Source: Candidatus Moraniibacteriota bacterium (lineage in GTDB: Bacteria > Patescibacteriota > Minisyncoccia > Moranbacterales > GWC2-37-73). From it: a stretch of DNA of 64,000 bases. Numbering within the stretch: the first letter of the stretch is position 1; the number at the start of each line of letters is the position of its first letter. This document shows positions 1 to 64,000 of this stretch, piece by piece. The stretch spans positions 116,003-180,002 of the forward strand of contig DAOOTD010000001.1 of NCBI GenBank assembly GCA_035390125.1, written 5' to 3'. Below the pieces are notes generated by a model. It made no database searches. It was given only the letters and a program-made list of their open reading frames with translations, and was not told where the DNA came from. The position numbers and the translations under genes were made by a program.

Positions 1-912
1 CCAAAAAAAGCTGCAGAAGACGGATGCAATGTCTTCCTGAGCTTATATCAATGCGCTACAATTATGCCTAAAAACATAAGGCATATTATGGTTGTGCATG
101 ACATATTGTTAGAATTTTTTCCCCAATATATTAATAATTTACGTAAAAAATATTTTTGGTATCTTAGCAAACAAGCAATCAAGAAAGCTGACAAAATAAT
201 TTCCGTTTCTCATCGTACAGAAAAAGATCTCATCCAACACCTTGAAATCAATCCGAAAAAAATATCTGTTTCCCATGTTGATGTTGATGAGATTTATAAA
301 AGAAACGTTTCGCAATTCGAAAGTCAGCACATTCTCAATAAATACAATCTAGAGGCAGGATATATATATAATGGTGGAGGAATGGAAATCCGTAAAAACA
401 CCGAGAATGTTTTAAAAGCCTATAAATTACTTTGGGATAAATACGGACAAAATGGTTGGCTGCCAAAACTTGTTATATCTGGAAAATTAATGCCTGAATT
501 GGCTCCGCTTGTGACAGACGCAAAGAAACTTGTCAAAGAATTGAATTTAGAAAATCGCGTGATACTTCTGGATTATGTTCCTCAGGAGGATTTGCCTGCT
601 ATTTATAATAATGCTGTCTTGTTTGTCTACCCGTCTCTCTATGAAGGTTTCGGACTTCCTATACTTGAAGCTATGAATCAGGGAATCCCTGTTATTACTT
701 CAAAAGTTTCCTCGTTGCCTGAAATTGGAAGCGATTCTGTTTTGTATTGTGATCCCAAGAAAGCCGAAGATATAGCGATGGTAATAAAAAACGTCTTGAA
801 TAATAATCATCTAAAAGCGGCACTTTCAATGAAAGGCAGGGAACGTGCAAATCACTTTTCTTTCGAAAATTTTTTAGAGAAATTTTTTAACATAATAAAA
901 AATTTGAAGTGA
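1..912 (+). CDS. Glycosyltransferase family 4 (GT1/GT4 fold), 5'-truncated at window edge
   Basis: Frame is open from nt 1 with no stop before 64. C-terminal EGFGLPILEAM motif typical of GT4 retaining glycosyltransferases. Confidence 0.8.
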   Translation, partial: PKKAAEDGCNVFLSLYQCATIMPKNIRHIMVVHDILLEFFPQYINNLRKKYFWYLSKQAIKKADKIISVSHRTEKDLIQHLEINPKKISVSHVDVDEIYKRNVSQFESQHILNKYNLEAGYIYNGGGMEIRKNTENVLKAYKLLWDKYGQNGWLPKLVISGKLMPELAPLVTDAKKLVKELNLENRVILLDYVPQEDLPAIYNNAVLFVYPSLYEGFGLPILEAMNQGIPVITSKVSSLPEIGSDSVLYCDPKKAEDIAMVIKNVLNNNHLKAALSMKGRERANHFSFENFLEKFFNIIKNLK

Positions 913-2492
913 TAAATTTTATAGAAAATTTTGCCAGTAAATTTCAAGACAAAATGACAAAAAAATATCTTTTTTTTGCTTGTTTAGTAATAATAATTTT
1001 TTTAATCTGGTTTTCTAATATTGGTCTTTTGCCTTTTTCAAATACAATTGACTTCCTGTTTTTTGCCTTTTTGGGTCTTCTTTTTGCCGTCTATCGCCCT
1101 GGTTGGGCATTTGTTTTCCTTATTGGATCAATAGGAATGGAAAATGTGAATGTTGCTTCGCAGAATTTCGGTTTATTTGTCAGGCCATATCAGATACTCG
1201 GAGGATTGATAGCTGTTGCTTTGGGTGTCAGATTTGTAATGAAAAAAATAAATTTTTATTTTCCGAAATTTGGATGGCATGATGCGTTGCCAATCATTTT
1301 TGTTTCTGGAGGTTTTTTGAGTATTCTTTTGGCGCAAAATAAATTAGTGGGGTTTAAACAGTCAGTTGTTGCATTATCTTTTGTAGTTCTTTACTTCTTG
1401 GCAAGAATTTACATTCAATCTCTTGATGATCTTAAACGCATAGCCCCTTTTTTTATTGGCGGAGGATTGCTTGTTGCTCTTTATGCGATTTTGCAGAATA
1501 TTATTTTCATTCAGGGAGGAGATTCTCATGAAATAATGCCTGGCAGGCCGAATGGTACTTTCGCAGAACCTGACTGGCTGGGAATATTTTTGGTATTTTT
1601 GACAGCAGCCATTTTTTCTTTAATTTATTATTTTGAAAAAAATAAAAATAAGTTGCTAATTGTAATTTGCTGGATAATTATCACTTTTACTTTCATAGCT
1701 TTAATGCTAACCGTTTCCCGCAGTTCCTGGCTGGGTACTTTACTGGTTACGATATTTTTCCTGAAAATAATGCTTACAGGAGGGTTATTGAAAGTGTCCG
1801 AATGGGATTGGAAAAAATTTACGCGTGCATTAATAAATGTTATAGCGGTATTAATTATAAGTATTGGTGTTATTTATATTTTCAATCTCTCACGTTTCCA
1901 AATTTGGAATCGTGCGGCGAGTACAGGAGGTTTGCAAAAAATAACTGTTGCTTGCATAGCACAAAATTCAAGTGTCCCTGAAAAAATTGCCAATATTAAT
2001 GAATTAGAAAAATATGGATGCAGGCACATAAATTTGGAAGATATTAGAAAAGAAAAGGATTTAGGAAAAGAAATAAGAGAAATTTACAGGCCGGATCCGA
2101 ATGTAAATATCCGTGCCGGAATTTACAGAAAATCAATTGAACAAATCAAACAGCATCCGATTTTGGGAATCGGGTGGGGGAATATCAGTGAAGTCTTAGG
2201 CACGGATGAACGCGGTGCAGGCCTCAACGCCAGCAATATATTCCTGGAAATTTGGCTGGGGGCAGGATTGATCGGAATAGTTTCATTTTTGTTTTTATTG
2301 GGGTATATTTTTATCAAAGGTGCGATAATATTCTTGGATAAAAAAAACGAAGACAAAACTATTGCAGTTTTCCTTCTTCTCGGTTGGGCGGCAGTTGTAG
2401 TTCCGAATATTTTCAACTCAGGAATATTCCTCGGATTTTTATGGGTATATCTAGCGATAGCTGTTTCCTTAACTGAAAATAAACAGGAATAA
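909..2492 (+). CDS. Polytopic membrane protein, O-antigen ligase/polymerase (Wzy/WaaL)-like
   Basis: About 12 predicted TM helices plus a large extracytoplasmic loop. Sits between glycosyltransferases. 4-nt overlap with the upstream GT suggests an operon. Confidence 0.55.
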   Translation: MINFIENFASKFQDKMTKKYLFFACLVIIIFLIWFSNIGLLPFSNTIDFLFFAFLGLLFAVYRPGWAFVFLIGSIGMENVNVASQNFGLFVRPYQILGGLIAVALGVRFVMKKINFYFPKFGWHDALPIIFVSGGFLSILLAQNKLVGFKQSVVALSFVVLYFLARIYIQSLDDLKRIAPFFIGGGLLVALYAILQNIIFIQGGDSHEIMPGRPNGTFAEPDWLGIFLVFLTAAIFSLIYYFEKNKNKLLIVICWIIITFTFIALMLTVSRSSWLGTLLVTIFFLKIMLTGGLLKVSEWDWKKFTRALINVIAVLIISIGVIYIFNLSRFQIWNRAASTGGLQKITVACIAQNSSVPEKIANINELEKYGCRHINLEDIRKEKDLGKEIREIYRPDPNVNIRAGIYRKSIEQIKQHPILGIGWGNISEVLGTDERGAGLNASNIFLEIWLGAGLIGIVSFLFLLGYIFIKGAIIFLDKKNEDKTIAVFLLLGWAAVVVPNIFNSGIFLGFLWVYLAIAVSLTENKQE

Positions 2493-2493
2493 T

Positions 2494-3633
2494 ATGCGAA
2501 TAGGCATCGATATAAGGCTGATAGGCAAAAAAAGGACCGGTGATGAAACGGTAATTTTTAATTTGGTGAAAAATCTGGCTTTGATTGATGAAAGTAATGA
2601 ATATTTTTTATTTACAGATACGAAAGAAGAAAAAAATATATCGGAAATAAAAAAAGATTTAGGAATTGCAAATAAAAATAATTTTAAAACTGTTTCATTA
2701 TCAGCAGGGAACAAATTTATTTGGAATGCCTGGGTTTTGCCAAGATATTTAAAAAATAATCCGGTGGACGTCTATCATACGCAATATATTACTCCTTGGT
2801 TCGTTCCCAGGGAAATAAAAATTATAACTACAATCCATGATATTTCTTTTAATTTTTTCCCGCAATTCATAAAATTTTCCGATCTGTTTTTTTTAAAAAC
2901 GCTTATTCCTATAAGTCTAAAAAGAGCCGACAAAATTATTGCCGTGTCGCAATTTACCAGAGAAGAAATAATAAAATTTTACAAAATAGCTCCAGGTAAA
3001 GTTGATTATGTCTATAATTCCATCAGTGATGAATTTTTAGATGGCGATATTCCTGAAGAAAAACTAAGAGAGGTCAAGAATAAATATGCTTTGCCTGAAA
3101 AATTCATTTTATACATCGGGACATTACAACCTAGAAAAAACATTCCGCAACTAATCGAAGCTTTTGCGCGTATTAAGGATAGGCTGGGAGAGTTTAAGTT
3201 AGTAATATGCGGCAATAAACAAGGCCATAATTATGACAGGAGAATAGAAAATTCAATAGAAACAAATGGCCTGAAAAATGAAGTTATTTTTCCTGGATTT
3301 ATTGAGGAAAAAGACAAAAAATCCGTTTATAAATTGGCTCATCTTTTTGTCTTTCCGTCACTTTATGAAGGATTTGGAATCCCAGTTCTCGAGTCTATGA
3401 GCCAAAAAGTACCAGTGGCTGCTTCAGATATACCTAGCTTAAGGGAAATTGCCGGAGATGGCGCTGAATATTTTAATGCAAGCTCCCTTGATAATTTTTC
3501 TCAGGTAATGTATAGTATTTGTGTTAATGAAAGACTCAGAAAAGAGGTGATGCAGTCGGGCGCTGAAAGGATCAACTTTTTTTCTTGGAAAAAGTCTGCT
3601 GAAAAATTACTTGCAATATATAAGAATTTATAG
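2494..3633 (+). CDS. Glycosyltransferase family 4
   Basis: EGFGIPVLESM motif and GT4 C-terminal domain architecture. Confidence 0.8.
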   Translation: MRIGIDIRLIGKKRTGDETVIFNLVKNLALIDESNEYFLFTDTKEEKNISEIKKDLGIANKNNFKTVSLSAGNKFIWNAWVLPRYLKNNPVDVYHTQYITPWFVPREIKIITTIHDISFNFFPQFIKFSDLFFLKTLIPISLKRADKIIAVSQFTREEIIKFYKIAPGKVDYVYNSISDEFLDGDIPEEKLREVKNKYALPEKFILYIGTLQPRKNIPQLIEAFARIKDRLGEFKLVICGNKQGHNYDRRIENSIETNGLKNEVIFPGFIEEKDKKSVYKLAHLFVFPSLYEGFGIPVLESMSQKVPVAASDIPSLREIAGDGAEYFNASSLDNFSQVMYSICVNERLRKEVMQSGAERINFFSWKKSAEKLLAIYKNL

Positions 3634-3674
3634 CATAATTGAGCAGAAATTAATAAGTTAAATAAATCATAATT

Positions 3675-4898
3675 ATGATAGACGAAAATGCAGATTATAA
3701 AGAGAATTCGGATAATTCTCTAAAGAAAAAAAAGAAGAGGTGGCTAGCGCCGCTTTTAATTGTTATTGCAGTGTTTGTTTTTGTAGGTGGCTTTTTTGCT
3801 TGGAAAACAGGATTTACTTTCAGCAAAATTTCGACTAAGGGCAGTGGAGGATTTTTTGACAGCCTAGCACATGCTATTCCTGGGGTTAAAGATACATTGA
3901 AGGGCGAAGAAGAAGATCGCATAAACATTGCTCTCTTGGGCATGCGTGGTGAAAACGATTCTTCTGGTGGTACTCTAGCTGATACGATCATAGTTGCCAG
4001 TATTGAGCCAAAGGCAAATAGAATTGCGCTAGTATCGGTCCCAAGAGATTTGTGGGTAAAAAATCCCGGAACACAGAGTTACAGCAAAATAAATGCTGTG
4101 CATGCTTATGGGGAAGAAGATGGAAAAGGGCAGGGACTTTCTCAAATGGAAAAGGTTTTGGAAGAGGTTTTGGGTTCGCAGATACACTATGCTGTAAAAA
4201 TTGATTTCAAAGGTTTTGTTGATTTGGTTGATGCTATCGGTGGGGTAGAAATTACATTAGATAAGCCTTTTGAGGAAGGCGTACAGTTTAACAAGCCACA
4301 TGTATGTGATTCTTATTTTACTGTTCCAACGGGAGAATATGAAAATAAAACAGTAACATATTTCAGTGAATCATCGCGTACTTACAAAAAGAGAATAGTT
4401 GCAAGCTATCCTTTATGTACGGCGCCATCCAGCACATTGGAATGCGGAGGAAATTTTAAATTACCTGCTGGCACTCAAACTTTGAATGCTAAACAAACCT
4501 TATGTTTTGTACGTTCACGTGAAACATCAAGTGATTTCGAAAGAGCCAAACGGCAGCAGATAATTATTAAAGAAATTCAGAAAAAAGTGACAAGCATTGG
4601 CACGCTAAGTGATTTTAGCAAAGTAAATGCCATTCTTGATGCGCTTGGAAATAATGTAAAAACAGACATGCAGGCCTGGGAAATGAAAAGGTTATATGAT
4701 TTGTATAAAACGATGCAGAGCCCTCAAATAGCTCAGCGGGTTCTTGAGAATTCCCAAGAAGGGTTGCTATATGTTCCAGCTGAAACACCTGAGAGAGGTT
4801 ATACTTTGCAACCGATAGGGGATAATTATGATCGTATTCATGAAATGTTTAAAAATATCTTCACTCTTCCTGAGCAGTCGGATATAAAACCAAAATAA
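3675..4898 (+). CDS. LytR-CpsA-Psr (LCP) family cell-envelope phosphotransferase
   Basis: N-terminal TM anchor. INIALLGMRGEND...GTLADTIIV...IALVSVPRDLWV matches LCP core motifs. Confidence 0.8.
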   Translation: MIDENADYKENSDNSLKKKKKRWLAPLLIVIAVFVFVGGFFAWKTGFTFSKISTKGSGGFFDSLAHAIPGVKDTLKGEEEDRINIALLGMRGENDSSGGTLADTIIVASIEPKANRIALVSVPRDLWVKNPGTQSYSKINAVHAYGEEDGKGQGLSQMEKVLEEVLGSQIHYAVKIDFKGFVDLVDAIGGVEITLDKPFEEGVQFNKPHVCDSYFTVPTGEYENKTVTYFSESSRTYKKRIVASYPLCTAPSSTLECGGNFKLPAGTQTLNAKQTLCFVRSRETSSDFERAKRQQIIIKEIQKKVTSIGTLSDFSKVNAILDALGNNVKTDMQAWEMKRLYDLYKTMQSPQIAQRVLENSQEGLLYVPAETPERGYTLQPIGDNYDRIHEMFKNIFTLPEQSDIKPK

Positions 4899-4937
4899 GT
4901 CTAAAAAACCTAAAATTTCCTGTTAATTCTTTCCTGC

Positions 4938-5747
4938 ATGGAGCTTTCTATTATAGTTACTAACTATGGCAATCCAGAGCTTTTGAGATTATGTCTGGAT
5001 TCAATTAAGAAATGCGTAACTGGCGTTACGTATGAATTGATTGTTGCTGAAAGTGAAACGAAAGAAAACACAGAAATGATGATGCGTGAGGACTTTCCAG
5101 ATGTTAAGTTTTTTCCCGACAAAAAAAATATAGGTTTTATGGCTTGCGTCAAAAAGGGAATTGAATACAGCAGTGGTGAATATATATTGATCCTGAATGG
5201 TGACATCGTGGTCGGATCAGATGCCGTCCAAAAAATGCTAGATTTTTTAAAAAGTGATTCCTTAATCGGAATGGTCGGACCAAAACTGCTGAACTTCAAT
5301 GGTACGCTTCAGATTTCTTGTTCACGTTTTTACAAGCCTATCACGATAATATACAGGAGAAGTTTTTTGGGGCGTTTTTCCTTTGCAAAAAAACATCTGG
5401 ACTGGTTTCAAATGAAAGATTATGACCATAAATCTCCTAAAGAAGTTGATTGGCTAATGGGCAGTGCCATTATGATTTCCCGCGAGGCAATTGAAAAAGT
5501 AGGCCTGATGGATCCGCGTTATTTCATGTATTTTGAAGATGTTGATTGGTGCCGCAGATTTTGGGAGAATGGTTATAAAGTTATTTATTATCCATTAGCA
5601 TTAATGCATCACTATCATGGCAGAAGCAGCGCAAAAGGCGGAATCATAAAGGCTCTTCTGATCAATAAATATGCCTGGATTCATATTTTCAGTGCCATAA
5701 AATATTTTAAAAAATTTTGGGGGAAGCCTCTGCCTAAACATAATTGA
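4938..5747 (+). CDS. Glycosyltransferase family 2
   Basis: GT-A fold N-terminus (IVTNYGNPELL) and the DVDWCRRF motif typical of GT2. Confidence 0.75.
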   Translation: MELSIIVTNYGNPELLRLCLDSIKKCVTGVTYELIVAESETKENTEMMMREDFPDVKFFPDKKNIGFMACVKKGIEYSSGEYILILNGDIVVGSDAVQKMLDFLKSDSLIGMVGPKLLNFNGTLQISCSRFYKPITIIYRRSFLGRFSFAKKHLDWFQMKDYDHKSPKEVDWLMGSAIMISREAIEKVGLMDPRYFMYFEDVDWCRRFWENGYKVIYYPLALMHHYHGRSSAKGGIIKALLINKYAWIHIFSAIKYFKKFWGKPLPKHN

Positions 5748-5754
5748 ATTTTTT

Positions 5755-7053
5755 ATGCAGGAAATTGATAACAATAAAATAAAGGAAAATTTTCCGGAAG
5801 AATATCAGCAGCACAGAAAAAAAATGATGCGAAGTTATTTACAACTGGGCATTTTGGTTTTGTTTTGCACTGTTTTTTTCTGGATAGGATTCAATAGGGG
5901 AAAAATAAGCCAAAACGAAGATATTCCACTGCAGCTTCAGAAAACGGTTTTTACCAATAAGGAAAAAAGTAACAACAATACCATTGATTTCTCTCTTTTT
6001 TGGAAAGTATGGGATTTGTTGAAAGATAAATATGTTGACGTGAAAAGCTTGGATGCAAATAATTTATATTACGGAGCCATTAAGGGAATGATGGAAGCTA
6101 CTAATGATCCGTATACGACATTTTTTACTGCTGAGGAAAACAAAAGGTTCAATGAAGATATTACCGGAAATTTTGAAGGCATAGGTGCGGAACTTGGAAT
6201 TAAAAATGGCATACTTACAATCATTGCACCACTCCAGGGAACTCCGTCAGAAAAGGCTGGGCTTCGCAGCGGAGACAAAATAATAAAAATTGACGACAAA
6301 AATTCTGCGGACATGATGATTGAGGAAGCAGTGAATAGCATACGTGGTCCGAAAGGCTCATCAGTAAAGCTTACAATTTTTCGTGAAGGAGAAAATGATA
6401 CCCGGGATGTAACAGTGGAGAGAGATGTTATAAACGTAAAAAGCGTATCGATTGACTGGAAGGAAAACAATATTGCTTACATAGAAATAACACGTTTCGG
6501 AGATGATACGCTAAGCGGCTTTGCTTCTGCTATTCTGCAAGTCAGGACCAGGAAAGCTAGCGGGCTTATCATAGACCTCAGAAACAATCCTGGCGGATAT
6601 TTGGATACTTCCATAGATCTGGCCAGTATGCTTTTGCCAAAAGGCAAGATTGTAGTTATAGAGGAAACCAGGGATAAAAATCAGAAAAATATGTATACAA
6701 GCGGGGGAGATATGGCCAGCGGAATTGAAACAGTGGTGCTGATAAATGAAGGTAGTGCCAGCGCTTCCGAAATTCTAGCTGGGGCACTAAGAGACAATCG
6801 TGACAATGTTACAATATTGGGCAAAAAATCATTCGGCAAGGGATCAGTGCAAGAATTTATTGAATTGCCTCAAAATAATGCGGTAAAAATAACTGTTGGA
6901 CGCTGGCTGACTCCAAAAGGAGTGCAGATCAACGAGCATGGGATAATGCCTGATAAAGAAGTTAATCTCACTAATGATGATTACAACAATAACAGAGACC
7001 CTCAACTAGAGGCAGCGATAACAACATTAAAAGAAAAATTAAACCTTAAATAA
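5755..7053 (+). CDS. ctpA: Carboxyl-terminal processing protease (S41 peptidase with PDZ)
   Basis: N-terminal TM. PDZ segment GLRSGDKIIKIDD. S41 catalytic region GASASASEILAGAL...KSFGKGSVQ. Confidence 0.85.
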   Translation: MQEIDNNKIKENFPEEYQQHRKKMMRSYLQLGILVLFCTVFFWIGFNRGKISQNEDIPLQLQKTVFTNKEKSNNNTIDFSLFWKVWDLLKDKYVDVKSLDANNLYYGAIKGMMEATNDPYTTFFTAEENKRFNEDITGNFEGIGAELGIKNGILTIIAPLQGTPSEKAGLRSGDKIIKIDDKNSADMMIEEAVNSIRGPKGSSVKLTIFREGENDTRDVTVERDVINVKSVSIDWKENNIAYIEITRFGDDTLSGFASAILQVRTRKASGLIIDLRNNPGGYLDTSIDLASMLLPKGKIVVIEETRDKNQKNMYTSGGDMASGIETVVLINEGSASASEILAGALRDNRDNVTILGKKSFGKGSVQEFIELPQNNAVKITVGRWLTPKGVQINEHGIMPDKEVNLTNDDYNNNRDPQLEAAITTLKEKLNLK

Positions 7054-7098
7054 AATAACCATCATTTAAATAGACAGTGATTTTTAAAAAAGTGCTGC

Positions 7099-7125
7099 TT
7101 CATAGGCAGCACTTTCTTTGTTCTA
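7099..7125. terminator. Bidirectional hairpin terminator between convergent ctpA and rhodanese-like genes
   Basis: Perfect inverted repeat GTGCTGC-TTCATAG-GCAGCAC flanked by A/T runs. Confidence 0.6.
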
Positions 7126-7138
7126 AATTTAAAAAGAT

Positions 7139-7960
7139 TTATTTAGTTATAGGGTATCCTTTTTCTTCCCATTTCGGCATTGCACCTTTCAGGACAAAAG
7201 GAGAAACCAAAAGCATGTCATACATCTTTACGGATGATTGAAATTCATGAAGTTCGCTTATTCCGACAACCACAACCCTTTTCTCTTTAATTTCCCGGCG
7301 TCTTTTTTCCAGATCATCAGAGGGGATGTTTATTGCTCCGGGAATATGCCCTTTAGAATATTCCTCAGCCGTCCTTACATCGATAATGAACATAGGAACA
7401 TTCTGCTTGAGAGCCTCATTTAATTTTTCTGGCTCAACATAATAAACCTTAGATTGATCTACGAATGAGGTCGGGTCGCCGTAGGTTACTGTTGTTCCTC
7501 CGGTCTGTTTCCATAAAAGCATACCTCCAAGTAAAACCAAATAATCTTTGAAATTTTCTTTTTTCAGTTCGTCAACCGTCTTTTTGATGTTTTCGTCATT
7601 TTCTTCGGCACCGATGACAATAACCTGCTTGTGCAAATCAATTTTTGAATTCAAAGGAAACTCATCGGGAGTGATGTTTATGGAATCTACGATATGCTCC
7701 CTGGCATAAGAATCAAAAGATCTTACGTCGAGCAATACAAGGGGAGTATCTTCTTTAGAGAGAAGCATTTTTTTGTTCAAGTCTTTGACATTAATTGTCG
7801 GATAGTCAGGTTTGGAATAGCTTTGTCCGCTTAAATTCAAATCATTTGAAGAGTCTTTGTTTTCAAATAAATTGCTGCGGAACAAAGTAATAAGTATGAC
7901 AATAAGAATCAGAAAGAAACCTAAAGTTATGACAATTTTTTCTTTTTTTTCGTTGATCAT
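7139..7960 (-). CDS. Membrane-anchored tandem rhodanese-like domain protein (both domains lack the catalytic Cys)
   Basis: Two rhodanese-like segments (LLDVRSFDSYAREHI and IIDVRTAEEYSKGHIPGAINIP). The active-site loop positions read VIVIGAEEND and VVVVGISELH with no Cys. Confidence 0.65.
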   Translation of the reverse strand: MINEKKEKIVITLGFFLILIVILITLFRSNLFENKDSSNDLNLSGQSYSKPDYPTINVKDLNKKMLLSKEDTPLVLLDVRSFDSYAREHIVDSINITPDEFPLNSKIDLHKQVIVIGAEENDENIKKTVDELKKENFKDYLVLLGGMLLWKQTGGTTVTYGDPTSFVDQSKVYYVEPEKLNEALKQNVPMFIIDVRTAEEYSKGHIPGAINIPSDDLEKRRREIKEKRVVVVGISELHEFQSSVKMYDMLLVSPFVLKGAMPKWEEKGYPITK

Positions 7961-8007
7961 AGAAAAACATTAAAAATCACTGTGTATATTATAGCACATA
8001 AATTTTA

Positions 8008-8133
8008 CCCCCACACCAATTCGGCACAGTGCCATAAGCACAAAAAATATCCCTATCAGTTATTTATTTAAAAAAATTAACGCAATACATTTTAATAAAA
8101 TTCATCTGCTAAAGTACCAGATTGGTGTGGGGG
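8008..8133. repeat. 13-bp perfect inverted repeat (CCCCCACACCAAT / ATTGGTGTGGGGG) enclosing ~100 nt
   Basis: Read directly from the sequence at 8008-8020 and 8121-8133. An internal GGCAC-A-GTGCC mini-hairpin is also present. Lies between the fmt stop and the rhodanese promoter. Confidence 0.6.
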
Positions 8134-8135
8134 TT

Positions 8136-9125
8136 TTATTGAAGTATGCTTCCTATAAAACCGGGTTTTCCATTTGCAAATTCCTGGGTCTTCATCTTTT
8201 TCTTTCCTTCCTGCTGGATTTCTTTGATAAGAATAATTCCGCTGGCAGCCTGTACAGCGATATCGTTGCCAATTCTGAAAACTTCTCCCTCCCTGTATTT
8301 TTCCAAAGCATTCTTTTCCTGAAGAGAAATGGAGATTAGTTTTATGCGGACAGTTTTTGAATCAGTTTTCCAATAAGAAAAAATTCCTGGCCAGGGAGTA
8401 AGCGCGCGATAACGGTTATAAATAGATTTGGCATTCCCATTCCAATTTACATGTCCATCTTCGCGTTCAATGAGTTGACAGGAAGTTGCATTTTTGTTGT
8501 CCTGAGGCTGCTGTTTGATTTTTCCTTTTGTCCACTGAGGAATTGTTTTCAGAAGCAAATCCGATCCTAAAAGCGAAAATTTTTCCATTAAAGTTTTTGT
8601 GTTGTCGTCAGGAGATATGGCTATTTTTTCCTGTGCCAGGATGTCTCCGGTATCAACTCCCTTATCCATCAGCATGATAGTAACGCCCGTTTCTGTTTCT
8701 CCGTTAATGAGGGAGTTCTGAACAGGCGAAGGTCCACGATATTTTGGAAGCAGAGAAGCATGCACATTTATAAAACCAAACTTGGGTATGTCCAAAGCTG
8801 ACTCAGGAATAATTTTTCCATAAGCGGCAACAACCGTCATTTCCGGATTCAATTCTCTAAGTTTCCTTATTGCTTCATCATTAAATTTATCTGGCTGAAA
8901 AACAGGAATCTTATGGATTTCTGCCAATTTTTTTACAAGAGGAGAAGCTTCTTCATGCTGGCGTCCGACTTTAGTGTCAGGTTTAGTGAAGACGCCAATA
9001 ACATGATATTTTTTTATCAGAGATTCAAGTATGGCAGCCGATAATTCAGAAGTTCCCATAAAAACCACTGAAAGATTTGCTTCTTTTGAATGTGGTTTTA
9101 CTTTGTCTCCTTTTTTATTGGGCAT
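8136..9125 (-). CDS. fmt: Methionyl-tRNA formyltransferase
   Basis: FMGTSELSAAILESL N-terminus and the HASLLPKYRGPSPVQNSLINGETETGVTIM formyltransferase core. Overlaps def as in def-fmt operons. Confidence 0.9.
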   Translation of the reverse strand: MPNKKGDKVKPHSKEANLSVVFMGTSELSAAILESLIKKYHVIGVFTKPDTKVGRQHEEASPLVKKLAEIHKIPVFQPDKFNDEAIRKLRELNPEMTVVAAYGKIIPESALDIPKFGFINVHASLLPKYRGPSPVQNSLINGETETGVTIMLMDKGVDTGDILAQEKIAISPDDNTKTLMEKFSLLGSDLLLKTIPQWTKGKIKQQPQDNKNATSCQLIEREDGHVNWNGNAKSIYNRYRALTPWPGIFSYWKTDSKTVRIKLISISLQEKNALEKYREGEVFRIGNDIAVQAASGIILIKEIQQEGKKKMKTQEFANGKPGFIGSILQ

Positions 9126-9580
9126 TTTTTTGAAGATTTTTTAATCCTGTTTATAAAAACTATTCCGTCAAGATGATCTATTTCGTGCTGGAAAGCTCTC
9201 GCCAGCAAGCCGCGGGCTTTTATTTTTTTAGACTTTCCGCTCTCATCATCATATCTGACCTGAACTTCATGAAATCGCGCAACGGGATAAAACTCTCCCG
9301 GAAAGCTCAAGCATCCTTCCTCGCAAGTTTCCTTATTTTTTGATTTAGCTGTGATTTTTGGATTGATAAGCACATAGCGCGTGCCTTCCAGTTCGATTAT
9401 GCACAAACGCAAACCTATTCCAACCTGCGGAGCTGCCAGTCCGATCCCGTTATTGTTGGAATGCAATGTTTCCGTCATGTCAAAAATGAGCCTTTGGATT
9501 TTTTCGTCCATAGGGTCCTTTATTTTTTCCGCTTTTTTCAGCAAAATAGGATCCGGATATTTTTTGATTTCTAAATTCAT
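9098..9580 (-). CDS. def: Peptide deformylase
   Basis: GLAAPQVG, EGCLSFPG and HEIDHLDG motifs (the three PDF signature motifs). Confidence 0.9.
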   Translation of the reverse strand: MNLEIKKYPDPILLKKAEKIKDPMDEKIQRLIFDMTETLHSNNNGIGLAAPQVGIGLRLCIIELEGTRYVLINPKITAKSKNKETCEEGCLSFPGEFYPVARFHEVQVRYDDESGKSKKIKARGLLARAFQHEIDHLDGIVFINRIKKSSKKCPIKKETK

Positions 9581-9644
9581 AATTGTTTTAATATTATCAT
9601 AAATAAACGATTTTTGTACATAGTTATGCCTATTTTGAGATAAA

Positions 9645-9685
9645 AAATCCTCATGCGATATGATTTACCGCATGAGGATTGAAAA
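9645..9685 (-). terminator. Rho-independent terminator for the 9695..10096 gene
   Basis: Inverted repeat AATCCTCATGCG...CGCATGAGGATT followed by a T-run on the minus strand. Confidence 0.6.
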
Positions 9686-9694
9686 ACAACAACA

Positions 9695-10096
9695 CTACTT
9701 TTTTTTGGGCAGAAAAAGTGACTCCGGCGCTTTGGTGATCATGCAATTTGAACTGCCATCGCCAGTTTTGATGCCTGAATACTTTCCGACCCATAAATTA
9801 CCTTTGCGCTTGAAAGAATAATCAATCAGATCATCCCGGTGTTCGTATTTCTTTGTAAAAGATAATTTATCTTTGGAGAGGACTACTTTATCAAGAGTAG
9901 ATTCTCCATAATGATCTGACATTCCTCCGATTAAATTTCCTTTAGGGCCAGGAAAAAACATACCAGCGAACATAAATGGGAATATGCCTTCCCGGACAAC
10001 GATACACATTTGATCTGAAAAATCATTTTTAAATGAAAAACTGCAATCAAATGAAAAAAATAAACCCTGAATAAGATATAACTTTATCTTTTCCAT
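9695..10096 (-). CDS. Hypothetical protein
   Basis: Clean 133-aa ORF of non-low-complexity sequence with its own downstream terminator. No recognisable family. Confidence 0.4.
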   Translation of the reverse strand: MEKIKLYLIQGLFFSFDCSFSFKNDFSDQMCIVVREGIFPFMFAGMFFPGPKGNLIGGMSDHYGESTLDKVVLSKDKLSFTKKYEHRDDLIDYSFKRKGNLWVGKYSGIKTGDGSSNCMITKAPESLFLPKKK

Positions 10097-10196
10097 ATTT
10101 ACCTCCCGTTTGTTGTATTATTTAAGAACATTTAATGCTCAAATTAGCATTGGATCAGCATAACAAAAACAATAAAATAGTCAATTTTTATCTAAG

Positions 10197-10469
10197 CTAT
10201 TTTTTTAATTTCTCATTTATAACCTTGAAGAAATAGCGCCATTTTTCACCTGTCTTGCAGAGTTCTTTGGTGTCACTCATGGCTTTTTCTACAATTGTTT
10301 TTTTGTATTTTTTGCATATCTGAAAAACAGAACTCCGCTTGTTGCCGGGGATGCCTAGTTCCTTGATAACTCTTAGAGCCAGGTCCTGCCACTCAAAAGC
10401 TGGCGGCTTTTTGGCTGCTCTCTTGTTCATTAATTCGGAAAAAGATTGAAAACTGTTTTTTGATGGCAT
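10197..10469 (-). CDS. Hypothetical small basic protein (possible HTH)
   Basis: 90-aa ORF. The LALRVIKELGIPGNKRSSVFQI segment resembles a helix-turn-helix; no family recognised. Confidence 0.4.
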   Translation of the reverse strand: MPSKNSFQSFSELMNKRAAKKPPAFEWQDLALRVIKELGIPGNKRSSVFQICKKYKKTIVEKAMSDTKELCKTGEKWRYFFKVINEKLKK

Positions 10470-10568
10470 GCTTTAATTGTACCAGCATTCGCTTCTTTTT
10501 CAAAAGAGGATTGGCATTGACATTTTCTCAAAAATATGCCATCTTAAGGTGTTGTTTAAAGATGCCGC

Positions 10569-10853
10569 TTGGGGAAAGGAGGCGATGGAACAGTGGCAAA
10601 AGGATTTGCAATAAAAAATTCTGAAGGAAAATTCCTGAAGAAAAACGGGGAGTGGGAGGAAGTCACTGTTTATGACGCCTACGTATTTCCCGGAAGCCTG
10701 GGAGACATCGGCGGCTTTATAGCAGTGAACGGGCTGGATATAGATTGCGAGATTTATTTCATAATGAAAGGAAAAGAAACTATTATCCAGCGGATGAAAA
10801 AAATAGGTCCCGAAACATACAAATTTCTTCCCTTGGAAGAAAAACAAACCTAA
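10569..10853 (+). CDS. Hypothetical protein (TTG start as given in the ORF track)
   Basis: 94-aa ORF followed by a strong intrinsic terminator, which supports that it is expressed. No obvious SD for the TTG start. Confidence 0.35.
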   Translation: MGKGGDGTVAKGFAIKNSEGKFLKKNGEWEEVTVYDAYVFPGSLGDIGGFIAVNGLDIDCEIYFIMKGKETIIQRMKKIGPETYKFLPLEEKQT

Positions 10854-10859
10854 AAACTG

Positions 10860-10896
10860 CCGGTCGGAAAAAATTTTTAACGGCAGTTTTTTTATT
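10860..10896 (+). terminator. Rho-independent terminator
   Basis: CTGCCGGTCGG-loop-CGGCAG hairpin followed by T7. Confidence 0.65.
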
Positions 10897-10925
10897 GACA
10901 AATCCGGGGCGACGTGCTATCATTG
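10897..10925 (+). promoter_or_regulatory. Sigma70-like promoter for the isochorismatase-family gene
   Basis: TTGACA-17 nt-TATCAT. Followed by SD AGGAGG 8 nt before ATG 11003. Confidence 0.55.
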
Positions 10926-11002
10926 ACCGTTGTTCTTTGATGAAAATCAGGGAGAAAATATTGGACAAAAACAAACAGGCATTGTTTTCTAGGAGGTAGA
11001 AA

Positions 11003-11551
11003 ATGGAAGTTGTTGGCAGTCCCAGACGGAAGGGCAGAGAAAAGGCGTTTAATCTTTTGGAAGAAAATATCGCTGTCATGTTGGTTGATATGCAGGAGGA
11101 TTTTGTTAAGCATTTGAGAAGAGGAGAAGCTGACCGTATAATTCCCAACCAGCTGGCAATCCTCAAGCGGTGCCGCGAACTCAGCATCCCGGTAGTTGTC
11201 CTGGAATTGAGAGTCAAGGAATTCGGGAAGACCATCAAAATCCTCATGGATGAAATTTCCAAAAATCCATCCAAATGGGTAATCGAAAAGGATTTCGACG
11301 ATGGCTTTTACCTGACAAACCTTGATTCATCCCTGAAATATTTAAATATTAAAAAAATATTTATAATGGGGATAAACGCGGATTTTTGCGTAAGGGATAC
11401 TGCCAGGACTGCGATCAAGCTGGGGTACAAAATAGTAACCAGTGGGCATGTCATTGCGGGCCAACCAGATCACAGCAAAAACAACAGCATCATCTGGTTC
11501 GCGAACAATGGCAGTTGCGTCAGCAACATCGCCAGGTTTGTGGGAAAATAA
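11003..11551 (+). CDS. Isochorismatase-family cysteine hydrolase
   Basis: GINADFCVRDTARTA catalytic-Cys motif and overall isochorismatase fold length. Confidence 0.75.
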   Translation: MEVVGSPRRKGREKAFNLLEENIAVMLVDMQEDFVKHLRRGEADRIIPNQLAILKRCRELSIPVVVLELRVKEFGKTIKILMDEISKNPSKWVIEKDFDDGFYLTNLDSSLKYLNIKKIFIMGINADFCVRDTARTAIKLGYKIVTSGHVIAGQPDHSKNNSIIWFANNGSCVSNIARFVGK

Positions 11552-11582
11552 CCTAATATTTTTTATCCGCCTCGTAACTCAT

Positions 11583-11627
11583 AGCCGGCCCGTAAAACAT
11601 AAGCCGGCTTTTTTTGTGGCTTGAATG
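11583..11627 (+). terminator. Hairpin terminator plus conserved TTTTTTTGTGGCTTGAAT motif (copy C of a 3-copy module)
   Basis: AGCCGGC-loop-GCCGGCT hairpin, T7, then GTGGCTTGAAT. The same tail motif occurs at 13991-14002 and 14954-14967. Confidence 0.55.
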
Positions 11628-11710
11628 ATTTAAAATTTTTAAAAATAAAATATTTATAATAAAAAAACACCCGGACGCGGTATAATGTTATACCGGCCGG
11701 GCGTTGTCCT

Positions 11711-12964
11711 TTACGGATAAGCAATGACCGTTAATCGCTTATCTGGTGCCAGAAATGAAAGAACTTCTTCGACATCATTCGTGCTGATTTTTTTCCTTTC
11801 CCTGATCGTTTCACTCATCGGAATAATCCGTGAAAAATGGCCGATGTCACTCATTGAGTTTTGGCAAATTTTCGAATATGAACTATCAATGAGCAGCGGA
11901 TCATTGATAGCTAATTCCTTCACCTGTTTGAACAATTTTTTGTTGCCGGGAGTCTTTTTGATGCATGAGTCAACCAATTTTTCTATATGGGGCAGAAAGT
12001 CTGTTTTCAAGGGAATCTCTATTTCAAACTTGTACAAATCCTGAAAACTATCATAACCAGTGCCTATTTCATACGACCACCCTCTTTTCTCACGAATTTC
12101 CTGAAAAAGCATTTTTCCAAGAAGATTTTTGAAAAAGTGCATCTTTTCCAAGCTTATTCCTCCGGGCAAAGCCACATAGGATTTGTAGGTTCCGTGCTGC
12201 ATAGCGTTTTCCTTGCCGAACAACATCGACATTTTGATATCAAACCTTGTCATGGCTGAGTAATCAGGAACGCACGGTTCCGGTGAAAAATTTCTTCGGC
12301 CCGGCTTTGACTGACCAAAGGGGCTCTTCATTAAAAAATCGGCAATAACTTGCGGAGGCATTTTTCCAATAGCCACAAGGCTCATATTGGCCGGAACATA
12401 GAAACGATCGAAAAATCTTTGCAGATTTTTTTTAGTTATGTTCCTGATTCCATCAAGATCTCCGAGCGGTCTCAGGAAATTGGCCAGGCGATGATTGGGG
12501 AAAACACATTTTTGCACAAAAAGATCAATGTCGCGCAGAGCCTCATAAGGATGGCAGAGATAATATTCTTGAATAATAATATCTCTTTCCAACTCAATGT
12601 TTTTCGAAAGCTTCGCGTTAAGCAGCATTTCTCCGAAAATTTGCAAAGTCTCGCGTATTCTTTTGGGAACAGCCTGGCATTTGCATGTATAATATGTTTT
12701 CAGATAATCAGTACTGCCTAGATCGGCAAAACCTCCTTGTTTTTGAAAATGTAATTCAATTTCTTCTTTTTTCCAACCGGAAACATTTTCACTGACGCAG
12801 TGCTCGACAAAATGAGCAATACCGCTTTTTTCGAAAATGTCCTCACGGGCGCCGGCATGGATTATGAAGCCAAAAATTTCGAAATCCCTGTCTACCTGTG
12901 AAGCAAACAGACTTAATCCATTCGGCAAAATTATTTTCTCGAAATTGCTATATGGATCCCACAT
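11711..12964 (-). CDS. M16 (pitrilysin/insulinase) family zinc peptidase
   Basis: Inverted zinc motif HxxEH (HFVEH) near the N-terminus. 417 aa. Confidence 0.75.
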   Translation of the reverse strand: MWDPYSNFEKIILPNGLSLFASQVDRDFEIFGFIIHAGAREDIFEKSGIAHFVEHCVSENVSGWKKEEIELHFQKQGGFADLGSTDYLKTYYTCKCQAVPKRIRETLQIFGEMLLNAKLSKNIELERDIIIQEYYLCHPYEALRDIDLFVQKCVFPNHRLANFLRPLGDLDGIRNITKKNLQRFFDRFYVPANMSLVAIGKMPPQVIADFLMKSPFGQSKPGRRNFSPEPCVPDYSAMTRFDIKMSMLFGKENAMQHGTYKSYVALPGGISLEKMHFFKNLLGKMLFQEIREKRGWSYEIGTGYDSFQDLYKFEIEIPLKTDFLPHIEKLVDSCIKKTPGNKKLFKQVKELAINDPLLIDSSYSKICQNSMSDIGHFSRIIPMSETIRERKKISTNDVEEVLSFLAPDKRLTVIAYP

Positions 12965-13069
12965 TGCTTTTTATCTCCCTCCTTTAATTTTATAAGAACT
13001 TCTTATTTTTGTTTTAACAAAGCACTATAGCACAAAATTGAGTTGTAGTCAATACTGCCCAATTGGTTA

Positions 13070-13098
13070 TTGACACGGGATTAATTCCATGCTATCCT
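13070..13098 (+). promoter_or_regulatory. Sigma70-like promoter for the amidase gene
   Basis: TTGACA-17-TATCCT. The SD AAAGGAGGTGA sits ~40 nt downstream, before TTG 13137. Confidence 0.5.
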
Positions 13099-13136
13099 GT
13101 AAGGCTGTATTTTATAAATTTAAAGGAGGTGAAAAA

Positions 13137-13931
13137 TTGAGAAAAATTACGTGTAGTTTGTTGCTTTCCCTTATGGTTCTTTTTGCGTATGCCAATCCAG
13201 TTTTAGCCAGCAATGAACTGGCCGGAATGGTAGTCGTGATTGATCCGGGACATGGGGGGCAAGATCCGGGTGCGCTTGGTTTTTTTAACAAAGATGGAAA
13301 AAAACATCGAATAACCGAAAGCGCTTATTGCTACGATGTAGCTTTACGTCTGGAAAAGATCCTGAAGAAGAAAGGGGCCTTAGTAATCAAAACAACCAGG
13401 AATGGTTCTTGGTCTAGTCCGATTGCTAATAAGCCGAACGAGGTTATACGCGAAAATGGGAGGGCAGTTTTTACTTGGGACAATACACTAGTCAAAGCTG
13501 GTCCTAATGGTCTTTACCACAGAGTCGCAGTTGCCAATAATGCGCTCAGAAAATTTGGTATGCGCCGGGTAGTATTTATTTCTGTGCATTTTGATGTTTT
13601 AGGGCAAAAAACGTTGGAATCGGCGCGGATAATAACTGGAAAGAGTGCCAATGATCTAAGTAGTTTGTTGGAGGATGAACTGGAAAATGAGCGCCGGGTT
13701 AGCAATATCGGAAAACCCGTCGTGAAAAATGGCGATAAGGCACATGGAATAAAGCGTATTTATGTTCTTGGAGATACTAATCGCATAAAACAGAAAGTTT
13801 TAATTGAATTAGGAAATTTCAAGAATGAAAAGGATCTTTGGCGGATCCGCGACTACAAAGTTCGTGAGAACTATGCCCAAATTGTGGTTCGGGCGTTGAT
13901 CCGGCTCAATGCTCAACCTATAAGGCGTTAG
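13137..13931 (+). CDS. N-acetylmuramoyl-L-alanine amidase (Amidase_3) with signal peptide
   Basis: SD GGAGGTG 7 nt before TTG 13137 (the track ORF starts upstream at 13089). Signal peptide present. VVIDPGHGGQDPGA Zn-binding motif of Amidase_3. Confidence 0.8.
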   Translation: MRKITCSLLLSLMVLFAYANPVLASNELAGMVVVIDPGHGGQDPGALGFFNKDGKKHRITESAYCYDVALRLEKILKKKGALVIKTTRNGSWSSPIANKPNEVIRENGRAVFTWDNTLVKAGPNGLYHRVAVANNALRKFGMRRVVFISVHFDVLGQKTLESARIITGKSANDLSSLLEDELENERRVSNIGKPVVKNGDKAHGIKRIYVLGDTNRIKQKVLIELGNFKNEKDLWRIRDYKVRENYAQIVVRALIRLNAQPIRR

Positions 13932-13952
13932 TCATAGCGCCTTTGCAATTAA

Positions 13953-14025
13953 GGCTTAGGGGGTTTCTTGAATAAGAGGCTCCCTTTTTTTGTGGCTTGA
14001 ATATAAATAAAGATAGGGATAAAAT
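13953..14025 (+). promoter_or_regulatory. Terminator-promoter module copy A (hairpin, T-run, GTGGCTTGAAT -35, 17 nt, TAAAAT -10)
   Basis: Read from the sequence. About 45 nt nearly identical to copy B at 14929-14967 (ttcttgaataag..ggctccctttttttgtggcttgaa). Confidence 0.5.
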
Positions 14026-14110
14026 AAAAGCAAGAAAGAGGAGCAAGGGAAGTTCTTTCAATAGTTGTTTCAAATCATAAGGGAGGAACTTTATTTTTCA
14101 GGAGGCATGA

Positions 14111-14419
14111 ATGAAAAAGAAAAAAGATTATTATGATTATGATAATAATGAAAATGCAAACGGAAGAAGAACAACCAAGCATCATATTATCCCACGTTCC
14201 AGAGGAGGAGGAGAAAGGAGGAATAATACAGTAAAACTTCCCGAAAGATACCACATAGCTTGGCATACGTTTTTTGGAAATCTTACTCCCAAGGAAGCTA
14301 TTCATTACATGCGAATCATTTTTTCAAAAAATGGTAAAAAGCATGGAAAATGGACGATGGAAGATCTTTATGAACTTCAGCTCAGTATCCAAAAGAAGAA
14401 TGACAAATTCAGGAGATGA
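14111..14419 (+). CDS. Small HNH-motif endonuclease-like protein
   Basis: HHIIPRSRGGGERRNNTVKLPERYHIAWH matches the HNH (His-Asn-His) core. SD GGAGG precedes the start. Confidence 0.55.
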   Translation: MKKKKDYYDYDNNENANGRRTTKHHIIPRSRGGGERRNNTVKLPERYHIAWHTFFGNLTPKEAIHYMRIIFSKNGKKHGKWTMEDLYELQLSIQKKNDKFRR

Positions 14420-14427
14420 TCTCCAAA

Positions 14428-14461
14428 AGAGGCTATCACAAAAGTGATAGCCTCGTCTTTT
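14428..14461 (+). terminator. Rho-independent terminator
   Basis: GAGGCTATCAC-AAAAG-TGATAGCCTC hairpin followed by a T-run. Confidence 0.65.
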
Positions 14462-14490
14462 TAATGCGCACAGAAGTCAGGTTTTTAGAA

Positions 14491-14519
14491 TTGACAATCT
14501 GTCTCTGATGCAATATATT
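14491..14519 (+). promoter_or_regulatory. Sigma70-like promoter for 14563 ORF
   Basis: TTGACA-17-TATATT, with SD AAGGAGGAAG before ATG 14563. Confidence 0.5.
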
Positions 14520-14562
14520 GTATTTTGAAACAAAAAGCATTTGATTATAAGGAGGAAGAAAA

Positions 14563-14901
14563 ATGAAGCGATATAGAATGCCAAGAGTTACAAGAAGGTT
14601 TGAGGTGACGTCAACGGAATTAATAACAATTCCGAACACAAGAAAAGAAGAGCTGATAGTTAATGTCATGATTGATGGGGGAGAAGTGCCGATATCAGCT
14701 GATAAGCAGTTCCGGAAAAAGTTTCAAAGACCAGGCAAAAAATATGCCACGCTCAATACGACGCGGTTGCAGACAATCGGGGAAACCAGGCCGAGGGAAA
14801 TTGAGGTGGAATATACCGGACACATGGATTGCCCTTTCCGCTTTTTGGGCAGAGAAATAGATGCCTGGTTTGAAAGAGTAAAACAGGCGATGAAAAAGTG
14901 A
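14563..14901 (+). CDS. Hypothetical protein (partner of the HNH gene in the cassette)
   Basis: 112-aa ORF with strong SD, own promoter and downstream hairpin. No recognisable family. Confidence 0.45.
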   Translation: MKRYRMPRVTRRFEVTSTELITIPNTRKEELIVNVMIDGGEVPISADKQFRKKFQRPGKKYATLNTTRLQTIGETRPREIEVEYTGHMDCPFRFLGREIDAWFERVKQAMKK

Positions 14902-14928
14902 ATGAAAAACGCAACTGCGTGTGGGGAC

Positions 14929-14990
14929 TTCTTGAATAAGGAGTCCCTGTTTTTTTGTGGCTTGAAGAAGAGGGGGAAGGGGAGTAAAAT
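14929..14990 (+). promoter_or_regulatory. Terminator-promoter module copy B (GGGGACT..AGTCCC hairpin, T7, GTGGCTTGAAG -35, 17 nt, TAAAAT -10)
   Basis: Read from the sequence. A direct repeat of copy A. Confidence 0.5.
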
Positions 14991-15017
14991 AAAAACATAA
15001 ATCTAAAAATCAAAAAT

Positions 15018-16223
15018 ATGAAAATGGAAGACCAAATCAACAGGTGGCTTGAATCTGGAATCATAACACAGGAGCAAGCCCAGCAGATGTTCTATGATGT
15101 AAGTCAGGACAATAAAGAGGAGCGCTCCAATAAATTTATCGTTGCTGTTTCCACAATCGGATCAGTGTTGCTTGGCATCGGGGCAATTCTTTTTGTTGCT
15201 TCAAATTGGAGTGTCATCAATGATTTTTTTAAAATTTTAATTTTAGTGGGCAGTACCTTGGGGACATATTACTTGGGATATTTGTTTAAATATGATAAAC
15301 AAAATTTGCCAAAAGTTGGAGCAGCCTTATTTTTTCTCGGGGCACTTCTTTTTGGAGCAAGCATATTTTTGATTGCACAGATGTATAATATTAATGCAAA
15401 CAACCATGTTTTACTTTTGATATGGCTAATAGGCGTGCTTCCGCTAGTGTATGCTTTTAACTCGGAATCAATTGCCGCACTATCAGCAATGCTCCTCCTG
15501 ACTTGGATCGGATTTTTTATTTTTAGAAATGGCGATCCAAGCACATTCATGTTTCATTCACTGCCTGTCATTTATTTAACATCAGGCGCATTGCTCCTCA
15601 GTCTTGGGGGATTGCACTATTTCAAGCCAGACTTGCAGAAAGTGGCAAGAGTCTTTAGGTTGGCAGGTCTCGAGGTGGCCATGATTTCGCTTTTTCTTCT
15701 AACTTTTGAATTTTTTTCCAAAGAATATAAAGAACATATTCATGCATATTCAGCGGGAGCCGGAGATATGTCCACTCAATTGGCTATAGGCGTTGTCCTA
15801 TTTTCAGTGTTGGCAATCATAGGCCTTGTGGTGAATTTATTTTTTAATCCTTCTGAATCAGAAACCAACGAGCTTGAAAGCTATGTGTCACTAGGGCTGG
15901 TCGGGTTTACATTGTTTTTCTTTTTCTTTCCATCCGAGTCAATCATATATACCTTGATATATAATTTAATTTTTGGCTTACTGGCATTGTTCTTCATTTT
16001 CATCGGTTACAATAAATCAGATATTAAAATTGTTAATGTCGGAATTTTTTGGATGTCTGTTTTTATCTTCGCGAAATATTTTGATTTTTTCTGGGATTTA
16101 TTGGACAGATCGATATTCTTTATAATCGGAGGACTAATTTTAGTGTTGGGCGGAATAGCGCTTGAAAAAAAGAGGAAACAGCTCAAAGAAAGTTTTGTCC
16201 AAATTAACCAGGAAAGCTTATGA
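15018..16223 (+). CDS. DUF2157-type polytopic membrane protein
   Basis: About 10 TM helices after a cytoplasmic N-terminus. Translationally coupled to a GDYXXLXY protein, the known partner of DUF2157. Confidence 0.6.
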   Translation: MKMEDQINRWLESGIITQEQAQQMFYDVSQDNKEERSNKFIVAVSTIGSVLLGIGAILFVASNWSVINDFFKILILVGSTLGTYYLGYLFKYDKQNLPKVGAALFFLGALLFGASIFLIAQMYNINANNHVLLLIWLIGVLPLVYAFNSESIAALSAMLLLTWIGFFIFRNGDPSTFMFHSLPVIYLTSGALLLSLGGLHYFKPDLQKVARVFRLAGLEVAMISLFLLTFEFFSKEYKEHIHAYSAGAGDMSTQLAIGVVLFSVLAIIGLVVNLFFNPSESETNELESYVSLGLVGFTLFFFFFPSESIIYTLIYNLIFGLLALFFIFIGYNKSDIKIVNVGIFWMSVFIFAKYFDFFWDLLDRSIFFIIGGLILVLGGIALEKKRKQLKESFVQINQESL

Positions 16224-16741
16224 ATAAAAAAAACATTTTTTTGATAATCGGTGTTTTCTGGATAGTGCTGATTGCCGGATTCATAGGCATTAAGGAGTTT
16301 ACCTTAAGAACAGGAACTGAAGTGTTGCTGAAAACGCTGCCTGTTGACCCAAGAGATTTATTCAGGGGTGATTATGTCGTTTTACGATATGAAGTCAGCA
16401 CAATAAATGAAAATACGTTTTTGCCTAATGCTTCAGCTTTTAAAGTTGGTGACAGTGTCTATGTGCTGCTGGATATTGGTAGCGATAAGATTGCAAAAGC
16501 TAAGAGCATAAGCAAACAAATCCCAGAAGACAGCTATTTTATGAAAGGTACGGTCAAGAACGTTTTTGGAAACAAACTGAACATAGAATATGGTATTGAA
16601 AGCTATTTCGTGCCAGAGGGTAAGGGCAGAGAAATAGAAAAGAATATAGGCAATATTTACGCTAAAATAGCAATTGATAAATTTGGAAACGCTGTAATAA
16701 AATCGTTGGTTTTAGACGGAAAAGAAATAGACTTAAATTAG
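16220..16741 (+). CDS. GDYXXLXY-domain protein
   Basis: N-terminal TM, then FRGDYVVLRY, which matches the GDYXXLXY signature. 4-nt overlap with the upstream gene. Confidence 0.7.
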   Translation: MNKKNIFLIIGVFWIVLIAGFIGIKEFTLRTGTEVLLKTLPVDPRDLFRGDYVVLRYEVSTINENTFLPNASAFKVGDSVYVLLDIGSDKIAKAKSISKQIPEDSYFMKGTVKNVFGNKLNIEYGIESYFVPEGKGREIEKNIGNIYAKIAIDKFGNAVIKSLVLDGKEIDLN

Positions 16742-16795
16742 TGCCTTGTTTAAAGTAGAATAAAAGTATTAAGTAACATCTTCAGTAACAAAATT

Positions 16796-17260
16796 ATGAA
16801 GATAAGAAAAGCTAATAAAAAGGATATCGAAAAGCTGGTGGAAATGAATGCACGCTTGTTTGATTATCATGCCAAACTTGATAAATATTACCGCTTGGGC
16901 AAAGAAACTAAAAAAGACTACAAAAAACATCTAAAAAATGTCATCTCAACAAGAAAATACCGGATACTTATTGCTGAAGAAAATGAAAAGCCAGTCGGTT
17001 TTCTGGCAGGCCGGATCGACAAGCCTCGCTCTTACGCTAAACCGAAAAAGATAGGAATGATAAGTTCGGCTTTTATTCTTCCGAAATATCGCCGGATGGG
17101 GATTGGCAAATTGATGTTTGAGGATTTTTTAAAGTGGTGTCAGGATAAAAAAATTAAAAACATCGAGCTTTCGGTAGACTATCGAAATCAAATTGGCGGA
17201 AGCGCGTGGAAAAAGTTTGGTTTTAAGGATTTTATGAAAAGAATGAGACTGGATTTATAG
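16796..17260 (+). CDS. GNAT family N-acetyltransferase
   Basis: Acetyl-CoA binding motif RRMGIGKLM (R/Q-x-x-G-x-G/A). Confidence 0.8.
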   Translation: MKIRKANKKDIEKLVEMNARLFDYHAKLDKYYRLGKETKKDYKKHLKNVISTRKYRILIAEENEKPVGFLAGRIDKPRSYAKPKKIGMISSAFILPKYRRMGIGKLMFEDFLKWCQDKKIKNIELSVDYRNQIGGSAWKKFGFKDFMKRMRLDL

Positions 17261-17392
17261 AAAAATAACACCTAGCCCCGGCATTTGTCGGGGTTTTTCT
17301 TTACAAAAAGTTCATAGTTTGTTATATAGAAGTAACGTTCAGTCGAACGTGTTTTTTAAAAAAAATAGCAATAGCAATGAGGAGGAATTCGT

Positions 17393-18016
17393 ATGCTTGT
17401 AATTTTTGATTGTGACGGAGTATTGCGGTCAGTGTCATGGGGAGCTCTTTATGAGGCTTATCTGGAAATTTGTAAATTTATCAACAAAAATCCGAGTGAT
17501 TTTTTTCAGGACTTTGAGGATTTCAGGAAATGGCTCAATTCTGACTGGCAGGAAAACCTGGAGCGCATGGGCATTTGTCGGGGAAGTGATACTTCGGAAA
17601 TAAACAAACTTTTTCACAGAGTCTATGATTCTCAAATACACCTGTTTCCCTGGGTGGGAAATGTGCTGGGAACTCTTTCTGCCAAACATCAGTTGGCCGT
17701 TCTTTCCGGCAGTTCTGCAAACAGTGTGTCTAAATCTCTAAACGGCAATGCCCATTTTTTTAAGATGATCATAGGTCATGAACACGTAAAGAATGTCAAA
17801 CCGCACCCCGAAGGAGTTCATCTGATCACAGAAGCTTTTCAGGCTGATCCTTCCAAAACGATTATTATAGGTGATTCAGATGCGGACATCTTGGCTGGCA
17901 AAAATGCCGGTATCAGGACTGCTGGAGTAACCTGGGGCATAACTCCTCCTGAAAAAATGAAATCTTGTGATCCGGATTTTCTATTCGAGCACCACAAGGA
18001 ATTGCTGTTAATTTAA
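17393..18016 (+). CDS. HAD-superfamily hydrolase (subfamily IA)
   Basis: Motif I VIFDCDGVL and a C-terminal GDSDADILAGKNAG motif IV. Confidence 0.8.
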   Translation: MLVIFDCDGVLRSVSWGALYEAYLEICKFINKNPSDFFQDFEDFRKWLNSDWQENLERMGICRGSDTSEINKLFHRVYDSQIHLFPWVGNVLGTLSAKHQLAVLSGSSANSVSKSLNGNAHFFKMIIGHEHVKNVKPHPEGVHLITEAFQADPSKTIIIGDSDADILAGKNAGIRTAGVTWGITPPEKMKSCDPDFLFEHHKELLLI

Positions 18017-18040
18017 GTTTTTAAAAAATGTTTTCCAAAC

Positions 18041-18075
18041 CCTTGGATCTCCGCAGATTTCCAAGGGTTTTTTCT
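18041..18075 (+). terminator. Rho-independent terminator
   Basis: AACCCTTGGA-loop-TCCAAGGGTT followed by T6. Confidence 0.65.
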
Positions 18076-18128
18076 TTTTGCCAAAGGTAATTTTTGGGAG
18101 TAAAATTAAATTGTTAAGTAACAAAATT

Positions 18129-18689
18129 ATGGATTTTGAAAAATTAAAAGAAAGTAAGCGACCAATAGAAAACCTACTTAATGTTGAAGTTGAAACCGAA
18201 CGGCTTAAATTAAAACCAGTGTCTTTGGAATATAAAGATATGATTTTTTCAGCATTTACTGATGAAGTAACAAAATTCATGTTTCCTTCAACGCCGAAGC
18301 AAATAGAAGATACTGAAAAATTTATCAAAGATTCAATAGATGAAATGGAAAAGGGTATAAATTTCTTAATAAGCATTTTCAATAAAGAGACAAATGAATT
18401 TTTAGGCGGGGGAGGAATTCATGATTTGAATACAAAAACTCCTGGATTGGGGATTTGGATAAAAAAATCAGCTCATGGAAACAAATATGGAAGAGAGGCG
18501 ATTACGGGACTTAAGGAGTGGGCTGATAAAAATTTAGACTACGAATATCTGTTGTATCCTGTTGTGAAAGAAAACATTGCCAGCAGAAAAATCCCAGAAT
18601 CACTGGGCGGAAAAGTAGTAAGAGAATTTATAAAGAAAAAACAAAATGGAGAAGATATGGAATTGGTAGAATATAGAATTTATAAGTAA
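18129..18689 (+). CDS. GNAT family N-acetyltransferase (RimL/RimJ-like)
   Basis: The ATG at 18129 follows the terminator; the track ORF starts inside the terminator. GNAT fold with GIWIKKSAHGNKYGREA. Confidence 0.7.
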   Translation: MDFEKLKESKRPIENLLNVEVETERLKLKPVSLEYKDMIFSAFTDEVTKFMFPSTPKQIEDTEKFIKDSIDEMEKGINFLISIFNKETNEFLGGGGIHDLNTKTPGLGIWIKKSAHGNKYGREAITGLKEWADKNLDYEYLLYPVVKENIASRKIPESLGGKVVREFIKKKQNGEDMELVEYRIYK

Positions 18690-18748
18690 CATTAAAAAAC
18701 GGGTGATTATAAAAGTAAAAAATAAATTATTTAATTTGATATAAATTT

Positions 18749-19453
18749 ATGGCCAAGAAGCAACTGTTACCATTTATAAAAAACGAAGACTTATATAAAC
18801 ATGTAAAAATGGTTTTAAATGTTGCAAAAAACGCAACAAATAATGCTGAAAAAAAAATTTATAGTAATGTCATAGATCCATTCTCTGCATTATTTGATGC
18901 ATCAAATCAAAACATATCATTATCTGAATGGATAAAACAAGAAAAATCGAGACAAACACAGAAAACACTCCAAAATGCTATAGGTGAATTTCATCAAAAT
19001 ATATTGGGGTCAATGTCTGGATGGGAAAATTTAAAAACTGGTTCAGTTTCAGATCTTTCTAATAAAAATAAAAAAATAATTGCCGAAGTAAAAAATAAAT
19101 ATAATACAACGAAAGGTAATCACAAGACGGCAATTTATGATGACTTCAAAAAATTACTTAAAAAAGATTACAAAGGATACGAAGCGTATTACGTAGAGAT
19201 TATACCTAAAGGACGAAATGTTTATAATAAGCCTTTTACACCTCCAGATAATCGAACGGGGAAAAGAAGACCAAAAAATATAAAAATCAAAATAATTGAT
19301 GGTAAAACTTTCTATGATTTAGCTAGCGGCTATCCTGAATCTCTAAAGCAATTATATTTAGCTCTTCCAACTGCAATTAGTAATGTATTGGGAAAAAAGG
19401 TAAATAAAGTAAAATCTAATGAATTCGTAGCTCTTTTCAAAAAAGCTTACTAA
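18749..19453 (+). CDS. Putative type II restriction endonuclease (partner of the adjacent m5C MTase)
   Basis: Sits immediately upstream of and co-directional with a C5 MTase. Candidate PD-(D/E)XK-like spacing SD...(12)...EVK. No family recognised by eye. Confidence 0.35.
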   Translation: MAKKQLLPFIKNEDLYKHVKMVLNVAKNATNNAEKKIYSNVIDPFSALFDASNQNISLSEWIKQEKSRQTQKTLQNAIGEFHQNILGSMSGWENLKTGSVSDLSNKNKKIIAEVKNKYNTTKGNHKTAIYDDFKKLLKKDYKGYEAYYVEIIPKGRNVYNKPFTPPDNRTGKRRPKNIKIKIIDGKTFYDLASGYPESLKQLYLALPTAISNVLGKKVNKVKSNEFVALFKKAY

Positions 19454-19469
19454 GAAACTATAAATTAAT

Positions 19470-19515
19470 AACCCTTGCATAATGCAAGGGTTATTTGTTA
19501 TAATAGAACTATAAC
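19470..19515 (+). promoter_or_regulatory. Hairpin (AACCCTTGCA-TAA-TGCAAGGGTT) plus palindrome GTTATAATAGAACTATAAC upstream of the MTase gene
   Basis: Read from the sequence. The palindrome is a candidate operator for the MTase N-terminal HTH domain. Confidence 0.45.
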
Positions 19516-19533
19516 AAATAATGAAAACAAAAA

Positions 19534-20775
19534 ATGGATCAAACAATGACAATTTCTGATGCAGCTATTCAATTGGGTGTTTCAGCAGACACAATAAGAC
19601 GATGGGACAAAAAAGGTCTCATTAAGGCTGATCGTTCAGACTTAAATTATCGCCTATTTAATATCGAAGAAATAAAGCGCATTTACAATAAGGTTTCAGG
19701 GACTTTTACTGCGAATAATTATAAAATACTTAAAGATAATAAAAAAACTAAATATACAACGATAGAACTTTTTGCAGGAACTGGTGGTACTGCTATTGGT
19801 TTTGAAAATGCAGGATTAAATCATGTATTGCTTAATGAATGGGATAAAGATGCAGTCGAAACTCTTAAAATCAATAAACCAAAATGGAATGTAATTGGTG
19901 GTGATATTGCGAACGTAGATTTTAAAGGAATTAAAGCGGACATAGTTCAGGGAGGGTTCCCTTGTCAAACATTTAGTTATGCTGGGAAAAAAATGGGTTT
20001 TGAAGACACAAGAGGAACGATGTTTTTTGAGTTTGCGCGATGCGTGAAAGAAGTTAAACCAAAAATTGCAGTTGGTGAAAATGTAAGAGGATTGCTCAGG
20101 CATGATAATGGTAAGACACTTAGTACGATGGTAAAAATAATGAAGGATCTTGGATATAAAGTGCAATACAGAGTTGTTCGATCACAATATTTAGATGTTC
20201 CTCAAAAAAGAGAGCGACTTATTATTATTGCCATTAGAAATGATTTGAAAATTCCGTTTATTTTTCCAAAAGAAAAAGATTACACAATTTCAATAAAAGA
20301 AGCCTTAAAAAATTGTCCGAAATCAGCAGGGCAAGAATATCCAGAAAAAAAGAAAAAAATACTGTCTCTTATTCCGCCCGGAGGATATTGGAGAGATTTA
20401 CCCGTAAAATTACAGAAGGAATATATGGGAGCAAGTTTTTATATGGGAGGTGGAAAAACTGGTATGGCGAGAAGATTATCATGGGATGAACCAAGTCTAA
20501 CACTTACTTGTAGCCCAGCACAAAAACAAACAGAAAGATGCCATCCTAAAGAAACACGTCCATTGACTGTTAGAGAATATGCGCGCATACAAACTTTTCC
20601 AGATAGCTGGAAATTTCAAGGATCAACTTCCTCACAATATAAACAAATAGGAAATGCGGTTCCATGCAATCTCGGTTATCATATAGGAAAATGTTTAATT
20701 GCGATGCTTGAAAATAAACCAGATTTAAAAACAATGGAAATTGTTTATCCAAGTAGTCAGAAGAGTTTATTTTAA
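19534..20775 (+). CDS. DNA (cytosine-5)-methyltransferase with N-terminal MerR-like HTH domain
   Basis: N-terminus ISDAAIQLGVSADTIRRWDKKGLI is a MerR-type HTH. Catalytic FPCQTFSYAGK (PCQ, motif IV), ENV (motif VI) and C-terminal QIGNAVP. Confidence 0.85.
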   Translation: MDQTMTISDAAIQLGVSADTIRRWDKKGLIKADRSDLNYRLFNIEEIKRIYNKVSGTFTANNYKILKDNKKTKYTTIELFAGTGGTAIGFENAGLNHVLLNEWDKDAVETLKINKPKWNVIGGDIANVDFKGIKADIVQGGFPCQTFSYAGKKMGFEDTRGTMFFEFARCVKEVKPKIAVGENVRGLLRHDNGKTLSTMVKIMKDLGYKVQYRVVRSQYLDVPQKRERLIIIAIRNDLKIPFIFPKEKDYTISIKEALKNCPKSAGQEYPEKKKKILSLIPPGGYWRDLPVKLQKEYMGASFYMGGGKTGMARRLSWDEPSLTLTCSPAQKQTERCHPKETRPLTVREYARIQTFPDSWKFQGSTSSQYKQIGNAVPCNLGYHIGKCLIAMLENKPDLKTMEIVYPSSQKSLF

Positions 20776-20839
20776 TACCCAATTGAAGCAAAAAGAGGCT
20801 GATTTGTGCTGTGGATAAATAGTGATGTATCAACACTTT

Positions 20840-20875
20840 ACAAATTTTACAGATGTGATATAATAGAAAAAAGGA
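20840..20875 (+). promoter_or_regulatory. Sigma70-like promoter with extended -10 (TTTACA-16-TGaTATAAT)
   Basis: Read from the sequence upstream of the ImmA-like gene. Confidence 0.45.
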
Positions 20876-20993
20876 AAGTGGAAAAATTGCCGCAATTCCA
20901 AACACAAAAACGAAAGAATTTTATTAATTAGTCCGGCATTCTGACAAATACCAAATCGAAACCAAAAAGAACTTAATATTTTTAAAGTCCAGT

Positions 20994-21596
20994 TTGATTT
21001 TAAAGAGGAAGTTGAAAAGTATGTTTGTGACAGCACATATTTTTCAATTTCCTTTTTTTTGTTTAAAAATATATTCCATGAACAATTATGAGATAATTAA
21101 TATCAAGGCAGAACATATCGCTTTAGATATTTATAAAATTACAAAAGAAATTCCATCATCTATAATCTCACTGGTTAAATGGGTAGAGGAAGCTTTTGAT
21201 GTAAAAATAGGTAGCATATCTTATACTGCAAATCTTAGTAATGGTCATTCCGGACTTGTTTATTTTGATCCAGCAACACAAACTTATAAGATTTGGTTAA
21301 ATGCAAAAGAACCAGAATTTAGGCAAAGATTTACTTTATGTCATGAAATTGCTCATATTATAAGAAATAAAGATTTAAAGTATGGATTATCTGATGGGGA
21401 TATATATTCCAAATGGGGAGAAGAAAGATTTTGTAATCGATTTGCAGCTGCATATTTAATGCCAGCGGAATTATTTATTCAGAAATGGAGGACAGTAAAG
21501 GAACCTATTTTTTTAAAGAAAGCAAGGCTGTCTAGTTTGTTTAAAGTATCTGGCGAGGCAGTATATATTAGGGCACAAGAATTAAAATTGGTTTAA
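20994..21596 (+). CDS. ImmA/IrrE-family (DUF955) zinc metallopeptidase-like protein
   Basis: HEIAHIIRN HExxH motif in the context typical of ImmA/IrrE. SD AGAGGAAG before the ATG. Confidence 0.55.
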   Translation: MILKRKLKSMFVTAHIFQFPFFCLKIYSMNNYEIINIKAEHIALDIYKITKEIPSSIISLVKWVEEAFDVKIGSISYTANLSNGHSGLVYFDPATQTYKIWLNAKEPEFRQRFTLCHEIAHIIRNKDLKYGLSDGDIYSKWGEERFCNRFAAAYLMPAELFIQKWRTVKEPIFLKKARLSSLFKVSGEAVYIRAQELKLV

Positions 21597-21628
21597 TTTT
21601 TTTATTCTAAAAAGGAGGTGAAAATAAA

Positions 21629-21784
21629 ATGACGAAGAAAAAAGCAAAAAAGAAAGTTGCAAAAAGTTCAGGCAGTTTTTTATTAAGGTCTTCAAGAAGA
21701 ATTAAAAGATATGTTTGCCCAAACTGTAATTCTGACAAGCCAACGGTACGAGGAAAATGTCCAATATGTGGATATAGGGGATAA
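21629..21784 (+). pseudogene. bL32-like zinc-ribbon small protein, apparently disrupted by a 1-nt frameshift
   Basis: Strong SD AAAGGAGGTGA. Frame 1 gives MTKKKAKKKVAKSSGSFLLRSSRRIKRYVC. A +1 shift at 21718-21722 (CCCAA) continues as PNCNSDKPTVRGKCPICGYRG and ends at TAA 21782. The combined sequence is a CxxC...CxxC protein resembling zinc-binding bL32. Confidence 0.35.
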
Positions 21785-21814
21785 TTTTTTAATTATAGAA
21801 AGGTAGGTGATAAA

Positions 21815-21931
21815 AATGGAAAAAAGATATAGAAGTGCTAAAACAGGGCTCTATGTTTCTGAGGAATATGCGAAAAAACATAAAGACACAACAGTTGCAG
21901 AAACGGATAAAAAGCCAAAAAAGAAAAAATA
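21815..21931 (+). CDS. Small Lys-rich ORF (38 aa) with strong SD
   Basis: SD AAAGGTAGGTGA before ATG, similar to the leader of the preceding small gene. MEKRYRSAKTGLYVSEEYAKKHKDTTVAETDKKPKKKK. Confidence 0.3.
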
Positions 21932-22091
21932 AAGGTCTCCTTGGAAAATGCGACTGAGTCGGACGCGTTTGATCGGCATAATTATTTGCTGAGATGACGG
22001 CCTAAAAGCGCAACCTTCTACAAAAACACCGCTATCGCGGTTGTTTTTGTTTGGTGATATAATCAAGGCAGGCAAAAATTAAAGTAATTTT

Positions 22092-22832
22092 ATGCAGAAT
22101 GATGAAGTAAAAAAAATTGTAAAAGAGAGTTATACAAAAATCGCCAAGGGCAGCGGGTATTCTTGCTGCGGGGCGAAAAAGGAACAGGAAAGAATTGCCG
22201 AAGAAATCGGCTATGCCAAAGAAGATATCGCCAAATTTTCCGAAGCGAATTTGGGACTGGGTTGCGGCAATCCGGTGGCTATGGCGGAAATGAAAGAAGG
22301 GGATGTTGTTTTGGATTTGGGATCAGGCGCGGGATTCGATTGTTTTCTGGCAGCCAGAAGAGTGAAAGAAACAGGCAAAGTGATTGGGGTGGATATGGTT
22401 CCGGAAATGGTGGACAAAGCCAAAGCGAACAGCGAAAAATATGGATACGAAAATGTTGAATTTAAACTAGGCGAGATTGAAAGCTTGCCGGTGGAAGATA
22501 ATTCGGTGGATATAATTATCAGCAACTGCGTGATTAATTTATCACCTGACAAAGATAAAGTTTTTGCCGAAGCTTATCGAGTTTTAAAAAGCGGAGGAAA
22601 AATGTTTGTTTCCGATATTGTTCTGCTTCAGGAATTGCCGGAAGAAATTAAAAATAATAAAGAACTTTTATCCGGCTGTGTAGCAGGAGCGCTTCTCAAA
22701 GATGACTATGTTTCAAAAATTAAAAATGCCGGTTTTGCAGTCGAAATACTTTCGGAAGATTTGGATATCAGCAAAAAACAATATTCCGGCATGCCGCTGG
22801 AAAGTTTGAAAATAAAAGCGATTAAAAATTAA
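22092..22832 (+). CDS. ArsM-like SAM-dependent methyltransferase
   Basis: Class I MTase motif [11 protein letters not shown]. Conserved Cys pairs YSCCGA and LGCGNP resemble the As(III)-binding cysteines of arsenite methyltransferases. Confidence 0.65.
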
Positions 22833-22835
22833 TAT

Positions 22836-23864
22836 ATGAGTAAAAAAATTTTTATTATTGTTTTGCCTTTACTGATACTGGCAATTTTTGCCGTTGGTTT
22901 TTTTTGGGGGCGCACTGAAATAATAAAAAAAGAAAATATTACGAAGCAGGAAAATGTTGTCCAAAAAGCAGCCGAAGAAGAGGTGCCGGTCAATGTGGTT
23001 CAGGAAACAGTCGTGCCGGAAATCCCTGTTATTATTCCGGAAGAAGAAAAAAGTGAAAATTCAGAAAATAAATTTACGTTTGCAAAACTCGGAGACACGC
23101 AAAGATTCAACGTGAACGATAAAAACGGAGCATTGCAGAAAGCTGTTGCAGAAATAAAAAAGCAAAACGTTGATTTTGTGGTTTCAACAGGAGACATCAT
23201 TTCCGGTTGCGGATCTGAATGCGCGGAAAAATTAAAAAACTGGAAAAATGTTATGGGTCCTTTGGCGGGGAAAATATATGTGGCTATGGGTAATCATGAC
23301 AGATCTGATGAAAATAAATCCGACAAAGTTTTTCAGGATTCTTTCAATTTTCCAACCAATGGTCCAAGCGGTTATTCTGAATTAGTCTATTCTTTCGACT
23401 ATAAAAATTCCCACTTCGTTTTTCTCAATAGTGAAAAACCGGAAGAAAATTTGATTGATTCCAAGCAGCGCAATTGGCTGGAAAGTGATTTGGCAGCGAC
23501 GCGGAAGGAGAATAAATTTATTTTTTTCCATGCCCCGGCCTATCCGCTCAGCAGCAAGATTGGTGAAAGTCTGGATGAGCATAAGAAAGACCGGGATGCG
23601 CTTTGGGCCATCTTCAAAAAATATAACGTGACGGCCGTTTTCAATGGCCATGAGCATATTCATAGTCGCAGAAATGTTGAGGGTATTTGGCAATTTGATT
23701 TTGGCAATACAGACTCTTTTGATCATGAATTGCCAAAATCAGGGGCGGATTTCTCTTATAGAGGACAAGCTTTCGGAATTGTGGAAGTTAATGGAAGAAA
23801 CATTAAGGTTAAAACCATTTCCGTGGATGGAAAAATCATCAATGAATTTTCTTTTTCCAAGTAA
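22836..23864 (+). CDS. Calcineurin-like metallophosphoesterase, membrane-anchored
   Basis: N-terminal TM. GDTQ...STGDII...MGNHD...GHEH metallophosphatase motifs. Confidence 0.75.
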   Translation: MSKKIFIIVLPLLILAIFAVGFFWGRTEIIKKENITKQENVVQKAAEEEVPVNVVQETVVPEIPVIIPEEEKSENSENKFTFAKLGDTQRFNVNDKNGALQKAVAEIKKQNVDFVVSTGDIISGCGSECAEKLKNWKNVMGPLAGKIYVAMGNHDRSDENKSDKVFQDSFNFPTNGPSGYSELVYSFDYKNSHFVFLNSEKPEENLIDSKQRNWLESDLAATRKENKFIFFHAPAYPLSSKIGESLDEHKKDRDALWAIFKKYNVTAVFNGHEHIHSRRNVEGIWQFDFGNTDSFDHELPKSGADFSYRGQAFGIVEVNGRNIKVKTISVDGKIINEFSFSK

Positions 23865-23984
23865 TTCCAAATTTTTTTGTTCATATATTTTGACAAGCAG
23901 GCAATACGGTGCTATTTTAATTGGTTCCTTTATAATTTATAAAAATAAAACAATTATCAATGGATAATGAAAGGGGGTTCCAGA

Positions 23985-24238
23985 TGCGATTAAAGGGGCT
24001 GTTTAAAAAAGAAACAAGCATGAATTCGAGGGCAATAGGCATGATGCACGAGGAATTCAATGGACTATTGGACAATGAGCGATTCATCCATTACGTGGGA
24101 ATGACAAAACCTTTTACACCTGGCGTCAGAGAATGCATGTTTACCGTGCAGTACAGGCATTTTAATCCGCAAAGCCAGCAGAGCGCGCTTTTTTTTATGC
24201 ACACGATCCGTTGGGCTGGTAAGTTAATTTTCCAATGA
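23985..24238 (+). CDS. Hypothetical protein
   Basis: SD AAGGGGG before ATG 23985 (the track ORF starts at 23960). Followed by a terminator. Confidence 0.4.
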
Positions 24239-24245
24239 AACGCCA

Positions 24246-24282
24246 AAAAGGCCGCATGACAAATTCAAAGCGGCCTTTTTCA
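24246..24282 (+). terminator. Rho-independent terminator
   Basis: GGCCGC-loop-GCGGCC hairpin followed by T5. Confidence 0.6.
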
Positions 24283-24340
24283 TTTGGTGCTATAATAAAA
24301 GCAGTGCAGAAATGATTAAATAATTAAATCGGGAAAAAAT

Positions 24341-24919
24341 ATGAAGCATAAAGATAAGTTTAACGAGATTTCTTTTATGACTGGCAAAAACAAAACTGCA
24401 CTTAGCCATTTAGGTGAGTGGTCCGTAGTTGATTTTGATAAGATGAAAGATAATAAAGGTAAGGTATATTATGCGAAAAAATTAAAAGACCTTCTATGTT
24501 ATCGGGAAAAAATTAAACGGCCGCTTTTTACTAGAATTGGAAACTTCGATGTCTGCTATTATTTACCGGTTATTTTATATAATCCAAAAACCATGCAGTC
24601 CATAATGACTTTAGCTGTGGCCGATACCGGTGCTGATTCCTCTTCTTTCAGCAGTGAAATAGCTGAAGCAATCGGAATTGATTGGAAAAAAGGGAAAAAG
24701 GTCAAAGGTTTCGAAAGCGAAAGGCTCATTCCATTTTACGCTTATCGAGTCAAGATTCTCATGAGTATTTTAAATGATAAAAATATTTATGAAGAAAAAA
24801 TTGATTTTACAGAAAAAAAGCATGCGGTTAATATAGTAGGTTATATTGGTTTTTTTAATCATTATGAGGTTGTTTTTCATCCCAAGTACAGAATGAAATA
24901 TAAGTTTATAAATAAATAA
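24341..24919 (+). CDS. Retropepsin-like (clan AA) aspartic peptidase-like protein
   Basis: LAVADTGADSSSF matches the hydrophobic-hydrophobic-D-T/S-G-A motif of retropepsin-like aspartyl proteases. Confidence 0.45.
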   Translation: MKHKDKFNEISFMTGKNKTALSHLGEWSVVDFDKMKDNKGKVYYAKKLKDLLCYREKIKRPLFTRIGNFDVCYYLPVILYNPKTMQSIMTLAVADTGADSSSFSSEIAEAIGIDWKKGKKVKGFESERLIPFYAYRVKILMSILNDKNIYEEKIDFTEKKHAVNIVGYIGFFNHYEVVFHPKYRMKYKFINK

Positions 24920-24946
24920 TTAATTATTTACTCATTTTTAAGGTAT

Positions 24947-25696
24947 ATGTCTGAATATTATAATCCAAACAGGGATGCTTCCTGGAACTACGGAGGAAAA
25001 AATTGGAAATTGAGCCGATCAAAAATCGATTTGTTTCTGGAATGTCCGAGATGTTTTTATCTGGACAACAAACTGGGTGTGAAACGAGTGCCAGGATTTC
25101 CGTTTTCCATAAACAGTGCAGTGGACTATCTTTTGAAGCAGGAATTCGATTCCTATCGGGTAAAAAATGAGCAGCATCCTCTGCAGAAAGAATATGGCAT
25201 TGATGCCCGGCCGATGTCGCATGCCGAACTTGATGAGTGGCGGAGAAATTTCGGCGGCGTGAAATATCTGCATGAACCGACCGAACTTCTGGTTACAGGC
25301 GCGATTGACGATTTGTGGATCAATGGTAAAGAAGAATACATTGTCGTTGACTACAAGGCGACAGCCAAGGATGAAGCAGTCAAAGCTCTGGACAAGGAAT
25401 GGCAAAATGGCTACAAGCGCCAAATGGAAATCTATCAGTGGCTCTTGCGTCAGAATGGCCTGAAAGTTTCCGATACCGGCTATTTTGTTTATTGCACAGG
25501 TAAAATGGACCGACAGGCTTTTGATAAAAAAATAGAGTTTGATATTAATTTGATTGAACATAAGGGCGATGATTCCTGGGTGGAAAAAACGCTTTTTGAA
25601 ATCAAAAAATGCCTGGACAGCGATCGGATTCCAAAATCAGGAGCGGATTGCGACCATTGTGCCTATTGGAACGCCAGAAATAAAATAGAAAAATAA
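24947..25696 (+). CDS. Cas4-like PD-(D/E)XK nuclease with Cys cluster
   Basis: N-terminal CPRCFY, D...EYIVVDYK (D/ExK), a QxxxY motif (RQMEIYQW) and C-terminal CDHCAYW. Same architecture as Cas4/RecB-family Fe-S nucleases. No CRISPR array nearby. Confidence 0.6.
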   Translation: MSEYYNPNRDASWNYGGKNWKLSRSKIDLFLECPRCFYLDNKLGVKRVPGFPFSINSAVDYLLKQEFDSYRVKNEQHPLQKEYGIDARPMSHAELDEWRRNFGGVKYLHEPTELLVTGAIDDLWINGKEEYIVVDYKATAKDEAVKALDKEWQNGYKRQMEIYQWLLRQNGLKVSDTGYFVYCTGKMDRQAFDKKIEFDINLIEHKGDDSWVEKTLFEIKKCLDSDRIPKSGADCDHCAYWNARNKIEK

Positions 25697-25711
25697 TTAA
25701 TAAATAAAAAT

Positions 25712-26140
25712 ATGAAATATAAAAATTTCAAAGTTTTCTTTCTAATTTTTTCAGTGGCAGGATTTTTATTTTCAGGATATATGAGTTGGATTAAAATGTT
25801 TTCTTCTGTCTGTGCTTTCGGAGAAACATGCCCGCTGTTTCTGGGATTCCCAGCTTGTTATTTCGGATTTATAATGTTCTGCTTATTGCTTATTTTTTCT
25901 TTGCTTCTGTTTTTCAATAAATGGAATGTCGAATCTTTGTCAAAATCACTATTCTTTTCTTCATTTGCCGGTGTAATTTTTTCTGGATATTTTTCGATAG
26001 GGGAATTGCCTTTATTTTTGCAGAATGGACCAAGCGCATACTTTTTCGGCCTTCCAACTTGTGTCATGGGTTTTTTATTTTTTATTGCTATTTTTATCGT
26101 TTCCATAATTTTTAGAAAAGCTCTTTTAGTTTCTGCTTAA
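25712..26140 (+). CDS. Small polytopic membrane protein with conserved Cys pairs
   Basis: 4 TM helices. CAFGETC within a TM loop region. No family assigned. Confidence 0.45.
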   Translation: MKYKNFKVFFLIFSVAGFLFSGYMSWIKMFSSVCAFGETCPLFLGFPACYFGFIMFCLLLIFSLLLFFNKWNVESLSKSLFFSSFAGVIFSGYFSIGELPLFLQNGPSAYFFGLPTCVMGFLFFIAIFIVSIIFRKALLVSA

Positions 26141-26159
26141 TAAATTAATAAATAAAAAT

Positions 26160-26564
26160 ATGAACAACGCATACAATTGGTATTCAACTTTAATAAAGCC
26201 ATCCTGGTCTCCGCCCAGCTGGATTTTCGGTCCCGTCTGGACAGTTTTATATATCATCATAGCGTTCACATTCGGGACGGTTTTTTTGAAAACTTTCACC
26301 GGCAAATTGCCTTGGATGGTGGCTTTGCCCTTTGCGCTCAATCTGGTTTTCAATTTTGCTTTCACTCCTTTACAGTTCGGACTCAAAAATAACTATCTGG
26401 CTGCGGGCGACATTCTGCTGGTTTTGGGAACTCTTATTTGGGCGCTGATCGCTATCTGGCCGCATTATCGCTGGATTGTCTATGCTAATGTTCCTTATTT
26501 TCTCTGGGTTTCTTTTGCTACAGTCTTGCAGCTGACAATAACTTATCTGAATTTAGGCAAATAA
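26160..26564 (+). CDS. tspO: TspO/MBR (tryptophan-rich sensory protein) family
   Basis: WYSTLIKPSWSPPSWIFGPVWTVLY is the N-terminal TspO signature. 5 TM helices. Confidence 0.8.
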   Translation: MNNAYNWYSTLIKPSWSPPSWIFGPVWTVLYIIIAFTFGTVFLKTFTGKLPWMVALPFALNLVFNFAFTPLQFGLKNNYLAAGDILLVLGTLIWALIAIWPHYRWIVYANVPYFLWVSFATVLQLTITYLNLGK

Positions 26565-26576
26565 TTCTATCTAATT

Positions 26577-26921
26577 ATGCGGGTTTGGGACATACATCCA
26601 AAACATCTTTGCCGGAAACACCTTTTGGCGGAACACAGGGAACTTCATGGTCTTTGGAATATTCTGACCAAGCACGGCGGAAAAGGCGGATATTCCCGCC
26701 ATCCGGAAACGCTCCGATGGGTCGGCAAACAGAAGGCGCTTTTTGAAAGGCACGAGACCCTGATCCGGGAATTTTTGCGGCGCGGCTATCATCATCATTC
26801 TCCCTTGGACAAAAAACTGGCTGTCGGACAAGGCGGACAAAAAGTTTTCATCAACACCATTGCGGAGCAGAAAATAATTCTCCGCAAGAAACCCTGTGAC
26901 TGCTTCCTGCATCTCAAATAA
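26577..26921 (+). CDS. Pyrimidine-dimer DNA glycosylase (T4 endonuclease V/DenV-like)
   Basis: MRVWDIHPKHLCRKHLLAEHRELHGLW parallels the T4 endoV N-terminal catalytic region (HLMAEYREL). Confidence 0.7.
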   Translation: MRVWDIHPKHLCRKHLLAEHRELHGLWNILTKHGGKGGYSRHPETLRWVGKQKALFERHETLIREFLRRGYHHHSPLDKKLAVGQGGQKVFINTIAEQKIILRKKPCDCFLHLK

Positions 26922-26993
26922 ATCATTGGATGACTCCTTTTCAAAAAAACTAAAAAATCATATAATTTAAACATAATTTTAAAAAACAAAAAT

Positions 26994-28052
26994 ATGCTTA
27001 ACAAAAAAATCGCCAGCGAAATTGCAATCGGAATTATTTTGCTCGTGGCTATTATTATCGGTGCAATTTTCTGGTGGCAGGGAAAAAGCATCAGCCAACA
27101 GCCGATAGTAAACAATAATAAATCAGTAAAACCAGTTGCAAATCAGATAGTGGTTGATGAAATTGCAGGTTGGCAGACATATGCAAATGCAGAATATGGA
27201 TTCGAGTTTAAATATCCAAAAGATTGGAAAGCAAACATTGCATCTGATGGCGTTGCAGAAAATTGTAACAATGGAAAAACTTCTTGCAGTAATTTGGAGC
27301 CTGAAAAACAGAAGGCTTGTGGCAATATTGAGGGAGGGGATTACAGCTGCACGGATAGCATAAATTTTGGAATTATAAAAAATGAGAAAAAATTGCAGGT
27401 GAGAGATTTTTTAAGCGAAGAATATGGCTGGGATAAGGAAAGCGGAATAATAAAGAATAATGATATTCAAGAGACAAAATTCGGAAATGGGTTTGCATAC
27501 AGATTTATAGAAATAAGCGGTTTTGACGGATCAGAGTACTCTAATTTTTGGGTAACGCTTGACGATGGAAATTTTTTCAATATGGTAGGCATCCATCTGG
27601 ATGCAGATGAAAATAAAATATTTAACCAGATTATTTCTACATTTAAATTTACGGATACAATAAATGCACAAGCTGATTGGCGTATATATAAAAATAAAGA
27701 ATACGGGTTTGAAATTACTTTTACTGATGCGTGGAAGGGTTATAAAACTGAAAAAGAAGACGTTATTGGTGGAATTGCAGAAACAATAGCTATTCAGTTG
27801 CCGACTAAGGATCCAAAATGGTCAAATTCTGGATATATGGCAATACCTCTAAGAATTCTTATATATACTCCGCAGAATTGGCCAATGGCGTCATCAGATA
27901 ATTTTTCTCCCAAATATATTACAAAAAATGATAAATATGTTTTTGCTTACTCTTCATGGCAGAATGTCCCCAGCGATTTAGGGAGCAGCAATGCAGAAGC
28001 CAGCAAAGCATTTCAATTTAACGAGGTCATTTCAAGCTTCAAACTGGACTAG
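26994..28052 (+). CDS. Hypothetical secreted/membrane-anchored protein
   Basis: N-terminal TM/signal followed by a 320-aa extracytoplasmic region. No family recognised. Confidence 0.5.
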   Translation: MLNKKIASEIAIGIILLVAIIIGAIFWWQGKSISQQPIVNNNKSVKPVANQIVVDEIAGWQTYANAEYGFEFKYPKDWKANIASDGVAENCNNGKTSCSNLEPEKQKACGNIEGGDYSCTDSINFGIIKNEKKLQVRDFLSEEYGWDKESGIIKNNDIQETKFGNGFAYRFIEISGFDGSEYSNFWVTLDDGNFFNMVGIHLDADENKIFNQIISTFKFTDTINAQADWRIYKNKEYGFEITFTDAWKGYKTEKEDVIGGIAETIAIQLPTKDPKWSNSGYMAIPLRILIYTPQNWPMASSDNFSPKYITKNDKYVFAYSSWQNVPSDLGSSNAEASKAFQFNEVISSFKLD

Positions 28053-28080
28053 CTAGCTAATAATTAAATAAGTAAAAAAT

Positions 28081-28659
28081 ATGAAAAAAAATCTTATTTT
28101 ACCAGTATTAATTTTAGTAGCAGTTTTTGTTCTTTCGGGTTGCGGGCAAAAAAGCGAAACTTCTTCCGGTTCAAAAACGAACAGCGGTGAAACTAGCGCC
28201 AAAGAAGATGCAAAAGCGGGTGGCATTGCGGATATTTGCAATTATTTTCCGAAAGAGATAGTGGAAAGCGCCTTGGGAAAATCAATCGCTAAAGTCGAAA
28301 AATCAGATCTTGTTGATCCAACTTGCTATTATTACACTAAGTATGAAGATGGCTATGAAAAGAGTTATTCCGGAGCCAAGAAACCGGGCGGACCAAAAAT
28401 CGTAGTTGTATATGACACTAAAGATTTTGCCAAAGACAGAATTTCAAATGAAAAGGGCGGCAGTAAATACACGAATGATTCTTCCATTGGCATGGATAAT
28501 TTCGTGGTCCGCAATAATGTGAACAAAATCTGGCTGGTTGCTCTGTCATTGGGCGATGACAAATATATCAGAATGAAAGCTATTGATGATGCGGTGACTG
28601 GAGAAGAACTAGTCAAAATTGCCAAAAAATTTGCAGAAAAAATCCAAAGTGCAAAATAA
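28081..28659 (+). CDS. Lipoprotein
   Basis: Signal peptide with lipobox LSGC. Confidence 0.55.
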   Translation: MKKNLILPVLILVAVFVLSGCGQKSETSSGSKTNSGETSAKEDAKAGGIADICNYFPKEIVESALGKSIAKVEKSDLVDPTCYYYTKYEDGYEKSYSGAKKPGGPKIVVVYDTKDFAKDRISNEKGGSKYTNDSSIGMDNFVVRNNVNKIWLVALSLGDDKYIRMKAIDDAVTGEELVKIAKKFAEKIQSAK

Positions 28660-28679
28660 TATTACAAACCTATATTCAT

Positions 28680-29195
28680 ATGAAAAAAACATCCCTGATA
28701 ATTATTGGTGCAGTTGCCTTATTGTTTTTGATCATTCTGGCCGTCAGATTTTTTAGCGGTCCAGAAGATGGATGGGTTTGCAATGAGAATAAATGGGTTA
28801 AACATGGCAATCCTTCTGCTCCAATGCCCAAAGAACCTTGTGGGAAAATCTCTTCCAGTCAGCCGGAACAAAAACAGCCAGAAACCTTGCGGGTTTATTT
28901 TCCCAAATCAAATGATAAAATTACAAGTCCAGTCATAGTTTCTGGCCAGGCCAGTGGCTGGTATTTTGAAGGAACTTTTCCTGTAAAAATCGTGGATGAA
29001 AAAGGAAAAGAATTAGGGAAGGGAAATGTGGTTTCCCTGGATGGAAACTGGATGACAACTGAATTCGTGCCTTTTAAAGGAAGCATTAACTTTAGTGCCG
29101 AAGGTGCGAAGAGCGGAAAAATTATCTTTGAAAAAGATAATCCATCCGGCCTTCCACAGAACGCCGAATCATATTCTTTGCCTGTAAATTTCTAA
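28680..29195 (+). CDS. Hypothetical membrane-anchored secreted protein
   Basis: N-terminal TM, then a hydrophilic domain. Confidence 0.5.
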   Translation: MKKTSLIIIGAVALLFLIILAVRFFSGPEDGWVCNENKWVKHGNPSAPMPKEPCGKISSSQPEQKQPETLRVYFPKSNDKITSPVIVSGQASGWYFEGTFPVKIVDEKGKELGKGNVVSLDGNWMTTEFVPFKGSINFSAEGAKSGKIIFEKDNPSGLPQNAESYSLPVNF

Positions 29196-29694
29196 AGATT
29201 TTTACTGTTTACAATAAATAATATTTAGCCTATAATATTGGGATGTTCTTTTAATAATAAATCCAAAAGGAGAATCTAATGGAAAAAATCAAACAGTGGA
29301 AAACAAGCATCATAATTCAGGTGCTGGAAAAGATAATAAGAGTTTTTGAAATAAAGTTAAAAATTTACGCAATATTCTTTTAAGTCAGAAACAGGAGGTG
29401 CCAATGTTGTATGTTGTAAAATTAAAACTCGGATACGAAGTAATAACTGATGTGCCATATCTCCGATTTTTTCCTTCGATGATATCGTACAGACCCTTGG
29501 AGGATTGAAACAGAAAAACAAACGGGAGGAGAGAAAATAGGGCTTTAAGCTGAATAGCTTTAGCCCTATTTTTATTTGCTAAAAAATTTGAAACAAGTAA
29601 ATTTTACGAGAAATGCCGGGTTTTTTGTTGTAATTATGACTAAAAGATGCTATTCTGACTCCATAAAAAGGCTTTTTAAGCAATAATAAAGGTT

Positions 29695-30234
29695 ATGCAT
29701 AAGAAAAAGATATTTGTAGAAATAGCTATTCCGCAACAAATGAGGAAAAGACTTATAGAAAAGACCACCCAGTGGCCTGCTTTGCCGGTCAAATGGGTTA
29801 AGGAAAATAATTTGCACATAACCGTTTCTTTTATCGGTTATGTCGATGAAAGCATTATTCCCGAAATTTGTCAGAAAATTAGGGAAGTCACTGATAATTT
29901 TGAATCTTTTGAAATAAATTTTAACAGTATTGAACTGGGCCCTAGTACAGAAGATCCTAAAATGATTTGGCTGAGTGGAGAACCAAATCCAGAACTCGGA
30001 AGACTGAACGAGGCAATCGAAGATGCTCTTGGGATGCATCCTCAAAAACACAAAAATTTCAGGCCGCACATAACTCTGGGTAGGATAAGAAAATTAAAAT
30101 GGGATGAACTTCCAAAAAAACCGGTTATTGATGAAAAAATAAATTTGGCTATGACGGCAGATTCAGTTTTTGTTATGGAAAGCAAAGGCGGAGAGTCGGA
30201 ATATAATAAACTAGAAGAGTGCATTCTTTTGTGA
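29695..30234 (+). CDS. thpR: RNA 2',3'-cyclic phosphodiesterase (2H family, ThpR/LigT)
   Basis: Two H-x-T/S-x motifs (HITVSF and HITLGR), appropriately spaced. Confidence 0.75.
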   Translation: MHKKKIFVEIAIPQQMRKRLIEKTTQWPALPVKWVKENNLHITVSFIGYVDESIIPEICQKIREVTDNFESFEINFNSIELGPSTEDPKMIWLSGEPNPELGRLNEAIEDALGMHPQKHKNFRPHITLGRIRKLKWDELPKKPVIDEKINLAMTADSVFVMESKGGESEYNKLEECILL

Positions 30235-30241
30235 TAAGGAT

Positions 30242-32437
30242 ATGGATATTTTAGGAATCAGGATTGATAATTTTTCCAAAAAAGAAATTCTTGAAAAAAT
30301 AGAATTATTTTTGAGTGACGGAAAATTCCATCAGATTGCAACTGTAAATCCAGAATTCATACTGGAAACACAAAAAGATGAAGAATTTAAAAATATTTTA
30401 AATTCTTGTGATCTTAATATTGGAGATGGGATAGGAATCAAGTTTGCTTTTTTAAGATTCGGAAAATGGCTGAAAGAAAGAATGCCAGGAGCTGACTTGA
30501 TGCATGAAATTTTGAAAATTGCGGATGAAAAAAATTTTTCGGTATTTTTGGCCGTAAACAAGAACGGACTAAGTTCCTATAAAGAAGTAAAAAGTGCTTT
30601 AAGTTTGAAATACCCTAATGTACAATTTTTCGGAGATGATATTGATCCACGAAGTGTTGGTTATAAACTTCTAAATTCGGATAGTAATTTATTTTTTTGC
30701 AATTTCGGGGCTCCAGAGCAGGAAAAGTTTATTAATTCTCTGAAAAATGATATAATCGGATTGGCCATAGGAATAGGTGGCAGTTTTGATTTTATCACCG
30801 GAAAAGTGAAGCGTGCCCCAAAAATAATGCAAAATCTTGGCTTAGAATGGCTTTGGAGGCTCATTTTACAGCCAAAAAGAATAAAAAGAATAATCAATGC
30901 CGTTGTAATTTTTCCGGTAAAAATATTATTTTCCAAACAAATGAAAAGTTCAGAAAAAAAAGTAAGAGTACGTTTCGCACCGTCGCCGACCGGCTATATG
31001 CATGTCGGCAATTTCCGTACTGCGCTTTATGCCTATCTTTTTGCTAAAAAAAATAAAGGCGATTTTATTCTGAGGATTGAAGATACGGACCAAAAAAGAT
31101 ATGTCCAGGATGCTTTAGAAAAACTTATTGATATTATAAATTGGGCAGGCTTTGAATATTCTGAAGGAGTTTTTATTGAAAATGGAAAAGTTTTGCAGAA
31201 AGGGGATTTCGGGCCATATGTGCAATCGGAACGTCTGGATATATATAAAAAATATGCCGACGAACTTGTTGAAAGTGGCAAGGCTTATCATTGTTTCTGC
31301 ACGCCGGAAAAACTTGAACAGATGAGGAATGAACAGATAGCCAGCAAACAAGCCCCGATGTATAACAAGTGTTGCCTGAAATTAAGCGTTGAAGAAACTG
31401 CCAAAAGAATCGAACAAGGAGAAAAATATGTCATCCGCCAAAAAATAAACACGGAGGGATTTACGGAATATGAAGATTTAATCCGCGGAAAAGTAAAAAT
31501 AAAAAATGATTTATTGGATGACCAAGTGCTTCTTAAATCGGACGGTTATCCGACTTATAATTTTGCCAATGTCATCGATGATCATCTGATGGGGATTACT
31601 CATGTTATCCGTGGCGAGGAATATGTCTCCAGTACTCCAAAATATGTTCAATTGTACCAAAATTTTGGCTGGGAAATTCCTGAATTTGCACATTTACCGT
31701 TGCTTTTGAATTCTGACAAATCCAAACTTTCCAAACGGCAGGGGGATGTGTCGGTGGAAGATTATATCAGCAAAGGATATCTTAAAGAAGCAATCATTAA
31801 TTTCGTAGCACTCTTGGGATGGAATCCAGGGGAGGGAAGTGTGCAGGAAATTTTTTCAATACAAGAATTGATTGATAAATTCGAGCTTGGAAAAGTCCAT
31901 AAAGCCGGAGCGATTTTTGACCTGAAAAAATTAGACTGGATCAATGCGCAATATATTAAAAAAATGAGTGATGAAGATCTATATAAAAATGCACTGCGAT
32001 TTTTTGAGAAGAAGGATTTTTATACTAATGCTCAGCAAGAAAAAAAATCAGCAGAGTATTTGAAAAAAGTTCTGACAGTAGAAAAAGACAGACTCATAAA
32101 ATTTTCAGATGTCGGAGAGGAGAATAAATTTTTCTTTCAGGATATTTCGTGCAATAAAGAGATGCTGCGCTGGAAATCAATTACCGATGAGGAGATTAAA
32201 AATTCACTGGAAACTTCGGAAAAAGTCCTGGCTGGAATTTCCGGCGAGAACTGGAATTTGAAAAATTTAGAAGAGAAGCTGCTGGAAGCTGCAGGAGAAA
32301 AACGAGGGGATTTATTGTGGCCCCTTAGAGTAGCTCTAACGGGAGAAAAAAAATCACCCTCACCATTTGAAGTTGCTTGGGTGATTGGCAAAAAAGAAAC
32401 ATTAAAACGCATCAATCAGGCCTTGGGATTAATATAA
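30242..32437 (+). CDS. gltX: In-frame fusion of WecB/TagA/CpsF-family glycosyltransferase (GT26) and glutamyl-tRNA synthetase
   Basis: Residues 1-235 are GT26 (ends ...GLEWLWRLILQPKRIKRI). From MKSSEKKVRVRFAPSPTGYMHVGN (HIGH-type motif) onward it is a full GluRS, with KLSKR (KMSKS). No stop separates the two in this sequence. Confidence 0.7.
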   Translation: MDILGIRIDNFSKKEILEKIELFLSDGKFHQIATVNPEFILETQKDEEFKNILNSCDLNIGDGIGIKFAFLRFGKWLKERMPGADLMHEILKIADEKNFSVFLAVNKNGLSSYKEVKSALSLKYPNVQFFGDDIDPRSVGYKLLNSDSNLFFCNFGAPEQEKFINSLKNDIIGLAIGIGGSFDFITGKVKRAPKIMQNLGLEWLWRLILQPKRIKRIINAVVIFPVKILFSKQMKSSEKKVRVRFAPSPTGYMHVGNFRTALYAYLFAKKNKGDFILRIEDTDQKRYVQDALEKLIDIINWAGFEYSEGVFIENGKVLQKGDFGPYVQSERLDIYKKYADELVESGKAYHCFCTPEKLEQMRNEQIASKQAPMYNKCCLKLSVEETAKRIEQGEKYVIRQKINTEGFTEYEDLIRGKVKIKNDLLDDQVLLKSDGYPTYNFANVIDDHLMGITHVIRGEEYVSSTPKYVQLYQNFGWEIPEFAHLPLLLNSDKSKLSKRQGDVSVEDYISKGYLKEAIINFVALLGWNPGEGSVQEIFSIQELIDKFELGKVHKAGAIFDLKKLDWINAQYIKKMSDEDLYKNALRFFEKKDFYTNAQQEKKSAEYLKKVLTVEKDRLIKFSDVGEENKFFFQDISCNKEMLRWKSITDEEIKNSLETSEKVLAGISGENWNLKNLEEKLLEAAGEKRGDLLWPLRVALTGEKKSPSPFEVAWVIGKKETLKRINQALGLI

Positions 32438-32454
32438 GTTTAAAAGTGCAGATG

Positions 32455-33771
32455 AATATAAAAATAAAAAACAGCTTTACGGATAAAATTAAATTTCTCA
32501 TGGGAGCAATGTTGTTTTTTGCTGCCTTTTTAATTTTTTGCGGGGTCAAAGCTGAGAGCATAAACAATATTTCAGGTACAGGCTCTCTTTCTGCAGATGA
32601 CAAAGAAGAACTAAAAGAACTAGATGAAAAAGCCGAGACCTACAGAAAGATTATTGAGATCAAGCAAAAACAAGGAGAGACATTAAGCAACCAGATATCT
32701 ATAACAGATGCCAGTATAGGGCAGATAGAAAATCAGATGAAAATGATTTCAAAACAAATCGAAGATTTAAACGACCAAATAATAAGAATACAGAAAGAGA
32801 TAAAAGAAAATGAAGCTATGATTGAAGGGAATAAAGAATTGCTCGGTCAGATCATGCAGGTTTATTATGAATCAAGCAACACAAGTCCTTTTTTCACGTA
32901 CCTTTCCGGCGGAAATCTGAAATCTTTTATGGTAAAAGAAGACAGGATTTCACAGACAGGAGATAAAATAAAGGAGCTGATTGATATAATCAAAAAAATC
33001 AAGGAGGATCTGAATGAAGAAAACAATCAGCTTGATCAGAAAAAAAGTGAATTTTTGAGCAAGAATCAAGAATTGCAGGAAAAAAATGATGATTTGAATT
33101 CGATAAAAGATCAAAAACAGAGTCTTCTGAGTGAAACTCAAGGCGAAGAACAGCGTTATCAGAAGCTTTTGGCTAAGATTGAAGCACAAAAGAATGAATT
33201 GTTAAACATAGATGATTATTTTTCCGCCAGCGGACTTAGTGCAGATTCATATCCCAAACCTGATTCAAAATACTTTGCTTCAACCAGCTGGTATTATTCA
33301 CAATGGGACAGTAGATGGGGCAATAAAAACATAGGAAATACAAGAACTAAGATGAAAAATTACGGATGTGCAGTGACTTCTGTAGCCATGGTTTTCACTG
33401 AACATGGAGGTTCCATAACACCTGGATATCTTGCCAGTAAGCCCATATTTTATGGCGATCTTATAAACTGGCCAAGTTCATGGTCAAGTCCTAAAGTATC
33501 CTTAATTTCCAGCAAGTCTCATGGAAATGTAAGTTGGTCAACTATTGATAGCCAGATCAAAAAGGGTAATCCTGTCATTGTATATATTAAAAAAAGCAAC
33601 GGCAGTCAGGGACATTATGTTGTGATTCACCATAAGGACGCAGCAGGGAAGTATGTGGTTCATGATCCATACTTTGGAGCCAATATATTCTTGGATACTT
33701 CAAGAGCTTTGGTGGGTGCCTTAGGTTCTTCCAGTAAAACTTCAATAGATCAGATGATAATATATAATTAA
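32455..33771 (+). CDS. Secreted coiled-coil protein with C-terminal C39-like (papain-fold) peptidase domain
   Basis: The ATG at 32455 gives a signal peptide (the track ORF at 32377 overlaps gltX). Long coiled coil. YGCAVTSVAMV and GHYVVIH resemble the Cys/His of Peptidase_C39-like domains. Confidence 0.55.
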   Translation, partial: NIKIKNSFTDKIKFLMGAMLFFAAFLIFCGVKAESINNISGTGSLSADDKEELKELDEKAETYRKIIEIKQKQGETLSNQISITDASIGQIENQMKMISKQIEDLNDQIIRIQKEIKENEAMIEGNKELLGQIMQVYYESSNTSPFFTYLSGGNLKSFMVKEDRISQTGDKIKELIDIIKKIKEDLNEENNQLDQKKSEFLSKNQELQEKNDDLNSIKDQKQSLLSETQGEEQRYQKLLAKIEAQKNELLNIDDYFSASGLSADSYPKPDSKYFASTSWYYSQWDSRWGNKNIGNTRTKMKNYGCAVTSVAMVFTEHGGSITPGYLASKPIFYGDLINWPSSWSSPKVSLISSKSHGNVSWSTIDSQIKKGNPVIVYIKKSNGSQGHYVVIHHKDAAGKYVVHDPYFGANIFLDTSRALVGALGSSSKTSIDQMIIYN

Positions 33772-34446
33772 TTTTACTTGAATCACCTATTAAAGGTTGT
33801 GCGACATAATATAATAGGTTATAAAAAAGGGAAGAATATATAGTTCTATAGCTATAAGGCAATATAAAATAAATATCTTATAAATTATTTTTAAAAGCAG
33901 CTCTTCCCTACTGATTCAGATTTTTTTAAGGTCTGATTTTTTTATTTTTTATTTCTGAAAATATTTTTTTATTTTTTTTATTTTTTTAAAAATATTTTTA
34001 AAATAATGGAAATCGGGAATACATAGACATATCTCCTGTTAGCCATTTTTGCTTCTGCCTGGTTTGAGTAGTTTTTTGGATAGGTAGATGTATGCCTCAG
34101 TGTATTCAAAATAGGTAAAGTTTTTAGAAAGAGGCAATTTCTGAAAGAAATGGGTACAAAGGAGTATACATATATGTATCTAAGAGTTGCTTGAAATTAA
34201 AAATTAAAAAATAAAAAGGTTTGGACATATGTAGATATATAGGAAACAGAGAGAAATAAGAAAAAATATTTTTATAATTTTAATTTCTGGAAAATGTAAA
34301 AAGGCTATTTAGTAAAGAGTAAAGCGGTTAAAAGGATTACTAGAGGGGTTTATATTTAGATATAATGTCGCAAAAGATATATTGTGCGACGTAGTATACA
34401 TACAAAGAAAGGCCATTTTTCTGCCAAATGACCATTGTTCCCTAAT
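33772..34446. other. 675-bp ORF-free AT-rich convergent intergenic region with homopolymer tracts and repeated TTGTGCGAC / ACATA motifs
   Basis: No ORF of 60 aa or more on either strand. T/A tracts at 33930-34010. TTGTGCGAC at 33799 and 34385. Palindromes ATACATATATGTAT and GTCGCA-n10-TGCGAC. Confidence 0.5.
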
Positions 34447-34860
34447 TTATAGATCCATTTTAAAAACTCCGGTATTATAAATTTCAAATCCCATATTTTT
34501 GTATAAATTTCTGGCTGTTATCCTTTTGGGATTGCTGGTTAAATTTATTTTTTTTACTTTTTTATTTTTTGCTATGGCTATAAGTTCTTTTGTAAGCCTT
34601 TTCCCATGCCCCTTCCCCCTCCAGGCAGAGTCTATGACAACATCTTCTATTCTTGCCACATAACCCTCACAAGGAACTTGATGGACTATCAATGATCCGA
34701 AACCTATTACCTGTTTATTTTCTTCAATAACAATACAATTACAGCCCTTGTCTTTTATAAGGGATTTTATGTTTATCTTCGTCTCTTTTCCTGTCAGCTG
34801 GCAGAGAAGTCTTTCAACTCTCTTCTTGTCTTGATGTTTAAGTTTTCTTAATTTTGCCAT
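34447..34860 (-). CDS. GNAT family N-acetyltransferase
   Basis: An internal Met start avoids a 140-nt overlap with iscU. Acetyl-CoA motif AWRGKGHGKRL. Confidence 0.65.
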   Translation of the reverse strand: MAKLRKLKHQDKKRVERLLCQLTGKETKINIKSLIKDKGCNCIVIEENKQVIGFGSLIVHQVPCEGYVARIEDVVIDSAWRGKGHGKRLTKELIAIAKNKKVKKINLTSNPKRITARNLYKNMGFEIYNTGVFKMDL

Positions 34861-35269
34861 AGTTTTTGTTTGATGTTTTTTTATTACGGTACTTATAATT
34901 TTCAATCGCTTTATGAAGTGCGTCAGCGGCCAGATTGCTGCAATGCAGTTTTGCTGCTGGTAAACCGCCAAGTTCATCAGCGACTTGCTTGTTTGTGATA
35001 GTCATAACTTCGTCCAGGCTTTTGCCTTTGGACATTTCGGTGGCAATGGAAGATGTGGAAATAGCTGCACCGCAACCTAAAGTTTCAAATTTAACATCTT
35101 TAATTATTTCCCCACCTTTCTTATTTTTGTAAACTTTTATATACATGCGCATAATGTCTCCGCATTTGGGATTTCCAACGATGCCAACTCCGTCAGGATT
35201 TTTTATTACTCCCTGATTATGCGGATGGGTAAAATGCTCTATGACTTTTTTAGAATATCTTAAATTCAT
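34838..35269 (-). CDS. iscU: Fe-S cluster assembly scaffold IscU/NifU-like
   Basis: NPKCGDIMRMYIKV and LGCGAAISTSS motifs (the three conserved Cys). Confidence 0.85.
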   Translation of the reverse strand: MNLRYSKKVIEHFTHPHNQGVIKNPDGVGIVGNPKCGDIMRMYIKVYKNKKGGEIIKDVKFETLGCGAAISTSSIATEMSKGKSLDEVMTITNKQVADELGGLPAAKLHCSNLAADALHKAIENYKYRNKKTSNKNYGKIKKT

Positions 35270-35282
35270 AAAATTATTTTAA

Positions 35283-36512
35283 TTATTTAAATTCTTTCAT
35301 AACGTTGCCGGAAATTTTTCGCAGTCTTTTCACAATTTCCTTAAGCTTAGTTATAAAAATATCAATCTCTTTTTTAGTTGTATGCTTGCCAAATGTGACT
35401 CTAAGGCTTCCATGTGCCTGCTCATGCTTAAGTCCCAATGAGAGAAGCACATGCGATGGCTCTAGGGCTCCAGAAGAACAGGCAGAACCTGTTGAACCGG
35501 CAATTCCTTCTATGTCGAGTGAAAGAATCAAGCCCTCTCCCTCTACATCATCAAATCTGAAGTTGGCATTGTTAGGAGAACGTTTTTCAGCTGAGCCATT
35601 CAGATATGATTTTGGAATTTCTTTCAGCACTCTTTTTATTGTATAATCACGCAGACTTTTTATTTCTTTTATTTTTTTCTGCATTTCCGGAGTCTTTATC
35701 ATGCTGATAGCCATGCTAAGCCCCACGATTCCCGGAACATTATGGGTTCCGGCACGCATCTTATATTCCTGATCGCCACCATCCTGGATGCGTTTTATAG
35801 GAGTTCCTTTGCGCACATAAAGCAGGCCAACGCCCTTTGGTCCGTATATTTTATGTCCGGATATGGAAAGTAGGTCTACATTGAGATCATTAACATTACA
35901 ATTGAAATAATTAACTGCCTGCGTAGCGTCGGTATGAAATGATATGTGAGGCAATTTATTGCCGATTCTTTGACTATTTATTTTCTCCAGCATTTTTCCA
36001 ATTTCTGCTATAGGTTGCACAGTTCCAACTTCGTTGTTTACATACATAACAGAAATAAGAATAGTGTTTGGCTGAATAGCTTTTTCAATTTCTTTTAAAG
36101 ACACAATGCCATCGCGACCTGGCGAAATATATGAAATTTGGGCTAAGCCATCTTTCTCAACTATTTTGCAAGCATCTAAAATACAATGATGCTCGAATTT
36201 AGTGGTAATAATATGCGGTTTTTCTCCTGCTTTTCTGGGAATTGAATAAAAAGAGTGTATGCTTCCCTTTATGGCTAAATTATTGCTTTCTGTTGCGCCA
36301 GAAGTAAAAATAATTTCACTAGGCGAACAATTAAAAAAATTGGCGATTTCTGCGCGTGAATTATCAACAGCCTCCAAAGCTTCCTGTCCGAAACCGTGCA
36401 CAGACATAGCATTGCCGAATTTTTCTGAAAAATAAGGCAACATAGCCTTTAAAACTTTTTGATCGGCTGGTGTTGTAGCTGCATAGTCTAAATAAATCCG
36501 TTTCTTATTCAT
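35283..36512 (-). CDS. iscS: Cysteine desulfurase (IscS/NifS class V aminotransferase)
   Basis: PLP-Lys motif SISGHKIYGPKGVGLLYV and C-terminal active-site Cys loop GSACSS. Confidence 0.9.
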   Translation of the reverse strand: MNKKRIYLDYAATTPADQKVLKAMLPYFSEKFGNAMSVHGFGQEALEAVDNSRAEIANFFNCSPSEIIFTSGATESNNLAIKGSIHSFYSIPRKAGEKPHIITTKFEHHCILDACKIVEKDGLAQISYISPGRDGIVSLKEIEKAIQPNTILISVMYVNNEVGTVQPIAEIGKMLEKINSQRIGNKLPHISFHTDATQAVNYFNCNVNDLNVDLLSISGHKIYGPKGVGLLYVRKGTPIKRIQDGGDQEYKMRAGTHNVPGIVGLSMAISMIKTPEMQKKIKEIKSLRDYTIKRVLKEIPKSYLNGSAEKRSPNNANFRFDDVEGEGLILSLDIEGIAGSTGSACSSGALEPSHVLLSLGLKHEQAHGSLRVTFGKHTTKKEIDIFITKLKEIVKRLRKISGNVMKEFK

Positions 36513-36536
36513 AGGTTTTTTAGCATTAACTAAGAA

Positions 36537-36926
36537 TTATTTTATTAATTCACTTAATTTTATATTGTATAAAGTCTTTCTTATTTGTTTTCCTAGTTTA
36601 TCCCAGACTATGCTGGATGGACACCTTTTTTTAGCTGAACAAAACTGACCCACACATCTCATAGGAGCTATTGTTCCTTCTAATATTTCAATAATTTCCC
36701 CAACATTTATTTTTTTTGGATTTTTGGCCAGAATATATCCACCGCTCTTTCCTTTATGGCTAATCACTAAATTATTTTTATTTAGAATACCCAAAATACG
36801 TTCCAAGTATTTTTGGGAAATATTTTCTTCTTTGGCGATTTCTTTTATAGTTTTTTGTTCAGGAAAACATTTAGCCAAATTGGTTATAGCTCTCAGTCCA
36901 TACCCTGCTTTAGTTGAAAATTGCAT
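36537..36926 (-). CDS. Rrf2-family transcriptional regulator (IscR-like)
   Basis: MQFSTKAGYGLRAITNLAK Rrf2 HTH N-terminus. Three Cys (CVGQFCSAKKRC) for a possible Fe-S ligand set. Confidence 0.85.
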   Translation of the reverse strand: MQFSTKAGYGLRAITNLAKCFPEQKTIKEIAKEENISQKYLERILGILNKNNLVISHKGKSGGYILAKNPKKINVGEIIEILEGTIAPMRCVGQFCSAKKRCPSSIVWDKLGKQIRKTLYNIKLSELIK

Positions 36927-36937
36927 ATTTAATCCCT

Positions 36938-36950
36938 ACTAATTTAGTAT
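36938..36950. promoter_or_regulatory. Palindrome TACTAA-T-TTAGTA at the Rrf2 gene start (candidate autoregulatory operator)
   Basis: Read from the sequence 12 nt upstream of the Rrf2 start codon. Confidence 0.35.
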
Positions 36951-37042
36951 GCTTTAATAATAAGACGATATTAAATTGCTGTCAATTCCCTAGCCTGTTA
37001 TAATTACTATGGTTAAAAAGTACGAACTAAAAAAATAAACAA

Positions 37043-38170
37043 ATGCGTATTTCCTATTCAGCGCTGGATACATACCAAAATTGCTCGCTGAAATATAAAT
37101 TTCAGAATGTAGACAAGATAAAAGAGCCTAAGAGCAAAGAGGCTGTTTTCGGCACGCTGATGCACGCTACTCTGAAATTTATCCATTCTCCTTCCCTGCT
37201 TCAGCCAAAACTTGAAGAAGCTCTGGATTATTTTTCCAAAAATTGGAACAGTGATGTTTTTGAAAATGAGCTGGAGGAAAGATCGGCTTTTTCCCAAGGT
37301 GTAGCCATGATCCAGGATTATTACAAGAAAAATAATCCGGCGGATGCAAACATAGTTGATTTGGAAAGCCGGTTTGCAGTTGAAATTGATTCTCCTGACG
37401 GATCAAAACATATTACTTCCGGGATAATTGATCGCATAGACAAAACTGAAGATGGATATGAAATTATTGATTATAAAACAACCAAAAAAATGCCATCCCA
37501 GGAAAAAGTAGACAATGATCTGCAGTTGTCTATTTATCTGAATGCATTTTTGGCGCGCTATCCAAAAGAAATAAAAAATTTAGATAAAATTACAGTCAGT
37601 CTTTATTATCTCAAGCATGGAGTAAAACTGAGTTCTACACGAACAAAAGAGCAGCTGGAAAATGCCAATAAAATTTTCCTGGATGTCATTGCAGCTATTG
37701 AAGAAGGAAAATTTGAACCAAATGTAACGCCGCTCTGTGATTGGTGCGGCTATCAGAAAATTTGTCCGATGTGGAAGCATAAATTCAAAGAAGAAAGGAA
37801 AATTGATACAGCGGAAATCAATGCGGCTATTAGCGACTATATAAATTTAAAATCAGCTATTACTTCCACTAAAGAAAGACTGGCAGAACTCCAGGAAAAA
37901 ATAACCCAGTATATGCAGCAGGAAGGCGTTGAAAGGGTTTTTGGCGAAGAAGGAGTTATTGCACAGTCAATCAGGAAAACTTACAAATACGATGAAAAAA
38001 AGCTCCGGGATATCCTGGAACCTTTGGATAAATGGGATGTAATACTGAAAGTTGATGGCATTGCTCTAAAAAATATAATGGGCGTTCTTTCCCCTTCCGT
38101 GCAAAAAAAAGTTGAAAATGCAAAAGCTGTAGATAAAGAAACTAAAAGTCTGACTGTTAAGAAAAAATAA
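37043..38170 (+). CDS. PD-(D/E)XK (RecB/Cas4-like) nuclease with C-terminal coiled-coil extension
   Basis: YSALDTYQNCSLKYKF N-terminal motif, IIDRIDK...YEIIDYKT (D...ExK) and CDWCGYQKICP Cys cluster. Confidence 0.6.
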   Translation: MRISYSALDTYQNCSLKYKFQNVDKIKEPKSKEAVFGTLMHATLKFIHSPSLLQPKLEEALDYFSKNWNSDVFENELEERSAFSQGVAMIQDYYKKNNPADANIVDLESRFAVEIDSPDGSKHITSGIIDRIDKTEDGYEIIDYKTTKKMPSQEKVDNDLQLSIYLNAFLARYPKEIKNLDKITVSLYYLKHGVKLSSTRTKEQLENANKIFLDVIAAIEEGKFEPNVTPLCDWCGYQKICPMWKHKFKEERKIDTAEINAAISDYINLKSAITSTKERLAELQEKITQYMQQEGVERVFGEEGVIAQSIRKTYKYDEKKLRDILEPLDKWDVILKVDGIALKNIMGVLSPSVQKKVENAKAVDKETKSLTVKKK

Positions 38171-38878
38171 TCAGAATTTTATAAATTTTTCCCAATTCTC
38201 ATATAATTCCTTGGTCGCTATGAGATCGCCGGCATTGTATTTGGCAATTTCGAAAAACTTTTTTTCTTTAAATAGTTTTCCCACATCATCACCAGTTATG
38301 CCACTGGCTTTTGGGCTTTTTATGCCAAAAGCGCGTGACCAAAGATGTAGATTACCCTTTTTTCTCACGGCGCCATAGAAAGTAAATTGATCCAAGAGAT
38401 CAATATGCATGGCGTTTTTAGGTTGACTTGACAGGTAGCGGTTAGCTAGGAGATTTTTTGACGGTCTTATTTCATTTATAGAGCTGCGTATCATTAGAAA
38501 AGGCACGTCAAACATGCGTCCATTAAAACTTACGAACTCATTGTATTTTTCAGCTAGATTCCAGAATTGTTCCAGAATTTCTTTTTCTCCCAATACTCTG
38601 TATTTGATATTACCCATTTCTGAATTATCTACTTTTCCATCTGGAGCTTGAAAATATACAGCACCTTTATCTTTTTCAGTATCATAAACACCAATAGCCA
38701 CGATTTCTCCAGTCAGCGGAGAAAATCCAAGTCCGTTTTTAAGATCCTCCAGAGCTTTTTCATATTCTTCCTTAGTATCTGATTCTCTTTTTATCCAACG
38801 TGTAAGAACCTCCTGGGTCGTTTGGTCAAGAGCGTCAAAATTCTCTCCTATCGTTTCAATATCAAATACTAATGCCAT
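38171..38878 (-). CDS. RNase H-like DEDD-type 3'-5' exonuclease domain protein
   Basis: The N-terminus LVFDIETIG is the Exo I motif of DnaQ/PolB-exo-like proteins. Abuts the nuclease gene tail-to-tail with no spacer. Confidence 0.5.
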   Translation of the reverse strand: MALVFDIETIGENFDALDQTTQEVLTRWIKRESDTKEEYEKALEDLKNGLGFSPLTGEIVAIGVYDTEKDKGAVYFQAPDGKVDNSEMGNIKYRVLGEKEILEQFWNLAEKYNEFVSFNGRMFDVPFLMIRSSINEIRPSKNLLANRYLSSQPKNAMHIDLLDQFTFYGAVRKKGNLHLWSRAFGIKSPKASGITGDDVGKLFKEKKFFEIAKYNAGDLIATKELYENWEKFIKF

Positions 38879-38910
38879 AAATTTGCAGTTAATTCTTTGT
38901 TTTTATTATA

Positions 38911-39408
38911 GTGTTTCAAATTGCTCCTGTCTATTGTACAATAACATATATGATAAAAGATACTTACCAAAAAATCAGGGCTTTCTTTCTTAAGTTTTTT
39001 ACACTTAAAGATACGCCGCACAAAATTGCAGCCGGTTTTGCATTGGGAATTTTTTTAGGAATAATACCCGGCGAAGGAATTACGGCAGCTATTGTTCTGG
39101 CAACAATTTTTCGTTTTAACAGAGCTTCGGCAACATCAGGCGCTTTAGCAACAAACATGTGGGGTACTATTGCCACGCTTCCTCTGGCTGCGGCTGTTGG
39201 AGGATTTTTATTCAACGTGAAACCCAGTCAGCTTGTCAGTCAATTTGATCAAACTTATCATTTGGGATATAGATATTTCTTAAGTAAGGTTATATTTTTG
39301 GATTTAGCCTTGCCGGTTATTATTGGTTTTATTATAGTTGCTGGGGCTATCTCAATTTTATTTTATGCTGCTTTATATTTTCTTTTGAAATACAATAAGA
39401 TAAAATAG
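38911..39408 (+). CDS. DUF2062-like small membrane protein
   Basis: KIAAGFALGIFLGIIP motif and 3-4 TM helices. Confidence 0.5.
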   Translation: MFQIAPVYCTITYMIKDTYQKIRAFFLKFFTLKDTPHKIAAGFALGIFLGIIPGEGITAAIVLATIFRFNRASATSGALATNMWGTIATLPLAAAVGGFLFNVKPSQLVSQFDQTYHLGYRYFLSKVIFLDLALPVIIGFIIVAGAISILFYAALYFLLKYNKIK

Positions 39409-39417
39409 CTTTACCAA

Positions 39418-39445
39418 AAACAACCCATGAGGGTTGTTTTTCTAA
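39418..39445. terminator. Bidirectional hairpin terminator
   Basis: AAAAACAACCC-ATGA-GGGTTGTTTTT. Confidence 0.6.
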
Positions 39446-39477
39446 AAAGCTAATTCGTTAGTTTAAAGATTAGAAAA

Positions 39478-40170
39478 TTATTTTATCACTGTTCCTATGA
39501 ATCTTTTCCCATCAAGATAATTTTGCAAGTTTTTCAGTTTCTTTCCGTTAAAAATAGCAACTTCAATATTTTCTTTGGCTGCCAATTTGGAAGCGACAGG
39601 ATCAAAAGGCACATTGGAACCCGGATCCCATTTATTGCCGACAATTTTCTGGAAATCAATCCAACAAATTTCCTTTATTTTTTTGGCATCCTTGTATTTT
39701 TTTGGATCCTTATCATAGACATAATCAATATTGGAAAGATTGGCTACTTTTTTGATTTCAAAATGTTTAGCTAAAAGTATGGAAATATAGTCAGTGGAAT
39801 TTCCCGGGCGATATCCGGCAGCCACCAAAATATATTCTTTGGCTTTTAAAAATCCTTCCAAGTCATAGGGATTTGTGCAGATTGTCGGATGGGCATATTT
39901 CTTGAAAATTGTCCTTATGAAATGCGCATTCAGCCTGGTTGAATGTATGCCGACCCAATCTTTATCCTCAGCGTCAATATCTCCGACTTTAGCACTAGCC
40001 TCAATATATTTTCTGGCAGTCTTCCCTCCTCCCGTGACGATGATAAAACGGAATCCTTTTTTAATCTTTCCTTCAATTATTTTCTTGAATTGCTTCAAAA
40101 ATTTCCAGTCAATTTCCTCCGGCACGATCAGCGATCCCCCGAGAGAAATCACAATCATTTTCTTGTTCAT
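39478..40170 (-). CDS. pyrH: UMP kinase, archaeal/short type
   Basis: MIVISLGGSLIV and IIVTGGGKTARKYI amino-acid-kinase motifs. 230 aa. Confidence 0.8.
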   Translation of the reverse strand: MNKKMIVISLGGSLIVPEEIDWKFLKQFKKIIEGKIKKGFRFIIVTGGGKTARKYIEASAKVGDIDAEDKDWVGIHSTRLNAHFIRTIFKKYAHPTICTNPYDLEGFLKAKEYILVAAGYRPGNSTDYISILLAKHFEIKKVANLSNIDYVYDKDPKKYKDAKKIKEICWIDFQKIVGNKWDPGSNVPFDPVASKLAAKENIEVAIFNGKKLKNLQNYLDGKRFIGTVIK

Positions 40171-40194
40171 ATTATTAAAAAATTTATTTATTAA

Positions 40195-40752
40195 TTATTT
40201 TGCAATTCTTATTAATTCTTCCAATGCGACTGGCAATTCTGCGTTTTCAATATGTCCGGCATTGTTCAAAACAATAATTTTAGCACCTAACTTTTCTGAA
40301 AATATTTTCTTATTTTCTTTAAAACCGCCGAAAGGATCATTGTCGGAAATGATTTCAGCATAATTCTGTGAAATTTTTCTGAGTTTTTCAAAATCAATAT
40401 TATTTTGAGTCCATGGCGCAGCAATTTCTATTTCTTCCGGTTCCAGATTTTCCAGCACAAACCAGCCGGCAATAAAAACAGCTCCGCCAATTTTATGATC
40501 CATAGTCTGCAGATATCTCATGATTGCCTGGCAGCCGATGCTGTGTCCGACAAAATAAGTCTCTTCATCAGGCGTGCCAACAATTTCAGAAATATGATTT
40601 ATCCATTCTTCAACAGCGGGTTCATCGGTATTCGGCATTTGAGGTGCAACAACTTCATATCCGATTTTTTCTAATTCATTTTTAAGCCATGGCAAACATG
40701 CGCCTTCCGGTCCCCCGCCCCAACCATGAATTATAAATACTCTTTTTTTCAT
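40195..40752 (-). CDS. Alpha/beta hydrolase (RBBP9/YdeN-like serine hydrolase)
   Basis: VFIIHGWGGGPEG and nucleophile elbow GHSIGC. Confidence 0.7.
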   Translation of the reverse strand: MKKRVFIIHGWGGGPEGACLPWLKNELEKIGYEVVAPQMPNTDEPAVEEWINHISEIVGTPDEETYFVGHSIGCQAIMRYLQTMDHKIGGAVFIAGWFVLENLEPEEIEIAAPWTQNNIDFEKLRKISQNYAEIISDNDPFGGFKENKKIFSEKLGAKIIVLNNAGHIENAELPVALEELIRIAK

Positions 40753-40759
40753 AATTTAT

Positions 40760-41191
40760 TTAATTGCATTTGCTTTCCGTCCTTCCCTGTCCGATAGCTT
40801 CTTCGGCACTCTTAAAACATACCACATTTTCCGGTTTTATGCGCTTGGCATATGAACAGGTCGGCGGGTAAAATTTGTTGGAATTCTTACTGCCAACATA
40901 GGCACATTTTGCCATATTTGAAGGAGAGCCAGTGTTGTCAACTGTTGTTTGTGAGGTGGCACCTAAAACTGTCCCAGAAGGCTCATAATTGGCTGAATTT
41001 AGGGTTTTTTGCTCTTCAGATATGTTGACAGGTTTCTCAATAATAAGGGGCTTTTGTTGCCATTTTTGACCTTGTAAAATTCCAAATTCGTAAGAAATAG
41101 CTGAAACAAGGCAAAAAGCCACAATTAGCACTATTTTTTGCTCGTTTTTTAGAAAAAATTCCCTTATTTTGGCAAATACACTCGTTGACAT
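40760..41191 (-). CDS. Hypothetical membrane-anchored protein with C-terminal Cys-rich domain
   Basis: N-terminal TM. C-terminus CAYVGSKNSNKFYPPTCSYAK...CFKS...KC. Confidence 0.45.
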   Translation of the reverse strand: MSTSVFAKIREFFLKNEQKIVLIVAFCLVSAISYEFGILQGQKWQQKPLIIEKPVNISEEQKTLNSANYEPSGTVLGATSQTTVDNTGSPSNMAKCAYVGSKNSNKFYPPTCSYAKRIKPENVVCFKSAEEAIGQGRTESKCN

Positions 41192-41339
41192 ATTTGGTAA
41201 ATTTGTTAGAATAAATTCCGTATAAGTTGATAAGAATATTTAATACCCCGATCAGATTTGCGCTGATCATGCCATTGGTTATTTTATGTTTTTATATACG
41301 GCTTAGACTTTATTAATATTAACATATTTTTATAAAAAT

Positions 41340-41798
41340 ATGGCACATCGTAAAGCAGGAGGTTCTACTCAACTCGGACGCGATTCGCGTTCAAAAAGGC
41401 TAGGTGTTAAAATTTTTGGTAACCAAAAAGTTAAAACTGGTAACATTATTGTACGACAACGTGGAACAAAATTCCATGCAGGAAACAATGTTAAACGCTG
41501 CAATGATGACACATTGATGGCGCTTATTGATGGAACAGTGAAATTTGTAAATAAAAAAGTTCGTAACTATACAGGCCAATTGGTTTATCGCCAGTTTGTC
41601 AGTGTTGTTGCTTCAAAGAAACCTGTTGAAATTAAACCTAAGAAAACCGGAGCCAAGAAAGCCGGGCTTAAACTCCGCGTAAACCTCAAGACCAGAAAAC
41701 CAGGTAAGAAAAAAGGTCCACGCAAACCAGGCGGAAAAGTTATCATCAGCCGAAAGAATAGAAAACATTTGATGGCAGAAAAAGGAAGAATCAGATAA
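41340..41798 (+). CDS. rpmA: Ribosomal protein bL27 with ~65-aa Lys/Arg-rich C-terminal extension
   Basis: [27 protein letters not shown]...[16 protein letters not shown] is the canonical bL27. The extra C-terminal tail is [11 protein letters not shown]...[12 protein letters not shown]. Confidence 0.85.
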
Positions 41799-41871
41799 AC
41801 TATTTTTTAAGTTTATAGCTAATAACTTATAGAAAAATTATAAAAAAGAAATCTTTTATAAGGTTTCTTTT

Positions 41872-42416
41872 TTATAATCTGTTTTTTAAATATTTCATAA
41901 CTTCCATAAAATCATACTTTTTTGTGGACCATTTTTCAGGATTTTTATCGATAGATTTTATAATTTCATCTTGGCTCATCCATTTTACTTCCTGAACTTC
42001 TCCATCATTAAAATTAAATACCTCATCATTTTCTAAAAAGTTATAATAAAAAACATAGCAAAATTCCTTATTATTACCGCCGTCGTATTTTTTTATTTCT
42101 CCTTTTAATAAATATTTTGGATTTATATTAACCCCTACTTCTTCTTGTATTTCACTAACTACCGCTTCTTGTATTTCTTTTCCTGTATTAACATGTCCTC
42201 CAAAACGAGTATCCCATTTGTCAGGATCCTGATCTTTAAGTTTTGACCTTAGGTGTACAAGAATACTAATTTTTTATTTTTTATTTTGTAAAAATACACA
42301 TGAACAGTTCTATGCCATAATCCTTCGACATGTACAACGCTGCGCATTTCTTTTTCTCCAGTTAAGTTTCCATCCTCATTAACTATATCAAGATATTCTC
42401 CTGGTGTAATTGGCAT
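41872..42416 (-). pseudogene. NUDIX hydrolase disrupted by a 1-nt frameshift in a T6 homopolymer (42270-42275)
   Basis: Manual translation gives MPITPGEYLDIVNEDGNLTGEKEMRSVVHVEGLWHRTVHVYFYKIKNKK, then a stop. The +1 frame continues ISILVHLRSKLKDQDPDKWDTRFGGHVNTGKEIQEAVVSEIQEEVGV, which is a Nudix box, and runs to ...MEVMKYLKNRL*. Confidence 0.55.
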
Positions 42417-42430
42417 AATTTGTAAATAAG

Positions 42431-44071
42431 TTATTTCTTATTCCTTTCTTTAGCTACTTTTATAAATTCAAAGAATAGAGGATGTGATTCAAGAGGTGAA
42501 GATTTGAATTCAGGATGGAATTGAACTCCTAAGAAGAATGGATGCTCAGATTTTGGAAGTTCGGCGATTTCCATAAGTTTGCTGTCAGGAGATTCTCCGG
42601 AAAATACCAGGCCGGCTTTTTCCAATTTATCTATGTATTCAGGATTAACTTCCCATCTGTGCCTATGCCGTTCAGAAATTTTTTCTTTGCCGTAAGCTTC
42701 ATAGGCAATAGTTCCCTTCTTAAGAATTGCTGGATAAGCGCCCAGGCGCATTGTGGCTCCATAATTACTGTCTTCCAGATTCTTTTTCTGTTCCGGCATA
42801 ATATCTATGACAGGATTTTTTGTTTCACGGTCTATTTCGGTAGTGTTAGCATCTTTGAGACCCAAAACATTCCTGGCGAATTCTACAACTAAAAGTTGCA
42901 TACCATAACACAAGCCGAAATATGGAATTTTATTTTCGCGACAAAATTGAATGGCTTTTAATTTTCCTTCTATTCCTCTGGCGCCAAATCCTCCTGGAAC
43001 AACTATGCCGTCATATTCTTTTAATGTTGAAATTTTTTCCGGATCCTTTTCGAAAAGTTCGCTGTTTATCCAATCAATATTGGCTTTAACTCCAGCCTTG
43101 AAACAGGCGTGTTTTACGGCTTCTATGACGCTTATGTATGCATCGCTCAAAACAAAATCACCAGTGCCGAAGTATTTGCCGACTATGCCTATGTTTAGTT
43201 TCTTTTTGGCTGATTTTATGTTTCTGACCAAAGTGCCCCATTCCTTCAAATCAGAATTATTTAACTTGAGTCTTAATTTTTTCAGGATAATTTTACTCAA
43301 ATTATCGCGTTCAAAATTGATAGGCACTTCATAGAGACTTTCAATATCAGGCGCGCTTATAACGCATTCTTCAGGCACATTGCAGAACATGGAGATTTTT
43401 TCCTTGCGCCGCTGGTCCATCGGCACTTCGCTGCGGGCTATGATTATATCAGGCTGGACGCCGGCTGCATTGACAGTCCTGACAGCATGCTGAGTCGGCT
43501 TTGTTTTCATCTCCCCTATCTTATTAGGCACTGGCACATAACTGACGATTACAGAAATAACATCATCAGAGTTTTTTATTTTCATCATGCGGATCGCTTC
43601 CAAAAACAAGATATTTTGATATTCGCCGACTGTTCCGCCGATTTCAATAATAGTAACGTCTGCATCAGCTTTGTTGGCAGCGTGCTTAATACGGTCAATA
43701 ACCTCAAGGGGAATATGAGGTACAACCTCAACGCATTTCCCGTTATATTCTAAATTTCTTTCCTTTTGAATGACAGATTCATAGACACGTCCGGTAGTCA
43801 TATAATTATCCCGGGAAAGACTTATATTCATAAATCTTTCATAATTCCCCATGTCCTGGTCTGTTTCATCTCCATCATCAAGCACGAAAACCTCGCCGTG
43901 TTCCGTGGGGTTCATCGTGCCAGCATCTACATTTATGTAAGGGTCTATTTTTATGGCGGTAACATTATATCCGCGTGCCTTCAATATCATCCCTATGGAT
44001 GAAGTTGTGATTCCTTTTCCTACTCCGCTCATTACGCCCCCCATAACAAAAATGTATTTTCTGTTTTTCAT
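42431..44071 (-). CDS. pyrG: CTP synthase
   Basis: N-terminal VMGGVMSGVGKGI synthetase domain and C-terminal glutamine amidotransferase with GLCYGMQ. Confidence 0.9.
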   Translation of the reverse strand: MKNRKYIFVMGGVMSGVGKGITTSSIGMILKARGYNVTAIKIDPYINVDAGTMNPTEHGEVFVLDDGDETDQDMGNYERFMNISLSRDNYMTTGRVYESVIQKERNLEYNGKCVEVVPHIPLEVIDRIKHAANKADADVTIIEIGGTVGEYQNILFLEAIRMMKIKNSDDVISVIVSYVPVPNKIGEMKTKPTQHAVRTVNAAGVQPDIIIARSEVPMDQRRKEKISMFCNVPEECVISAPDIESLYEVPINFERDNLSKIILKKLRLKLNNSDLKEWGTLVRNIKSAKKKLNIGIVGKYFGTGDFVLSDAYISVIEAVKHACFKAGVKANIDWINSELFEKDPEKISTLKEYDGIVVPGGFGARGIEGKLKAIQFCRENKIPYFGLCYGMQLLVVEFARNVLGLKDANTTEIDRETKNPVIDIMPEQKKNLEDSNYGATMRLGAYPAILKKGTIAYEAYGKEKISERHRHRWEVNPEYIDKLEKAGLVFSGESPDSKLMEIAELPKSEHPFFLGVQFHPEFKSSPLESHPLFFEFIKVAKERNKK

Positions 44072-44158
44072 AGAATTAAATTAAGCAAAAAGCCGCTCCC
44101 CTGCGACTTTCAAGATATGTGCTTTTTAAACTTTACCTTCTTGATTATATATCCTTTC

Positions 44159-44596
44159 TTATTCTTCTTCAACCCCTAAAATTATTTCAGTTTTAATGCC
44201 AAAATCCAAGTCAATATCAACATGTTTTTCACCCAATTCTTTTATGTGGCTAATTTGTATGGATTTTTCAGAAAGATTGTAACCAGCCTTTTTTATTTCA
44301 AAAGCAATCTCCTTGGAAGTGATAGAACCAAAAAGCTTTCCTTTTTTTGCCTTGGCTTTGATTATAAATTTTTTTCCCTTTAGATCTTCAGCCAACCTTT
44401 GGACAACTTGTTTCTCAAGTGCTAATTGAAGATTTCTTTTCCCAGCTTCTATTTTTGTTTGAATTATGGCTGATTGTGTTGCAATTTTAGCAAATTTTTT
44501 TGGCAAGAGAAAATTATGTGCATAACCATCAGAAACATTCTTTATTTCTCCTTTTTTCCCTACGTTTTTTACATCTTGCAGAAGTATTATTTCCAT
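44159..44596 (-). CDS. rplI: Ribosomal protein bL9
   Basis: [36 protein letters not shown]. Confidence 0.85.
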
Positions 44597-44659
44597 TTTA
44601 ATTAATAAATAATTATGAGACTGTTCTGTATTATAAAATTTATATAAAAAATAATCAAA

Positions 44660-45376
44660 TTATTTTTTTAAAAGTTTCTTTTTTTCTGTTTCTTTGCGAA
44701 CAAACATGAAAAAGAATAATGCTTGAGCGACTAAAGTGCGTATCATCTCCAGATCCTCAAGTCTTTGGTTTGGGGTTTTCTTTTTTAATATTATGCAGGA
44801 AGAAACATCATCTATGCTTTTAGGGGAATTTACAACAACGAACTCATCTGACTCAAAAAAGTTATTTTCCAGATCATTATTTTTGAGAGAAAAGCTCATA
44901 GAAACATTTGGAAAACTTTTTATTTCTTTCAAAACTTCTTTGCTTGAAGTACATATAAAACGCAATATAAATTCATCGGATTTCCCAAAAAGCCTGACAG
45001 CCTCCATTATAGAATTGTATACTTCCTTTTGTTTCTTAGCCGTAATAACCAAGCTTTCCGGGTAGCTTAGGGCTATGCTTTCTAAGATATCTACCTTGCG
45101 ATTTATTTCACCTATGTAGGAATAAGAATTTGTCAGATCTTTTCGCATAGTATTAACTTTACGTTGAAAATCATTTTTTTCAGAAACATTCTTTTTAAGT
45201 CTTTTTTCCTGGATAGTGAAAACAAGAAAAGCGAAAGAGCCAAGAATAAGAACCGTAAATTCCTGAGTTTGGGTCACATTAAAGCCAAAAAATCCACGCT
45301 GAATAATGGTTGGTACGAAAACTATGAACGTAAAAATAATAAGATAGAGCCAATACATACTAAATATGTTTAGCAA
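44660..45376 (-). CDS. Hypothetical membrane protein
   Basis: Two N-terminal TM helices and a cytoplasmic domain. Confidence 0.45.
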   Translation of the reverse strand: MLNIFSMYWLYLIIFTFIVFVPTIIQRGFFGFNVTQTQEFTVLILGSFAFLVFTIQEKRLKKNVSEKNDFQRKVNTMRKDLTNSYSYIGEINRKVDILESIALSYPESLVITAKKQKEVYNSIMEAVRLFGKSDEFILRFICTSSKEVLKEIKSFPNVSMSFSLKNNDLENNFFESDEFVVVNSPKSIDDVSSCIILKKKTPNQRLEDLEMIRTLVAQALFFFMFVRKETEKKKLLKK

Positions 45377-45429
45377 TTTGGGCTGTCATTGTTTCACAAA
45401 ATTTTAAATTTGTCAATACTTATTATGAA

Positions 45430-45455
45430 AAAACCGCCTCCTAGGCGGTTTTTTG
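45430..45455. terminator. Bidirectional hairpin terminator
   Basis: AAAAACCGCCTCCTAGGCGGTTTTTT. Confidence 0.6.
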
Positions 45456-45460
45456 CTTTA

Positions 45461-46933
45461 TTACTTTTTTATTTTTTTTACAAAATCTTTAAAGCCTGGC
45501 TGTTTGTCTTGCTCATACATAGCCTTTACAGCCAAAGGTGTGGTAGAGGCCGATTTCCAATTGTAAATTGGTTTAAGATTTTTACGCATTACGTAAGCTG
45601 TTTTTACCATGAAATTTATATTGCCCTGTACCGGGTTAGCGTATAAATAGTCACAAGGATCACCATTTTGATTGAAAGTATTTTTTACTTCGAAAGTGAT
45701 TGGCAGGCCCTTTTCTTTCATAATGCGGTAAGATTTTGCCGGGTTAGGATAATGATTGAAATTTTTGTTTAAATGTTTTATATCTTCATTTTTTATATTC
45801 TTAAGCTGATTTGTCTCAATCATAATCACGCGCTTTAGCTTCTTGTCGAAAAAACAAGCTCCTCCTTTTTGTGGCTTAAGAGGATTCTGTCCTACAATTT
45901 CCATTACCATAGCGTAACCTTTTTTGCCTAAATTCAAAGCCATTGAAAGGCTTGGCAGGTCAATCGCGCATGTAAGATAACCTAGATCGTCAATATTATA
46001 TGAGAGCAAATCTTCATGTTGTGATAATATTTTTTCAAATTCAGTATTGGAAATGAATATTTTTTTGCCAGTGTTTCTTGGATTAACCCTGAAAATAACA
46101 TTGTTATGGATTTTTTGCATAAATAGTTGCCCATGATTGTGAAGCCTTTTATTTTTTTCAGTTGTAGAATCATAGTATAAGCAACCTTCTTTTACATAAA
46201 TGCCATGGAAACTTCGCTGGATCATGAAATAAATTTTTTTCGGGTTCAATCCAAAAAAATTAAAACTTTTAAATTCTTCTAAAATTTCTTCCGCTGTTTG
46301 TTCGTTAAGTATGATGAGAGCAGTTTGTCTGCCTAAAACTTTTATAGGATCCTGATTGTTTCTTTTTGCAATTTCATTTATATCAAAAGCCATTTGCAGC
46401 ATATGTCGGTTTCCTAAAGAAATATCCGCCACTTTTAAAGGATCTACGCTGCAAATTTTCAAAATTTTATCTCTGTTTATTTTTTTATTGATTTTTATTT
46501 TTTCTTTGGCTATTTTGGCTTTTGAAAAGCCTTTTTTTTCTAATTCTTTTATATTTTCTTGGCGTATATGCGAAACAATATCGTTTAAGGAAAATCTGGA
46601 AAGATTAAGCAGATATTTTGTACCCAAACCTAGACGAGTTGCTTCACCAGCGGCAGCATGCTCCCATAATAATTTTCCATCAAGGATGGCCTTTTCGGCT
46701 GGAGCAGTATTTATTTTATCATCATCTAGAACTGTTATTTTACTTTCATTAATTGGTGACAGATAATTGAAATTTTCATAGGCATTTATTTCTTTTTCAT
46801 GCTTCTTTATGTTTTCTATGGAAATATTCCGAGTATTCTTAAAATAAGAATGAAGCATCCATTCTATATAGCGTAGAATAGAAGTGCAGTATTCCTCGAA
46901 AGTTTCAAGATGAATTTTTGGTTTTTTGTTCAT
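45461..46933 (-). CDS. Putative UDPGP-family nucleotidyltransferase (UDP-sugar pyrophosphorylase-like)
   Basis: HAAAGEATRLGLGTKY resembles the G-G-x-G-T-R-L-G nucleotide-binding loop of UDPGP/UAP1-type enzymes. Low certainty. Confidence 0.4.
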   Translation of the reverse strand: MNKKPKIHLETFEEYCTSILRYIEWMLHSYFKNTRNISIENIKKHEKEINAYENFNYLSPINESKITVLDDDKINTAPAEKAILDGKLLWEHAAAGEATRLGLGTKYLLNLSRFSLNDIVSHIRQENIKELEKKGFSKAKIAKEKIKINKKINRDKILKICSVDPLKVADISLGNRHMLQMAFDINEIAKRNNQDPIKVLGRQTALIILNEQTAEEILEEFKSFNFFGLNPKKIYFMIQRSFHGIYVKEGCLYYDSTTEKNKRLHNHGQLFMQKIHNNVIFRVNPRNTGKKIFISNTEFEKILSQHEDLLSYNIDDLGYLTCAIDLPSLSMALNLGKKGYAMVMEIVGQNPLKPQKGGACFFDKKLKRVIMIETNQLKNIKNEDIKHLNKNFNHYPNPAKSYRIMKEKGLPITFEVKNTFNQNGDPCDYLYANPVQGNINFMVKTAYVMRKNLKPIYNWKSASTTPLAVKAMYEQDKQPGFKDFVKKIKK

Positions 46934-46956
46934 TTATTCTTTTTTAAGTTATTAAA

Positions 46957-47754
46957 TTATAATAATTTTTTCTTGGCTATAGTTCTCAGTTCTTCATTAA
47001 ACTCTTCGATCGCCTGATTTATTATCGGGTCGAATTTTTTATAAAGTTCTTTTTTCTTAACAATGTTGCCAGCTTCCAGGAGAGAATCAAAGGTTCCAGC
47101 ATCCAGCCATTCTCCCTCAATTTTTTCTACTGCAAGTTCTCCCATTTCCAGGTATTTCTTGTTGATATCAGTTATTTCGATTTCTCCCCTCTCGGAAGGA
47201 GACAAGTTTTTGGAAATATCAGAAACTCTTTTGTCATAAACATAGATGCCGGTAATGGCCCAATCACTTAAAAAATCTTTTGGTTTTTCCTTGACTTCTA
47301 CAGCTTTTCCTTTTTCATCGAACTTGACTACTCCGAATCTTTCCGGATCAGGTACTTTTTTAGCGAAAACCATTCCGCCATCTTTGAAATTTTTTATTTT
47401 TTCTCCCAAATCATCCTCAAAGATATTGTCTCCCAAAATCATGGCGATATTGTTATTGCCGATGAAATTTTCTCCTAAAATAAAAGCCTCCGCCAAACCG
47501 CGGGGCACTTTTTGAACCTCAAAAGACAAACTAATGCCAAATTTCTTAAAAATTGAACCTAAGAGATTTATGTATTGCCCACTGTGCTCCGGAGCTACAA
47601 TTATCAAAATATCTTTTATACCCGCTTTTATCAGAGTATTTAATGGATAAAAAATCATCTGCCTGTCATAAACAGGAAGCAATTGCTTTGATGTCGTTGA
47701 GGTTAAAGGAAAAAGTCTTGTGGCTGTTCCTCCTGATAAAATTATCCCCTTCAT
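46957..47754 (-). CDS. rfbA: Sugar-1-phosphate nucleotidyltransferase (glucose-1-phosphate thymidylyltransferase-like)
   Basis: MKGIILSGGTATRLFPLT signature (G-x-G-T-R-L). Confidence 0.75.
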   Translation of the reverse strand: MKGIILSGGTATRLFPLTSTTSKQLLPVYDRQMIFYPLNTLIKAGIKDILIIVAPEHSGQYINLLGSIFKKFGISLSFEVQKVPRGLAEAFILGENFIGNNNIAMILGDNIFEDDLGEKIKNFKDGGMVFAKKVPDPERFGVVKFDEKGKAVEVKEKPKDFLSDWAITGIYVYDKRVSDISKNLSPSERGEIEITDINKKYLEMGELAVEKIEGEWLDAGTFDSLLEAGNIVKKKELYKKFDPIINQAIEEFNEELRTIAKKKLL

Positions 47755-47796
47755 AATTTTTTTATCTTAAATTTTTATAAAAAACTACTAAGCAAT

Positions 47797-49047
47797 TTAT
47801 TTAGTGTTAGGATAAATTGGAAATTTTTTGCATAAAGCAATCACTTCTTTATGCAGTTGTTTCAGTTTCTTTTCATTTTTATGGTTTTCAACTGCTTCCT
47901 TGATCCAGAAACATATTTTTTTAATTTCTTTTTCTTTCATGCCGCGCGTCGTCACAGCTGGAACGCCAATTCTAACCCCGCTTGGATCAAAAGGACTGCG
48001 GGGATCATCCGGAATCATATTTTTATTCAAGGTGATACCGATTTTATCCAAAGCTTCCTCAGCTTCTTTTCCAGTTACGCCCTTGGAACCAAAAACATCA
48101 ACAAGAACCATGTGATTATCTGTGCCTCCGAACATCAATTTAAATCCATGCTTTTTTAGTTCAGTTTCTAAAACCTTAGCATTTTTAATTATCTGCTTAG
48201 CGTATGTTTTAAATGACGGTTTTAAAGCTTCGCCAAAAGCCACTGCTTTAGCGGCTGTATTATTCATATGTGGACCGCCTTGAAATCCCGGAAAAGCTGC
48301 TTTATCAATAGCTTTAGCAAATTCTTTCTTGCACATTATCATTCCGCCACGCGGACCGCGGAGTGTTTTGTGGGTTGTAGTTGTAACTATGTCAAAATAT
48401 GGAACCGGATTTGGGATGGCTTTGCCAGCAATAAGTCCGGCAATATGCGCGATATCGAACATAGAAATAGCTCCAACTTTTTTGGCAATGGCTTGGAATT
48501 TTTTGTAATCAAGTTGTCTGGTGTAAGCCGAGAAACCGGCTAAAATAAGTTTCGGCTTATGCTTGATTGCCATTTTTTCCAGCTCTTCATAATCAATTTT
48601 TCCTGATTTGTCTGTTTTGTATCTGATAAAATTATAAATTTGGGCGGAAAGTGTAACTGGATGCCCATGAGTCAAATGGCCGCCATGTGAAAGATCCATG
48701 CCCAAAACTATGTCTCCCGGTTTAAGAACTGCGCTGTAAGCGATCATATTGGCTGGCGCGCCCGAATGAGGCTGGACATTCACGTGTTCAGCTCCAAAAA
48801 GTTTTTTAGCTCTTTCAATCGCTAAGTTTTCTGCAACATCAGTATATTTTTGTCCGCCATAATACCGATGGCCTGGATATCCTTCTGAATATTTATTGGT
48901 AAAAACAGAACCAAGTGCTTCCAAAACAGCTTCTGAAACATAATTTTCCGAAGCAATAAGTTCCATGCCTTCCTGCTGGCGCTTTAATTCGCCTAACATG
49001 CATTTATAAATTTGCGGATCAGATTTTTTTAGATTTTTGTGAATCAT
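47797..49047 (-). CDS. glyA: Serine hydroxymethyltransferase
   Basis: PLP motif [16 protein letters not shown] and overall SHMT length. Confidence 0.9.
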
Positions 49048-49054
49048 AATTTTA

Positions 49055-49465
49055 TTAATTTTTTATTTTGTTTTCTTTTATTGTTTCTGTAAATTGATTT
49101 AAAAAATATTGAAGCTTTTGAGAATCATGCTCTTTTTTTATGAGTTCCAAATCAGCGTTAAACTCATCAACTAATGTGTCGTATTTTTTCATTTGTTCCT
49201 TATCACTCAATTCTATAATTTTATCAATTACTTCGGGAAAAATCTCTACATTCTTATATTCTTCCCTGTAATATTTTTCATAATGAAGCATGGGCTTAAG
49301 TTCCGAAACACTTTCCGGATCTATCAAGGCAAGTTGTATCTGATCCCAAACATCTGCGGCATGATAAAGCAATTTTTGTTTAAAATAATTATCAAGGTAT
49401 TCCATTTTAGAACGGACCTTGAGTGATTTTTCTGATTCTGGGTTTATATTAGATATATTTTCCAT
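49055..49465 (-). CDS. Hypothetical protein
   Basis: 136-aa ORF tightly packed between glyA and rfbD. Confidence 0.4.
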
Positions 49466-50395
49466 TTATTTATTCTTTAAATAATCTTTTAATGCCAGTT
49501 TATAGTTTCTTAGTGGGTTGAGTTTAGTGTTTATAAGAATGGAAACATATGGCCTTTGAGCTGGACGCGGGAATTCATTTGAATTTACGGGGATAATTTT
49601 GGCTTTAATTTTGGCTTGCCTATACAATTCTACAACCGCCTCATACCATGTGCAAGCACCTGTATTAGAGACATGATATATGCCAAAAGGTTTTTTTGAT
49701 TCAATAATTTCCTTAGTTTTTCTGGCCAAGTCGGGAGCATATGTGAAACAGCTGGTTTCTTCGTCAACAACTCTGACTTCTTTCTGTTTTTTGCCTATTT
49801 TTAACATTGTGTCAAAAAAACTCTTCTTGGCATCCCTGGCTTTTCCTGGTTTGCCGAATAATTTTGAAAGGCGGATAATATAATAATTTTCACCTTTTTC
49901 CTGAACGGCATCTTCTCCCATTAATTTTGTCTTTCCGTATTTTTGGAGCGGAGCAGGAATTGCATTTTCATCAAAGCCTATTTGCGGAATAAAATTTTGG
50001 TGTAATCCGCATGACCCGCAAGAGCCGGTACATCCTGCTGGTTCAGTTAATTCAGGCATGCCGTTGAAAACATAGTCTGTTGAATAATGTACAAATGTAG
50101 CACCAATTTTTTTGGCAATTTTTGCCAGATATCCAGGCGCCTTACCATTTATTTTTTTAGCTTTTTCAAATTCAGCCTTATCTTTTTCGCATCCATCAAC
50201 ATTATTATATGCTGCCGCATTTAGAATAATTGCGGGCTTTAATTTTACAATTTTTTCTTGAACCTGTTTTTGATTGGTAATATCAATTTTCTCTTTATCC
50301 CAAGCTGCCACTTTATAATCTTTATCTTTTCTGAAAACAGAGACTAATTCCTGCCCAAGCATTCCCTTAGCTCCGATTATTAAAATTTTTTGCAT
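49466..50395 (-). CDS. rfbD: dTDP-4-dehydrorhamnose reductase
   Basis: MQKILIIGAKGMLGQEL Rossmann N-terminus. Sits in the rml gene context. Confidence 0.75.
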   Translation of the reverse strand: MQKILIIGAKGMLGQELVSVFRKDKDYKVAAWDKEKIDITNQKQVQEKIVKLKPAIILNAAAYNNVDGCEKDKAEFEKAKKINGKAPGYLAKIAKKIGATFVHYSTDYVFNGMPELTEPAGCTGSCGSCGLHQNFIPQIGFDENAIPAPLQKYGKTKLMGEDAVQEKGENYYIIRLSKLFGKPGKARDAKKSFFDTMLKIGKKQKEVRVVDEETSCFTYAPDLARKTKEIIESKKPFGIYHVSNTGACTWYEAVVELYRQAKIKAKIIPVNSNEFPRPAQRPYVSILINTKLNPLRNYKLALKDYLKNK

Positions 50396-50399
50396 AAAT

Positions 50400-51107
50400 T
50401 TATTTTTTACTATTTATTATTTCTTCCAAATAAGCCTTTGCATCTAACTGTTCTTCAAAAGTGTTTTCAAGTTCCAAGCTGATAATTGGCGGCAGAAAAT
50501 CCAAATAGTTTTTCATATAATCCAAGTCTTTGAGTTCATGCATCATGTGACTATCATAGTTTAAAAAACCAAGGAAAGATCTTATTGCAGAAACATGTCC
50601 CACTCCCACTCCAAACTTTCTGATTTTTTCTTCAAAATTGCGATAAGATTTCTTTCGGGTAATGCTTCCTTTAATAAAATCAGAGGCCCAGTGGGTAAAA
50701 TCTATGCAATATCCGGCAAACATTTTTATTTCATTGTCGGTAGGGATGTGTTCCTGATTCTCTAAATAAATCATGTCTTTGTATCTGGAAAGTTTTTCAT
50801 AGTCAAAATTATATTTTGACTTAAGCGGATGAACATTAAAAACTTGCGTTCCATATTTTTCAATAAAAAGATCTAACTCCCATGTTTCCATGTCACTGCG
50901 CAAGTGAACGTGAGGGATGCTTTTAATCGTGCTTTTTTCTAATAATTCATAAAGTTCCTGGCGTTCCTGAAGTTTAAGAAATGTTGGAAAAAGAGCAACT
51001 TCGGTTATATTGAATTTCCTACATTCTTCAATTTTATCTTTCCAATCAGAACCGGGAGTGGTTGTTAGCCCTAGTAAAATTTTGCTATTTCCCATATTGC
51101 TTTGCAT
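50400..51107 (-). CDS. Hypothetical protein embedded in the dTDP-rhamnose cluster
   Basis: 235-aa ORF overlapping rfbB by 23 nt. No family recognised. Confidence 0.4.
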   Translation of the reverse strand: MQSNMGNSKILLGLTTTPGSDWKDKIEECRKFNITEVALFPTFLKLQERQELYELLEKSTIKSIPHVHLRSDMETWELDLFIEKYGTQVFNVHPLKSKYNFDYEKLSRYKDMIYLENQEHIPTDNEIKMFAGYCIDFTHWASDFIKGSITRKKSYRNFEEKIRKFGVGVGHVSAIRSFLGFLNYDSHMMHELKDLDYMKNYLDFLPPIISLELENTFEEQLDAKAYLEEIINSKK

Positions 51108-52089
51108 AGTATTCTTTATAAGATCCTGATTTTATATTTTTCCACCAATCTTCATTGTTTTTATACCATTCAATAGTTTTAACTATTCCCTCTTCAAAAG
51201 AAACTTTTGGTTTCCAACCCAGCTCATTTTTAATTTTTGAAAAATTAATGGCATATCTCCTATCGTGTCCTGGCCGATCTTTTACATATTCGATGAAATC
51301 TTCACTTTTATCCATAAGTCCAATTATTTTTTTTGTAATTTCAATGTTTGGTTTTTCAGAATTTCCTCCGACGCAATATGTTTCTCCTATTTCCCCTTTT
51401 TTAATAACAAGATCAATCGCCTCACAATGGTCTTCAACATAAAGCCAGTCGCGGACATTCATGCCGTCACCATAAACAGGCACATTCTTGTTTTCCATTA
51501 AATTAGTAATAAAAAGCGGAATCATTTTTTCCGGAAATTGAAAGGGGCCGTAATTATTGGAACAATTGGAGATTGTTATTGGCAAGCCATAGGTATGGAA
51601 ATAAGCCCTGACCAACTGGTCTGAAGCTGCCTTGGAAGCGCTATAAGGGCTTCTAGGTTCATAAGGCGTGTTTTCACTAAAAGCAGGATCAAATGGACCT
51701 AAATGGCCGAAAACCTCATCTGTAGAAATATGATGGAATCTTTTGTTGCCGTTGTTTTTGGCTGCTTCCAATAAATTATATGTTCCAAAGACATTGGTCC
51801 GGACAAAATTTTCTGCGTCTAAAATGGAACGGTCAACATGAGATTCAGCGGCAAAATGAACAACCAAGTCAGCGTCTTTGATTAAATCATTAACTAAATT
51901 TTTATCACATATATCACCTTTGATAAATTTGTAATTTTTGTTTTTTTCTATCTCACGTAAATTTTCCAAATTGCCTGCATAAGTCAAAGCATCCAAATTA
52001 ATGATTTGATCATCGGGATATTTTTTCAGCCAATAATGAATAAAATTACTTCCTATAAATCCACATCCCCCTGTAACTAAAATTTTCAT
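51085..52089 (-). CDS. rfbB: dTDP-glucose 4,6-dehydratase
   Basis: MKILVTGGCGFIGSNF, catalytic YSASKAASD (YxxxK). Confidence 0.9.
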   Translation of the reverse strand: MKILVTGGCGFIGSNFIHYWLKKYPDDQIINLDALTYAGNLENLREIEKNKNYKFIKGDICDKNLVNDLIKDADLVVHFAAESHVDRSILDAENFVRTNVFGTYNLLEAAKNNGNKRFHHISTDEVFGHLGPFDPAFSENTPYEPRSPYSASKAASDQLVRAYFHTYGLPITISNCSNNYGPFQFPEKMIPLFITNLMENKNVPVYGDGMNVRDWLYVEDHCEAIDLVIKKGEIGETYCVGGNSEKPNIEITKKIIGLMDKSEDFIEYVKDRPGHDRRYAINFSKIKNELGWKPKVSFEEGIVKTIEWYKNNEDWWKNIKSGSYKEYYAKQYGK

Positions 52090-52097
52090 ATTTTTAT

Positions 52098-52553
52098 TTA
52101 TAAAATTTTATATAGTGAATCAGGATCTTTTTCCCATCTTATTTCATCCACTTCTTCGCTTTTATTTTTCCCCTTATAAAGCTTGTTGGGCAGATTGATT
52201 GACCAGGCATCCTTGTCTCCTATGCATTTATATCCATGAACGACTCCCGGCGGAACAATCACAAGAACAGGATTTTTTTCTCCCACTTCTATTTTCAAAT
52301 GTTCCCCGTTGGTTTCTGAATCTTCCCGCCTGTCCCAAAGATAAAGTTCAAAAGTTCCCGGACCTATGAAAACAAAGCAATCACTTTGGAATTTGTGTTC
52401 ATGCGGTCCACGGACGACTCCGGGTTTCGTCGAACTCACATAGCTCATCACTGGCTGATATCCATTAAGTTCATCCTGGCGGAATATTTCGCTAAGCCAG
52501 CCTCTTTCATCTTCATTTTTACTGATGTTTTTTATGACTATTCCCTTGATCAT
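52098..52553 (-). CDS. rfbC: dTDP-4-dehydrorhamnose 3,5-epimerase (cupin)
   Basis: RGPHEHKFQSDCFVFIGPG cupin core. Confidence 0.75.
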   Translation of the reverse strand: MIKGIVIKNISKNEDERGWLSEIFRQDELNGYQPVMSYVSSTKPGVVRGPHEHKFQSDCFVFIGPGTFELYLWDRREDSETNGEHLKIEVGEKNPVLVIVPPGVVHGYKCIGDKDAWSINLPNKLYKGKNKSEEVDEIRWEKDPDSLYKIL

Positions 52554-52653
52554 ATCTTCTTTATTTTTCTTTATTAAAGCTTTTTAATGATACTATGAAC
52601 GGATATTTTTGGCAAAATAAAAAGGCTGTCTTCGCGACAACCTTTTGTCTTTT

Positions 52654-53706
52654 TTATAATTCACCTTTCAGTAAGGCATTTAGTCTTTTCTTTAGCTTCT
52701 CCATGTCGGGTTCAGGATATGTCTTATTTATCTTTTTTTCTTCAGTTTTTTCCTGATTAGGTTCTTCCATGGTCTTATTTAATGAAAAATCGTCAGCGAC
52801 AGGAAGATTGTCAGGTGCATCTCCTTTACCCCCATTATATTTAGGGACTTCTGCAAAATTAGGATATTTGGTATTTTTTTCAAGAATCTTTGTCAGCTTT
52901 TTCATCTCCTGGAATTTACGGGTAAATATATTTCCCAGCTCTTCTTTAGGAGCGAGCTTTATCTCGGCAGGAATATCAGACATGTATAAATTTTCAAGAG
53001 ATTTCAATTCATCTTTTTCAGATTTTTTTTCTCCGGACTTATTTTGTAAATCAAATAAAAACTTTTCCTTAGATTCCTTGTAGTTTTCTATCAATAAGTC
53101 CTTTCTTTTTATTAGTGTATATTGGAAAATAAAAGCTAACAGAAATCCGAGAATTAAGCTTAGCGGAATCACACTTAAAATTCCGGCAATGCGGGGATGC
53201 GTGATCGGTCCTTCAACTGTGAGCAAATCAACATCCTTCTTGATGTCATAATAGAAAGCGGTGAAATAGAAAAGAGTTTCAGTAGTTTTTTCTGCCAGTT
53301 TTTCAGCATCATTTTTTTGTTTGGTGTTGATTGAAATTTTTATTAAAGAAGAATCTCTGCCTATTTTTTTGGTTGAAACCAGTCCATTCCAATAGTCTTT
53401 TCTTTCTGCCGATGATTTTCCGGCGGCAAAATCTTTCACATCGGAATTGTATTTCAGCAAGCGGTCGTAGAGAGCCAAAGTTTTTGGAAATTCGGAAACA
53501 TTGCGGATAATCTGGTTTTTTTGCTGAGCTGCAGTTTCCGATTTTGCATTTACTAAAATTATAACACTGGAAGTGTAGGTTTTGGACAGGCTGATGAACA
53601 GCAATAAAAATGAAAATGAAAGCACTATGCCTGCAACAAAAAATCTCAGAGAAAAATATTCCGAATCCACGCTGATCTTTTGCCAATATTGATTGATTTT
53701 TTCCAT
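52654..53706 (-). CDS. Hypothetical bitopic membrane protein (Wzz-like topology)
   Basis: TM near the N-terminus and a second TM at ~aa 175-195. Adjacent to the rhamnose cluster. Speculative chain-length-determinant-like. Confidence 0.4.
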   Translation of the reverse strand: MEKINQYWQKISVDSEYFSLRFFVAGIVLSFSFLLLFISLSKTYTSSVIILVNAKSETAAQQKNQIIRNVSEFPKTLALYDRLLKYNSDVKDFAAGKSSAERKDYWNGLVSTKKIGRDSSLIKISINTKQKNDAEKLAEKTTETLFYFTAFYYDIKKDVDLLTVEGPITHPRIAGILSVIPLSLILGFLLAFIFQYTLIKRKDLLIENYKESKEKFLFDLQNKSGEKKSEKDELKSLENLYMSDIPAEIKLAPKEELGNIFTRKFQEMKKLTKILEKNTKYPNFAEVPKYNGGKGDAPDNLPVADDFSLNKTMEEPNQEKTEEKKINKTYPEPDMEKLKKRLNALLKGEL

Positions 53707-53708
53707 TT

Positions 53709-53840
53709 ACCCTGTTAAATAAGATTTGAGTCTACTTTATCGTAGAAACAACTTATTTCTAATATATTTGCAATTTAACTTGTAAATTTTCCCCCTCTTT
53801 TTAATCTTAATTTTGCAGAACAAGATTATTTAACAGGGTG
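53709..53840. repeat. 14-bp perfect inverted repeat (ACCCTGTTAAATAA / TTATTTAACAGGGT) enclosing 104 nt, abutting the start codon of the 52654..53706 gene
   Basis: Read from the sequence. The left arm starts 3 nt from the ATG (complement) at 53704-53706. Confidence 0.6.
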
Positions 53841-53926
53841 AAAATGATTTTTTAGATGACTTGGGAGTATAGCAAATATACGCTATCTGTCAATAGCGTG
53901 AGCTTTTTTCAAAAATTGGCATAGAA

Positions 53927-53962
53927 AAAGGGCGGTCAGTTCATTTGAACTTCCCGCCCTTT
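53927..53962 (-). terminator. Rho-independent terminator for the 53980..54471 gene
   Basis: AAAGGGCGG-loop-CCGCCCTTT with a T-run on the minus strand. Confidence 0.6.
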
Positions 53963-53979
53963 GTTAAATTGTTTCGGGG

Positions 53980-54471
53980 TTATTTCCGTCTTCCTATGAA
54001 GAACGCAATTATAATAAAAGCGCCAATCATAGCAAGGACGAAGTAGAATAAATCTACTAATTTCCCCGCTATCTTATTTATCGACCGGCCCTGCTTTATT
54101 ACAGTTCCGGCAGTCGTGTTGTACGCGCCAGTCAGGTTGGATAACCAACCCTCATGTCTGTCTATTTTAACCGACAGATCCTTTAGCTGGCCGTCGACTT
54201 TCGCCTCGATATCGTTGGAAACTTCTTTTTGCGCTTCCAACTCCCCATTTATTCTGGCGAATTGACTATTTGTCGACTTTTTAAGATTAGTGACTTCAGT
54301 TTTCAGCTTTCTGAAGTCAGCAGGCGAAACCTCGGCCTCTGGAGGCGGAGGAGCTTCATATTGCGGACCTGCTATCACCTGGCGCTCTCCGTTAATCGTT
54401 ACGGCTTGTCCCATAGGAACAAACCCCACTACAACTGCAATGGCCACTAAGGCCAGAAAAGTCTTTTTCAT
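53980..54471 (-). CDS. Secreted coiled-coil protein with C-terminal TM anchor
   Basis: N-terminal signal/TM. PPPPEAE linker. C-terminal hydrophobic helix plus RRK. Confidence 0.5.
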   Translation of the reverse strand: MKKTFLALVAIAVVVGFVPMGQAVTINGERQVIAGPQYEAPPPPEAEVSPADFRKLKTEVTNLKKSTNSQFARINGELEAQKEVSNDIEAKVDGQLKDLSVKIDRHEGWLSNLTGAYNTTAGTVIKQGRSINKIAGKLVDLFYFVLAMIGAFIIIAFFIGRRK

Positions 54472-54533
54472 TTTTTCCTCCTCTTTATGTATTGAGTTCG
54501 GGCGAGCTTCCGAAGAAGCTCACCCGGTTAGTG

Positions 54534-55907
54534 TTACAGTTGCGGGACTTTCTCAACCCGCTTCTCCTTCGCAAACCGGTCGGCCGCATCCGGTCCATAA
54601 AGAACATCAATGCAACCTGCCCATAAGAAATAATCTTGGGCAATCAGCCGATCCGCTTCCGCTTGATTGGCACGAATATCATGCCCACGGAAGTAATTGC
54701 GTTCCGCGATCTTAAACTGTTCGATCGCCGAGTTGAGATATCGTTTATCTCCTGTACACTGGTACAGGTCAACATACGCTTCTGCCAACTTGGAGCGCAA
54801 CTGGAGGTTATTTAAGCACCATCTGGTGCACTCTTTGATACGCTGTTTCAACTCTTCAATCCGAGTAAAAATACTGCTCGGATCGCAAGCTTTCACTTGC
54901 GGTGCCGGAGCTGCCGGAGGAGGAACGACCTTAGGCTCAGGTTTCGGCGCCGGAGGCGGAGGGGGCGTACAAACATCAGGTTGGTACCCGACATTCGCAT
55001 ACGCTACCACCTTAACTTGGTATGCCACTTCTGTAAGGGAAAAGGCATTGCCGGTAACGGCTCCTAAAGAGCCTGACCCAGCACCTTTTCCGTCCACGCC
55101 GGAGCCAGTGAAACCGATTCCTAAACTGGAACCGGAATTATGCCTGTCAACCACAGAGTCCCAGTAAATTGCTACGTTAGTGGAACCGGTTTCTTCGACG
55201 GCCTGTAAAACCGTCTTAGCCAATACTTCATCTACTGGCCAGTTCCAGTCGCCAACGCCTTGGTAAACACCCAGTCTCCTAACTGAAGCGTTAGGGGCTA
55301 CATTTATAACTTTAATGATAGTGTTATCATCAATGCGATTATTGATTCGGCTACGTACCGAACCTTTAACTTTTTGAGAAGTCATCGCATTCCATATACT
55401 CCCGCGACCATCCATTAGCCGACCTGAATCGGCCATGGTTTTCAGCTCACCGTAGGTGAATTGGCTATAGTCTGGATCACAGACAACGCCTTTCCAACCC
55501 TTGGGCACTTCGGACGTCGGAGCGCCCACGAAGGCACTCAGTAACGGGGCAACTATGTGATTCGGCGCCTCGTTATTAATCAACATAGAGCTACTGTTAG
55601 CTCTGCTGTCGTTCCTGTTCATGTTCAGGTTGTCGTTCCTGTTCATGTTCAGGTTGTCGTTCCTGTTCATGTTCAGGTTGTCGTTCCTGTTGTTGATATT
55701 ATTTTGGTTATTGAGGTTATTAGCGTTGTTATTGCTAATATCCCCCACATTCGCACTGGCGTCGCCGCCAGTAGCACTGGCATCACCGCCGGTAGCGGTG
55801 GCGCGATTGTCATTCTCGAGTTCAATTTCGATGTCATCTGCGAACGCGAAGTTCGCAGACAGTACCATAATCACCGCGGCCAAAATGGCCAGAGCTTTTT
55901 TCTTCAT
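54534..55907 (-). CDS. Secreted repeat protein, paralog family A (N-terminal ATGGxASATGGxASA module, NRNDNLNM tandem repeats, Pro-rich linkers)
   Basis: Signal peptide. FADDIEIELENDNRATATGGDASATGGDASANVGDI shared with 56251 and 58643. SD AAGGAGGA. Confidence 0.55.
   Translation of the reverse strand: MKKKALAILAAVIMVLSANFAFADDIEIELENDNRATATGGDASATGGDASANVGDISNNNANNLNNQNNINNRNDNLNMNRNDNLNMNRNDNLNMNRNDSRANSSSMLINNEAPNHIVAPLLSAFVGAPTSEVPKGWKGVVCDPDYSQFTYGELKTMADSGRLMDGRGSIWNAMTSQKVKGSVRSRINNRIDDNTIIKVINVAPNASVRRLGVYQGVGDWNWPVDEVLAKTVLQAVEETGSTNVAIYWDSVVDRHNSGSSLGIGFTGSGVDGKGAGSGSLGAVTGNAFSLTEVAYQVKVVAYANVGYQPDVCTPPPPPAPKPEPKVVPPPAAPAPQVKACDPSSIFTRIEELKQRIKECTRWCLNNLQLRSKLAEAYVDLYQCTGDKRYLNSAIEQFKIAERNYFRGHDIRANQAEADRLIAQDYFLWAGCIDVLYGPDAADRFAKEKRVEKVPQL
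55608..55697. repeat. 24-bp tandem repeat x ~3.5 (gtcgttcctgttcatgttcaggtt) encoding (NRNDNLNM)n on the minus strand
   Basis: Read directly from the sequence. Confidence 0.8.
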
Positions 55908-56108
55908 GATTCCTCCTTGGCCTTTCGGGCCTTTAAATATGCTATTAAGTTGTGAAAGATCTTATGTAATTTATGCCGGAGCATATCTTACATATACCAT
56001 TATTTATATTTTTACAAGACTCCAAATCTTTATTATTACTTTTTTATGATTTGTGAAGTCCTGATTTAAATATAAACTTGTTTTCTAGGTACTAATTTAG
56101 AACATTAT

Positions 56109-56137
56109 AGTCTATCATATAATTAGGCTTTTGTCAA
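56109..56137 (-). promoter_or_regulatory. Promoter (minus strand) CTTGACAAAA-17-TAGACT for the 54534..55907 gene
   Basis: One of four near-identical promoter modules in this locus. Confidence 0.5.
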
Positions 56138-56250
56138 GGGGGTGGCTATAAATGGCTTATATTTGGCTATTATGGCTAAATCCCTATAAAGGAGGAGACT
56201 CAATGCTCTTTCAATGAGATTGAGCCTCCATTAACTTTCAAATATCTTAA

Positions 56251-57177
56251 TTAAATGAAATTAATTAAATATTTTTTTACACCAAATGAAGTGGCTGCTA
56301 GAGATATAACTGCAAGTCCGGCTAAAACATTGGTACCAGTTCCCGTGTTAGGTGCTTTTTTTTCACCAACGATAACCCTTGTTTTTCCGATTACATTGTG
56401 ATTCTCATCATATATATATTTGTATTTATATACATATGTTATTTTTCCATCATGACCATCGCGGCCATCTGTTCCATCATGTCCGTCATGACCGTCTGTT
56501 CCATCATGTCCGTCGTGACCATCTTCGCCGTCCTCCCCATCATGGCCATCATGACCCGGATCATCTATGTCTACATCAATCTCAGTATCAGTTCCAGTGG
56601 TTGAAGTTCCACCTGTTGTGGTTGAAGTTCCACCTGTGGCAGTGCTTGTAACTCCGGAAACACTGGTTGTGCTTGTGCTTGAAATCGTAGAAGCAGAATT
56701 TACAGTTGAAGTTGAAGAATTCATGCTGAAATTGTCGCTGTATGAAGTGCTGTCACTATAGCTAGAGTTTCCACTATTGTCATAGCTATGATCGGATCCA
56801 TGGTTGTCATAATTATCATGATCATGGCAACCCTCGCCTGAACGGTGGCAATAAGCTGAGGAATCACTATCATTGTTGTTCGTGTTTGAATTACTGTTCG
56901 TGTTTGAATTGTAATTCGTGTTTGAACTTATGTTAGTGTTTCTATTACTGATTGAATTGGAATTGTTTACAGTGTTGCTATTGCTGTTAGTGATATCACC
57001 AACAGATGCAGTGGCACTTCCGCCAGTGGCAGTGGCACTTCCGCCAGTTGATTCCGATTCATTTTCGTTATCTATGTTTATTTTAATGTCTGCAAACGCC
57101 ATATTGTTGGCAGCATAGAAAACGACTGCAGATATAACCGCTGATACTACGATAAAAATTATATTCTTCTTTGTCAT
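56251..57177 (-). CDS. Secreted surface protein, paralog family A, with (Gly-X-Asp)12 collagen-like His-rich repeat and C-terminal APNTG sorting-signal-like motif + TM + KKY
   Basis: Signal peptide. ADIKINIDNENESESTGGSATATGGSATASVGDI. Asn/Ser/Thr-rich. DPGHDGHDGEDGEDGHDGHDGTDGHDGHDGTDGRDGHDG. C-terminus KAPNTGTGTNVLAGLAVISLAATSFGVKKY. Confidence 0.6.
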   Translation of the reverse strand: MTKKNIIFIVVSAVISAVVFYAANNMAFADIKINIDNENESESTGGSATATGGSATASVGDITNSNSNTVNNSNSISNRNTNISSNTNYNSNTNSNSNTNNNDSDSSAYCHRSGEGCHDHDNYDNHGSDHSYDNSGNSSYSDSTSYSDNFSMNSSTSTVNSASTISSTSTTSVSGVTSTATGGTSTTTGGTSTTGTDTEIDVDIDDPGHDGHDGEDGEDGHDGHDGTDGHDGHDGTDGRDGHDGKITYVYKYKYIYDENHNVIGKTRVIVGEKKAPNTGTGTNVLAGLAVISLAATSFGVKKYLINFI

Positions 57178-57271
57178 ATATTTGGCCTTTTAGAGCCACG
57201 CAAGGCAAGGATTATTCCTATTTTGCGCCTTAAATTAAAAATAAATTAATTATTAAATTCTAAAACATTAG

Positions 57272-57300
57272 ATATTATCATAATATATTAATTTTGTCAA
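57272..57300 (-). promoter_or_regulatory. Promoter (minus strand) TTTGACAAAA-17-TAATAT for the 56251..57177 gene
   Basis: Conserved module. Confidence 0.5.
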
Positions 57301-57305
57301 ATCTA

Positions 57306-58157
57306 TTATTTCACCAATTCTGTCTTGATAATCAGCCTATTATAGGTTGTTCCAATCGGCCAGCAGGTCGACAAGGTTAGGACCGGACCATTTGCCGGAG
57401 CAAATATTCTTTCATCATCTGGAGAAGTGATAAATTTATCAGACACTCTGTATTGGTAGATAATAACTCTTCCATTTGCCTGGATGGTTTTAGCAACTAT
57501 AATATCCCCTATTTCCAAATCATTTAAATTTTTAAAGATATGATTGTAGTCGCCTTTTGCCCATAAATAATTACTTGAATGGCCGGAGACAACTGAATTT
57601 CCATTTTGTCCGAAAGAAGCAGTTTTCGGATAATGGTTTATTCCGTTTTCAAGGTCTTTCAACATGTCATCTTCCTTATCGCTTTTTGACCAGACTACTG
57701 GAGCAGCAATATTTATCTTAGAAATTTTTATTTCAACAAATGGTTTTGCTTCTCCCGGCGCATCCGGATCATATCCGTTTATTATTTCCTGCTTATCAGA
57801 ATATGCATCTCCATCAGTATCAGAGTTAAGAGGATTTGTACCGTGGACGTATTCCAAGTAGTTTGGAAGTTTGTCTTTGTCAGGATCATCATCCAGTCCG
57901 CTATTAGAATCGTTTAGTCCATTGCGGTTTTTCCATTCACTGTATGTTTCAATCGAAAAAGTTGTACTGCCCAAGCGGGTGCTTATGTCATTATTTTTGG
58001 CCACACTGGTAGCTTCTTTTTCACCATCAGTTACGATTGAATTTTTATTCGGGCTAAAATCAAGGTTTAGGATATAAAACAGAACAATAAAAATAACCAG
58101 AAAAAGAATCACTGACAATAGAAACTTTTTTAAATATTTTTTAATTTTTTCAGACAT
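57306..58157 (-). CDS. Sortase (transpeptidase) with N-terminal TM and Asp-rich putative Ca-binding repeats
   Basis: Catalytic TLSTCWP (TLxTC), His in VVSGHSSN, Arg in TTYNRLI. DTDGDAYSD / DDDPDKD Asp-rich segments. Confidence 0.8.
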   Translation of the reverse strand: MSEKIKKYLKKFLLSVILFLVIFIVLFYILNLDFSPNKNSIVTDGEKEATSVAKNNDISTRLGSTTFSIETYSEWKNRNGLNDSNSGLDDDPDKDKLPNYLEYVHGTNPLNSDTDGDAYSDKQEIINGYDPDAPGEAKPFVEIKISKINIAAPVVWSKSDKEDDMLKDLENGINHYPKTASFGQNGNSVVSGHSSNYLWAKGDYNHIFKNLNDLEIGDIIVAKTIQANGRVIIYQYRVSDKFITSPDDERIFAPANGPVLTLSTCWPIGTTYNRLIIKTELVK

Positions 58158-58194
58158 TGTTTTTAGATTATTGGATATTAAATGATAACTGCAT

Positions 58195-58223
58195 AGTCTA
58201 GCAGAAAATCAATATTTTGTCAA
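58195..58223 (-). promoter_or_regulatory. Promoter (minus strand) CTTGACAAAA-17-TAGACT for the sortase gene
   Basis: Conserved module. Confidence 0.5.
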
Positions 58224-58334
58224 GTATTTAGCCATTTTGGCTTTATTTAAAGCCAAAATAAAAGAATACGGTTTTTATTAGAAGCAAAAAGACCCAATAT
58301 CCTTATGGAAATTGGGTCTTCGCTGAATTTTATT

Positions 58335-58619
58335 TTAGTTTAGTATTTTCTTGCTTGCATTGGTTGCGGAATATAACTTTTCCATTGTTCGGTCTGCCAA
58401 ATACCTTTTAATTTTTTCTATTTTCCTTTCAGAAACCCCTGCATTTTTTTGAGCCTCCTCCATAACCTCCAAAAGATTATTTACTGCCAAAATTGCCCTT
58501 TCATGCTCATCTCTTATTCCCTTTTCTTTTCCACTCACATAAATAGAGTGGATTATAGGAAATACCGTCAAGATGAGTGCAATGAACAACATTATTATGA
58601 CATTATTTTGAGTTTCCAT
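58335..58619 (-). CDS. Small membrane-anchored hypothetical protein
   Basis: N-terminal TM. 94 aa. A hairpin AGACCCAAT...ATTGGGTCT lies downstream. Confidence 0.4.
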   Translation of the reverse strand: METQNNVIIMLFIALILTVFPIIHSIYVSGKEKGIRDEHERAILAVNNLLEVMEEAQKNAGVSERKIEKIKRYLADRTMEKLYSATNASKKILN

Positions 58620-58642
58620 ATCACCATGGGCTTAAAAAATAT

Positions 58643-59380
58643 TTAGCAACTAATGGGTAAATATTTTTTTATTCCGGTTATAATAGTCAACAGAGACATG
58701 ATTGAAATTACTGATAAAGCAAAAGCATTGCTTCCAGTTGCAGGCACTTTCCAATAGTGTCTGTGCCCGTCCCTATCAAATGTGAAATAGTGTCTGTGCC
58801 CGTCCCTGTCAATAGTATAATGATGCTCACGTCCATCACTATCTATGTCTATGTGGACATCTGAATCTTGATCAGTATAGGAAGTTCCGCCTGTTGTAGT
58901 TGAGGTTCCGCCTGTAGAAGTGCTTGAAACACCGGAAACCTGGCTTGTGCTTGAGCTCGAAGTTGAAGAACTAGAATTTACACTTGAACTTGAAGAATTT
59001 ATGCTAGTACTATTGCTATATGAGGTGCTTCTGCTGCAATTAGAACATGTGCTGTTGCTGTTATCTGAGTCATCATTGGAATTATTATTGGAGTTATAAT
59101 TTGTATTGGAATTATAATTAGTGTTGGAATTGATATTAACATTCCTGTTTGTGATTGAACTGGAGTTACTTACACTGTTACTATTGCTGTTGGTAATATT
59201 GCCAATAGAAGCACTGGCGCTTCCCCCTGTTGCACTGGCGCTTCCCCCTGTTGATTCTGATTCATTTTCATTGTCTATATGTATATGCGTATCTGCAAAT
59301 ACAATATCTGCAGTGCAAAACAAGGCAACGGCTAAAAAAGCTATACATGCGATATAAATTACATTTTTCTTATTTTTCAT
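58643..59380 (-). CDS. Secreted surface protein, paralog family A, with His-rich DRDGHRHY repeats and C-terminal VPATG sorting-signal-like motif + TM + KKY
   Basis: Signal peptide. ADTHIHIDNENESESTGGSASATGGSASASIGNI. HHYTIDRDGHRHYFTFDRDGHRHYWKVPATGSNAFALSVISIMSLLTIITGIKKY. Confidence 0.6.
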   Translation of the reverse strand: MKNKKNVIYIACIAFLAVALFCTADIVFADTHIHIDNENESESTGGSASATGGSASASIGNITNSNSNSVSNSSSITNRNVNINSNTNYNSNTNYNSNNNSNDDSDNSNSTCSNCSRSTSYSNSTSINSSSSSVNSSSSTSSSSTSQVSGVSSTSTGGTSTTTGGTSYTDQDSDVHIDIDSDGREHHYTIDRDGHRHYFTFDRDGHRHYWKVPATGSNAFALSVISIMSLLTIITGIKKYLPISC

Positions 59381-59421
59381 ATGTTTAATAAATGAATTTA
59401 GTTACCTTATTAGGATTGAAT

Positions 59422-59450
59422 AGGCTATCATAAAGGCCTGTTTTTGTCAA
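59422..59450 (-). promoter_or_regulatory. Promoter (minus strand) CTTGACAAAA-17-TAGCCT for the 58643..59380 gene
   Basis: Conserved module with a weaker -10. Confidence 0.45.
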
Positions 59451-59545
59451 GCATTCTTAGTTTAAAAGGTTCTTAATATAACAAAAACCTTTGCGTCATA
59501 CTATTAATACAACACAGAATTTTTTTTGTTTTTAGTATGCCTAAA

Positions 59546-60715
59546 TTATAATTGAGCAGTTATATTGATCTCTTGTCCGTTTCTATCAATAACAAATTCA
59601 ACCCGGCTGCCCTTTTTGTTTTTATTGATTAAATTTGAAAGAGGATTATCCAGATTAACTTCTTCTCCATTGACTGAAATAATGATGTCATTTATTTTAA
59701 TTCCCGCCAATTCAGCCGGTGATCCTGAAATTATTGCCAATCCTTGTTTGCCAGAGGGTGAATAAATCAAAGCCCCTCGATCACGATTTAATTTGTTTGT
59801 TATGGAAAATTCTTTGGTTATGGATATATAATATGCCCCAAAAAATGGACGATAATTCAATTCATTATTTACAGCCAGGCTTATTGAATTTCTGACAGCA
59901 TTGGAAGGGATTTGAAAATATTTATCCTGGCCATTTATATTAATCATGCCGATAATTCCTATCATATCTCTGCTGTATCCAACAACTGGCCCTCCTATAT
60001 ATTCTTTTTGATTTTTCAAATCATCTTCAAATACGCCTTCTAATTTTTCAGAAACTGCAACTGCCTTGCCTCCTAAATTAAAGTTTTTATTAATATGGCT
60101 TAAAAGTCCTGCCTCATATCGGTTTTGGTATTCACCGAATGAATTTCCTATAGCTATCAATTTTTTACCTGGACGTAAGCTGGATGAATCGGCCAATGAA
60201 ACTGTGGTTAAATTATTGGCATCAATTTTAAGGAAGGCTAAGTCTGTAAACTCATCGATGCCTATAAATTTTGCATCATAATGGCTGCCATTAAAAAGAA
60301 AAACTTTGTAATTTGCATCTTTTTCAATTATTGATGTGCGATAAGTGACGATTAATCCGTCGCTTGTTACTATTACACCTGTTCCGCTCCGATTCTCTAT
60401 CTTATTCTCTCTTGTGATAATATCCTTCTGATTTACTATTGAAACAATATTTACAACTGCGTTTGATGCTAAAGATGCCACCTCATTAATAGAATCATCC
60501 TCCTTTATGGTAACTTGTTGAGTATTGTTTATAATCGTCACATTTTCAGCTGCTCGATTCAAAAAATTTATACGGGAAAGATACTTATTTGTCCTGATAA
60601 AAGGAAGAATATGCTGGTCAAAATATACCCCGCCAATTCCGCCAATAAAAAAAACCAGGAATAGTATAGATATTCCCTTAGCAATTTTTCTTGGATTTTT
60701 CAAATAATTGATCAT
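59546..60715 (-). CDS. HtrA/DegP-like trypsin-fold protein with C-terminal PDZ, predicted catalytically inactive
   Basis: Trypsin-like region aligns to DegP, but TNNHVV reads TYRTSI (no His) and GNSGGPLV reads EYIGGPVV (Ser to Ile). The Asp (TDLAFLKI) is retained. PDZ: GSPAELAGIKINDIIISVNGEEV. Confidence 0.6.
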   Translation of the reverse strand: MINYLKNPRKIAKGISILFLVFFIGGIGGVYFDQHILPFIRTNKYLSRINFLNRAAENVTIINNTQQVTIKEDDSINEVASLASNAVVNIVSIVNQKDIITRENKIENRSGTGVIVTSDGLIVTYRTSIIEKDANYKVFLFNGSHYDAKFIGIDEFTDLAFLKIDANNLTTVSLADSSSLRPGKKLIAIGNSFGEYQNRYEAGLLSHINKNFNLGGKAVAVSEKLEGVFEDDLKNQKEYIGGPVVGYSRDMIGIIGMININGQDKYFQIPSNAVRNSISLAVNNELNYRPFFGAYYISITKEFSITNKLNRDRGALIYSPSGKQGLAIISGSPAELAGIKINDIIISVNGEEVNLDNPLSNLINKNKKGSRVEFVIDRNGQEINITAQL

Positions 60716-60742
60716 ATTATATTTATTTCAAATTATATTAGA

Positions 60743-61519
60743 TTATACTACGGGTAGCCATTTTGTGCTTAGGAGTATTAAGGTAACTAAAAATCCGAAA
60801 AAAATCATATTAGCAACAACGCGTCTTTTTGACAATTCATTAAGAAAATGAGATTTTATTAGGTCCCAAAAGACATAGTAGAAAATAAGACTAATAACGC
60901 TGGTTGTCAAGTATCCGAATGGCCAAAAGTTTAAGGTCCATGCAATCTCCGACATTATGAGCCCCAGAATAAGGCTATACTTCATGGCATCCTTCTTGTT
61001 TTCATTTATAAGCCAAAAGTATTGAAAACTTATAAATATGGTAGCTATTGTTAATAAAAGTATGAATATCCAGAGTGGAATATCAAAATTTAAATATATG
61101 CCATACGACATTGAGTAGAAAGTAAAAAAGGTTGCAATACTTCCTGCTGCAATAATGCCACGGGCAGTTTCATCTTTATAATAAACATGCAATCTATAGA
61201 GTGAAATATGAACAAGGTAGTACACGATTGATGAAAGAATAATAAGTGCATATTGCTGGTTTCTTGATTGGACAAAATACAAAAGGCCCCAAGTTGAAAG
61301 AGTGAATAATAAGGGCATTGGAGTCATACTGCGTCTTTGTGATACGCGTCTGACAATTTGATAGAAGTATGTGAGAAGGATGATAATTAATAAAATTAAA
61401 GCCCATATCCCAGTTTTTGAAAAAGACAAAATGGTACTACTAAAATAATCGGAAGATATAAATTGAGCTAAAAGAAAAAAGATAATACTGTATAGAAATA
61501 TTTTTATATGGAAAAACAT
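60743..61519 (-). CDS. Hypothetical polytopic membrane protein
   Basis: About 8 TM helices. No family recognised. Confidence 0.45.
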   Translation of the reverse strand: MFFHIKIFLYSIIFFLLAQFISSDYFSSTILSFSKTGIWALILLIIILLTYFYQIVRRVSQRRSMTPMPLLFTLSTWGLLYFVQSRNQQYALIILSSIVYYLVHISLYRLHVYYKDETARGIIAAGSIATFFTFYSMSYGIYLNFDIPLWIFILLLTIATIFISFQYFWLINENKKDAMKYSLILGLIMSEIAWTLNFWPFGYLTTSVISLIFYYVFWDLIKSHFLNELSKRRVVANMIFFGFLVTLILLSTKWLPVV

Positions 61520-61633
61520 GTGTTTTTAGACAAATTAAAAAAACCTTACTAAGTGTAATTTTCCCATGTTATAAGAGAGATGTCAAAAAATAAAAGAATA
61601 ATCTTGTTTGTTGAAAAAACAGATAGAATGAAA

Positions 61634-64000
61634 TTATTTAAAAGCAATTTTTCCATTTTCCAGCTTTACATTTACTGTATCTCCTTCTGCTATCTTCTTT
61701 TCAATTATTTGCAAAGCTAATTCGTCCAGGATCTCATTTTGAATTATTCTTTTAAGTGGACGTGCGCCATAAATAGGGTCATATCCTTTTTGTGTCAAGT
61801 ACATTTTAGCTTCGTTGGATATTTTTAATTTTATATTTTTTTCACCAAGACGCTTTTGGACTATATTTATCTGCAAATCAACAATCTGTTGCAATATTTT
61901 TTTATTAAGTGGGTGAAAAATAATTATTTCATCAATCCTGTTCAGAAATTCTGGTTTAAATTGTTCTTTTAGACTGGCTTGAATTTTGTTTCGCATCTCA
62001 TCTTCCCCATCAATACACTCCTTGCGTTCACTTTGAAAACCAAAGGATTGCATTTTATAAATAATATCGCTACCAACATTGGAAGTCATTACGATGACTG
62101 AATTTTTAAAGTTAACTACTCTGCCTTTAGCATCAGTAAGCCGTCCATCCTCAAGTATCTGCAATAGAATATTAAATACTTGCGGATGAGCCTTTTCAAT
62201 TTCATCAAATAAAATTACACTATATGGTCTGCGACGGATAATTTCAGTAAGTTGGCCACCCTCTTCATAGCCAACATATCCGGGAGGCGAACCTATCATT
62301 TTTGCTGTCGAATGTGCTTCCATATATTCACTCATATCCAATCTTACTAATGACTTTGGATCGTTGAATAAAAATTCAGTCAATGTTTTAGCGAGTTCTG
62401 TTTTTCCAACCCCCGTAGGTCCCAAGAAAATAAATGAGCCTATCGGACGATTTTCTTCAGAAATTCCTGCACGAGATCTGCGTATAGCATTTGAAATAGA
62501 TTTAATAGCTTCATCTTGTCCTATGACTTTTTTAGCCAATTCTTTTTCCATATAGGCAAGTTTTTCTATCTCACTTTGTAACATTTTTGAAATAGGTATG
62601 CCTGTCCAGCGAGAAACTACTCTTGCAATGTCTTCTTCAGTTATTTCTTCTTTTAATATAGAGCCTTCTTTTTGTATTTTGTTAAGCTTTTTTTCTTCTT
62701 CTTTTATCTTTTTTTCCAAAATAGGAATTTTTCCATAGCGGATTTCAGCTACCTTGTCTAGTTCTCCTTTACGCTCAGCAAACTCAGCCTCTGACTTCAA
62801 TTTGTCGATATCTTTTTTGTGTTGTCTGCTTGCAACAATAAGATCTTTTTCTGTTTTCCACTGTAATGTTAAGCTGTTGGATTTTTCTTTAAGTTCAGCA
62901 AGATTCTTGTTTATCTGTAATATTTTTTTGCGGGAATCTCTGGCCTTATCTTTCTGAATAGCTTTTTTTTCAATTTCAAGCTGCCGTATTTTTCTCTCCA
63001 TCTGATCTATTTCGATCGGCATCGAATCTATCTGGATGCGCAGTGCTGAAGCGGCTTCATCAATAAGATCAACTGCCTTGTCCGGAAGAAATCTATCGGT
63101 TATATATCGTGAAGATAAATTTACTGCAGATTGAAGAGCGTCATCAGTGATTTTTACGCCATGATGCAATTCATATTTTTCCTTTATGCCGCGCAGAATT
63201 GCTATCGAATCCTGAATAGAAGGTTCAGTTACTATTATTGGCTGAAATCTTCTTTCTAGTGCAGCATCTTTTTCTATATACTTCTGATATTCTTTTGTGG
63301 TTGTTGCTCCGATTGTTCTTAGATTTCCTCGTGCTAAAGCCGGCTTTAGCATATTTGATGCATCTAGAGATCCTTCTGTGGCCCCGGCTCCTACCAAGGT
63401 GTGCAATTCATCTATAAATAAAATATATTTTCCAGAAGATTTCTCTGTCTCTTTTAAAATGGCTTTTAATCTATCTTCAAATTCCCCCCTAAATTTAGCT
63501 CCTGCAAGCAGTGATCCAAGGTCAAGAGAAATTAATTCCTTATCCTTTAATGTTTCCGGAATATCTCCGGACGCAATCCTTTGCGCTAAGCCTTCAACGA
63601 TAGCCGTTTTTCCTGTTCCAGCCTCGCCTATCAAAACCGGATTATTTTTTGTGCGTCGGCTTAAAACCTGCATAACACGACGTATTTCCTCGTCGCGACC
63701 TATAACAGGATCAAGTTTGTCCTGGCGAGCTAGACCGGTTAGGTTAATTGTATATTTTTCAATGACCTGAAATTTACCTTCTGGTTCAGGTGAATCTACC
63801 TTCTGCGATCCTCTGATTTCAGAAAGTATTTGCAACACTAAGTCATAGGTTATGTTTTTAGATTCGAAATTTTTTTTCACTGGAGAATTAACAGAAAGCA
63901 AAGAAAGAAGCAGATGTTCCGTGGATACAAAGTCATCTCCTAAATGTTCCATTTCTCTCTCGGCTTGATCAAGAATCTGCAATAATGTCGGGGTTATAAA
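61634..64000 (-). CDS. clpB: AAA+ chaperone ClpB (5'-truncated; N-terminus lies beyond the window end)
   Basis: Two AAA+ modules (GEAGTGKT Walker A; [12 protein letters not shown]), a long middle coiled-coil (ClpB M-domain) and C-terminal GARPLKR. The frame is open to position 64000. Confidence 0.85.

What the first reader, a model, noticed from the sequence alone, without database searches (positions are those of the whole stretch)
33772..34446. 675-bp ORF-free convergent intergenic region with A/T homopolymer tracts, ACATA/palindrome clusters and two TTGTGCGAC copies (dif-like or replication-related?)
In a genome with almost no intergenic space, this is the largest gap without any ORF of 60 codons or more. 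It contains T/A tracts (33930-34010) resembling a DNA-unwinding element. It has clustered ACATA-containing palindromes (ATACATATATGTAT, ACATATGT). TTGTGCGAC occurs at 33799 and 34385. The first copy sits in GGTTGTGCGACATAATATAATAGGTTATAA, which loosely recalls the XerC arm GGTGCGCATAA of dif. The second sits in the hairpin GTCGCA-N10-TGCGAC. Candidate functions are a dif/terminus site, a replication-related locus, a degraded mobile element or an unannotated ncRNA.
Basis: seen in the sequence. Interest (0 to 1): 0.5.

Follow-up and report, generated by a model that had tools for sequence, protein, structure and literature searches.

The report
Terminus dif site with attached module
This gene-free stretch lies where genes of a tiny 'candidate phyla radiation' bacterium converge, probably the replication terminus, and it holds a 28-bp site conserved across that group where a recombinase probably separates joined daughter chromosomes, plus an inherited non-coding insert of unknown role.

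Summary
The gap is real. It separates two converging genes in a Candidatus Moranbacteria (CPR/Patescibacteria) contig. Its right end (34365-34392) reads ATGTCGCAAAA|GATATA|TTGTGCGACGT, two 11-bp inverted arms around a 6-bp centre, which is the layout of a dif site. A pattern taken from it hit at least 120 species genomes, once per retrieved stretch, and nearly all are CPR. Around these sites 86% of coding bases on the left point right and 85% on the right point left. Xer-family recombinase genes lie within about 4 kb (most within 2 kb) in 17 of 120 loci. Inovirus-like elements sit next to the site in viral contigs. I read it as the CPR chromosome-dimer resolution site at the replication terminus. 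It lies where distant relatives carry the whole site. The 557 bp between it and the full site are absent from those relatives and conserved in block pattern in closer ones. They hold no conserved ORF, Rfam match or covariation, but do hold a T-rich tract and repeated ATACAT-NN-ATGTAT palindromes. This is probably an old insertion at dif that is now retained. Its function is unknown. I found no published CPR dif.

The parts
33772..34446 (.). Convergent intergenic region between the C39-like peptidase gene (+) and the GNAT gene (-). It is the point where gene orientation switches in the window.
   Evidence: ORFs and Pfam. Genes at 13-33.7 kb are all on +, and genes at 34.4-64 kb are nearly all on -. 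The raw cumulative GC skew peaks here.
34365..34392 (+). Candidate dif site of 28 bp: left arm ATGTCGCAAAA (34365-34375), centre GATATA (34376-34381), right arm TTGTGCGACGT (34382-34392).
   Evidence: Sequence. The pattern TGTCGYAAAA-N6-TTGTGCGAC hit at least 120 species genomes, once per retrieved stretch, nearly all CPR. Conservation is confined to the 28 bp. The context is convergent in 55 of 66 scorable loci. Xer genes lie nearby in 17 of 120 loci. Inovirus-like elements sit next to the site.
33795..33807 (+). Isolated copy of the right arm (TTGTGCGACAT, 33797-33807) preceded by an invariant GG. The 17 nt to its left (33780-33796) do not resemble a left arm plus centre.
   Evidence: GGTTGTGCGAC is invariant in 24 distinct related sequences. 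It lies 25-111 nt after the C39 stop, where distant relatives carry the whole site. Extra half-sites near the site recur in other CPR lineages.
33808..34364 (.). Non-coding module of 557 bp between the half-site and the full site. It is absent from distant relatives and retained, with conserved blocks, in closer ones.
   Evidence: Alignments A2 and A4. Relatives with a compact layout lack it. It has no conserved ORF, no Rfam match and no covariation.
33921..34003 (+). T-rich tract (66% T, 7% G+C), including a 31-nt unit present twice (33937-33998).
   Evidence: Relatives are AT-rich at the same place, but the sequence itself is not conserved.
34019..34032 (.). Degenerate copy of the palindrome ATACAT-NN-ATGTAT (here ATACATAGACATAT).
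   Evidence: It is a perfect palindrome in relatives L013 and L015.
34078..34096 (.). Block GGATAGGTAGATGTATGCC, carrying a half palindrome. GATAGGTAGATGTAT is identical in the window, L012, L013, L015, L137 and L139.
34166..34179 (.). Perfect 14-nt palindrome ATACATATATGTAT. The arms are conserved in relatives and the central two bases vary.
34223..34248 (.). Fourth, degenerate copy of the palindrome followed by GGAAACA (GGACATATGTAGATATATAGGAAACA).
   Evidence: L015 has ATACATATATGTAT at this position.
34411..34433 (-). Terminator-like hairpin followed by a T run, downstream of the GNAT gene. It is ordinary and not part of the site.

Best explanation
The gap is the point of a Candidatus Moranbacteria (CPR) chromosome where genes converge, most likely the replication terminus.

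The 28 bp at 34365-34392 are the chromosome's dif site. One Xer-family tyrosine recombinase monomer binds each 11-bp arm. Two sites on a chromosome dimer pair up, strands are exchanged across the 6-bp centre, and the dimer is resolved into monomers before division. The layout, the conservation and the genomic placement of the site are shown here. Binding and catalysis are inferred from how dif sites work in other bacteria. The two arms differ at only one or two of eleven positions when one is reverse-complemented, which hints at a single recombinase. That is also an inference.

The rest of the gap is a lineage-specific addition. In distant Moranbacteria the whole site lies 8-130 nt after the C39 gene. 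In the window's clade that position holds only a right-arm copy (33797-33807), and the full site lies 430-940 bp further on, beyond a non-coding module. The most likely origin is an insertion at dif of the kind made by mobile elements that use the host Xer enzyme. The insert has since been inherited vertically and kept under selection. Its repeated palindromes, and the lone arm, are most simply read as protein-binding sites. What they do is not known.
For: Site layout:
- Arms of 11 nt around a 6-nt centre.
- By my own alignment to the E. coli dif sequence recalled from memory, 17 of 28 positions match. Accepted archaeal dif sites match the bacterial consensus at 14-18 of 28 (PMC2958812).

Distribution:
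Each retrieved stretch holds one match.
- The genomes span Saccharibacteria, Paceibacteria, Moran-, Nomura-, Campbell-, Kaiser-, Portnoy-, Yonath-, Curtiss-, Shapiro-, Berkel- and Pacebacteria. Only 3 hits are high-GC genomes outside the CPR.
- Conservation falls to background within 2 nt of the 28 bp.

Placement:
- The 3-kb strand balance is convergent in 55 of 66 scorable loci and divergent in 1.
- Summed over 117 loci, 86% of coding bases left of the site are on + and 85% right of it are on -.
- The window shows the same switch.
- In the complete genome CP064960.1 the site lies at 48.7% of the length.

Enzyme:
- Recombinases that align end to end with the XerC and XerD models (about 250 bits, below NCBI's naming cut-off of about 330), and in one case with XerA, lie near the site in 17 of 120 loci. 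Most are within 0.3-2 kb and one is about 3-4 kb away.

Use by mobile elements:
- 69 viral contigs carry the site, and there the context is not convergent.
- Only 2 weak integrase matches occur in those loci.
- 19 contigs encode a Zot-like ATPase and 10 a rolling-circle Rep.
- In L273, Zot-like and Rep genes lie between a full site and a dif-like pseudo-site, and the flanks match a Saccharimonas contig in which genes converge on a single site.

Insertion:
- The site follows the C39 gene in about 63 of 80 Moranbacteria loci that were found by protein alone.
- Distant relatives have a compact layout, and closer ones have half-site, module and full site.
- GGTTGTGCGAC is invariant in 24 distinct sequences.
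- No conserved ORF lies in the module.
Against: - No recombinase gene is present in the 64-kb window. Nothing here shows binding or cleavage.
- The terminus call rests on gene orientation. GC skew at third codon positions does not flip in the window. The orientation-corrected skew over 117 loci differs only slightly (+0.031 against -0.003).
- The 48.7% figure assumes that the complete genome starts at dnaA. I did not check this.
- Perfect DnaA boxes are 12 times denser within 700 bp of the site in other CPR lineages. I cannot explain that for a terminus.
- The left-hand pseudo-site has a good right arm and a degenerate left arm. A simple Xer integration should leave a good left arm there, so later decay or a different event has to be assumed.
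- All eight copies of this species' gap are identical, so no polymorphism at strain level is seen.
- No free copy of the module was found.
- Parts of the module (palindromes, the block TCAATTTTGAGCGTCGTTTT) also occur next to dif in Moranbacteria that lack the half-site. This blurs a single-insertion story.
Confidence: 0.78

Rival explanations
1. The module is a working partner of dif rather than a passenger. Its palindromes and the lone arm would bind proteins that either control Xer recombination, as the accessory sequences of the plasmid sites cer and psi do, or arrest the converging forks next to dif, as a fork trap does.
For: - The blocks are conserved across species whose neighbouring C39 protein is only 50-72% identical.
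- The half-site is invariant.
- Palindromes of the same type lie 100-350 bp from dif in Moranbacteria with other layouts.
- They are spaced 61-80 bp apart on one side of the core site.
- Thermococcales dif sites are also flanked by repeats proposed to bind a partner protein (PMC2958812).
Against: - Many Moranbacteria carry dif in a compact 150-250-bp spacer with no module at all, so it is not required for dif to function.
- No candidate binding protein was identified.
- No PepA, ArgR or RTP-type evidence exists. My recollection that the Bacillus Ter core resembles CTATGTAT is a lead from memory, not a test.
Confidence: 0.25
2. The gap encodes a structured non-coding RNA of about 550-600 nt, closed by pairing of copy 1 with the left arm.
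For: - The plus-strand fold is more stable than shuffled sequences (z = -2.6). The minimum-energy fold pairs 33800-33807 with the left arm, and block 34078-96 with block 34160-80.
- The blocks are conserved.
Against: - No Rfam family matches, either at the gathering threshold or at E up to 10 with anything meaningful.
- RNAalifold finds 17 pairs that almost never vary, and the covariation term is unfavourable (+0.47).
- Promoter-like sites are fewer than in shuffled sequence (3 against 6.4).
- The 'helices' are copies of one palindrome, which pair by construction.
- The end sequences equal the arms of a DNA site that is conserved across the CPR.
Confidence: 0.07
3. The locus is a replication origin, chromosomal or from an integrated plasmid or phage: a T-rich unwinding element next to iteron-like repeats.
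For: - It contains the most AT-rich tract of the window, next to 3-4 repeated palindromes.
- DnaA boxes cluster near the same site in other CPR lineages.
Against: - Genes converge on the locus instead of diverging from it.
- No DnaA box with up to 1 mismatch lies in the gap.
- No dnaA, dnaN or rep gene lies nearby.
- No matching module occurs in viral contigs.
Confidence: 0.05
4. The 28-mer is the attachment site of a widespread integrative element that brings its own integrase, not the chromosomal dif.
For: - Tyrosine recombinase genes lie beside it in 17 of 120 loci.
- Mobile elements are found next to it.
Against: - It appears once per retrieved stretch, in distinct assemblies across the whole CPR, and at the convergent switch whether or not any element is present.
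- The adjacent recombinases align end to end with the XerC and XerD models.
- Viral contigs that carry the site almost never encode an integrase nearby.
Confidence: 0.05
5. The interior of the gap is a neutral remnant with no function.
For: - Most of the 557 bp is poorly conserved AT-rich DNA (mean column identity 36% in A4).
- It has no ORF, no RNA family and no DnaA boxes.
Against: - GGTTGTGCGAC is invariant in 24 distinct sequences, and GATAGGTAGATGTAT is identical in six sequences that differ elsewhere.
- The gap keeps a length of 676-783 bp in the three closest related species, in genomes that otherwise have almost no spacer.
Confidence: 0.1

Closest known systems
Bacterial XerCD/dif (E. 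coli dif, Bacillus subtilis dif with CodV/RipX)
   Same: - A 28-bp site with two 11-bp imperfect inverted arms and a 6-bp centre, lying in the terminus region (PMC5357621).
- Here the layout is 11-6-11, each retrieved stretch holds one copy, and the site lies at the convergent gene switch.
- 17 of 28 positions match E. coli dif, by my own alignment to the sequence recalled from memory.
   Different: - The consensus is distinct: rTGTCGyAAAA|GATATA|TTGTGCGACrT.
- The two arms are nearly the same sequence in inverted orientation.
- Whether one or two recombinases act is unknown, and dependence on FtsK is unknown.
- The recombinase gene lies beside the site in some lineages, which is not the E. 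coli arrangement.
Single-recombinase systems: XerS/difSL, XerH/difH, archaeal XerA/dif
   Same: - The sites are nearly symmetrical.
- The recombinase gene lies next to its site, as one module, in XerS and XerH systems (PMC5357621). The same holds in 17 of 120 CPR loci.
- One Moranbacteria neighbour scores best against the XerA model.
   Different: - The centre is 6 bp, against 11 bp in difSL.
- Two of the three neighbouring recombinases tested score about 250 bits against the XerC and XerD models but only 114-127 bits against XerS.
- In most CPR loci, including this window, no xer gene lies nearby.
Integrative mobile elements exploiting Xer (CTXphi, VGJphi, TLCphi, gonococcal genetic island)
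   Same: - Extra DNA sits beside dif, bounded by a dif-like pseudo-site, with no integrase of its own (PMC5357621).
- In CPR, inovirus-like elements with a Zot-like ATPase and a rolling-circle Rep lie between a full site and a pseudo-site (L273).
- The window's module is likewise bounded by a pseudo-site and the full site.
   Different: - The window's module has no genes and is inherited vertically, with conserved blocks.
- It was not found free or in viral contigs.
- Its pseudo-site keeps the arm that a simple integration would not predict.
Accessory sequences of the plasmid Xer sites cer and psi
   Same: A few hundred base pairs of non-coding DNA with protein-binding sites on one side of a Xer core site. 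This description of cer and psi comes from my own knowledge.
   Different: - The site here is chromosomal.
- No PepA, ArgR or ArcA boxes were shown.
- Many relatives manage without the module.

Membership tests
dif site (chromosome dimer resolution site) | [quoted passage not shown] | tested here: met
   ATGTCGCAAAA|GATATA|TTGTGCGACGT at 34365-34392. The same layout is seen in 115 CPR sequences.
dif site (chromosome dimer resolution site) | One copy per chromosome | tested here: inconclusive
   There is one full copy in the 64-kb window and one match per stretch in 120 hits from distinct assemblies. No whole genome could be scanned.
dif site (chromosome dimer resolution site) | [quoted passage not shown] | tested here: met
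   The gene-orientation switch is convergent in the window and in 55 of 66 CPR loci. The strand bias is 86% and 85%. The site lies at 48.7% of one complete genome, with the start at dnaA assumed. GC skew on its own is weak.
dif site (chromosome dimer resolution site) | Conserved among related genomes and similar to the bacterial dif consensus | tested here: met
   It is conserved across many CPR classes. It matches E. coli dif at 17 of 28 positions by my own alignment to the recalled sequence. Accepted archaeal sites match at 14-18 of 28.
dif site (chromosome dimer resolution site) | Bound and recombined by Xer recombinase(s), and needed to resolve dimers | not testable with these tools
   The evidence is only indirect: Xer-family genes beside the site in 17 of 120 loci, and elements without an integrase sitting next to it.
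Integrative mobile element exploiting Xer (for the 557-bp module) | Lies at dif, bounded by dif and a dif-like site, with no integrase of its own | tested here: inconclusive
   The module is bounded by the half-site at 33797-33807 and the full site, and it holds no ORF. However, the pseudo-site has no recognisable left arm or centre.
Integrative mobile element exploiting Xer (for the 557-bp module) | Present or absent among related genomes at the same site | tested here: met
   It is absent from distant Moranbacteria, which carry dif 8-130 nt after the same gene, and present in closer ones. No polymorphism is seen among strains.
Integrative mobile element exploiting Xer (for the 557-bp module) | Carries replication or mobility functions, or exists as a free copy | tested here: not met
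   It has no conserved ORF. Its blocks have no match in viral contigs.
Chromosomal replication origin (oriC) | A cluster of DnaA boxes next to an AT-rich element, with genes diverging from it, usually near dnaA or dnaN | tested here: not met
   The gap has no DnaA box with up to 1 mismatch. Genes converge on it. No dnaA or dnaN lies in the window. Only the AT-rich tract is present.
Structured non-coding RNA | Match to a described family, or covarying base pairs, together with a promoter and terminator | tested here: not met
   There are no Rfam matches and no covariation. Promoter-like sites are below the number expected by chance.

The most novel reading that the evidence does not exclude
CPR bacteria organise their terminus in their own way. 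Under this reading, the dif site comes with lineage-specific sets of protein-binding DNA. In Moranbacteria these are a lone Xer arm plus ATACAT-NN-ATGTAT palindromes. In Saccharibacteria and Paceibacteria they are DnaA boxes in mirror-image orientation on either side of dif. These sites would control Xer recombination or stop the converging forks at dif. The window's 557-bp module would then be a functional accessory region of a chromosomal dif, which has not been described for bacterial chromosomes, and not a relic.
Probability: 0.2. Interest if true: 0.75.

Novelty: new member of a known kind. Interest (0 to 1): 0.55.

Why it matters
- **A marker for the terminus.** CPR bacteria make up a large share of bacterial diversity and almost none are cultured. 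A 28-bp consensus for their dif site would mark the replication terminus in any CPR assembly. That would help in checking genome closure, in orienting contigs, and in anchoring growth-rate estimates that rely on coverage from origin to terminus.
- **A way to find mobile elements.** The site also shows where to look for elements that borrow the host recombinase. Here that includes inovirus-like prophages of Saccharibacteria.
- **An experimental handle.** The site could serve as a defined recombination target in the few Saccharibacteria that can be transformed.
- **Candidates for terminus biology.** The conserved half-site, the palindromes and the mirror-image DnaA boxes are concrete starting points for studying terminus-specific DNA-protein interactions in organisms with very small genomes.

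Tried and rejected
- **RNA families and tRNAs.** Rfam at the gathering threshold on the window and on 16 related loci, Rfam at E up to 10 on the gap, and a tRNA/tmRNA scan found nothing meaningful.
- **Strain comparison.** Eight copies of the gap from different samples are 100% identical, so they carry no information.
- **GC skew as proof of the terminus.** After separating genes by strand, the flip is mostly a coding-strand effect, and third-position skew does not flip. I relied on gene orientation instead.
- **DnaA boxes in the gap.** None were found.
- **Conserved small ORFs inside the inserts.** The only 'families' found are translations of the dif site itself.
- **RNA structure.** RNAalifold gives invariant pairs between two copies of the same palindrome, with no covariation. 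The single-sequence z-scores (-2.6 and -1.65) are explained by the DNA repeats.
- **Free copies of the module.** The block GGATAGGTAGATGTATRCC has no match in viral contigs. No palindrome or TCAATTTTGAGCGTCGTTTT block lies near the site in the 69 viral loci.
- **Bidirectional terminator.** I rejected this reading of the 28-mer. It has no T run, its 'loop' is conserved, and it appears once per stretch.
- **Recombinase next to the site in Saccharibacteria.** I did not find one. The neighbours are an FtsQ-like protein and a VirD4/TrwB-like coupling protein.
- **Literature.** No paper in the library links dif, Xer or chromosome dimer resolution with CPR, Patescibacteria or Saccharibacteria. A text search for TTGTGCGAC listed only unrelated papers among its top hits.
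Full report
**What is in the window.** The stretch 33772-34446 lies between the stop codon of a C39-like peptidase gene on the plus strand (32452-33771) and the stop codon of a GNAT acetyltransferase gene on the minus strand (34447-34860). A terminator-like hairpin follows the GNAT gene at 34411-34433.

- The gap is 26% G+C, against 36% for the window.
- It holds the most AT-rich 80-nt stretch of the whole 64 kb.
The exact TTGTGCGAC copies start at 33797 and 34382.
- The 'hairpin' has 12 bases between GTCGCA and TGCGAC, not 10.
- By a strict ORF criterion the gap is 584 bp, and 41799-42430 is longer.
With it, the right-hand site reads ATGTCGCAAAA | GATATA | TTGTGCGACGT (34365-34392). That is two 11-nt inverted arms around a 6-nt spacer, the core layout of a tyrosine-recombinase site.

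**Source and neighbours.** Identical copies of the flanking genes lie on 278-kb contigs from anaerobic-digester metagenomes, and the gap is 100% identical in all eight copies. Homologues of the C39 protein are labelled Candidatus Moranbacteria / Moraniibacteriota, a CPR lineage.

- No tRNA, tmRNA or Rfam family matches.
- No integrase or xer gene lies in the window.
- Genes at 13-33.7 kb are all on the plus strand, and genes at 34.4-64 kb are almost all on the minus strand.
- The cumulative GC skew of the window peaks at the gap.
- When genes are separated by strand, most of that skew flip follows the coding strand, and third-position skew does not flip. Gene convergence is therefore the reliable signal. 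GC skew is not.

**The right-hand site is conserved across the CPR.** I scanned one genome per species for TGTCGYAAAA-N6-TTGTGCGAC.

- The stretches come from distinct assemblies labelled Saccharibacteria, Paceibacteria, Moraniibacteriota, Nomura-, Campbell-, Kaiser-, Portnoy-, Yonath-, Curtiss-, Shapiro-, Berkel- and Pacebacteria.
- Three hits are high-GC genomes outside the CPR. By my rough estimate, assuming even base composition, about nine hits would be expected by chance.
- Some MAGs labelled Pseudomonadales or Bdellovibrionales have low G+C and the same local layout as Patescibacteria contigs. They are probably mislabelled, but I could not verify this.
- Conservation is confined to the 28 bp and drops to background two bases outside.
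- The centre is GATATA in 47 of 115 sequences, and its third and fourth bases (T, A) are about 90% conserved. The same holds in 61 Moranbacteria sites that were found through the neighbouring protein and not through the motif.
- By my own alignment to the E. coli dif sequence as I recall it (GGTGCGCATAA|TGTATA|TTATGTTAAAT), 17 of 28 positions match. Accepted archaeal dif sites match the bacterial consensus at 14-18 of 28 (PMC2958812).
- Reviews define dif as two 11-bp arms with imperfect dyad symmetry and a 6-bp centre in the terminus region (PMC5357621).

**The site sits where genes converge.** I oriented the 120 loci on the motif.

- The 3-kb strand balance is convergent in 55 of 66 scorable loci and divergent in one.
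- Summed over 117 CPR loci, 86% of coding bases to the left are on the plus strand and 85% to the right are on the minus strand.
- The orientation-corrected GC skew is +0.031 on the left and -0.003 on the right. This is the direction expected at a terminus, but the difference is small.
- In the complete genome CP064960.1 (1,322,297 bp) the site lies at 643,563, or 48.7%. This counts as mid-chromosome only if the record starts at dnaA. The isolate name suggests an assembler that rotates genomes to dnaA, but I did not check.

**The enzyme.** In 17 of the 120 loci a tyrosine recombinase gene lies near the site. Most are 0.3-2 kb away, and the one in L084 is about 3-4 kb away.

- Two of the three tested align end to end with NCBI's XerC and XerD models at about 250 bits. 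That is below the naming cut-off of about 330 and well above their scores for XerS (114 and 127 bits).
- One Moranbacteria example (L082, ending 461 nt from the site) scores best against archaeal XerA.
- A recombinase gene next to its site is a known trait of the single-recombinase systems XerS/difSL and XerH/difH.
- In Saccharibacteria the neighbours are instead an FtsQ-like protein and a roughly 900-residue VirD4/TrwB-like coupling protein.

**Mobile elements use the site.** The same pattern occurs in 69 IMG/VR contigs.

- There the context is co-oriented or divergent (++ 20, -- 8, -+ 8, +- 1). This contrasts sharply with the chromosomal loci.
- Only two weak integrase matches appear in those loci.
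- Nineteen of the contigs encode a homologue of a Zot-like ATPase and ten a rolling-circle Rep of the filamentous-phage G2P type.
- In L273 a full site (2060-2087) is followed by 5.4 kb that carries both genes. Next comes a pseudo-site with the same centre and a perfect right arm, but a degenerate and displaced left arm (about 7491-7519).
- The flanks of L273 match a Saccharimonas MAG contig (L039) in which two genes converge on a single site, although the breakpoints are not simply the two sites.
- This is the pattern of elements such as CTXphi, which integrate at dif using the host Xer enzymes. It is independent support for a Xer recombination site.
- Filamentous phages linked to Patescibacteria have been reported (cited in 10.1101/2024.03.08.584096). 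That paper does not mention Xer or dif sites.

**The rest of the gap.** Relatives with 98%, 72% and 65% identical C39 proteins keep the same gene order and a gap of 676, 783 and 697 bp. The aligned gaps are mostly diverged AT-rich DNA with sharply conserved blocks. The blocks are:

- CCTAyCAAAGGTTGTGCGACAT, which is copy 1;
- the dif site and about 20 nt after it;
- GATAGGTAGATGTAT (34080-34094);
- copies of the palindrome ATACAT-NN-ATGTAT, whose arms are fixed while the middle two bases vary.

I then used a protein-based scan that owes nothing to the DNA motif. It returned 80 Moranbacteria loci with C39 homologues of 41-62% identity.

- The dif site follows the gene in about 63 of them, and every one has a match in the same orientation as in the window. 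The additional minus-strand matches reflect the site's near-palindromy.
- In about twenty of the more distant relatives (41-51% identity) the whole site lies 8-130 nt after the stop. In the 16 of these that I inspected, the next gene follows about 20-260 nt later, and there is no extra half-site or palindrome.
- In closer relatives (about 50% identity or more) that position holds only the right-arm copy, and the full site lies 430-940 bp further on.
- In 24 distinct such sequences GGTTGTGCGAC never varies.
- Other lineages show different contents between the gene and dif. Some have a roughly 200-residue ORF, and others have non-coding DNA with the same palindromes and a block TCAATTTTGAGCGTCGTTTT that occurs in either orientation.

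The left side of dif is therefore a place where DNA has been gained and rearranged. The window's 557 bp (33808-34364) are one such acquisition.

**What the module is not.**

- It holds no conserved ORF. The only shared 'peptides' are translations of dif itself.
- It matches no Rfam family in 16 related loci.
- RNAalifold finds only pairing between two copies of the palindrome. The pairs are invariant and there is no covariation.
- The single-sequence fold is modestly more stable than shuffles (z = -2.6 on plus, -1.65 on minus). Inverted DNA repeats would produce that result.
- The gap has no DnaA box, and promoter-like sites are not in excess.
- The palindrome clusters only here within the window.
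- The module was not found in viral contigs.

**Mechanism, and how sure each step is.**

- Shown: the 28-mer has dif layout, is conserved across the CPR, occurred once in every stretch retrieved, sits at the convergent switch, lies next to Xer-family genes in a minority of lineages, and is accompanied by inovirus-like elements without integrases.
- Inferred: Xer monomers bind the two arms and exchange strands across GATATA to resolve chromosome dimers. The near-identity of the arms suggests one recombinase.
- Shown: the module is absent where distant relatives carry dif, and its blocks and the lone arm are conserved.
- Inferred: it arrived by an insertion at dif, and its palindromes and lone arm bind proteins.
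- Weak point: a simple Xer integration predicts a pseudo-site with a good left arm, but the observed one keeps the right arm. Later decay of the left arm, or a different event, has to be assumed.

**Unexplained.** In other CPR lineages perfect DnaA boxes are 12 times denser within 700 bp of the site than in the rest of the same 8-kb blocks. 24 of 25 are arranged as TGTGGATAA ... dif ... TTATCCACA. This does not occur in Moranbacteria. I know of no such terminus-linked arrangement in model bacteria. It is the main observation that sits awkwardly with a plain terminus reading.

**Novelty.** Five searches of the paper library found nothing that links dif, Xer or chromosome dimer resolution with CPR, Patescibacteria or Saccharibacteria. 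Subscription journals are not covered. The site is a new member of a very well known kind. The attached module, the conserved half-site and the DnaA-box arrangement are the parts that could turn out to be new biology.

Noticed in passing
L017-L136 (genome-contig loci), within 700 bp of the dif-like site; for example L022, L051, L056, L075, L092 (+36 to +72) and L021, L033, L058, L106, L123 (-216 to -231): Perfect DnaA boxes (TTATCCACA) are 12 times denser near the site than in the rest of the same 8-kb blocks. They are strictly mirror-image around it (15 downstream on +, 9 upstream on -, 1 in the other orientation) and sit at offsets that are fixed within each lineage. They are absent from the window's gap and from Moranbacteria loci.
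   Followed up: partly
L273 2060-7519 (IMG/VR contig IMGVR_UViG_3300006564_000119), with relatives L240, L251, L255, L276, L278, L281: An inovirus-like element with a Zot-like ATPase and a G2P-type rolling-circle Rep lies between a full dif-like site and a pseudo-site that has the same centre and right arm. The flanks match a Saccharimonas MAG contig (L039). 19 of 69 viral contigs that carry the site encode the Zot-like protein.
   Followed up: partly
L020, L043, L044, L048, L051, L053, L055, L068, L093, L113, L135, L136 (200-1060 bp upstream of the full site): An extra right-arm half-site (TTGTGCGACAT with up to 1 mismatch), in the same orientation as the full site, recurs upstream of it in unrelated CPR lineages. 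I counted 14 such cases against my rough expectation of about 1.5 by chance, including one that lies inside a xer gene and one hairpin-type copy. In L078, L096, L112, L117 and L121 the left arm instead forms a longer hairpin with a nearby inverted copy.
   Followed up: partly
L140-L165, L188, L196, L200, L210, L214, L216 (100-450 bp upstream of dif, or further in L153 and L188): A 20-nt block, TCAATTTTGAGCGTCGTTTT, is near-identical across diverged Moranbacteria and occurs in either orientation. L188 has both orientations about 530 bp apart. The block is not present in the window.
   Followed up: partly
L034, L040, L115, L071 (right of the site): In Saccharibacteria the gene that converges on the site from the right is a roughly 900-residue VirD4/TrwB-like type IV coupling protein. 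The gene on the left is an FtsQ-like POTRA protein.
   Followed up: no
window 41799-42430: A second large ORF-poor convergent gap (632 bp) lies between a ribosomal protein L27 gene (+) and the CTP synthase gene (-). It has no Rfam or tRNA hit. Only 35- and 55-codon ORFs were called there in the source contig.
   Followed up: no
window 30242-32437: Here the glutamyl-tRNA synthetase is fused to an N-terminal WecG/TagA-type glycosyltransferase domain (731 aa). In relatives L013 and L015 the two are separate adjacent genes.
   Followed up: no
window 18749-20775: A low-GC patch (about 30%) carries an Eco47II-type restriction enzyme gene and a cytosine DNA methylase gene, so it looks like a restriction-modification island.
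   Followed up: no
window 53980-55907: A high-GC patch (48% against 36% for the window) holds 163- and 457-residue ORFs with no Pfam match.
   Followed up: no

What the first reader, a model, noticed from the sequence alone, without database searches (positions are those of the whole stretch)
54534..59450. Sortase-centred surface-protein locus: three paralogous secreted proteins with a shared ATGGxASATGGxASA N-module, His-rich and collagen-like repeats, non-canonical xPxTG sorting signals and four duplicated promoters
A TLxTC sortase (57306..58157, with Asp-rich Ca-binding-like repeats) is flanked by two paralogs. Each ends in [K/W][A/V]P[N/A]TG, then a hydrophobic helix, then KKY, which is the layout of a cell-wall sorting signal but not LPXTG. 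A third paralog (54534..55907) shares the N-terminal module after the signal peptide, F-A-D-x-I-x-I-D/E-N-E/D-N ... ATGG-S/D-AS x2. Each copy carries an internal 15-bp tandem duplication but has no sorting signal. All are Asn/Ser/Thr-rich with His-rich blocks (CHRSGEGCHDHDNYDNHGSDHSYDN; DRDGHRHY x2), suggestive of metal binding. Each of the four transcription units is preceded by the same promoter, CTTGACAAAA-17-TA[G/A][A/C][C/T]T, which implies module duplication. GC is higher than the flanks. This looks like a lineage-specific, sortase-dependent adhesin or metal-scavenging surface array.
Basis: partly seen in the sequence, partly recalled or inferred. Interest (0 to 1): 0.75.

Follow-up and report, generated by a model that had tools for sequence, protein, structure and literature searches.

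The report
Sortase surface-protein module of Moranbacteria
This is a real sortase locus from an uncultivated, ultra-small Moranbacteria bacterium; it belongs to a conserved four-gene surface module in which two wall-anchored low-complexity proteins sit beside a secreted protein that copies their N-terminal segment and carries a domain swapped between near-identical strains.

Summary
The window comes from Candidatus Moranbacteria (candidate phyla radiation).

**Sortase and substrates.** The sortase has an intact His-Cys-Arg triad. It resembles class D most but passes no class cut-off. In 53 related loci, the adjacent gene ends in [K/R]-x-L-P-A-T-G, a hydrophobic helix and a basic tail. P, T and G are invariant or nearly so. 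The window's VPATG (C) and APNTG (B) are therefore first-position variants of an ordinary LPXTG signal.

**Protein A.** B and C are true paralogs. A (457 aa) shares only the N-terminal module. A belongs to an unannotated family of 193 clusters. It lies downstream of the sortase in 36 loci, followed by a membrane coiled-coil partner.

**New observations.**
- A's N-module tracks its own genome's anchored protein (permutation p ≤ 1e-4), but codons differ, so this is not recent gene conversion.
- A's central domain is 35% identical between strains whose neighbouring proteins are 95-98% identical.
- A and its partner are GC-rich in 36 of 36 loci.
- A covarying hairpin separates the two genes.

**Limits.** Docking of A onto the anchored proteins is inferred. 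Metal scavenging and promoter duplication are unsupported.

The parts
59422..59450 (-). Promoter-like site upstream of C: TTGACA-17-TAGCCT, with TG before the -10 element
58643..59380 (-). C, 245 aa. Wall-anchored low-complexity protein: signal peptide; strand DTHIHIDNEN; TGGSASA x2; Asn-rich stretch; CSNC; Ser/Thr-rich stretch; TGGTSTT x2; DVHIDIDSD; His-rich DRDGHRHY x2; sorting signal
58733..58747 (-). VPATG sorting motif of C (residues 212-216), followed by a hydrophobic segment and KKY
59211..59253 (-). 21-bp x2 tandem duplication in C, encoding TGGSASA x2
58335..58619 (-). 94-aa protein with one transmembrane helix and a charged helix. Found only here and in sister strain L085. Co-transcribed with C (23-nt gap)
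58283..58324 (-). Intrinsic terminator hairpin with a U-run after the 94-aa gene (-22 kcal/mol, z -6.1)
58195..58223 (-). Promoter-like site upstream of the sortase: TTGACA-17-TAGACT
57306..58157 (-). Sortase, 283 aa. N-terminal membrane anchor, two TSP3-like Asp-rich repeats, catalytic domain with H193, C265 (TLSTC) and R274
57759..57893 (-). Two TSP3-like DxDxD...E motifs in the sortase (about aa 89-133), between the anchor and the catalytic domain
57272..57300 (-). Promoter-like site upstream of B (TTGACA-17-TAATAT). It starts 5 nt after the sortase stop codon, with no terminator between the two genes
56251..57177 (-). B, 308 aa. Paralog of C, with an added His-rich CHRSGEGCHDHD block and (G-H/E/T-D)13 triplets
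56341..56355 (-). APNTG sorting motif of B (residues 275-279), followed by a hydrophobic segment and KKY
56445..56553 (-). 9-bp/27-bp tandem array encoding the G-x-D triplets of B (marginal Pfam Collagen hit)
57008..57048 (-). 21-bp x2 duplication in B (TGGSATA x2). A second 21-bp x2 unit lies at 56597-56637 (TGGTSTT x2)
56194..56229 (-). Terminator-like hairpin after B (-21 kcal/mol, z -4.5; weak U-run)
56109..56137 (-). Promoter-like site upstream of A (TTGACA-17-TAGACT), about 200 nt before the ATG
54534..55907 (-). A, 457 aa. Secreted, with no sorting signal. Member of an unannotated family that lies downstream of the sortase in 36 fetched loci
55557..55853 (-). N-module of A (aa 19-117): DDIEIELENDN, TGGDASA x2, Asn-rich stretch with a 24-bp x3.5 repeat (NRNDNLNM). 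Predicted disordered. Co-varies with the anchored proteins
54969..55556 (-). Variable central alpha/beta domain of A (aa 118-313), with a conserved Gly-rich hairpin. It is 35% identical in sister strain L085
54537..54887 (-). [not shown]
54499..54526 (-). Hairpin between A and its partner gene: 12-bp GC-rich stem, UUCG loop, no U-run. Conserved with covariation across Moranbacteria loci
53980..54471 (-). Partner, 163 aa. Signal peptide, conserved VTINGERQV, Pro-rich stretch, coiled coil, C-terminal transmembrane helix and RRK. GC-rich like A
53927..53962 (-). Intrinsic terminator after the partner gene (-24.1 kcal/mol, z -6.0, U-run)

Best explanation
The locus is one copy of a cell-surface module conserved across Candidatus Moranbacteria.

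**Step 1, supported by sequence and comparative evidence; no biochemistry was done.** A membrane-anchored cysteine transpeptidase of the sortase family sits beside its own substrates. It is distantly class D-like and carries two TSP3-like Asp-rich repeats. C, and in this lineage its paralog B, are exported through a signal peptide and held by a C-terminal helix and basic tail. They carry [V/A]-P-x-T-G where the family consensus is LPATG. By analogy with characterised sortases, the enzyme cuts between T and G and joins the Thr to the peptidoglycan precursor.

**Step 2, shown as architecture.** The anchored proteins are not globular adhesins. They are short, low-complexity and mirror-symmetric. 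The layout is: amphipathic D-I-x-I-x-I-D-N strand, TGGSAxA unit(s), polar repeat, often a CxxC pair, polar repeat, TGGxSxT unit(s), acidic (E/D)-I-D-V-D-I-D strand, Asp/His-rich segment, sorting motif. This fits a hairpin-like stalk held together by polar side chains.

**Step 3, inferred, about 30% likely.** Protein A has no anchor. It starts with a copy of the stalk's N-terminal half. I propose that it docks non-covalently on the stalk by taking the place of, or adding to, that half. Its conserved TPR-like C-terminal domain may bind the membrane-anchored coiled-coil partner encoded next to it.

**Step 4, pattern shown, meaning inferred.** A's central domain is the exposed, exchangeable part. 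It has been replaced between near-identical strains. This is the pattern expected of a surface determinant under diversifying selection, for example host attachment or phage avoidance in an episymbiont.
For: **Sortase**
- Pfam Sortase 79 bits. H193, C265 and R274 are conserved in 22 homologs. There are at least 346 homologs, with source-given names among the top hits limited to Moranbacteria, Parcubacteria group or Patescibacteria group.
- The nearest solved relative is 4d70 (58.8 bits), then 2ln7.

**Substrates**
- In 53 sortase-adjacent proteins from related loci the motif is L39/T7/V4/A2 at position 1, P 53/53, A 40/53 at position 3, T 53/53 and G 52/53. A helix and basic tail follow.
- More distant sortase relatives sit next to SdrD_B/SpaA-domain proteins with the same kind of signal.

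**Mirror layout**
- The layout is visible in alignment A5.
- Counts of xTGGxA units on the N and C sides correlate (Spearman 0.79).

**The A family and its link to the anchored proteins**
- A-family genes lie downstream of the sortase in 36 loci, with a partner gene. The family has 193 clusters at 50% identity among 1.84 billion representatives, and 10 tested members have no Pfam domain.
- A is present downstream in 19 of 21 loci with a TGG-type substrate and in 7 of 24 without one (p = 5e-5).
- A's N-module is most similar to its own genome's substrate in 17 of 30 genomes and ranks in the top 3 in 25 of 30 (permutation p <= 1e-4).
- That similarity beats the median orthologous A N-module in 28 of 30 genomes. 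Unit counts match (Spearman 0.75).
- Only 265 of 733 identical residues use the same codon. GC3 is 0.67 in A's N-module against 0.31-0.33 in B and C.

**Variable domain**
- Sister strain L085: sortase 98%, HtrA 97%, Wzz-like 95%, A N-module 80%, A central domain 35%, A C-terminal domain 95%, partner 65%.
- The window's central domain is closest to L084 and L014 (45% and 44%), whose sortases are 72% (partial match, L084) and 56% (L014) identical.

**C-terminal domain**
Against: - No expression, proteomic or biochemical data exist for any member.
- The organism is uncultivated, and its peptidoglycan chemistry is unknown to me.
- Pfam Gram_pos_anchor does not match B or C, and position 1 of their motifs is not Leu.
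- The co-variation tests are not corrected for phylogeny. The sequences are low-complexity, which inflates alignment scores.
- Two genomes (L009, L052) show no N-module similarity.
- AlphaFold gives no confident structure for the N-module (pLDDT below 35). A model of the anchored proteins could not be made. The hairpin and docking ideas therefore rest on sequence pattern alone.
- The strain difference comes from metagenome contigs. A chimeric assembly is unlikely, because the gene stays in frame and both allele types recur, but it is not excluded.
Confidence: 0.6

Rival explanations
1. This is an ordinary sortase locus and nothing more. B and C are wall-anchored low-complexity coat or spacer proteins. 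A is an unrelated secreted protein. Its N-terminal resemblance is inherited from an old domain duplication plus shared low-complexity composition, with no physical interaction.
For: The N-modules are compositionally simple and predicted disordered. BLAST with composition adjustment finds only a 39-78 residue match. The statistics are not corrected for phylogeny.
Against: An old duplication followed by independent drift predicts that A N-modules resemble their orthologs more than the neighbouring paralog. The opposite holds in 28 of 30 genomes against the median ortholog, and only 0-3 orthologs beat the paralog in most genomes. Specific non-repeat strings and unit counts match within genomes. 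A occurs with TGG-type substrates and is absent beside Ala/Ser-rich ones.
Confidence: 0.2
2. The shared N-module is a targeting or processing tag, not a docking element. Both proteins would be recognised by the same lineage-specific factor, and all three would co-evolve. Candidates are a glycosyltransferase from the adjacent sugar-nucleotide cluster, a maturation protease such as the neighbouring HtrA, or a secretion site.
For: The module sits directly after the signal peptide in both proteins. The locus is flanked by HtrA on one side and by Wzz-like, rml and epimerase genes on the other in all close relatives. The modules are Ser/Thr/Asn-rich, as O- or N-glycosylated regions often are.
Against: A recognition tag would be expected to keep a defined motif. 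Here whole repeat types change (SQ, Asn-rich, TGG x1 or x2) while staying matched. The same units recur mirrored in the C-terminal half of the anchored protein, which a leader-type tag does not explain. HtrA is well conserved (97% in L085, 42-73% elsewhere) and shows no obvious matching variability.
Confidence: 0.15
3. The match is concerted evolution by gene conversion. The N-modules of A and of the anchored proteins are homogenised by recombination within the locus, so the match says nothing about function.
For: The genes lie within about 4 kb in the same orientation and contain short tandem repeats that favour recombination. Within-genome similarity exceeds most between-genome similarity.
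Against: Only 36% of identical residues use identical codons (265 of 733). In the window, GC3 is 0.67 in the N-module of A and 0.31-0.33 in B and C. Nucleotide identity over the aligned modules is 34-67%. Recent conversion would leave long identical DNA tracts, and none are seen.
Confidence: 0.05
4. This is the first reader's reading: a metal-binding or metal-scavenging surface array, in which the His-rich, Asp-rich and CxxC segments of B and C capture metal ions at the cell surface.
For: The His-rich blocks are present. About half of the related substrates have exactly two or four Cys in Cx2-4C pairs. The 60 residues before the sorting motif hold up to 10 His and 22 Asp. The sortase carries TSP3-like Asp repeats of a kind that bind Ca2+ in characterised proteins (Ca2+ binding is from general knowledge).
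Against: His content is not conserved (0-10 per 60 residues). No metal transporter or metallophore gene is in the neighbourhood. No metal-binding family matched. Acidic segments next to the wall are equally explained by Ca2+-dependent stiffening or charge.
Confidence: 0.08
5. A is a pore-forming or membrane-inserting protein. Its conserved Gly-rich amphipathic beta-hairpin in the central domain would assemble into an oligomeric beta-barrel in a host membrane, in the manner of beta-pore-forming toxins or TraT.
For: The only conserved stretch in the otherwise variable central domain is a long Gly/Ser/Ala-rich hairpin (invariant G263, G265, S269, G282). Foldseek's weak top hits include TraT decamers and the membrane-inserted forms of LukGH, NetB and CDTb.
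Confidence: 0.04

Closest known systems
Housekeeping sortase with LPXTG cell-wall-anchored proteins of Gram-positive bacteria (the S. aureus SrtA / protein A paradigm)
   Same: Membrane-anchored cysteine transpeptidase with a His-Cys-Arg triad and TLxTC. Substrates have a signal peptide, a P-x-T-G pentapeptide, a hydrophobic segment and a basic tail. The family consensus LPATG is a standard LPXTG.
   Different: No class model passes its cut-off; class A is not among the matches and class D is best. The enzyme carries two TSP3-like repeats. It is encoded with one dedicated low-complexity substrate, not serving many dispersed substrates as far as can be seen in 64 kb. The host is a candidate-phyla-radiation bacterium. 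The window copies have V or A at motif position 1.
Class D sortases encoded next to their substrates (Clostridium perfringens SrtD, PDB 4d70; Bacillus anthracis SrtC, PDB 2ln7). The species and class assignment of these entries is from my own knowledge.
   Same: These are the best sequence matches among solved structures (58.8 and 36.8 bits) and among NCBIfam class models. The sortase gene is adjacent to a dedicated substrate.
   Different: Scores are far below the class D cut-offs (62-64 bits against 140-165). The substrate motif ends in TG, not the TA typical of Bacillus class D (from memory). The extra TSP3-like region is absent from those enzymes.
Clostridioides difficile SrtB and its (S/P)PxTG substrates (from my own knowledge)
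   Same: A sortase that accepts a residue other than Leu at the first motif position while P, T and G are kept, as with VPATG, APNTG, TPATG and APVTG here.
   Different: No close sequence relationship was found. Here Leu is still the commonest residue (39 of 53), so the variants look like tolerated drift, not a distinct specificity.
Streptococcal collagen-like LPXTG proteins Scl1/Scl2
   Same: LPXTG-anchored proteins with Gly-X-Y triplets next to the wall-proximal region. They give weak NCBIfam hits (22 and 20 bits) and a marginal Pfam Collagen hit for B.
   Different: Scores are far below the cut-offs (325 and 400). There are only 13 triplets, all G-x-D without proline. The array is absent from C and from most homologs; L014 has GDD triplets. 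It may be an acidic metal-binding repeat and not a triple helix.
Sortase-anchored scaffold that displays unanchored partners by non-covalent docking (for example the LPXTG-anchored cohesin protein ScaE of the Ruminococcus flavefaciens cellulosome; from my own knowledge)
   Same: It works like the model proposed here: one protein is covalently fixed to the wall by a sortase, and a second protein with no anchor carries a matching module and the functional domain.
   Different: No cohesin or dockerin domains are present. The proposed docking element is a short, low-complexity, genome-specific segment. The interaction is inferred from co-variation only.

Membership tests
Sortase family (Pfam PF04203, peptidase C60) | Match to the family profile above the curated cut-off | tested here: met
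   79 bits against a cut-off of 26.6. TIGR01076 sortase_fam 39.8 against 39.35.
Sortase family (Pfam PF04203, peptidase C60) | Catalytic His, Cys (TLxTC) and Arg | tested here: met
   SGH193SS, TLSTC265 and R274 are conserved in the 22-sequence alignment A1. The only exception at Cys and Arg is one truncated sequence.
Sortase family (Pfam PF04203, peptidase C60) | Transpeptidase activity on the sorting motif | not testable with these tools
   Needs an enzyme assay with VPATG, APNTG and LPATG peptides.
Class D sortase (NCBIfam NF033746, NF058671) | Score above the curated class cut-off | tested here: not met
   61.9 against 165 and 64.4 against 140. These are the best of all classes but far below threshold.
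Class D sortase (NCBIfam NF033746, NF058671) | LPxTA-type substrate motif (NF058671 is described as LPxTATN-specific) | tested here: not met
   Adjacent substrates end in P-x-T-G in 52 of 53 cases.
Class E sortase (NF033747) | Score above the class cut-off, and the LAxTG motif (motif from my own knowledge) | tested here: not met
   48.3 against 160. The second motif position is Pro in 53 of 53.
Class C (pilus-assembling) sortase system | Class C profile match, and pilin subunits each carrying a sorting signal | tested here: not met
   NF033745 43.5 against 160. A has no sorting signal. B and C have no pilin or SpaA-type domain.
LPXTG-type cell-wall sorting signal | Pentapeptide conserved in orthologs, about 30-35 residues from the C-terminus | tested here: met
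   P 53/53, T 53/53, G 52/53. VPATG lies at residues 212-216 of 245, and APNTG at 275-279 of 308.
LPXTG-type cell-wall sorting signal | Leu at position 1 | tested here: not met
   Val in C and Ala in B. Leu occurs in 39 of 53 homologs, and V, T and A recur in subclades.
LPXTG-type cell-wall sorting signal | Hydrophobic segment followed by a positively charged tail, plus an N-terminal signal peptide | tested here: met
   The regular-expression scan required all of these parts. Signal peptides ending AFA or FAD are seen directly.
LPXTG-type cell-wall sorting signal | Match to Pfam Gram_pos_anchor (PF00746) | tested here: not met
   No hit for B or C at E <= 0.1. A related substrate (L065) gives 18.2 bits against 20.
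Collagen triple-helix repeat (PF01391) | Profile match above the cut-off | tested here: met
   B gives 29.5 bits against 27.2, which is marginal. C gives no hit.
Collagen triple-helix repeat (PF01391) | Formation of a trimeric triple helix | not testable with these tools
   There are 13 G-x-D triplets without Pro. This needs circular dichroism or an experimental structure.
Bacterial TSP3 repeat (PF18884) | Profile match above the cut-off | tested here: inconclusive
   The window copy gives 19.4 bits against 25. PF18884 is precomputed for most homologs. D91, D93, D113, D115, D117, D121 and E124 are invariant.
TPR-like helical repeat (C-terminal domain of A) | Structural similarity of a confident model to TPR proteins | tested here: met
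   [not shown]
TPR-like helical repeat (C-terminal domain of A) | Sequence match to a TPR profile | tested here: not met
   No Pfam or NCBIfam TPR hit.

The most novel reading that the evidence does not exclude
Moranbacteria may use a two-part, non-covalent display system. A sortase-anchored polar 'zipper' stalk (B and C) would hold an unanchored protein (A) through a genome-specific N-terminal segment that mimics one half of the stalk. The exposed central domain of A would be exchanged between strains as a cassette and would act as the determinant for host recognition or phage avoidance in these episymbionts. The conserved hairpin after A would set a high ratio of A to its membrane partner.
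Probability: 0.25. Interest if true: 0.8.

Novelty: new variant of a known kind. Interest (0 to 1): 0.55.

Why it matters
Candidate-phyla-radiation bacteria are thought to live attached to other microbes. Apart from type IV pili in Saccharibacteria, almost nothing is known about the surface molecules involved.

This locus defines a conserved, compact and highly patterned surface module in one large CPR lineage. It contains a dedicated sortase, an anchored stalk protein, a matched secreted protein with a strain-variable domain, and a membrane partner. It offers concrete molecules and concrete predictions: peptide cleavage, N-module binding, and allele turnover.

If the docking idea holds, it would be a new way of attaching proteins to a sortase-anchored scaffold. 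It would also give a handle on host specificity in uncultivated bacteria. If it does not hold, the locus is still a clean example of an LPXTG system outside the classical Gram-positive phyla, with natural variation at motif position 1.

Tried and rejected
- **Homolog search with C**: no hit at E <= 0.001, not even itself, presumably because of composition filtering. Relatives were recovered instead through sortase-linked loci.
- **Word-based search with A**: only 14 hits. tblastn on the fetched loci and the exhaustive profile search showed the family is larger.
- **Rfam** found nothing in the region.
- **Literature** searches found only the general statement that more than half of CPR genomes encode a sortase family (PMC6744442). 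Nothing was found on this module.
- **Promoter duplication**: rejected, because the flanks do not align.
- **Recent horizontal transfer as the cause of A's high GC**: rejected as a one-off event, because A and its partner are GC-richer than their surroundings in 36 of 36 loci.
- **Codon bias of highly expressed genes**: rejected, because the ribosomal protein genes in the window have GC3 of 0.22-0.30.
- **Recent gene conversion** as the cause of the N-module match: rejected.
- **Sortase-assembled pilus**: rejected, because there is no class C signal and no sorting signal on A.

Full report
**What is in the sequence**

All genes of the region lie on the minus strand. In the direction of transcription they are:
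- C (58643..59380, 245 aa)
- a 94-aa membrane protein (58335..58619)
- the sortase (57306..58157, 283 aa)
- B (56251..57177, 308 aa)
- A (54534..55907, 457 aa)
- a 163-aa protein (53980..54471)

HtrA, DUF5656 and ClpB lie upstream. A Wzz-like protein and dTDP-sugar genes lie downstream.

An identical sortase is on record for Candidatus Moranbacteria. The same locus sits on a 278-kb JGI contig.

The quoted motifs are all present.

Four sites of the form TTGACAAAA-17-TAnnnT, each with TG before the -10 element, precede C, the sortase, B and A. The window holds 13 TTGACA-N15-19-TAnnnT sites against 4.5 expected. The three exact CTTGACAAAA matches are all in this locus.

The sequences around the hexamers do not align. 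These are therefore strong consensus promoters and not copies of one module.

Folding shows terminators after the 94-aa gene, after B and after the 163-aa gene. There is none between the sortase and B.

The tandem duplication has a 21-bp period, not 15 bp. B also has a mirrored second copy. A has a 24-bp x3.5 repeat, and a 96%-identical variant (P0121) lacks 16 residues (two repeat units) at this repeat.

**The sortase**

It matches Pfam Sortase at 79 bits. In an alignment of 22 homologs the His, Cys (TLSTC) and Arg are conserved.

No NCBIfam class model reaches its cut-off. Class D is best at 62-64 bits against 140-165, followed by E, C and F.

A profile search of the PDB puts 4d70 and 2ln7 first. 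From my own knowledge, both are class D enzymes.

Between the membrane anchor and the catalytic domain lie two Asp-rich motifs with invariant Asp and Glu positions. Pfam TSP3_bac scores 19.4 here, below its cut-off of 25, but it is precomputed for most homologs.

The family has at least 346 members. Where a source names them, it names Moranbacteria, Parcubacteria or Patescibacteria.

**Are the C-terminal motifs sorting signals?**

A scan of one genome per species returned 76 loci. About 63 of them encode a clear relative of the sortase.

A pattern search found such a protein next to the sortase in nearly every locus. It required a P-x-T-[GASN] motif, a hydrophobic stretch and a basic tail within the last 50 residues. 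The gene almost always ends 50-100 bp upstream of the sortase.

Over 53 such proteins the motif is:
- K or R (45 of 53) two residues before the motif
- L 39, T 7, V 4, A 2 at position 1
- P 53 of 53
- A 40 of 53 at position 3
- T 53 of 53
- G 52 of 53
- then mostly S-G

It also shows that the family motif is ordinary LPATG.

C's VPATG-SN matches its closest relatives (L012, L014, L050, L083: TPATG-SN or VPATG-SN). B's APNTG is the outlier, but it is kept in the sister strain L085.

More distant sortase relatives of about 330 aa sit beside proteins with SdrD_B, SpaA and DUF11 domains and [ST][TA]P[AV]TG signals. The enzyme family therefore serves classical surface proteins too.

Pfam Gram_pos_anchor does not match B or C.

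**What the anchored proteins look like**

They are 115-270 aa and have no Pfam domain. They share a layout that is clearest in alignment A5:
- signal peptide ending AFA
- an alternating strand such as D-V-D-I-D-I-N-N
- one or two xTGGxA units
- a polar repeat (SQ in many genomes, Asn- or Ser/Thr-rich here)
- often a Cx2-4C pair
- a second polar repeat
- one or two xTGGxS/A units
- an acidic alternating strand such as E-I-D-V-D-V-D
- an Asp-rich segment with variable His, Asn and Lys
- a short basic stretch
- the sorting motif

The number of TGG units on the two sides is correlated (Spearman 0.79; mostly 0+0, 1+1 or 2+2). This mirror symmetry suggests, but does not prove, a hairpin in which the two halves pair.

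About half of the proteins have exactly two or four Cys. His content before the motif ranges from 0 to 10 per 60 residues, and Asp from 1 to 22.

B and C are paralogs. Their DNA is 72-79% identical in two blocks. B adds a His-rich block and 13 G-x-D triplets, which give a marginal Collagen hit.

A second copy of the anchored gene also occurs in L014, L031 and L032, so copy number varies.

**Protein A**

A shares with B and C only the segment after the signal peptide: 59% identity over 39 residues, or 44% over 78. The rest of A consists of:
- a central alpha/beta domain
- a Pro-rich linker flanked by Cys
- a helical C-terminal domain with invariant Cys at 341, 360, 364 and 384

The word-based search found 14 homologs. 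tblastn shows the C-terminal domain downstream of the sortase in 36 of the fetched loci, usually followed by a membrane coiled-coil protein.

The exhaustive profile search found 193 clusters at E <= 0.001 among 1.84 billion representatives. Ten of them have no Pfam domain.

The conserved order is ClpB, DUF5656, HtrA, anchored protein, sortase, A, partner, Wzz-like, rml.

**Three properties of A stand out**

First, its N-module follows the anchored protein of the same genome.
- Among 30 genomes, the own-genome pair scores highest in 17 and within the top three in 25 (mean score 109 against 56; permutation p <= 1e-4).
- In 28 of 30 genomes the own-genome pair scores above the median comparison with orthologous A N-modules. 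In most genomes only 0-3 orthologs, from sister genomes, do better.
- Repeat type and TGG unit number match (Spearman 0.75).
- A is present beside 19 of 21 TGG-type substrates but beside only 7 of 24 others. It is absent beside the Ala/Ser-rich type.
- Only 36% of identical residues use the same codon. In the window, GC3 is 0.67 in A's module against 0.31-0.33 in B and C. The match is therefore kept at the protein level and is not due to recent gene conversion.
- These tests are not corrected for phylogeny, and the sequences are low-complexity. Both points weaken the numbers but not the direction.

Second, the central domain is exchangeable.
- Contig L085 is 91-94% identical in DNA on both sides. 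Its sortase, HtrA and Wzz-like proteins are 98%, 97% and 95% identical.
- Yet its A central domain is 35% identical and cannot be aligned by blastn. Its A N-module is 80% identical, its A C-terminal domain 95% and its partner 65%.
- The window's central domain is closest to those of L084 and L014 (45% and 44%), whose sortases are 72% (a partial, 115-residue match) and 56% identical.
- This is a mosaic pattern of cassette replacement.

Third, A and its partner are richer in GC than the rest of their locus in 36 of 36 loci (mean +8.9 points). The ribosomal protein genes in the window have low GC3. I have no tested explanation for this. Frequent exchange of this gene pair among lineages would fit both the GC and the mosaicism.

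**A conserved RNA hairpin**

Between A and its partner lies a 12-bp GC-rich hairpin with a UUCG loop and no U-run (-24 kcal/mol, z -6.7).

A hairpin of this kind (MFE <= -15 kcal/mol) follows the A-family gene in 29 of 36 loci. In an alignment of 26 of these regions:
- 9 of 11 pairs show changes on both sides
- 97.9% of cells pair
- no shuffle and no slid register comes close

The 26 loci were chosen because they fold well. That choice biases the pairing percentage but not the compensatory changes.

By analogy with stem-loops after major-subunit genes in fimbrial operons (my own knowledge), the hairpin would stabilise or partly terminate the A transcript. A would then be made in excess over its partner.

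**Most likely mechanism**

Steps 1 and 2 are well supported by sequence and comparison.
- Step 1: the sortase anchors C and B to the wall through a variant LPXTG signal.
- Step 2: the anchored proteins are short, polar and mirror-symmetric.

Steps 3 and 4 are inference.
- Step 3: A, which has no anchor, would dock on the stalk through its matching N-module, and perhaps on the membrane partner through its TPR-like domain.
- Step 4: A's central domain would be the exposed, strain-variable determinant.

I put about 0.85 on steps 1-2, about 0.3 on docking, and about 0.4 on the central domain being under diversifying selection.

The rivals are: no interaction at all, a shared targeting or modification tag, gene conversion, a metal-binding array, and a pore-former. 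Each is listed with its evidence in the Rival explanations section.

**Comparison with known systems, and novelty**

The sortase and sorting-signal part is a member of a known kind. It falls in an unclassified branch nearest class D.

The general presence of a sortase family in more than half of CPR genomes has been noted (PMC6744442). I found no description of the following features in the searchable literature:
- the four-gene module
- the mirror-symmetric anchored proteins
- the A family
- the N-module co-variation
- the conserved hairpin

I rate it a new variant of a known kind. It is of moderate interest as it stands, and of high interest if the docking and variable-determinant reading proves true.

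Noticed in passing
window 54499-54526 (minus strand); also after the A-family gene in L009, L010, L013, L014, L017, L019, L020, L022, L023, L027, L029-L032, L034, L036, L043-L045, L050, L067, L083-L086: A GC-rich hairpin of 11-12 bp with a tetraloop and no U-run lies between the A-family gene and its partner gene. Across 26 loci, 9 of 11 pairs show compensatory changes and 97.9% of cells pair. It has no Rfam match. It is probably a transcript-stabilising or attenuating element that sets the ratio of A to partner.
   Followed up: yes
window 53980-55907; A-family genes in 36 fetched loci: A and the downstream partner gene are GC-richer than the rest of the locus in 36 of 36 loci (mean +8.9 points). 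A stays near 0.45-0.55 GC while the surrounding locus GC ranges from 0.34 to 0.50. Ribosomal protein genes in the window have low GC3, so this is not the usual bias of highly expressed genes. The cause is unknown.
   Followed up: partly
window 58335-58619: A 94-aa protein with one transmembrane helix and a charged helix is inserted between C and the sortase. It was found only here and in sister strain L085 (97% identical). In other loci the anchored gene directly abuts the sortase.
   Followed up: partly
window 55607-55691: The 24-bp x3.5 perfect repeat in A (NRNDNLNM) varies in copy number. The 96%-identical protein P0121 lacks two copies (441 against 457 aa).
   Followed up: partly
window 55908-56137: The promoter-like site for A lies about 200 nt upstream of its start codon, giving a long leader. 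The other three promoters lie roughly 40-95 nt from their start codons. No Rfam family matches the leader.
   Followed up: no
window 53980-54471; partners in L083, L084, L085, L050: The mature N-terminus of the partner protein (A-VTINGERQV) is conserved in the genomes whose A C-terminal domain ends in EKRVEKVPQL. L086 has a different partner N-terminus and a different A C-terminus (ERIPTGFAR). This hints that the TPR-like domain of A binds the partner.
   Followed up: no
L052-L065 (sortase relatives of about 330 aa): A more distant branch of the same sortase family is adjacent to larger substrates with SdrD_B, SpaA, DUF11 or DUF4215 domains. Their signals are [ST][TA]P[AV]TG or LPKTG. All but L052 lack the A-family gene downstream.
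   Followed up: partly
L009, L017, L029, L035, L050, L055, L066 (titled 'uncultured Bdellovibrionales') and L041 (titled 'Bathyarchaeia archaeon'): Contigs that carry a typical Moranbacteria sortase locus are labelled with unrelated taxa in their public record titles. This probably reflects mis-binning or mislabelling.
   Followed up: no
window 11003-11551 and 26160-26921: A few other small ORFs in the window also have high GC3 (0.50-0.54) against a background near 0.3. They were not examined.
   Followed up: no

What the first reader, a model, noticed from the sequence alone, without database searches (positions are those of the whole stretch)
56440..56560. Collagen-like (Gly-His/Glu/Thr/Arg-Asp)12 repeat in a bacterial surface protein
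Twelve uninterrupted G-X-D triplets (GHD GHD GED GED GHD GHD GTD GHD GHD GTD GRD GHD) are encoded by near-identical 9-bp DNA repeats. Gly-X-Y periodicity may give a collagen-like or polyproline-II segment. The His/Asp content suggests divalent-metal coordination. It lies upstream of the APNTG sorting-signal-like C-terminus.
Basis: seen in the sequence. Interest (0 to 1): 0.55.

Follow-up and report, generated by a model that had tools for sequence, protein, structure and literature searches.

The report
His/Asp Gly-X-Asp run in anchored protein
A small cell-wall-anchored surface protein of an uncultured Parcubacteria-type bacterium carries 12 real Gly-X-Asp triplets that formally look like collagen, but they are a one-off expansion of a histidine/aspartate-rich motif that its relatives have in non-collagen form, so it is more likely an acidic metal-binding spacer than a true collagen.

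Summary
Residues 208-243 of a 308-aa minus-strand ORF (56251-57177) are 12 uninterrupted G-X-D triplets (7 His, 2 Glu, 2 Thr, 1 Arg in X), followed by GKI. They pass Pfam Collagen narrowly (29.5 vs 27.2 bits).

The protein is a sortase substrate. It has a signal peptide, APNTG plus a hydrophobic helix plus a KK tail, and a sortase gene next door. It belongs to a small Parcubacteria/Moranbacteria family of LPXTG proteins.

The DNA units are not near-identical. Wobble positions are saturated while the Gly and Asp codons never change, so the peptide pattern is under selection.

None of 21 relatives, including the in-genome paralogue, has a Gly-X-Y run. They carry a His/Asp/Lys-rich pre-anchor module, often with Dx[DN]xDG (e.g. 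DEDHDG). The run sits exactly at that HDG site, in an extra gene copy that no relative has.

The run has no Pro, net charge about -13, and no trimerisation domain except a 28-residue Tyr-rich hairpin. It has no homology to Scl1/Scl2.

Best reading: a lineage-specific, selected, acidic His/Asp spacer that probably binds cations. A triple helix is possible (about 25%) but untested.

Interest is modest.

The parts
56251..57177 (-). Gene for the 308-aa sortase-anchored protein ('query308'), stop codon included
   Evidence: ORF listing. The identical gene is present in 4 independent assemblies, with 0-1 mismatches over 4-7 kb.
57272..57300 (-). Promoter-like site (TTGACA-17-TAATAT with a TG extension) about 95 nt upstream of the start codon
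   Evidence: Consensus scan. This is a pattern match only.
57091..57177 (-). Signal peptide, residues 1-29, ending in AFA before Asp30
   Evidence: Read from the sequence. AF2 predicts a helix at residues 3-24. The feature is conserved in all family members.
56992..57090 (-). Family N-terminal motif: alternating strand DIKINIDNEN plus the first 'TGG box' (STGGSATATGGSATASVGDI)
   Evidence: Invariant columns in alignments A1-A3. The TGG box is a perfect 21-bp x2 repeat at 57008-57048.
56587..56991 (-). Asn/Ser/Thr-rich low-complexity region. It includes a Cys/His cluster (residues 109-133, 56779-56853) and a second TGG box (56597-56637).
   Evidence: Read from the sequence. AF2 pLDDT is below 50 across it. 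TRF repeats.
56557..56586 (-). Acidic alternating strand TEIDVDIDDP immediately before the run. It corresponds to (E/D)V(D/E)VD..DD in relatives.
   Evidence: Family comparison. BLASTP alignment to the L009 protein.
56449..56556 (-). The finding itself: 12 uninterrupted Gly-X-Asp triplets, residues 208-243 (12 Asp, 7 His, 2 Glu, 2 Thr, 1 Arg; no Pro)
   Evidence: Pfam Collagen match to residues 207-244. TRF period 9 and period 27.
56440..56448 (-). 13th Gly-X-Y triplet (GKI), joining the run to the hairpin
56356..56439 (-). Tyr-rich beta-hairpin TYVYKYKYIYDENHNVIGKTRVIVGEKK, residues 247-274
   Evidence: AF2 predicts strands 247-256 and 262-274 with pLDDT 60-68. It is the only ordered part of the mature protein. 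It aligns with the L009 and P0028 pre-anchor segments.
56254..56355 (-). Cell-wall sorting signal: APNTG (56341-56355), hydrophobic helix (56278-56340), KKYLINFI tail (56254-56277)
   Evidence: AF2 predicts a helix at residues 280-307. Relatives have LPATG/VPATG/LPNTG plus G(V/I)KKY.
57306..58157 (-). Sortase gene immediately upstream: TM segment, TSP3-like Asp-rich segment, then a catalytic domain with the TLSTC motif
   Evidence: PF04203 E=3.2e-22 and PF18884 E=9.6e-4. TIGR01076 scores 39.8 against a cut-off of 39.35.
58643..59380 (-). Paralogue 'sub245' (245 aa, VPATG), the positional orthologue of the substrate gene found upstream of the sortase in all relatives. It has DIDSDGREHHYTIDRDGHRHYFTFDRDGHRHY where query308 has the GXD run.
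   Evidence: 58% identity. Synteny.

Best explanation
**What the gene is.** It encodes a secreted, sortase-anchored, largely disordered surface protein. It belongs to a small family restricted to Parcubacteria/Moranbacteria-type (CPR) bacteria.

**Shared architecture of the family:**
- a signal peptide;
- an alternating Asp strand plus 'TGG boxes';
- a Ser/Thr/Asn/Gln-rich tract;
- a pre-anchor module rich in Asp, His and Lys, often containing a Dx[DN]xDG calcium-loop-like motif such as DEDHDG;
- an xPxTG sorting signal.

**How the run arose.** In this one extra gene copy the H-D-G tripeptide of that module has been tandemly expanded. The result is a 36-39-residue, proline-free, strongly acidic Gly-X-Asp array with net charge about -13 if His is neutral.

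**Shown here:**
- the array is native and old, because its synonymous sites are saturated and its codon usage matches the genome;
- Gly and Asp are under purifying selection while X varies.

**Inferred mechanism.**
- The array acts as an extended (polyproline-II-like), flexible, polyanionic His/Asp spacer that starts about 32 residues outside the anchoring point.
- It binds divalent cations (Ca2+ through the Asp stripe, Zn2+/Ni2+-type ions through His/Asp) or titrates with pH.
- This lengthens and stiffens the wall-proximal stalk that carries the probably glycosylated Ser/Thr/Asn-rich part.
- Collagen-type trimerisation is not required for this role.
For: **Anchoring**
- The sorting signal is complete.
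- The adjacent gene is a sortase.
- Synteny is conserved in relatives: HtrA, LPXTG substrate, sortase, p457, p163, Wzz-like gene, rmlC, rmlB.

**Family**
- An exhaustive profile search found only about 19 proteins. They are small LPXTG proteins of the same layout.

**Lineage-specific copy**
- No relative has a gene between the sortase and p457 (L016).
- None of 21 relatives has a Gly-X-Y run of 4 or more triplets.

**Conserved property is composition, not Gly periodicity**
- In the 45 pre-anchor residues of relatives, His is 6.5% against a 1.6% background, Asp 13.9% against 5.5%, and Lys+Arg 20%.
- A strict Dx[DN]xDG motif occurs in 8 of 21 relatives. Shuffling gives 0.19 on average, with a maximum of 3 in 2000 shuffles.
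- Four of these motifs end in HDG.

**Site of the expansion**
- With the run collapsed to one unit, the C-terminal part aligns to the L009 protein. DD..HDG lies exactly at the run (38% identity over 73 aa, E=2e-11).

**Selection**
- Changes at Gly and Asp first and second codon positions are zero.
- Diversity is 0.77 and 0.48 at their wobble positions, and 0.49 at X first and second positions.
- Codon usage in the run mirrors the genome.

**Disorder**
- The AF2 monomer gives pLDDT below 50 for residues 24-245.

**Literature**
- Disordered Asp-rich 'condensed-charge' and Excalibur-like DxDxDG tracts bind Ca2+ and Zn2+ at about 100 uM (PMC8391695).
- Dx[DN]xDG is a recurrent Ca2+ motif (PMC3123361).

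**Related tracts without collagen register**
- GHDGEDGEDGHDG-type tracts with register breaks exist in other small secreted proteins (P0008, P0014).
Against: - No metal binding was measured or modelled.
- The query itself has no strict Dx[DN]xDG motif.
- A purely charge-based spacer would not need Gly at every third position. Yet Gly is invariant over 12-13 units with no insertions or deletions, which is the signature constraint of a triple helix.
- The run passes Pfam Collagen.
- G-X-D triplets, including GHD, GTD and GED, occur in many viral collagen-like proteins.
- The Tyr-faced hairpin next to the run cannot bury its aromatic face as a monomer. It could therefore oligomerise (inference).
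Confidence: 0.5

Rival explanations
1. The 13 Gly-X-Y triplets form a genuine mini-collagen. Three neighbouring chains form a short triple helix of about 10 nm. The Tyr-rich beta-hairpin just C-terminal to the run nucleates it, or dense co-anchoring on the wall does. This gives a rigid trimeric stalk analogous to Scl1/Scl2. His protonation or metal ions may neutralise the Asp stripe.
For: - Pfam Collagen is above its gathering score.
- Gly is uninterrupted at every third residue and strictly maintained against saturated synonymous change.
- The layout (signal peptide, variable region, GXY run, LPXTG-type anchor) parallels the Scl proteins as described in PMC8968730.
- 76 viral loci and many metagenome proteins carry G-X-D runs that Pfam labels Collagen, some with GHD triplets (P0009, P0011).
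- The amphipathic Tyr-faced hairpin sits directly after the run.
Against: - The run has only 13 triplets, against 50-79 in Scl1/Scl2 (PMC8968730) and a median of 22 in the viral G-X-D runs.
- There is no Pro in X or Y. Pro is the commonest X residue of bacterial collagens.
- Asp fills Y in every triplet. Collagens usually prefer Asp/Glu in X and Lys/Arg in Y (PMC3368898).
- Net charge is about -0.31 per residue with almost no Lys or Arg, so three chains would repel each other.
- From my memory of Persikov et al. 2000 (not checked here), His in X and Asp in Y are both low-propensity residues.
- There is no folded flanking domain. Viral runs have a median of 169 aa after the run, whereas here there are 28 aa and then the anchor.
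- The hairpin also occurs in relatives that have no run (L009, P0028).
- The run is absent from all 21 relatives.
- Scl HMMs score 22 bits against cut-offs of 325-400.
Confidence: 0.25
2. The run is functionally neutral low-complexity filler. It is a replication-slippage product in a disordered linker and only adds length.
For: - The run is unique to one gene copy in one lineage.
- The gene is full of other tandem repeats.
- There is a recent 27-bp duplication inside the run.
- AF2 predicts disorder.
Against: - Synonymous sites in the run are saturated and match genomic codon usage, yet 48 first and second positions of Gly and Asp codons carry no change. X positions do vary. Neutral decay would have broken the pattern.
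- No length variation is seen among four independent assemblies.
Confidence: 0.12
3. The array is a contingency or antigenic-variation repeat. Its copy number changes rapidly to vary the surface.
For: It is a tandem repeat in a surface protein. Scl proteins vary in GXY number between strains (PMC8968730).
Against: - The units are only 68% identical at period 9, which is poor substrate for slippage.
- The DNA is identical in samples from JGI, ENA and Logan.
Confidence: 0.05

Closest known systems
Scl1/Scl2 (SclA/SclB), the LPXTG-anchored collagen-like adhesins of Streptococcus pyogenes
   Same: Both have a signal peptide, a non-collagen N-terminal part, an uninterrupted Gly-X-Y run, and then a wall-proximal segment with an LPXTG-type sorting signal processed by a sortase (PMC8968730).
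   Different: - Scl proteins have 50-79 triplets against 13 here.
- Their N-terminal V domain nucleates trimerisation. Here the N-terminal part is disordered low complexity.
- Scl runs are rich in Pro and in charged pairs. Here there is no Pro and Asp occupies every Y.
- There is no sequence homology: NF038329 and NF038330 score 22 and 20 bits against cut-offs of 325 and 400.
Viral (phage and giant-virus) and Bacteroidota-type G-X-D collagen-like runs (Pfam PF01391, some with DUF4988)
   Same: - They share the triplet flavour: Gly-X-Asp with Asp in Y in 50-100% of triplets, and occasional GHD, GTD or GED units.
- They are 50-75% identical to the run over about 38 residues.
   Different: - Viral runs are longer, with a median of 22 triplets.
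- Their X positions are mostly Lys, Arg, Gln or Glu. The His fraction in X is at most 0.19, against 0.54-0.58 here.
- They are flanked by folded domains (median 169 aa after the run) and are not sortase substrates.
The protein's own family: small Parcubacteria/Moranbacteria LPXTG proteins (e.g. P0012, which NCBI names only 'LPXTG cell wall anchor domain-containing protein')
   Same: - The whole architecture is shared except the run.
- The genomic position next to the sortase and HtrA is also shared.
   Different: Relatives carry Dx[DN]xDG and His/Tyr/Lys-rich segments (DEDHDGHKETY.., DRDGHRHY x3, DIDKDGNRHY) instead of a Gly-X-Y array.
Acidic repeat stalks of Gram-positive LPXTG adhesins (Ser-Asp repeats of the Clf/Sdr proteins), and disordered Ca2+/Zn2+-binding 'condensed-charge' tracts
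   Same: - Both have a short-period Asp-containing repeat placed just before the sorting signal, acting as a wall-proximal spacer (Clf/Sdr from my own knowledge).
- The paralogue gives weak compositional hits to SdrC, ClfB and SdrD.
- Asp-dense disordered tracts bind Ca2+ and Zn2+ (PMC8391695).
   Different: - The unit is a tripeptide with Gly and His rather than a Ser-Asp dipeptide.
- There are 12 units rather than hundreds of residues.
- No homology was found, and metal binding was not tested here.

Membership tests
Collagen triple-helix repeat (Pfam PF01391) | Score above the Pfam gathering threshold | tested here: met
   29.5 bits against 27.2, E=6.3e-7, residues 207-244. The margin is narrow. 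The match rests on Gly periodicity.
Collagen triple-helix repeat (Pfam PF01391) | Uninterrupted Gly at every third residue over a run long enough to fold | tested here: inconclusive
   The 13 triplets have no interruption. They are far fewer than the 50-79 of Scl1/Scl2 and fewer than the median of 22 in viral G-X-D runs.
Bacterial collagen-like proteins (Scl, Bcl and EPcl types) | Stabilising composition: Pro frequent in X, Thr/Gln/Lys/Arg in Y, or Lys-Gly-Asp/Glu charge pairs | tested here: not met
   The run has no Pro in X or Y, Asp in all 12 Y positions, and one Arg and no Lys within the 12 triplets. The usual preferences are described in PMC8968730 and PMC3368898.
Bacterial collagen-like proteins (Scl, Bcl and EPcl types) | An adjacent trimerisation domain (V domain, C-terminal globular domain or coiled coil) | tested here: inconclusive
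   No Pfam or NCBIfam domain was found.
Bacterial collagen-like proteins (Scl, Bcl and EPcl types) | Actual triple-helix formation (trimer, CD signature, cooperative melting) | not testable with these tools
   Only monomer AF2 was available. This needs CD, SEC-MALS or multimer modelling.
Scl1/Scl2 equivalogs (NCBIfam NF038330, NF038329) | Score above the NCBIfam cut-off | tested here: not met
   20.3 against 400 bits and 22.4 against 325 bits.
Sortase substrates (cell-wall sorting signal) | An N-terminal signal peptide, and a C-terminal xPxTG motif followed by a hydrophobic segment and a basic tail | tested here: met
   Residues 1-29, then APNTG 275-279, a hydrophobic segment 280-300, and KKYLINFI. 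Relatives have LPATG, VPATG or LPNTG at the same place.
Sortase substrates (cell-wall sorting signal) | A cognate sortase encoded in the genome | tested here: met
   The adjacent gene 57306-58157 matches PF04203 at E=3.2e-22 and contains TLSTC. Actual cleavage of APNTG was not tested.
CPR small LPXTG protein family (unnamed; P0012-like) | Shared N-terminal strand and TGG boxes, a low-complexity core, an acidic strand, a G(V/I)KKY tail, and a position next to the sortase | tested here: met
   Alignments A1-A3. The profile search retrieves only such proteins. Synteny.
Dx[DN]xDG calcium-binding loop | A strict Dx[DN]xDG linear motif | tested here: not met
   There is none in the query, which has DIDDPG followed by the run. 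The motif is present in 8 of 21 relatives against 0.19 expected.

The most novel reading that the evidence does not exclude
The (Gly-His/Glu/Thr/Arg-Asp)12 array could be a switchable mini-collagen on the surface of an ultra-small CPR bacterium.

- At neutral pH it would be a repelling polyanion.
- When His is protonated, or when Zn2+/Ni2+/Ca2+ bridges the His/Asp stripes, three wall-anchored chains would zip into a triple helix nucleated by the Tyr-rich hairpin.
- This would stiffen or cluster the stalk, for example during host attachment.

If true, it would be a natural metal- or pH-gated collagen without proline.
Probability: 0.1. Interest if true: 0.65.

Novelty: new variant of a known kind. 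Interest (0 to 1): 0.3.

Why it matters
**What the case shows**
- A Pfam 'Collagen' hit can arise de novo. Here a three-residue piece (H-D-G) of a calcium-loop-like motif was expanded in tandem inside a disordered, sortase-anchored protein. The expansion was then kept by selection.
- This is a caution for counting 'bacterial collagens' from domain hits.
- It is also a small, clean example of how Gly-X-Y arrays can originate.

**What it points to**
- It exposes an undescribed, conserved envelope gene cluster in Parcubacteria/Moranbacteria: HtrA, a small LPXTG protein, the sortase, a 'TGG-box' protein and rhamnose genes.
- The surface chemistry of these bacteria is almost unknown.

**If the run really forms a His/Asp triple helix**
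- It would be an unusual proline-free collagen that responds to metal or pH.
- Such a collagen would interest biomaterials research.

Tried and rejected
- **Profile search with the N-terminal motif.** The alignment A2, searched against the 5.8-billion-protein index, gave no hit at E<=0.01. The motif is too short and compositionally biased.
- **Search with the C-terminal 65 residues.** No candidate shared enough words with the query.
- **Exact-sequence cluster look-up.** Neither the query nor the paralogue is in that collection.
- **Metagenome scan with a collapsed C-terminal query.** 600 pattern hits were found and none was confirmed. I used the sortase as the anchor instead, which worked.
- **Pseudo-trimer AF2.** Trimer modelling was therefore impossible.
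- **AF2 monomer of the query.** It is uninformative about a triple helix (pLDDT 38).
- **AF2 of the neighbouring 457-aa protein.** Confidence was too low (mean pLDDT 45) to justify a fold search.
- **P0023 / L037.** The LPNTGTGT tail, the closest to the query's APNTGTGT, sits on a 553-bp contig with only a sorting-signal remnant.
- **P0008 context.** The contig is 1.8 kb and uninformative.
- **Full-text search for GHDGHD-type peptides.** It returned only irrelevant strings, namely VNTR allele codes.
- **PDB sequence search.** It returned only generic collagen chains matched through Gly periodicity.
- **Rejected: recent transfer from a phage fibre gene.** Codon usage in the run matches the genome, and the run sits at a homologous HDG site of the family.
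- **Rejected: a sortase-assembled pilin.** There is no Ig-like fold or pilin motif. The mature protein is predicted to be disordered.
Full report

Yes. The finding lies on the minus strand, inside a 308-aa ORF at 56251..57177.
- Residues 208-243 (DNA 56449-56556) read GHD GHD GED GED GHD GHD GTD GHD GHD GTD GRD GHD.
- A 13th Gly-X-Y triplet, GKI, follows at 56440-56448.
- The 36 residues hold 12 Gly, 12 Asp, 7 His, 2 Glu, 2 Thr and 1 Arg. There is no Pro.
- With window frequencies of Gly 0.066 and Asp 0.055, such a run cannot be chance.

One part of the description is wrong. The 9-bp units are not near-identical.
- Tandem Repeats Finder gives 68% matches at period 9 and 84% at period 27.
- All four Gly codons and both Asp codons are used.
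- Pairwise diversity is 0.77 at Gly third positions and 0.48 at Asp third positions, which is essentially saturation.
- It is zero at the first two positions of every Gly and Asp codon, and 0.49 at the first two positions of the X codons.
- Codon usage in the run resembles that of the genome (GAT 67% against 72%, CAT 86% against 76%, mixed GGN).
- Only units 5-7 and 8-10 look like a recent 27-bp duplication, with two synonymous differences.

So the array is old and native. Its Gly-x-Asp pattern has been kept by purifying selection while X drifts among His, Glu, Thr and Arg.

**2. What gene is this?**

The ORF has these parts, in order:
- a signal peptide ending in AFA before Asp30;
- an alternating strand, DIKINIDNEN;
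- two 'TGG boxes', STGGSATATGGSATA and TATGGTSTTTGGTST, each a perfect 21-bp x2 repeat;
- a long Asn/Ser/Thr-rich tract containing a Cys/His cluster;
- an acidic strand, TEIDVDIDDP;
- the run itself;
- a Tyr-rich segment, TYVYKYKYIYDENHNVIGKTRVIVGEKK;
- a sorting signal: APNTG, 21 hydrophobic residues, then KKYLINFI.

Other evidence on the gene and its source:
- The gene immediately upstream (57306-58157) is a sortase. It matches PF04203 at E=3.2e-22, contains the TLSTC motif, and passes the generic TIGR01076 model. It falls below the cut-offs of the sortase class models.
- A TTGACA-17-TAATAT promoter-like site lies about 95 nt upstream of the start codon.
- The AF2 monomer model gives pLDDT below 50 for residues 24-245. 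It orders only a beta-hairpin (strands 247-256 and 262-274, pLDDT 60-68) plus the two terminal helices.
- The same gene, with 0-1 mismatches over 4-7 kb, is present in four independent assemblies from JGI, ENA and Logan. The longest is a 279-kb contig. No length variation of the run was seen.
- The nearest sortase relatives come from genomes labelled Parcubacteria group, Candidatus Moraniibacteriota and Candidatus Paceibacteria. The source is therefore a CPR/Patescibacteria bacterium.
- dTDP-rhamnose genes (rmlA-like, rmlB, rmlC, rmlD), a ClpB-type ATPase, SHMT and CTP synthase flank the cluster. This is ordinary chromosome.

**3. Relatives**

A direct homology search hit only Gly-X-Asp runs in unrelated proteins. 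The one exception was P0012, a Moranbacteria 'LPXTG cell wall anchor domain-containing protein' of the same layout.

Using the sortase as an anchor, I recovered orthologous loci from genomes (L005-L010) and metagenomes (L016-L025).
- Synteny is conserved: HtrA, a small LPXTG protein, the sortase, a homologue of the 457-aa protein, p163, a Wzz-like protein, rmlC and rmlB.
- In every relative the small substrate lies upstream of the sortase. In the window that position is held by the 245-aa paralogue at 58643-59380.
- No relative has any gene between the sortase and the 457-aa homologue.
- The 308-aa gene is therefore an extra, lineage-specific copy.

An exhaustive HMM search of 1.84 billion representatives found only 19 proteins at E<=1e-3. 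They were mostly small LPXTG proteins of this layout.

**4. Is the run conserved?**

No. Across 21 relatives, including the in-genome paralogue (58% identical over the first 200 residues), the longest Gly-X-Y run is 3 triplets.

What is conserved in front of the anchor is composition and a short motif.
- His is 6.5% against a 1.6% background. Asp is 13.9% against 5.5%. Lys+Arg is 20%.
- A strict Dx[DN]xDG motif occurs in 8 of 21 relatives. Shuffling gives 0.19 on average, with at most 3 in 2000 shuffles.
- Examples are DIDSDG, DIDKDG, DVDKDG, DDDHDG, DEDHDG and DTNHDG.

If the run is collapsed to one unit, the C-terminal part of the query aligns with the L009 protein (38% identity over 73 aa, E=2e-11). 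In that alignment ..DD-x-x-HDG.. lies exactly at the run, and the Tyr/Lys hairpin and anchor follow.

The array is therefore a tandem expansion of the H-D-G piece of a family-wide Asp/His module. Dx[DN]xDG is a recurrent Ca2+-binding loop (PMC3123361). Asp-dense disordered tracts bind Ca2+ and Zn2+ in the 100-uM range (PMC8391695).

**5. Is it a collagen?**

Formally, yes: Pfam Collagen scores 29.5 bits against a gathering score of 27.2.

G-X-D is also a common 'collagen' flavour.
- Many metagenome proteins have it.
- 76 IMG/VR loci from phages and giant viruses carry such runs, 50-75% identical to this one.

The query differs from them and from characterised bacterial collagens in several ways.
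- It has 13 triplets. The viral median is 22, and Scl1/Scl2 have 50-79.
- It has no Pro, although Pro is the commonest X residue in bacterial collagens.
- Asp fills every Y position, although collagens usually place acidic residues in X and basic ones in Y (PMC3368898).
- Net charge is -0.31 per residue, with almost no Lys or Arg.
- His fills 54-58% of X positions, against at most 19% in the viral set.
- There is no folded flanking domain. Viral runs have a median of 169 aa after the run, whereas here there are 28 aa and then the anchor.
- The Scl1 and Scl2 models score 20-22 bits against cut-offs of 325-400.
- From my memory of the host-guest data of Persikov et al. 2000 (not checked here), His in X and Asp in Y are both in the low-propensity half.

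Two points favour a helix.
- Gly is strictly maintained at every third residue, with no insertions or deletions. A mere charge spacer would not obviously need that.
- The adjacent hairpin has one all-Tyr/Ile face (positions 2, 4, 6, 8, 10 and 12 of KITYVYKYKYIY). A monomer cannot bury this face, so the hairpin could oligomerise or bind glycan (inference). However, the hairpin also occurs in relatives that lack the run.

Trimer modelling was not possible.

**6. Most likely mechanism**

Shown:
- it is a secreted protein carrying a complete sortase sorting signal, encoded next to a sortase gene (cleavage and wall attachment were not tested);
- the mature part is largely disordered;
- the run is a lineage-specific expansion of the family's HDG motif;
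- selection acts on Gly and Asp.

Inferred:
- The run is an extended, PPII-like polyanionic His/Asp spacer. It ends 32 residues before the anchoring Thr, so it lies in or just outside the wall.
- It binds divalent cations or responds to pH.
- It lengthens the stalk that displays the Ser/Thr/Asn-rich part. That part is probably glycosylated, given the adjacent rhamnose genes.

I put this reading at about 0.5. A real triple helix gets about 0.25, neutral filler about 0.12, and a contingency repeat about 0.05.

**7. Comparison with known systems, and novelty**

- In layout the protein works most like Scl1/Scl2, but it is not a member of that family.
- The triplet flavour matches the viral G-X-D collagens, but the His content, the length and the context differ.
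- In position and acidity the run resembles the Ser-Asp stalks of the Clf/Sdr adhesins (my own knowledge; weak compositional hits).
- A full-text search found no paper mentioning GHDGHD-type peptides.
- Nothing was found on collagen-like proteins in CPR bacteria. Sortases themselves are known to be common in CPR (PMC6744442).

I rate it a new variant of a known kind, of modest interest. The most useful lesson is evolutionary: a Pfam-positive 'collagen' has arisen from a three-residue piece of a Ca-loop-like motif.

Noticed in passing
window 57008-57048, 56597-56637, 59211-59253, 55753-55803: The 'TGG boxes' (STGGSATATGGSATA and TATGGTSTTTGGTST) are perfect 21-bp x2 tandem duplications in both LPXTG paralogues. 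They are 80% identical in the 457-aa protein. The TGGxAxATGGxA motif recurs in most family members examined and in other architectures (P0026, P0031, P0032). Perfect DNA identity in an otherwise diverged gene suggests homogenisation or DNA-level constraint. Its function is unknown.
   Followed up: partly
window 54534-55907 (-), especially 55607-55691: This 457-aa secreted protein shares the N-terminal TGG-box motif.
- It has a perfect 24-bp x3.5 repeat encoding NRNDNLNM units, giving an alternating Asn pattern.
- It has a Pro-rich linker and a Cys-containing C-terminal helical bundle (residues 340-448, pLDDT 65-88).
- It sits in a block of 48% GC within a genome of about 35% GC.
- It is conserved directly downstream of the sortase in relatives.
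- It has no Pfam or NCBIfam family.
   Followed up: partly
window 57306-58157 (-): The sortase carries an N-terminal TM helix and a thrombospondin-type-3-like Asp-rich segment (DDDPDKDKLPNYLEYVHGTNPLNSDTDGDAYSD; PF18884 E=1e-3) before the catalytic domain. This segment alone is conserved in more distant loci (L013-L015, L033-L034). Enzyme and substrates may both be Ca2+-binding.
   Followed up: partly
window ~46957-60715; loci L005-L010, L017-L019, L023-L024: An envelope gene cluster is conserved across Parcubacteria/Moranbacteria genomes: HtrA-like protease, small LPXTG protein, (94-aa membrane protein), sortase, 457-aa TGG-box protein, 163-aa protein, Wzz-like 350-aa protein, rmlC and rmlB. 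In the window, rmlD and an rmlA-like gene are also present.
   Followed up: partly
window 56779-56853 (-), residues 109-133 of the 308-aa protein: There is a Cys/His cluster, YCHRSGEGCHDHDNYDNHGSDHSYD, inside the low-complexity region. The paralogue has CSNC, and the L009 relative has CGNCGDACDGC. These could be a second metal site or a disulfide.
   Followed up: no
window 58643-59380 (-), residues ~195-235: In place of the GXD run, the paralogue has three 11-residue units, D(S/R)DG(R/H)(E/R)H(H/Y)(Y/F)T(I/F). The first is a strict Dx[DN]xDG motif (DIDSDG).
   Followed up: partly
P0008, P0014 (L036): These are small secreted proteins from other metagenomes. They carry GHDGEDGEDGHDG.. tracts that break the triplet register, next to a coiled-coil-like segment. 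They show that His/Asp/Gly tracts occur without collagen periodicity.
   Followed up: partly
window 57272-57300, 58195-58223, 56109-56137 (-): Three very similar promoter-like sites (TTGACA, 17-nt spacer, TG-extended -10) precede the 308-aa gene, the sortase and the 457-aa gene. This suggests separate but similar transcription units.
   Followed up: no
L037: A 553-bp metagenome contig carries only a sorting-signal remnant (..KQLPNTGTGT..GVKKYSTKVK), the closest match to the query's APNTGTGT tail. It sits behind an unrelated ORF. It may be a decayed or chimeric copy.
   Followed up: partly
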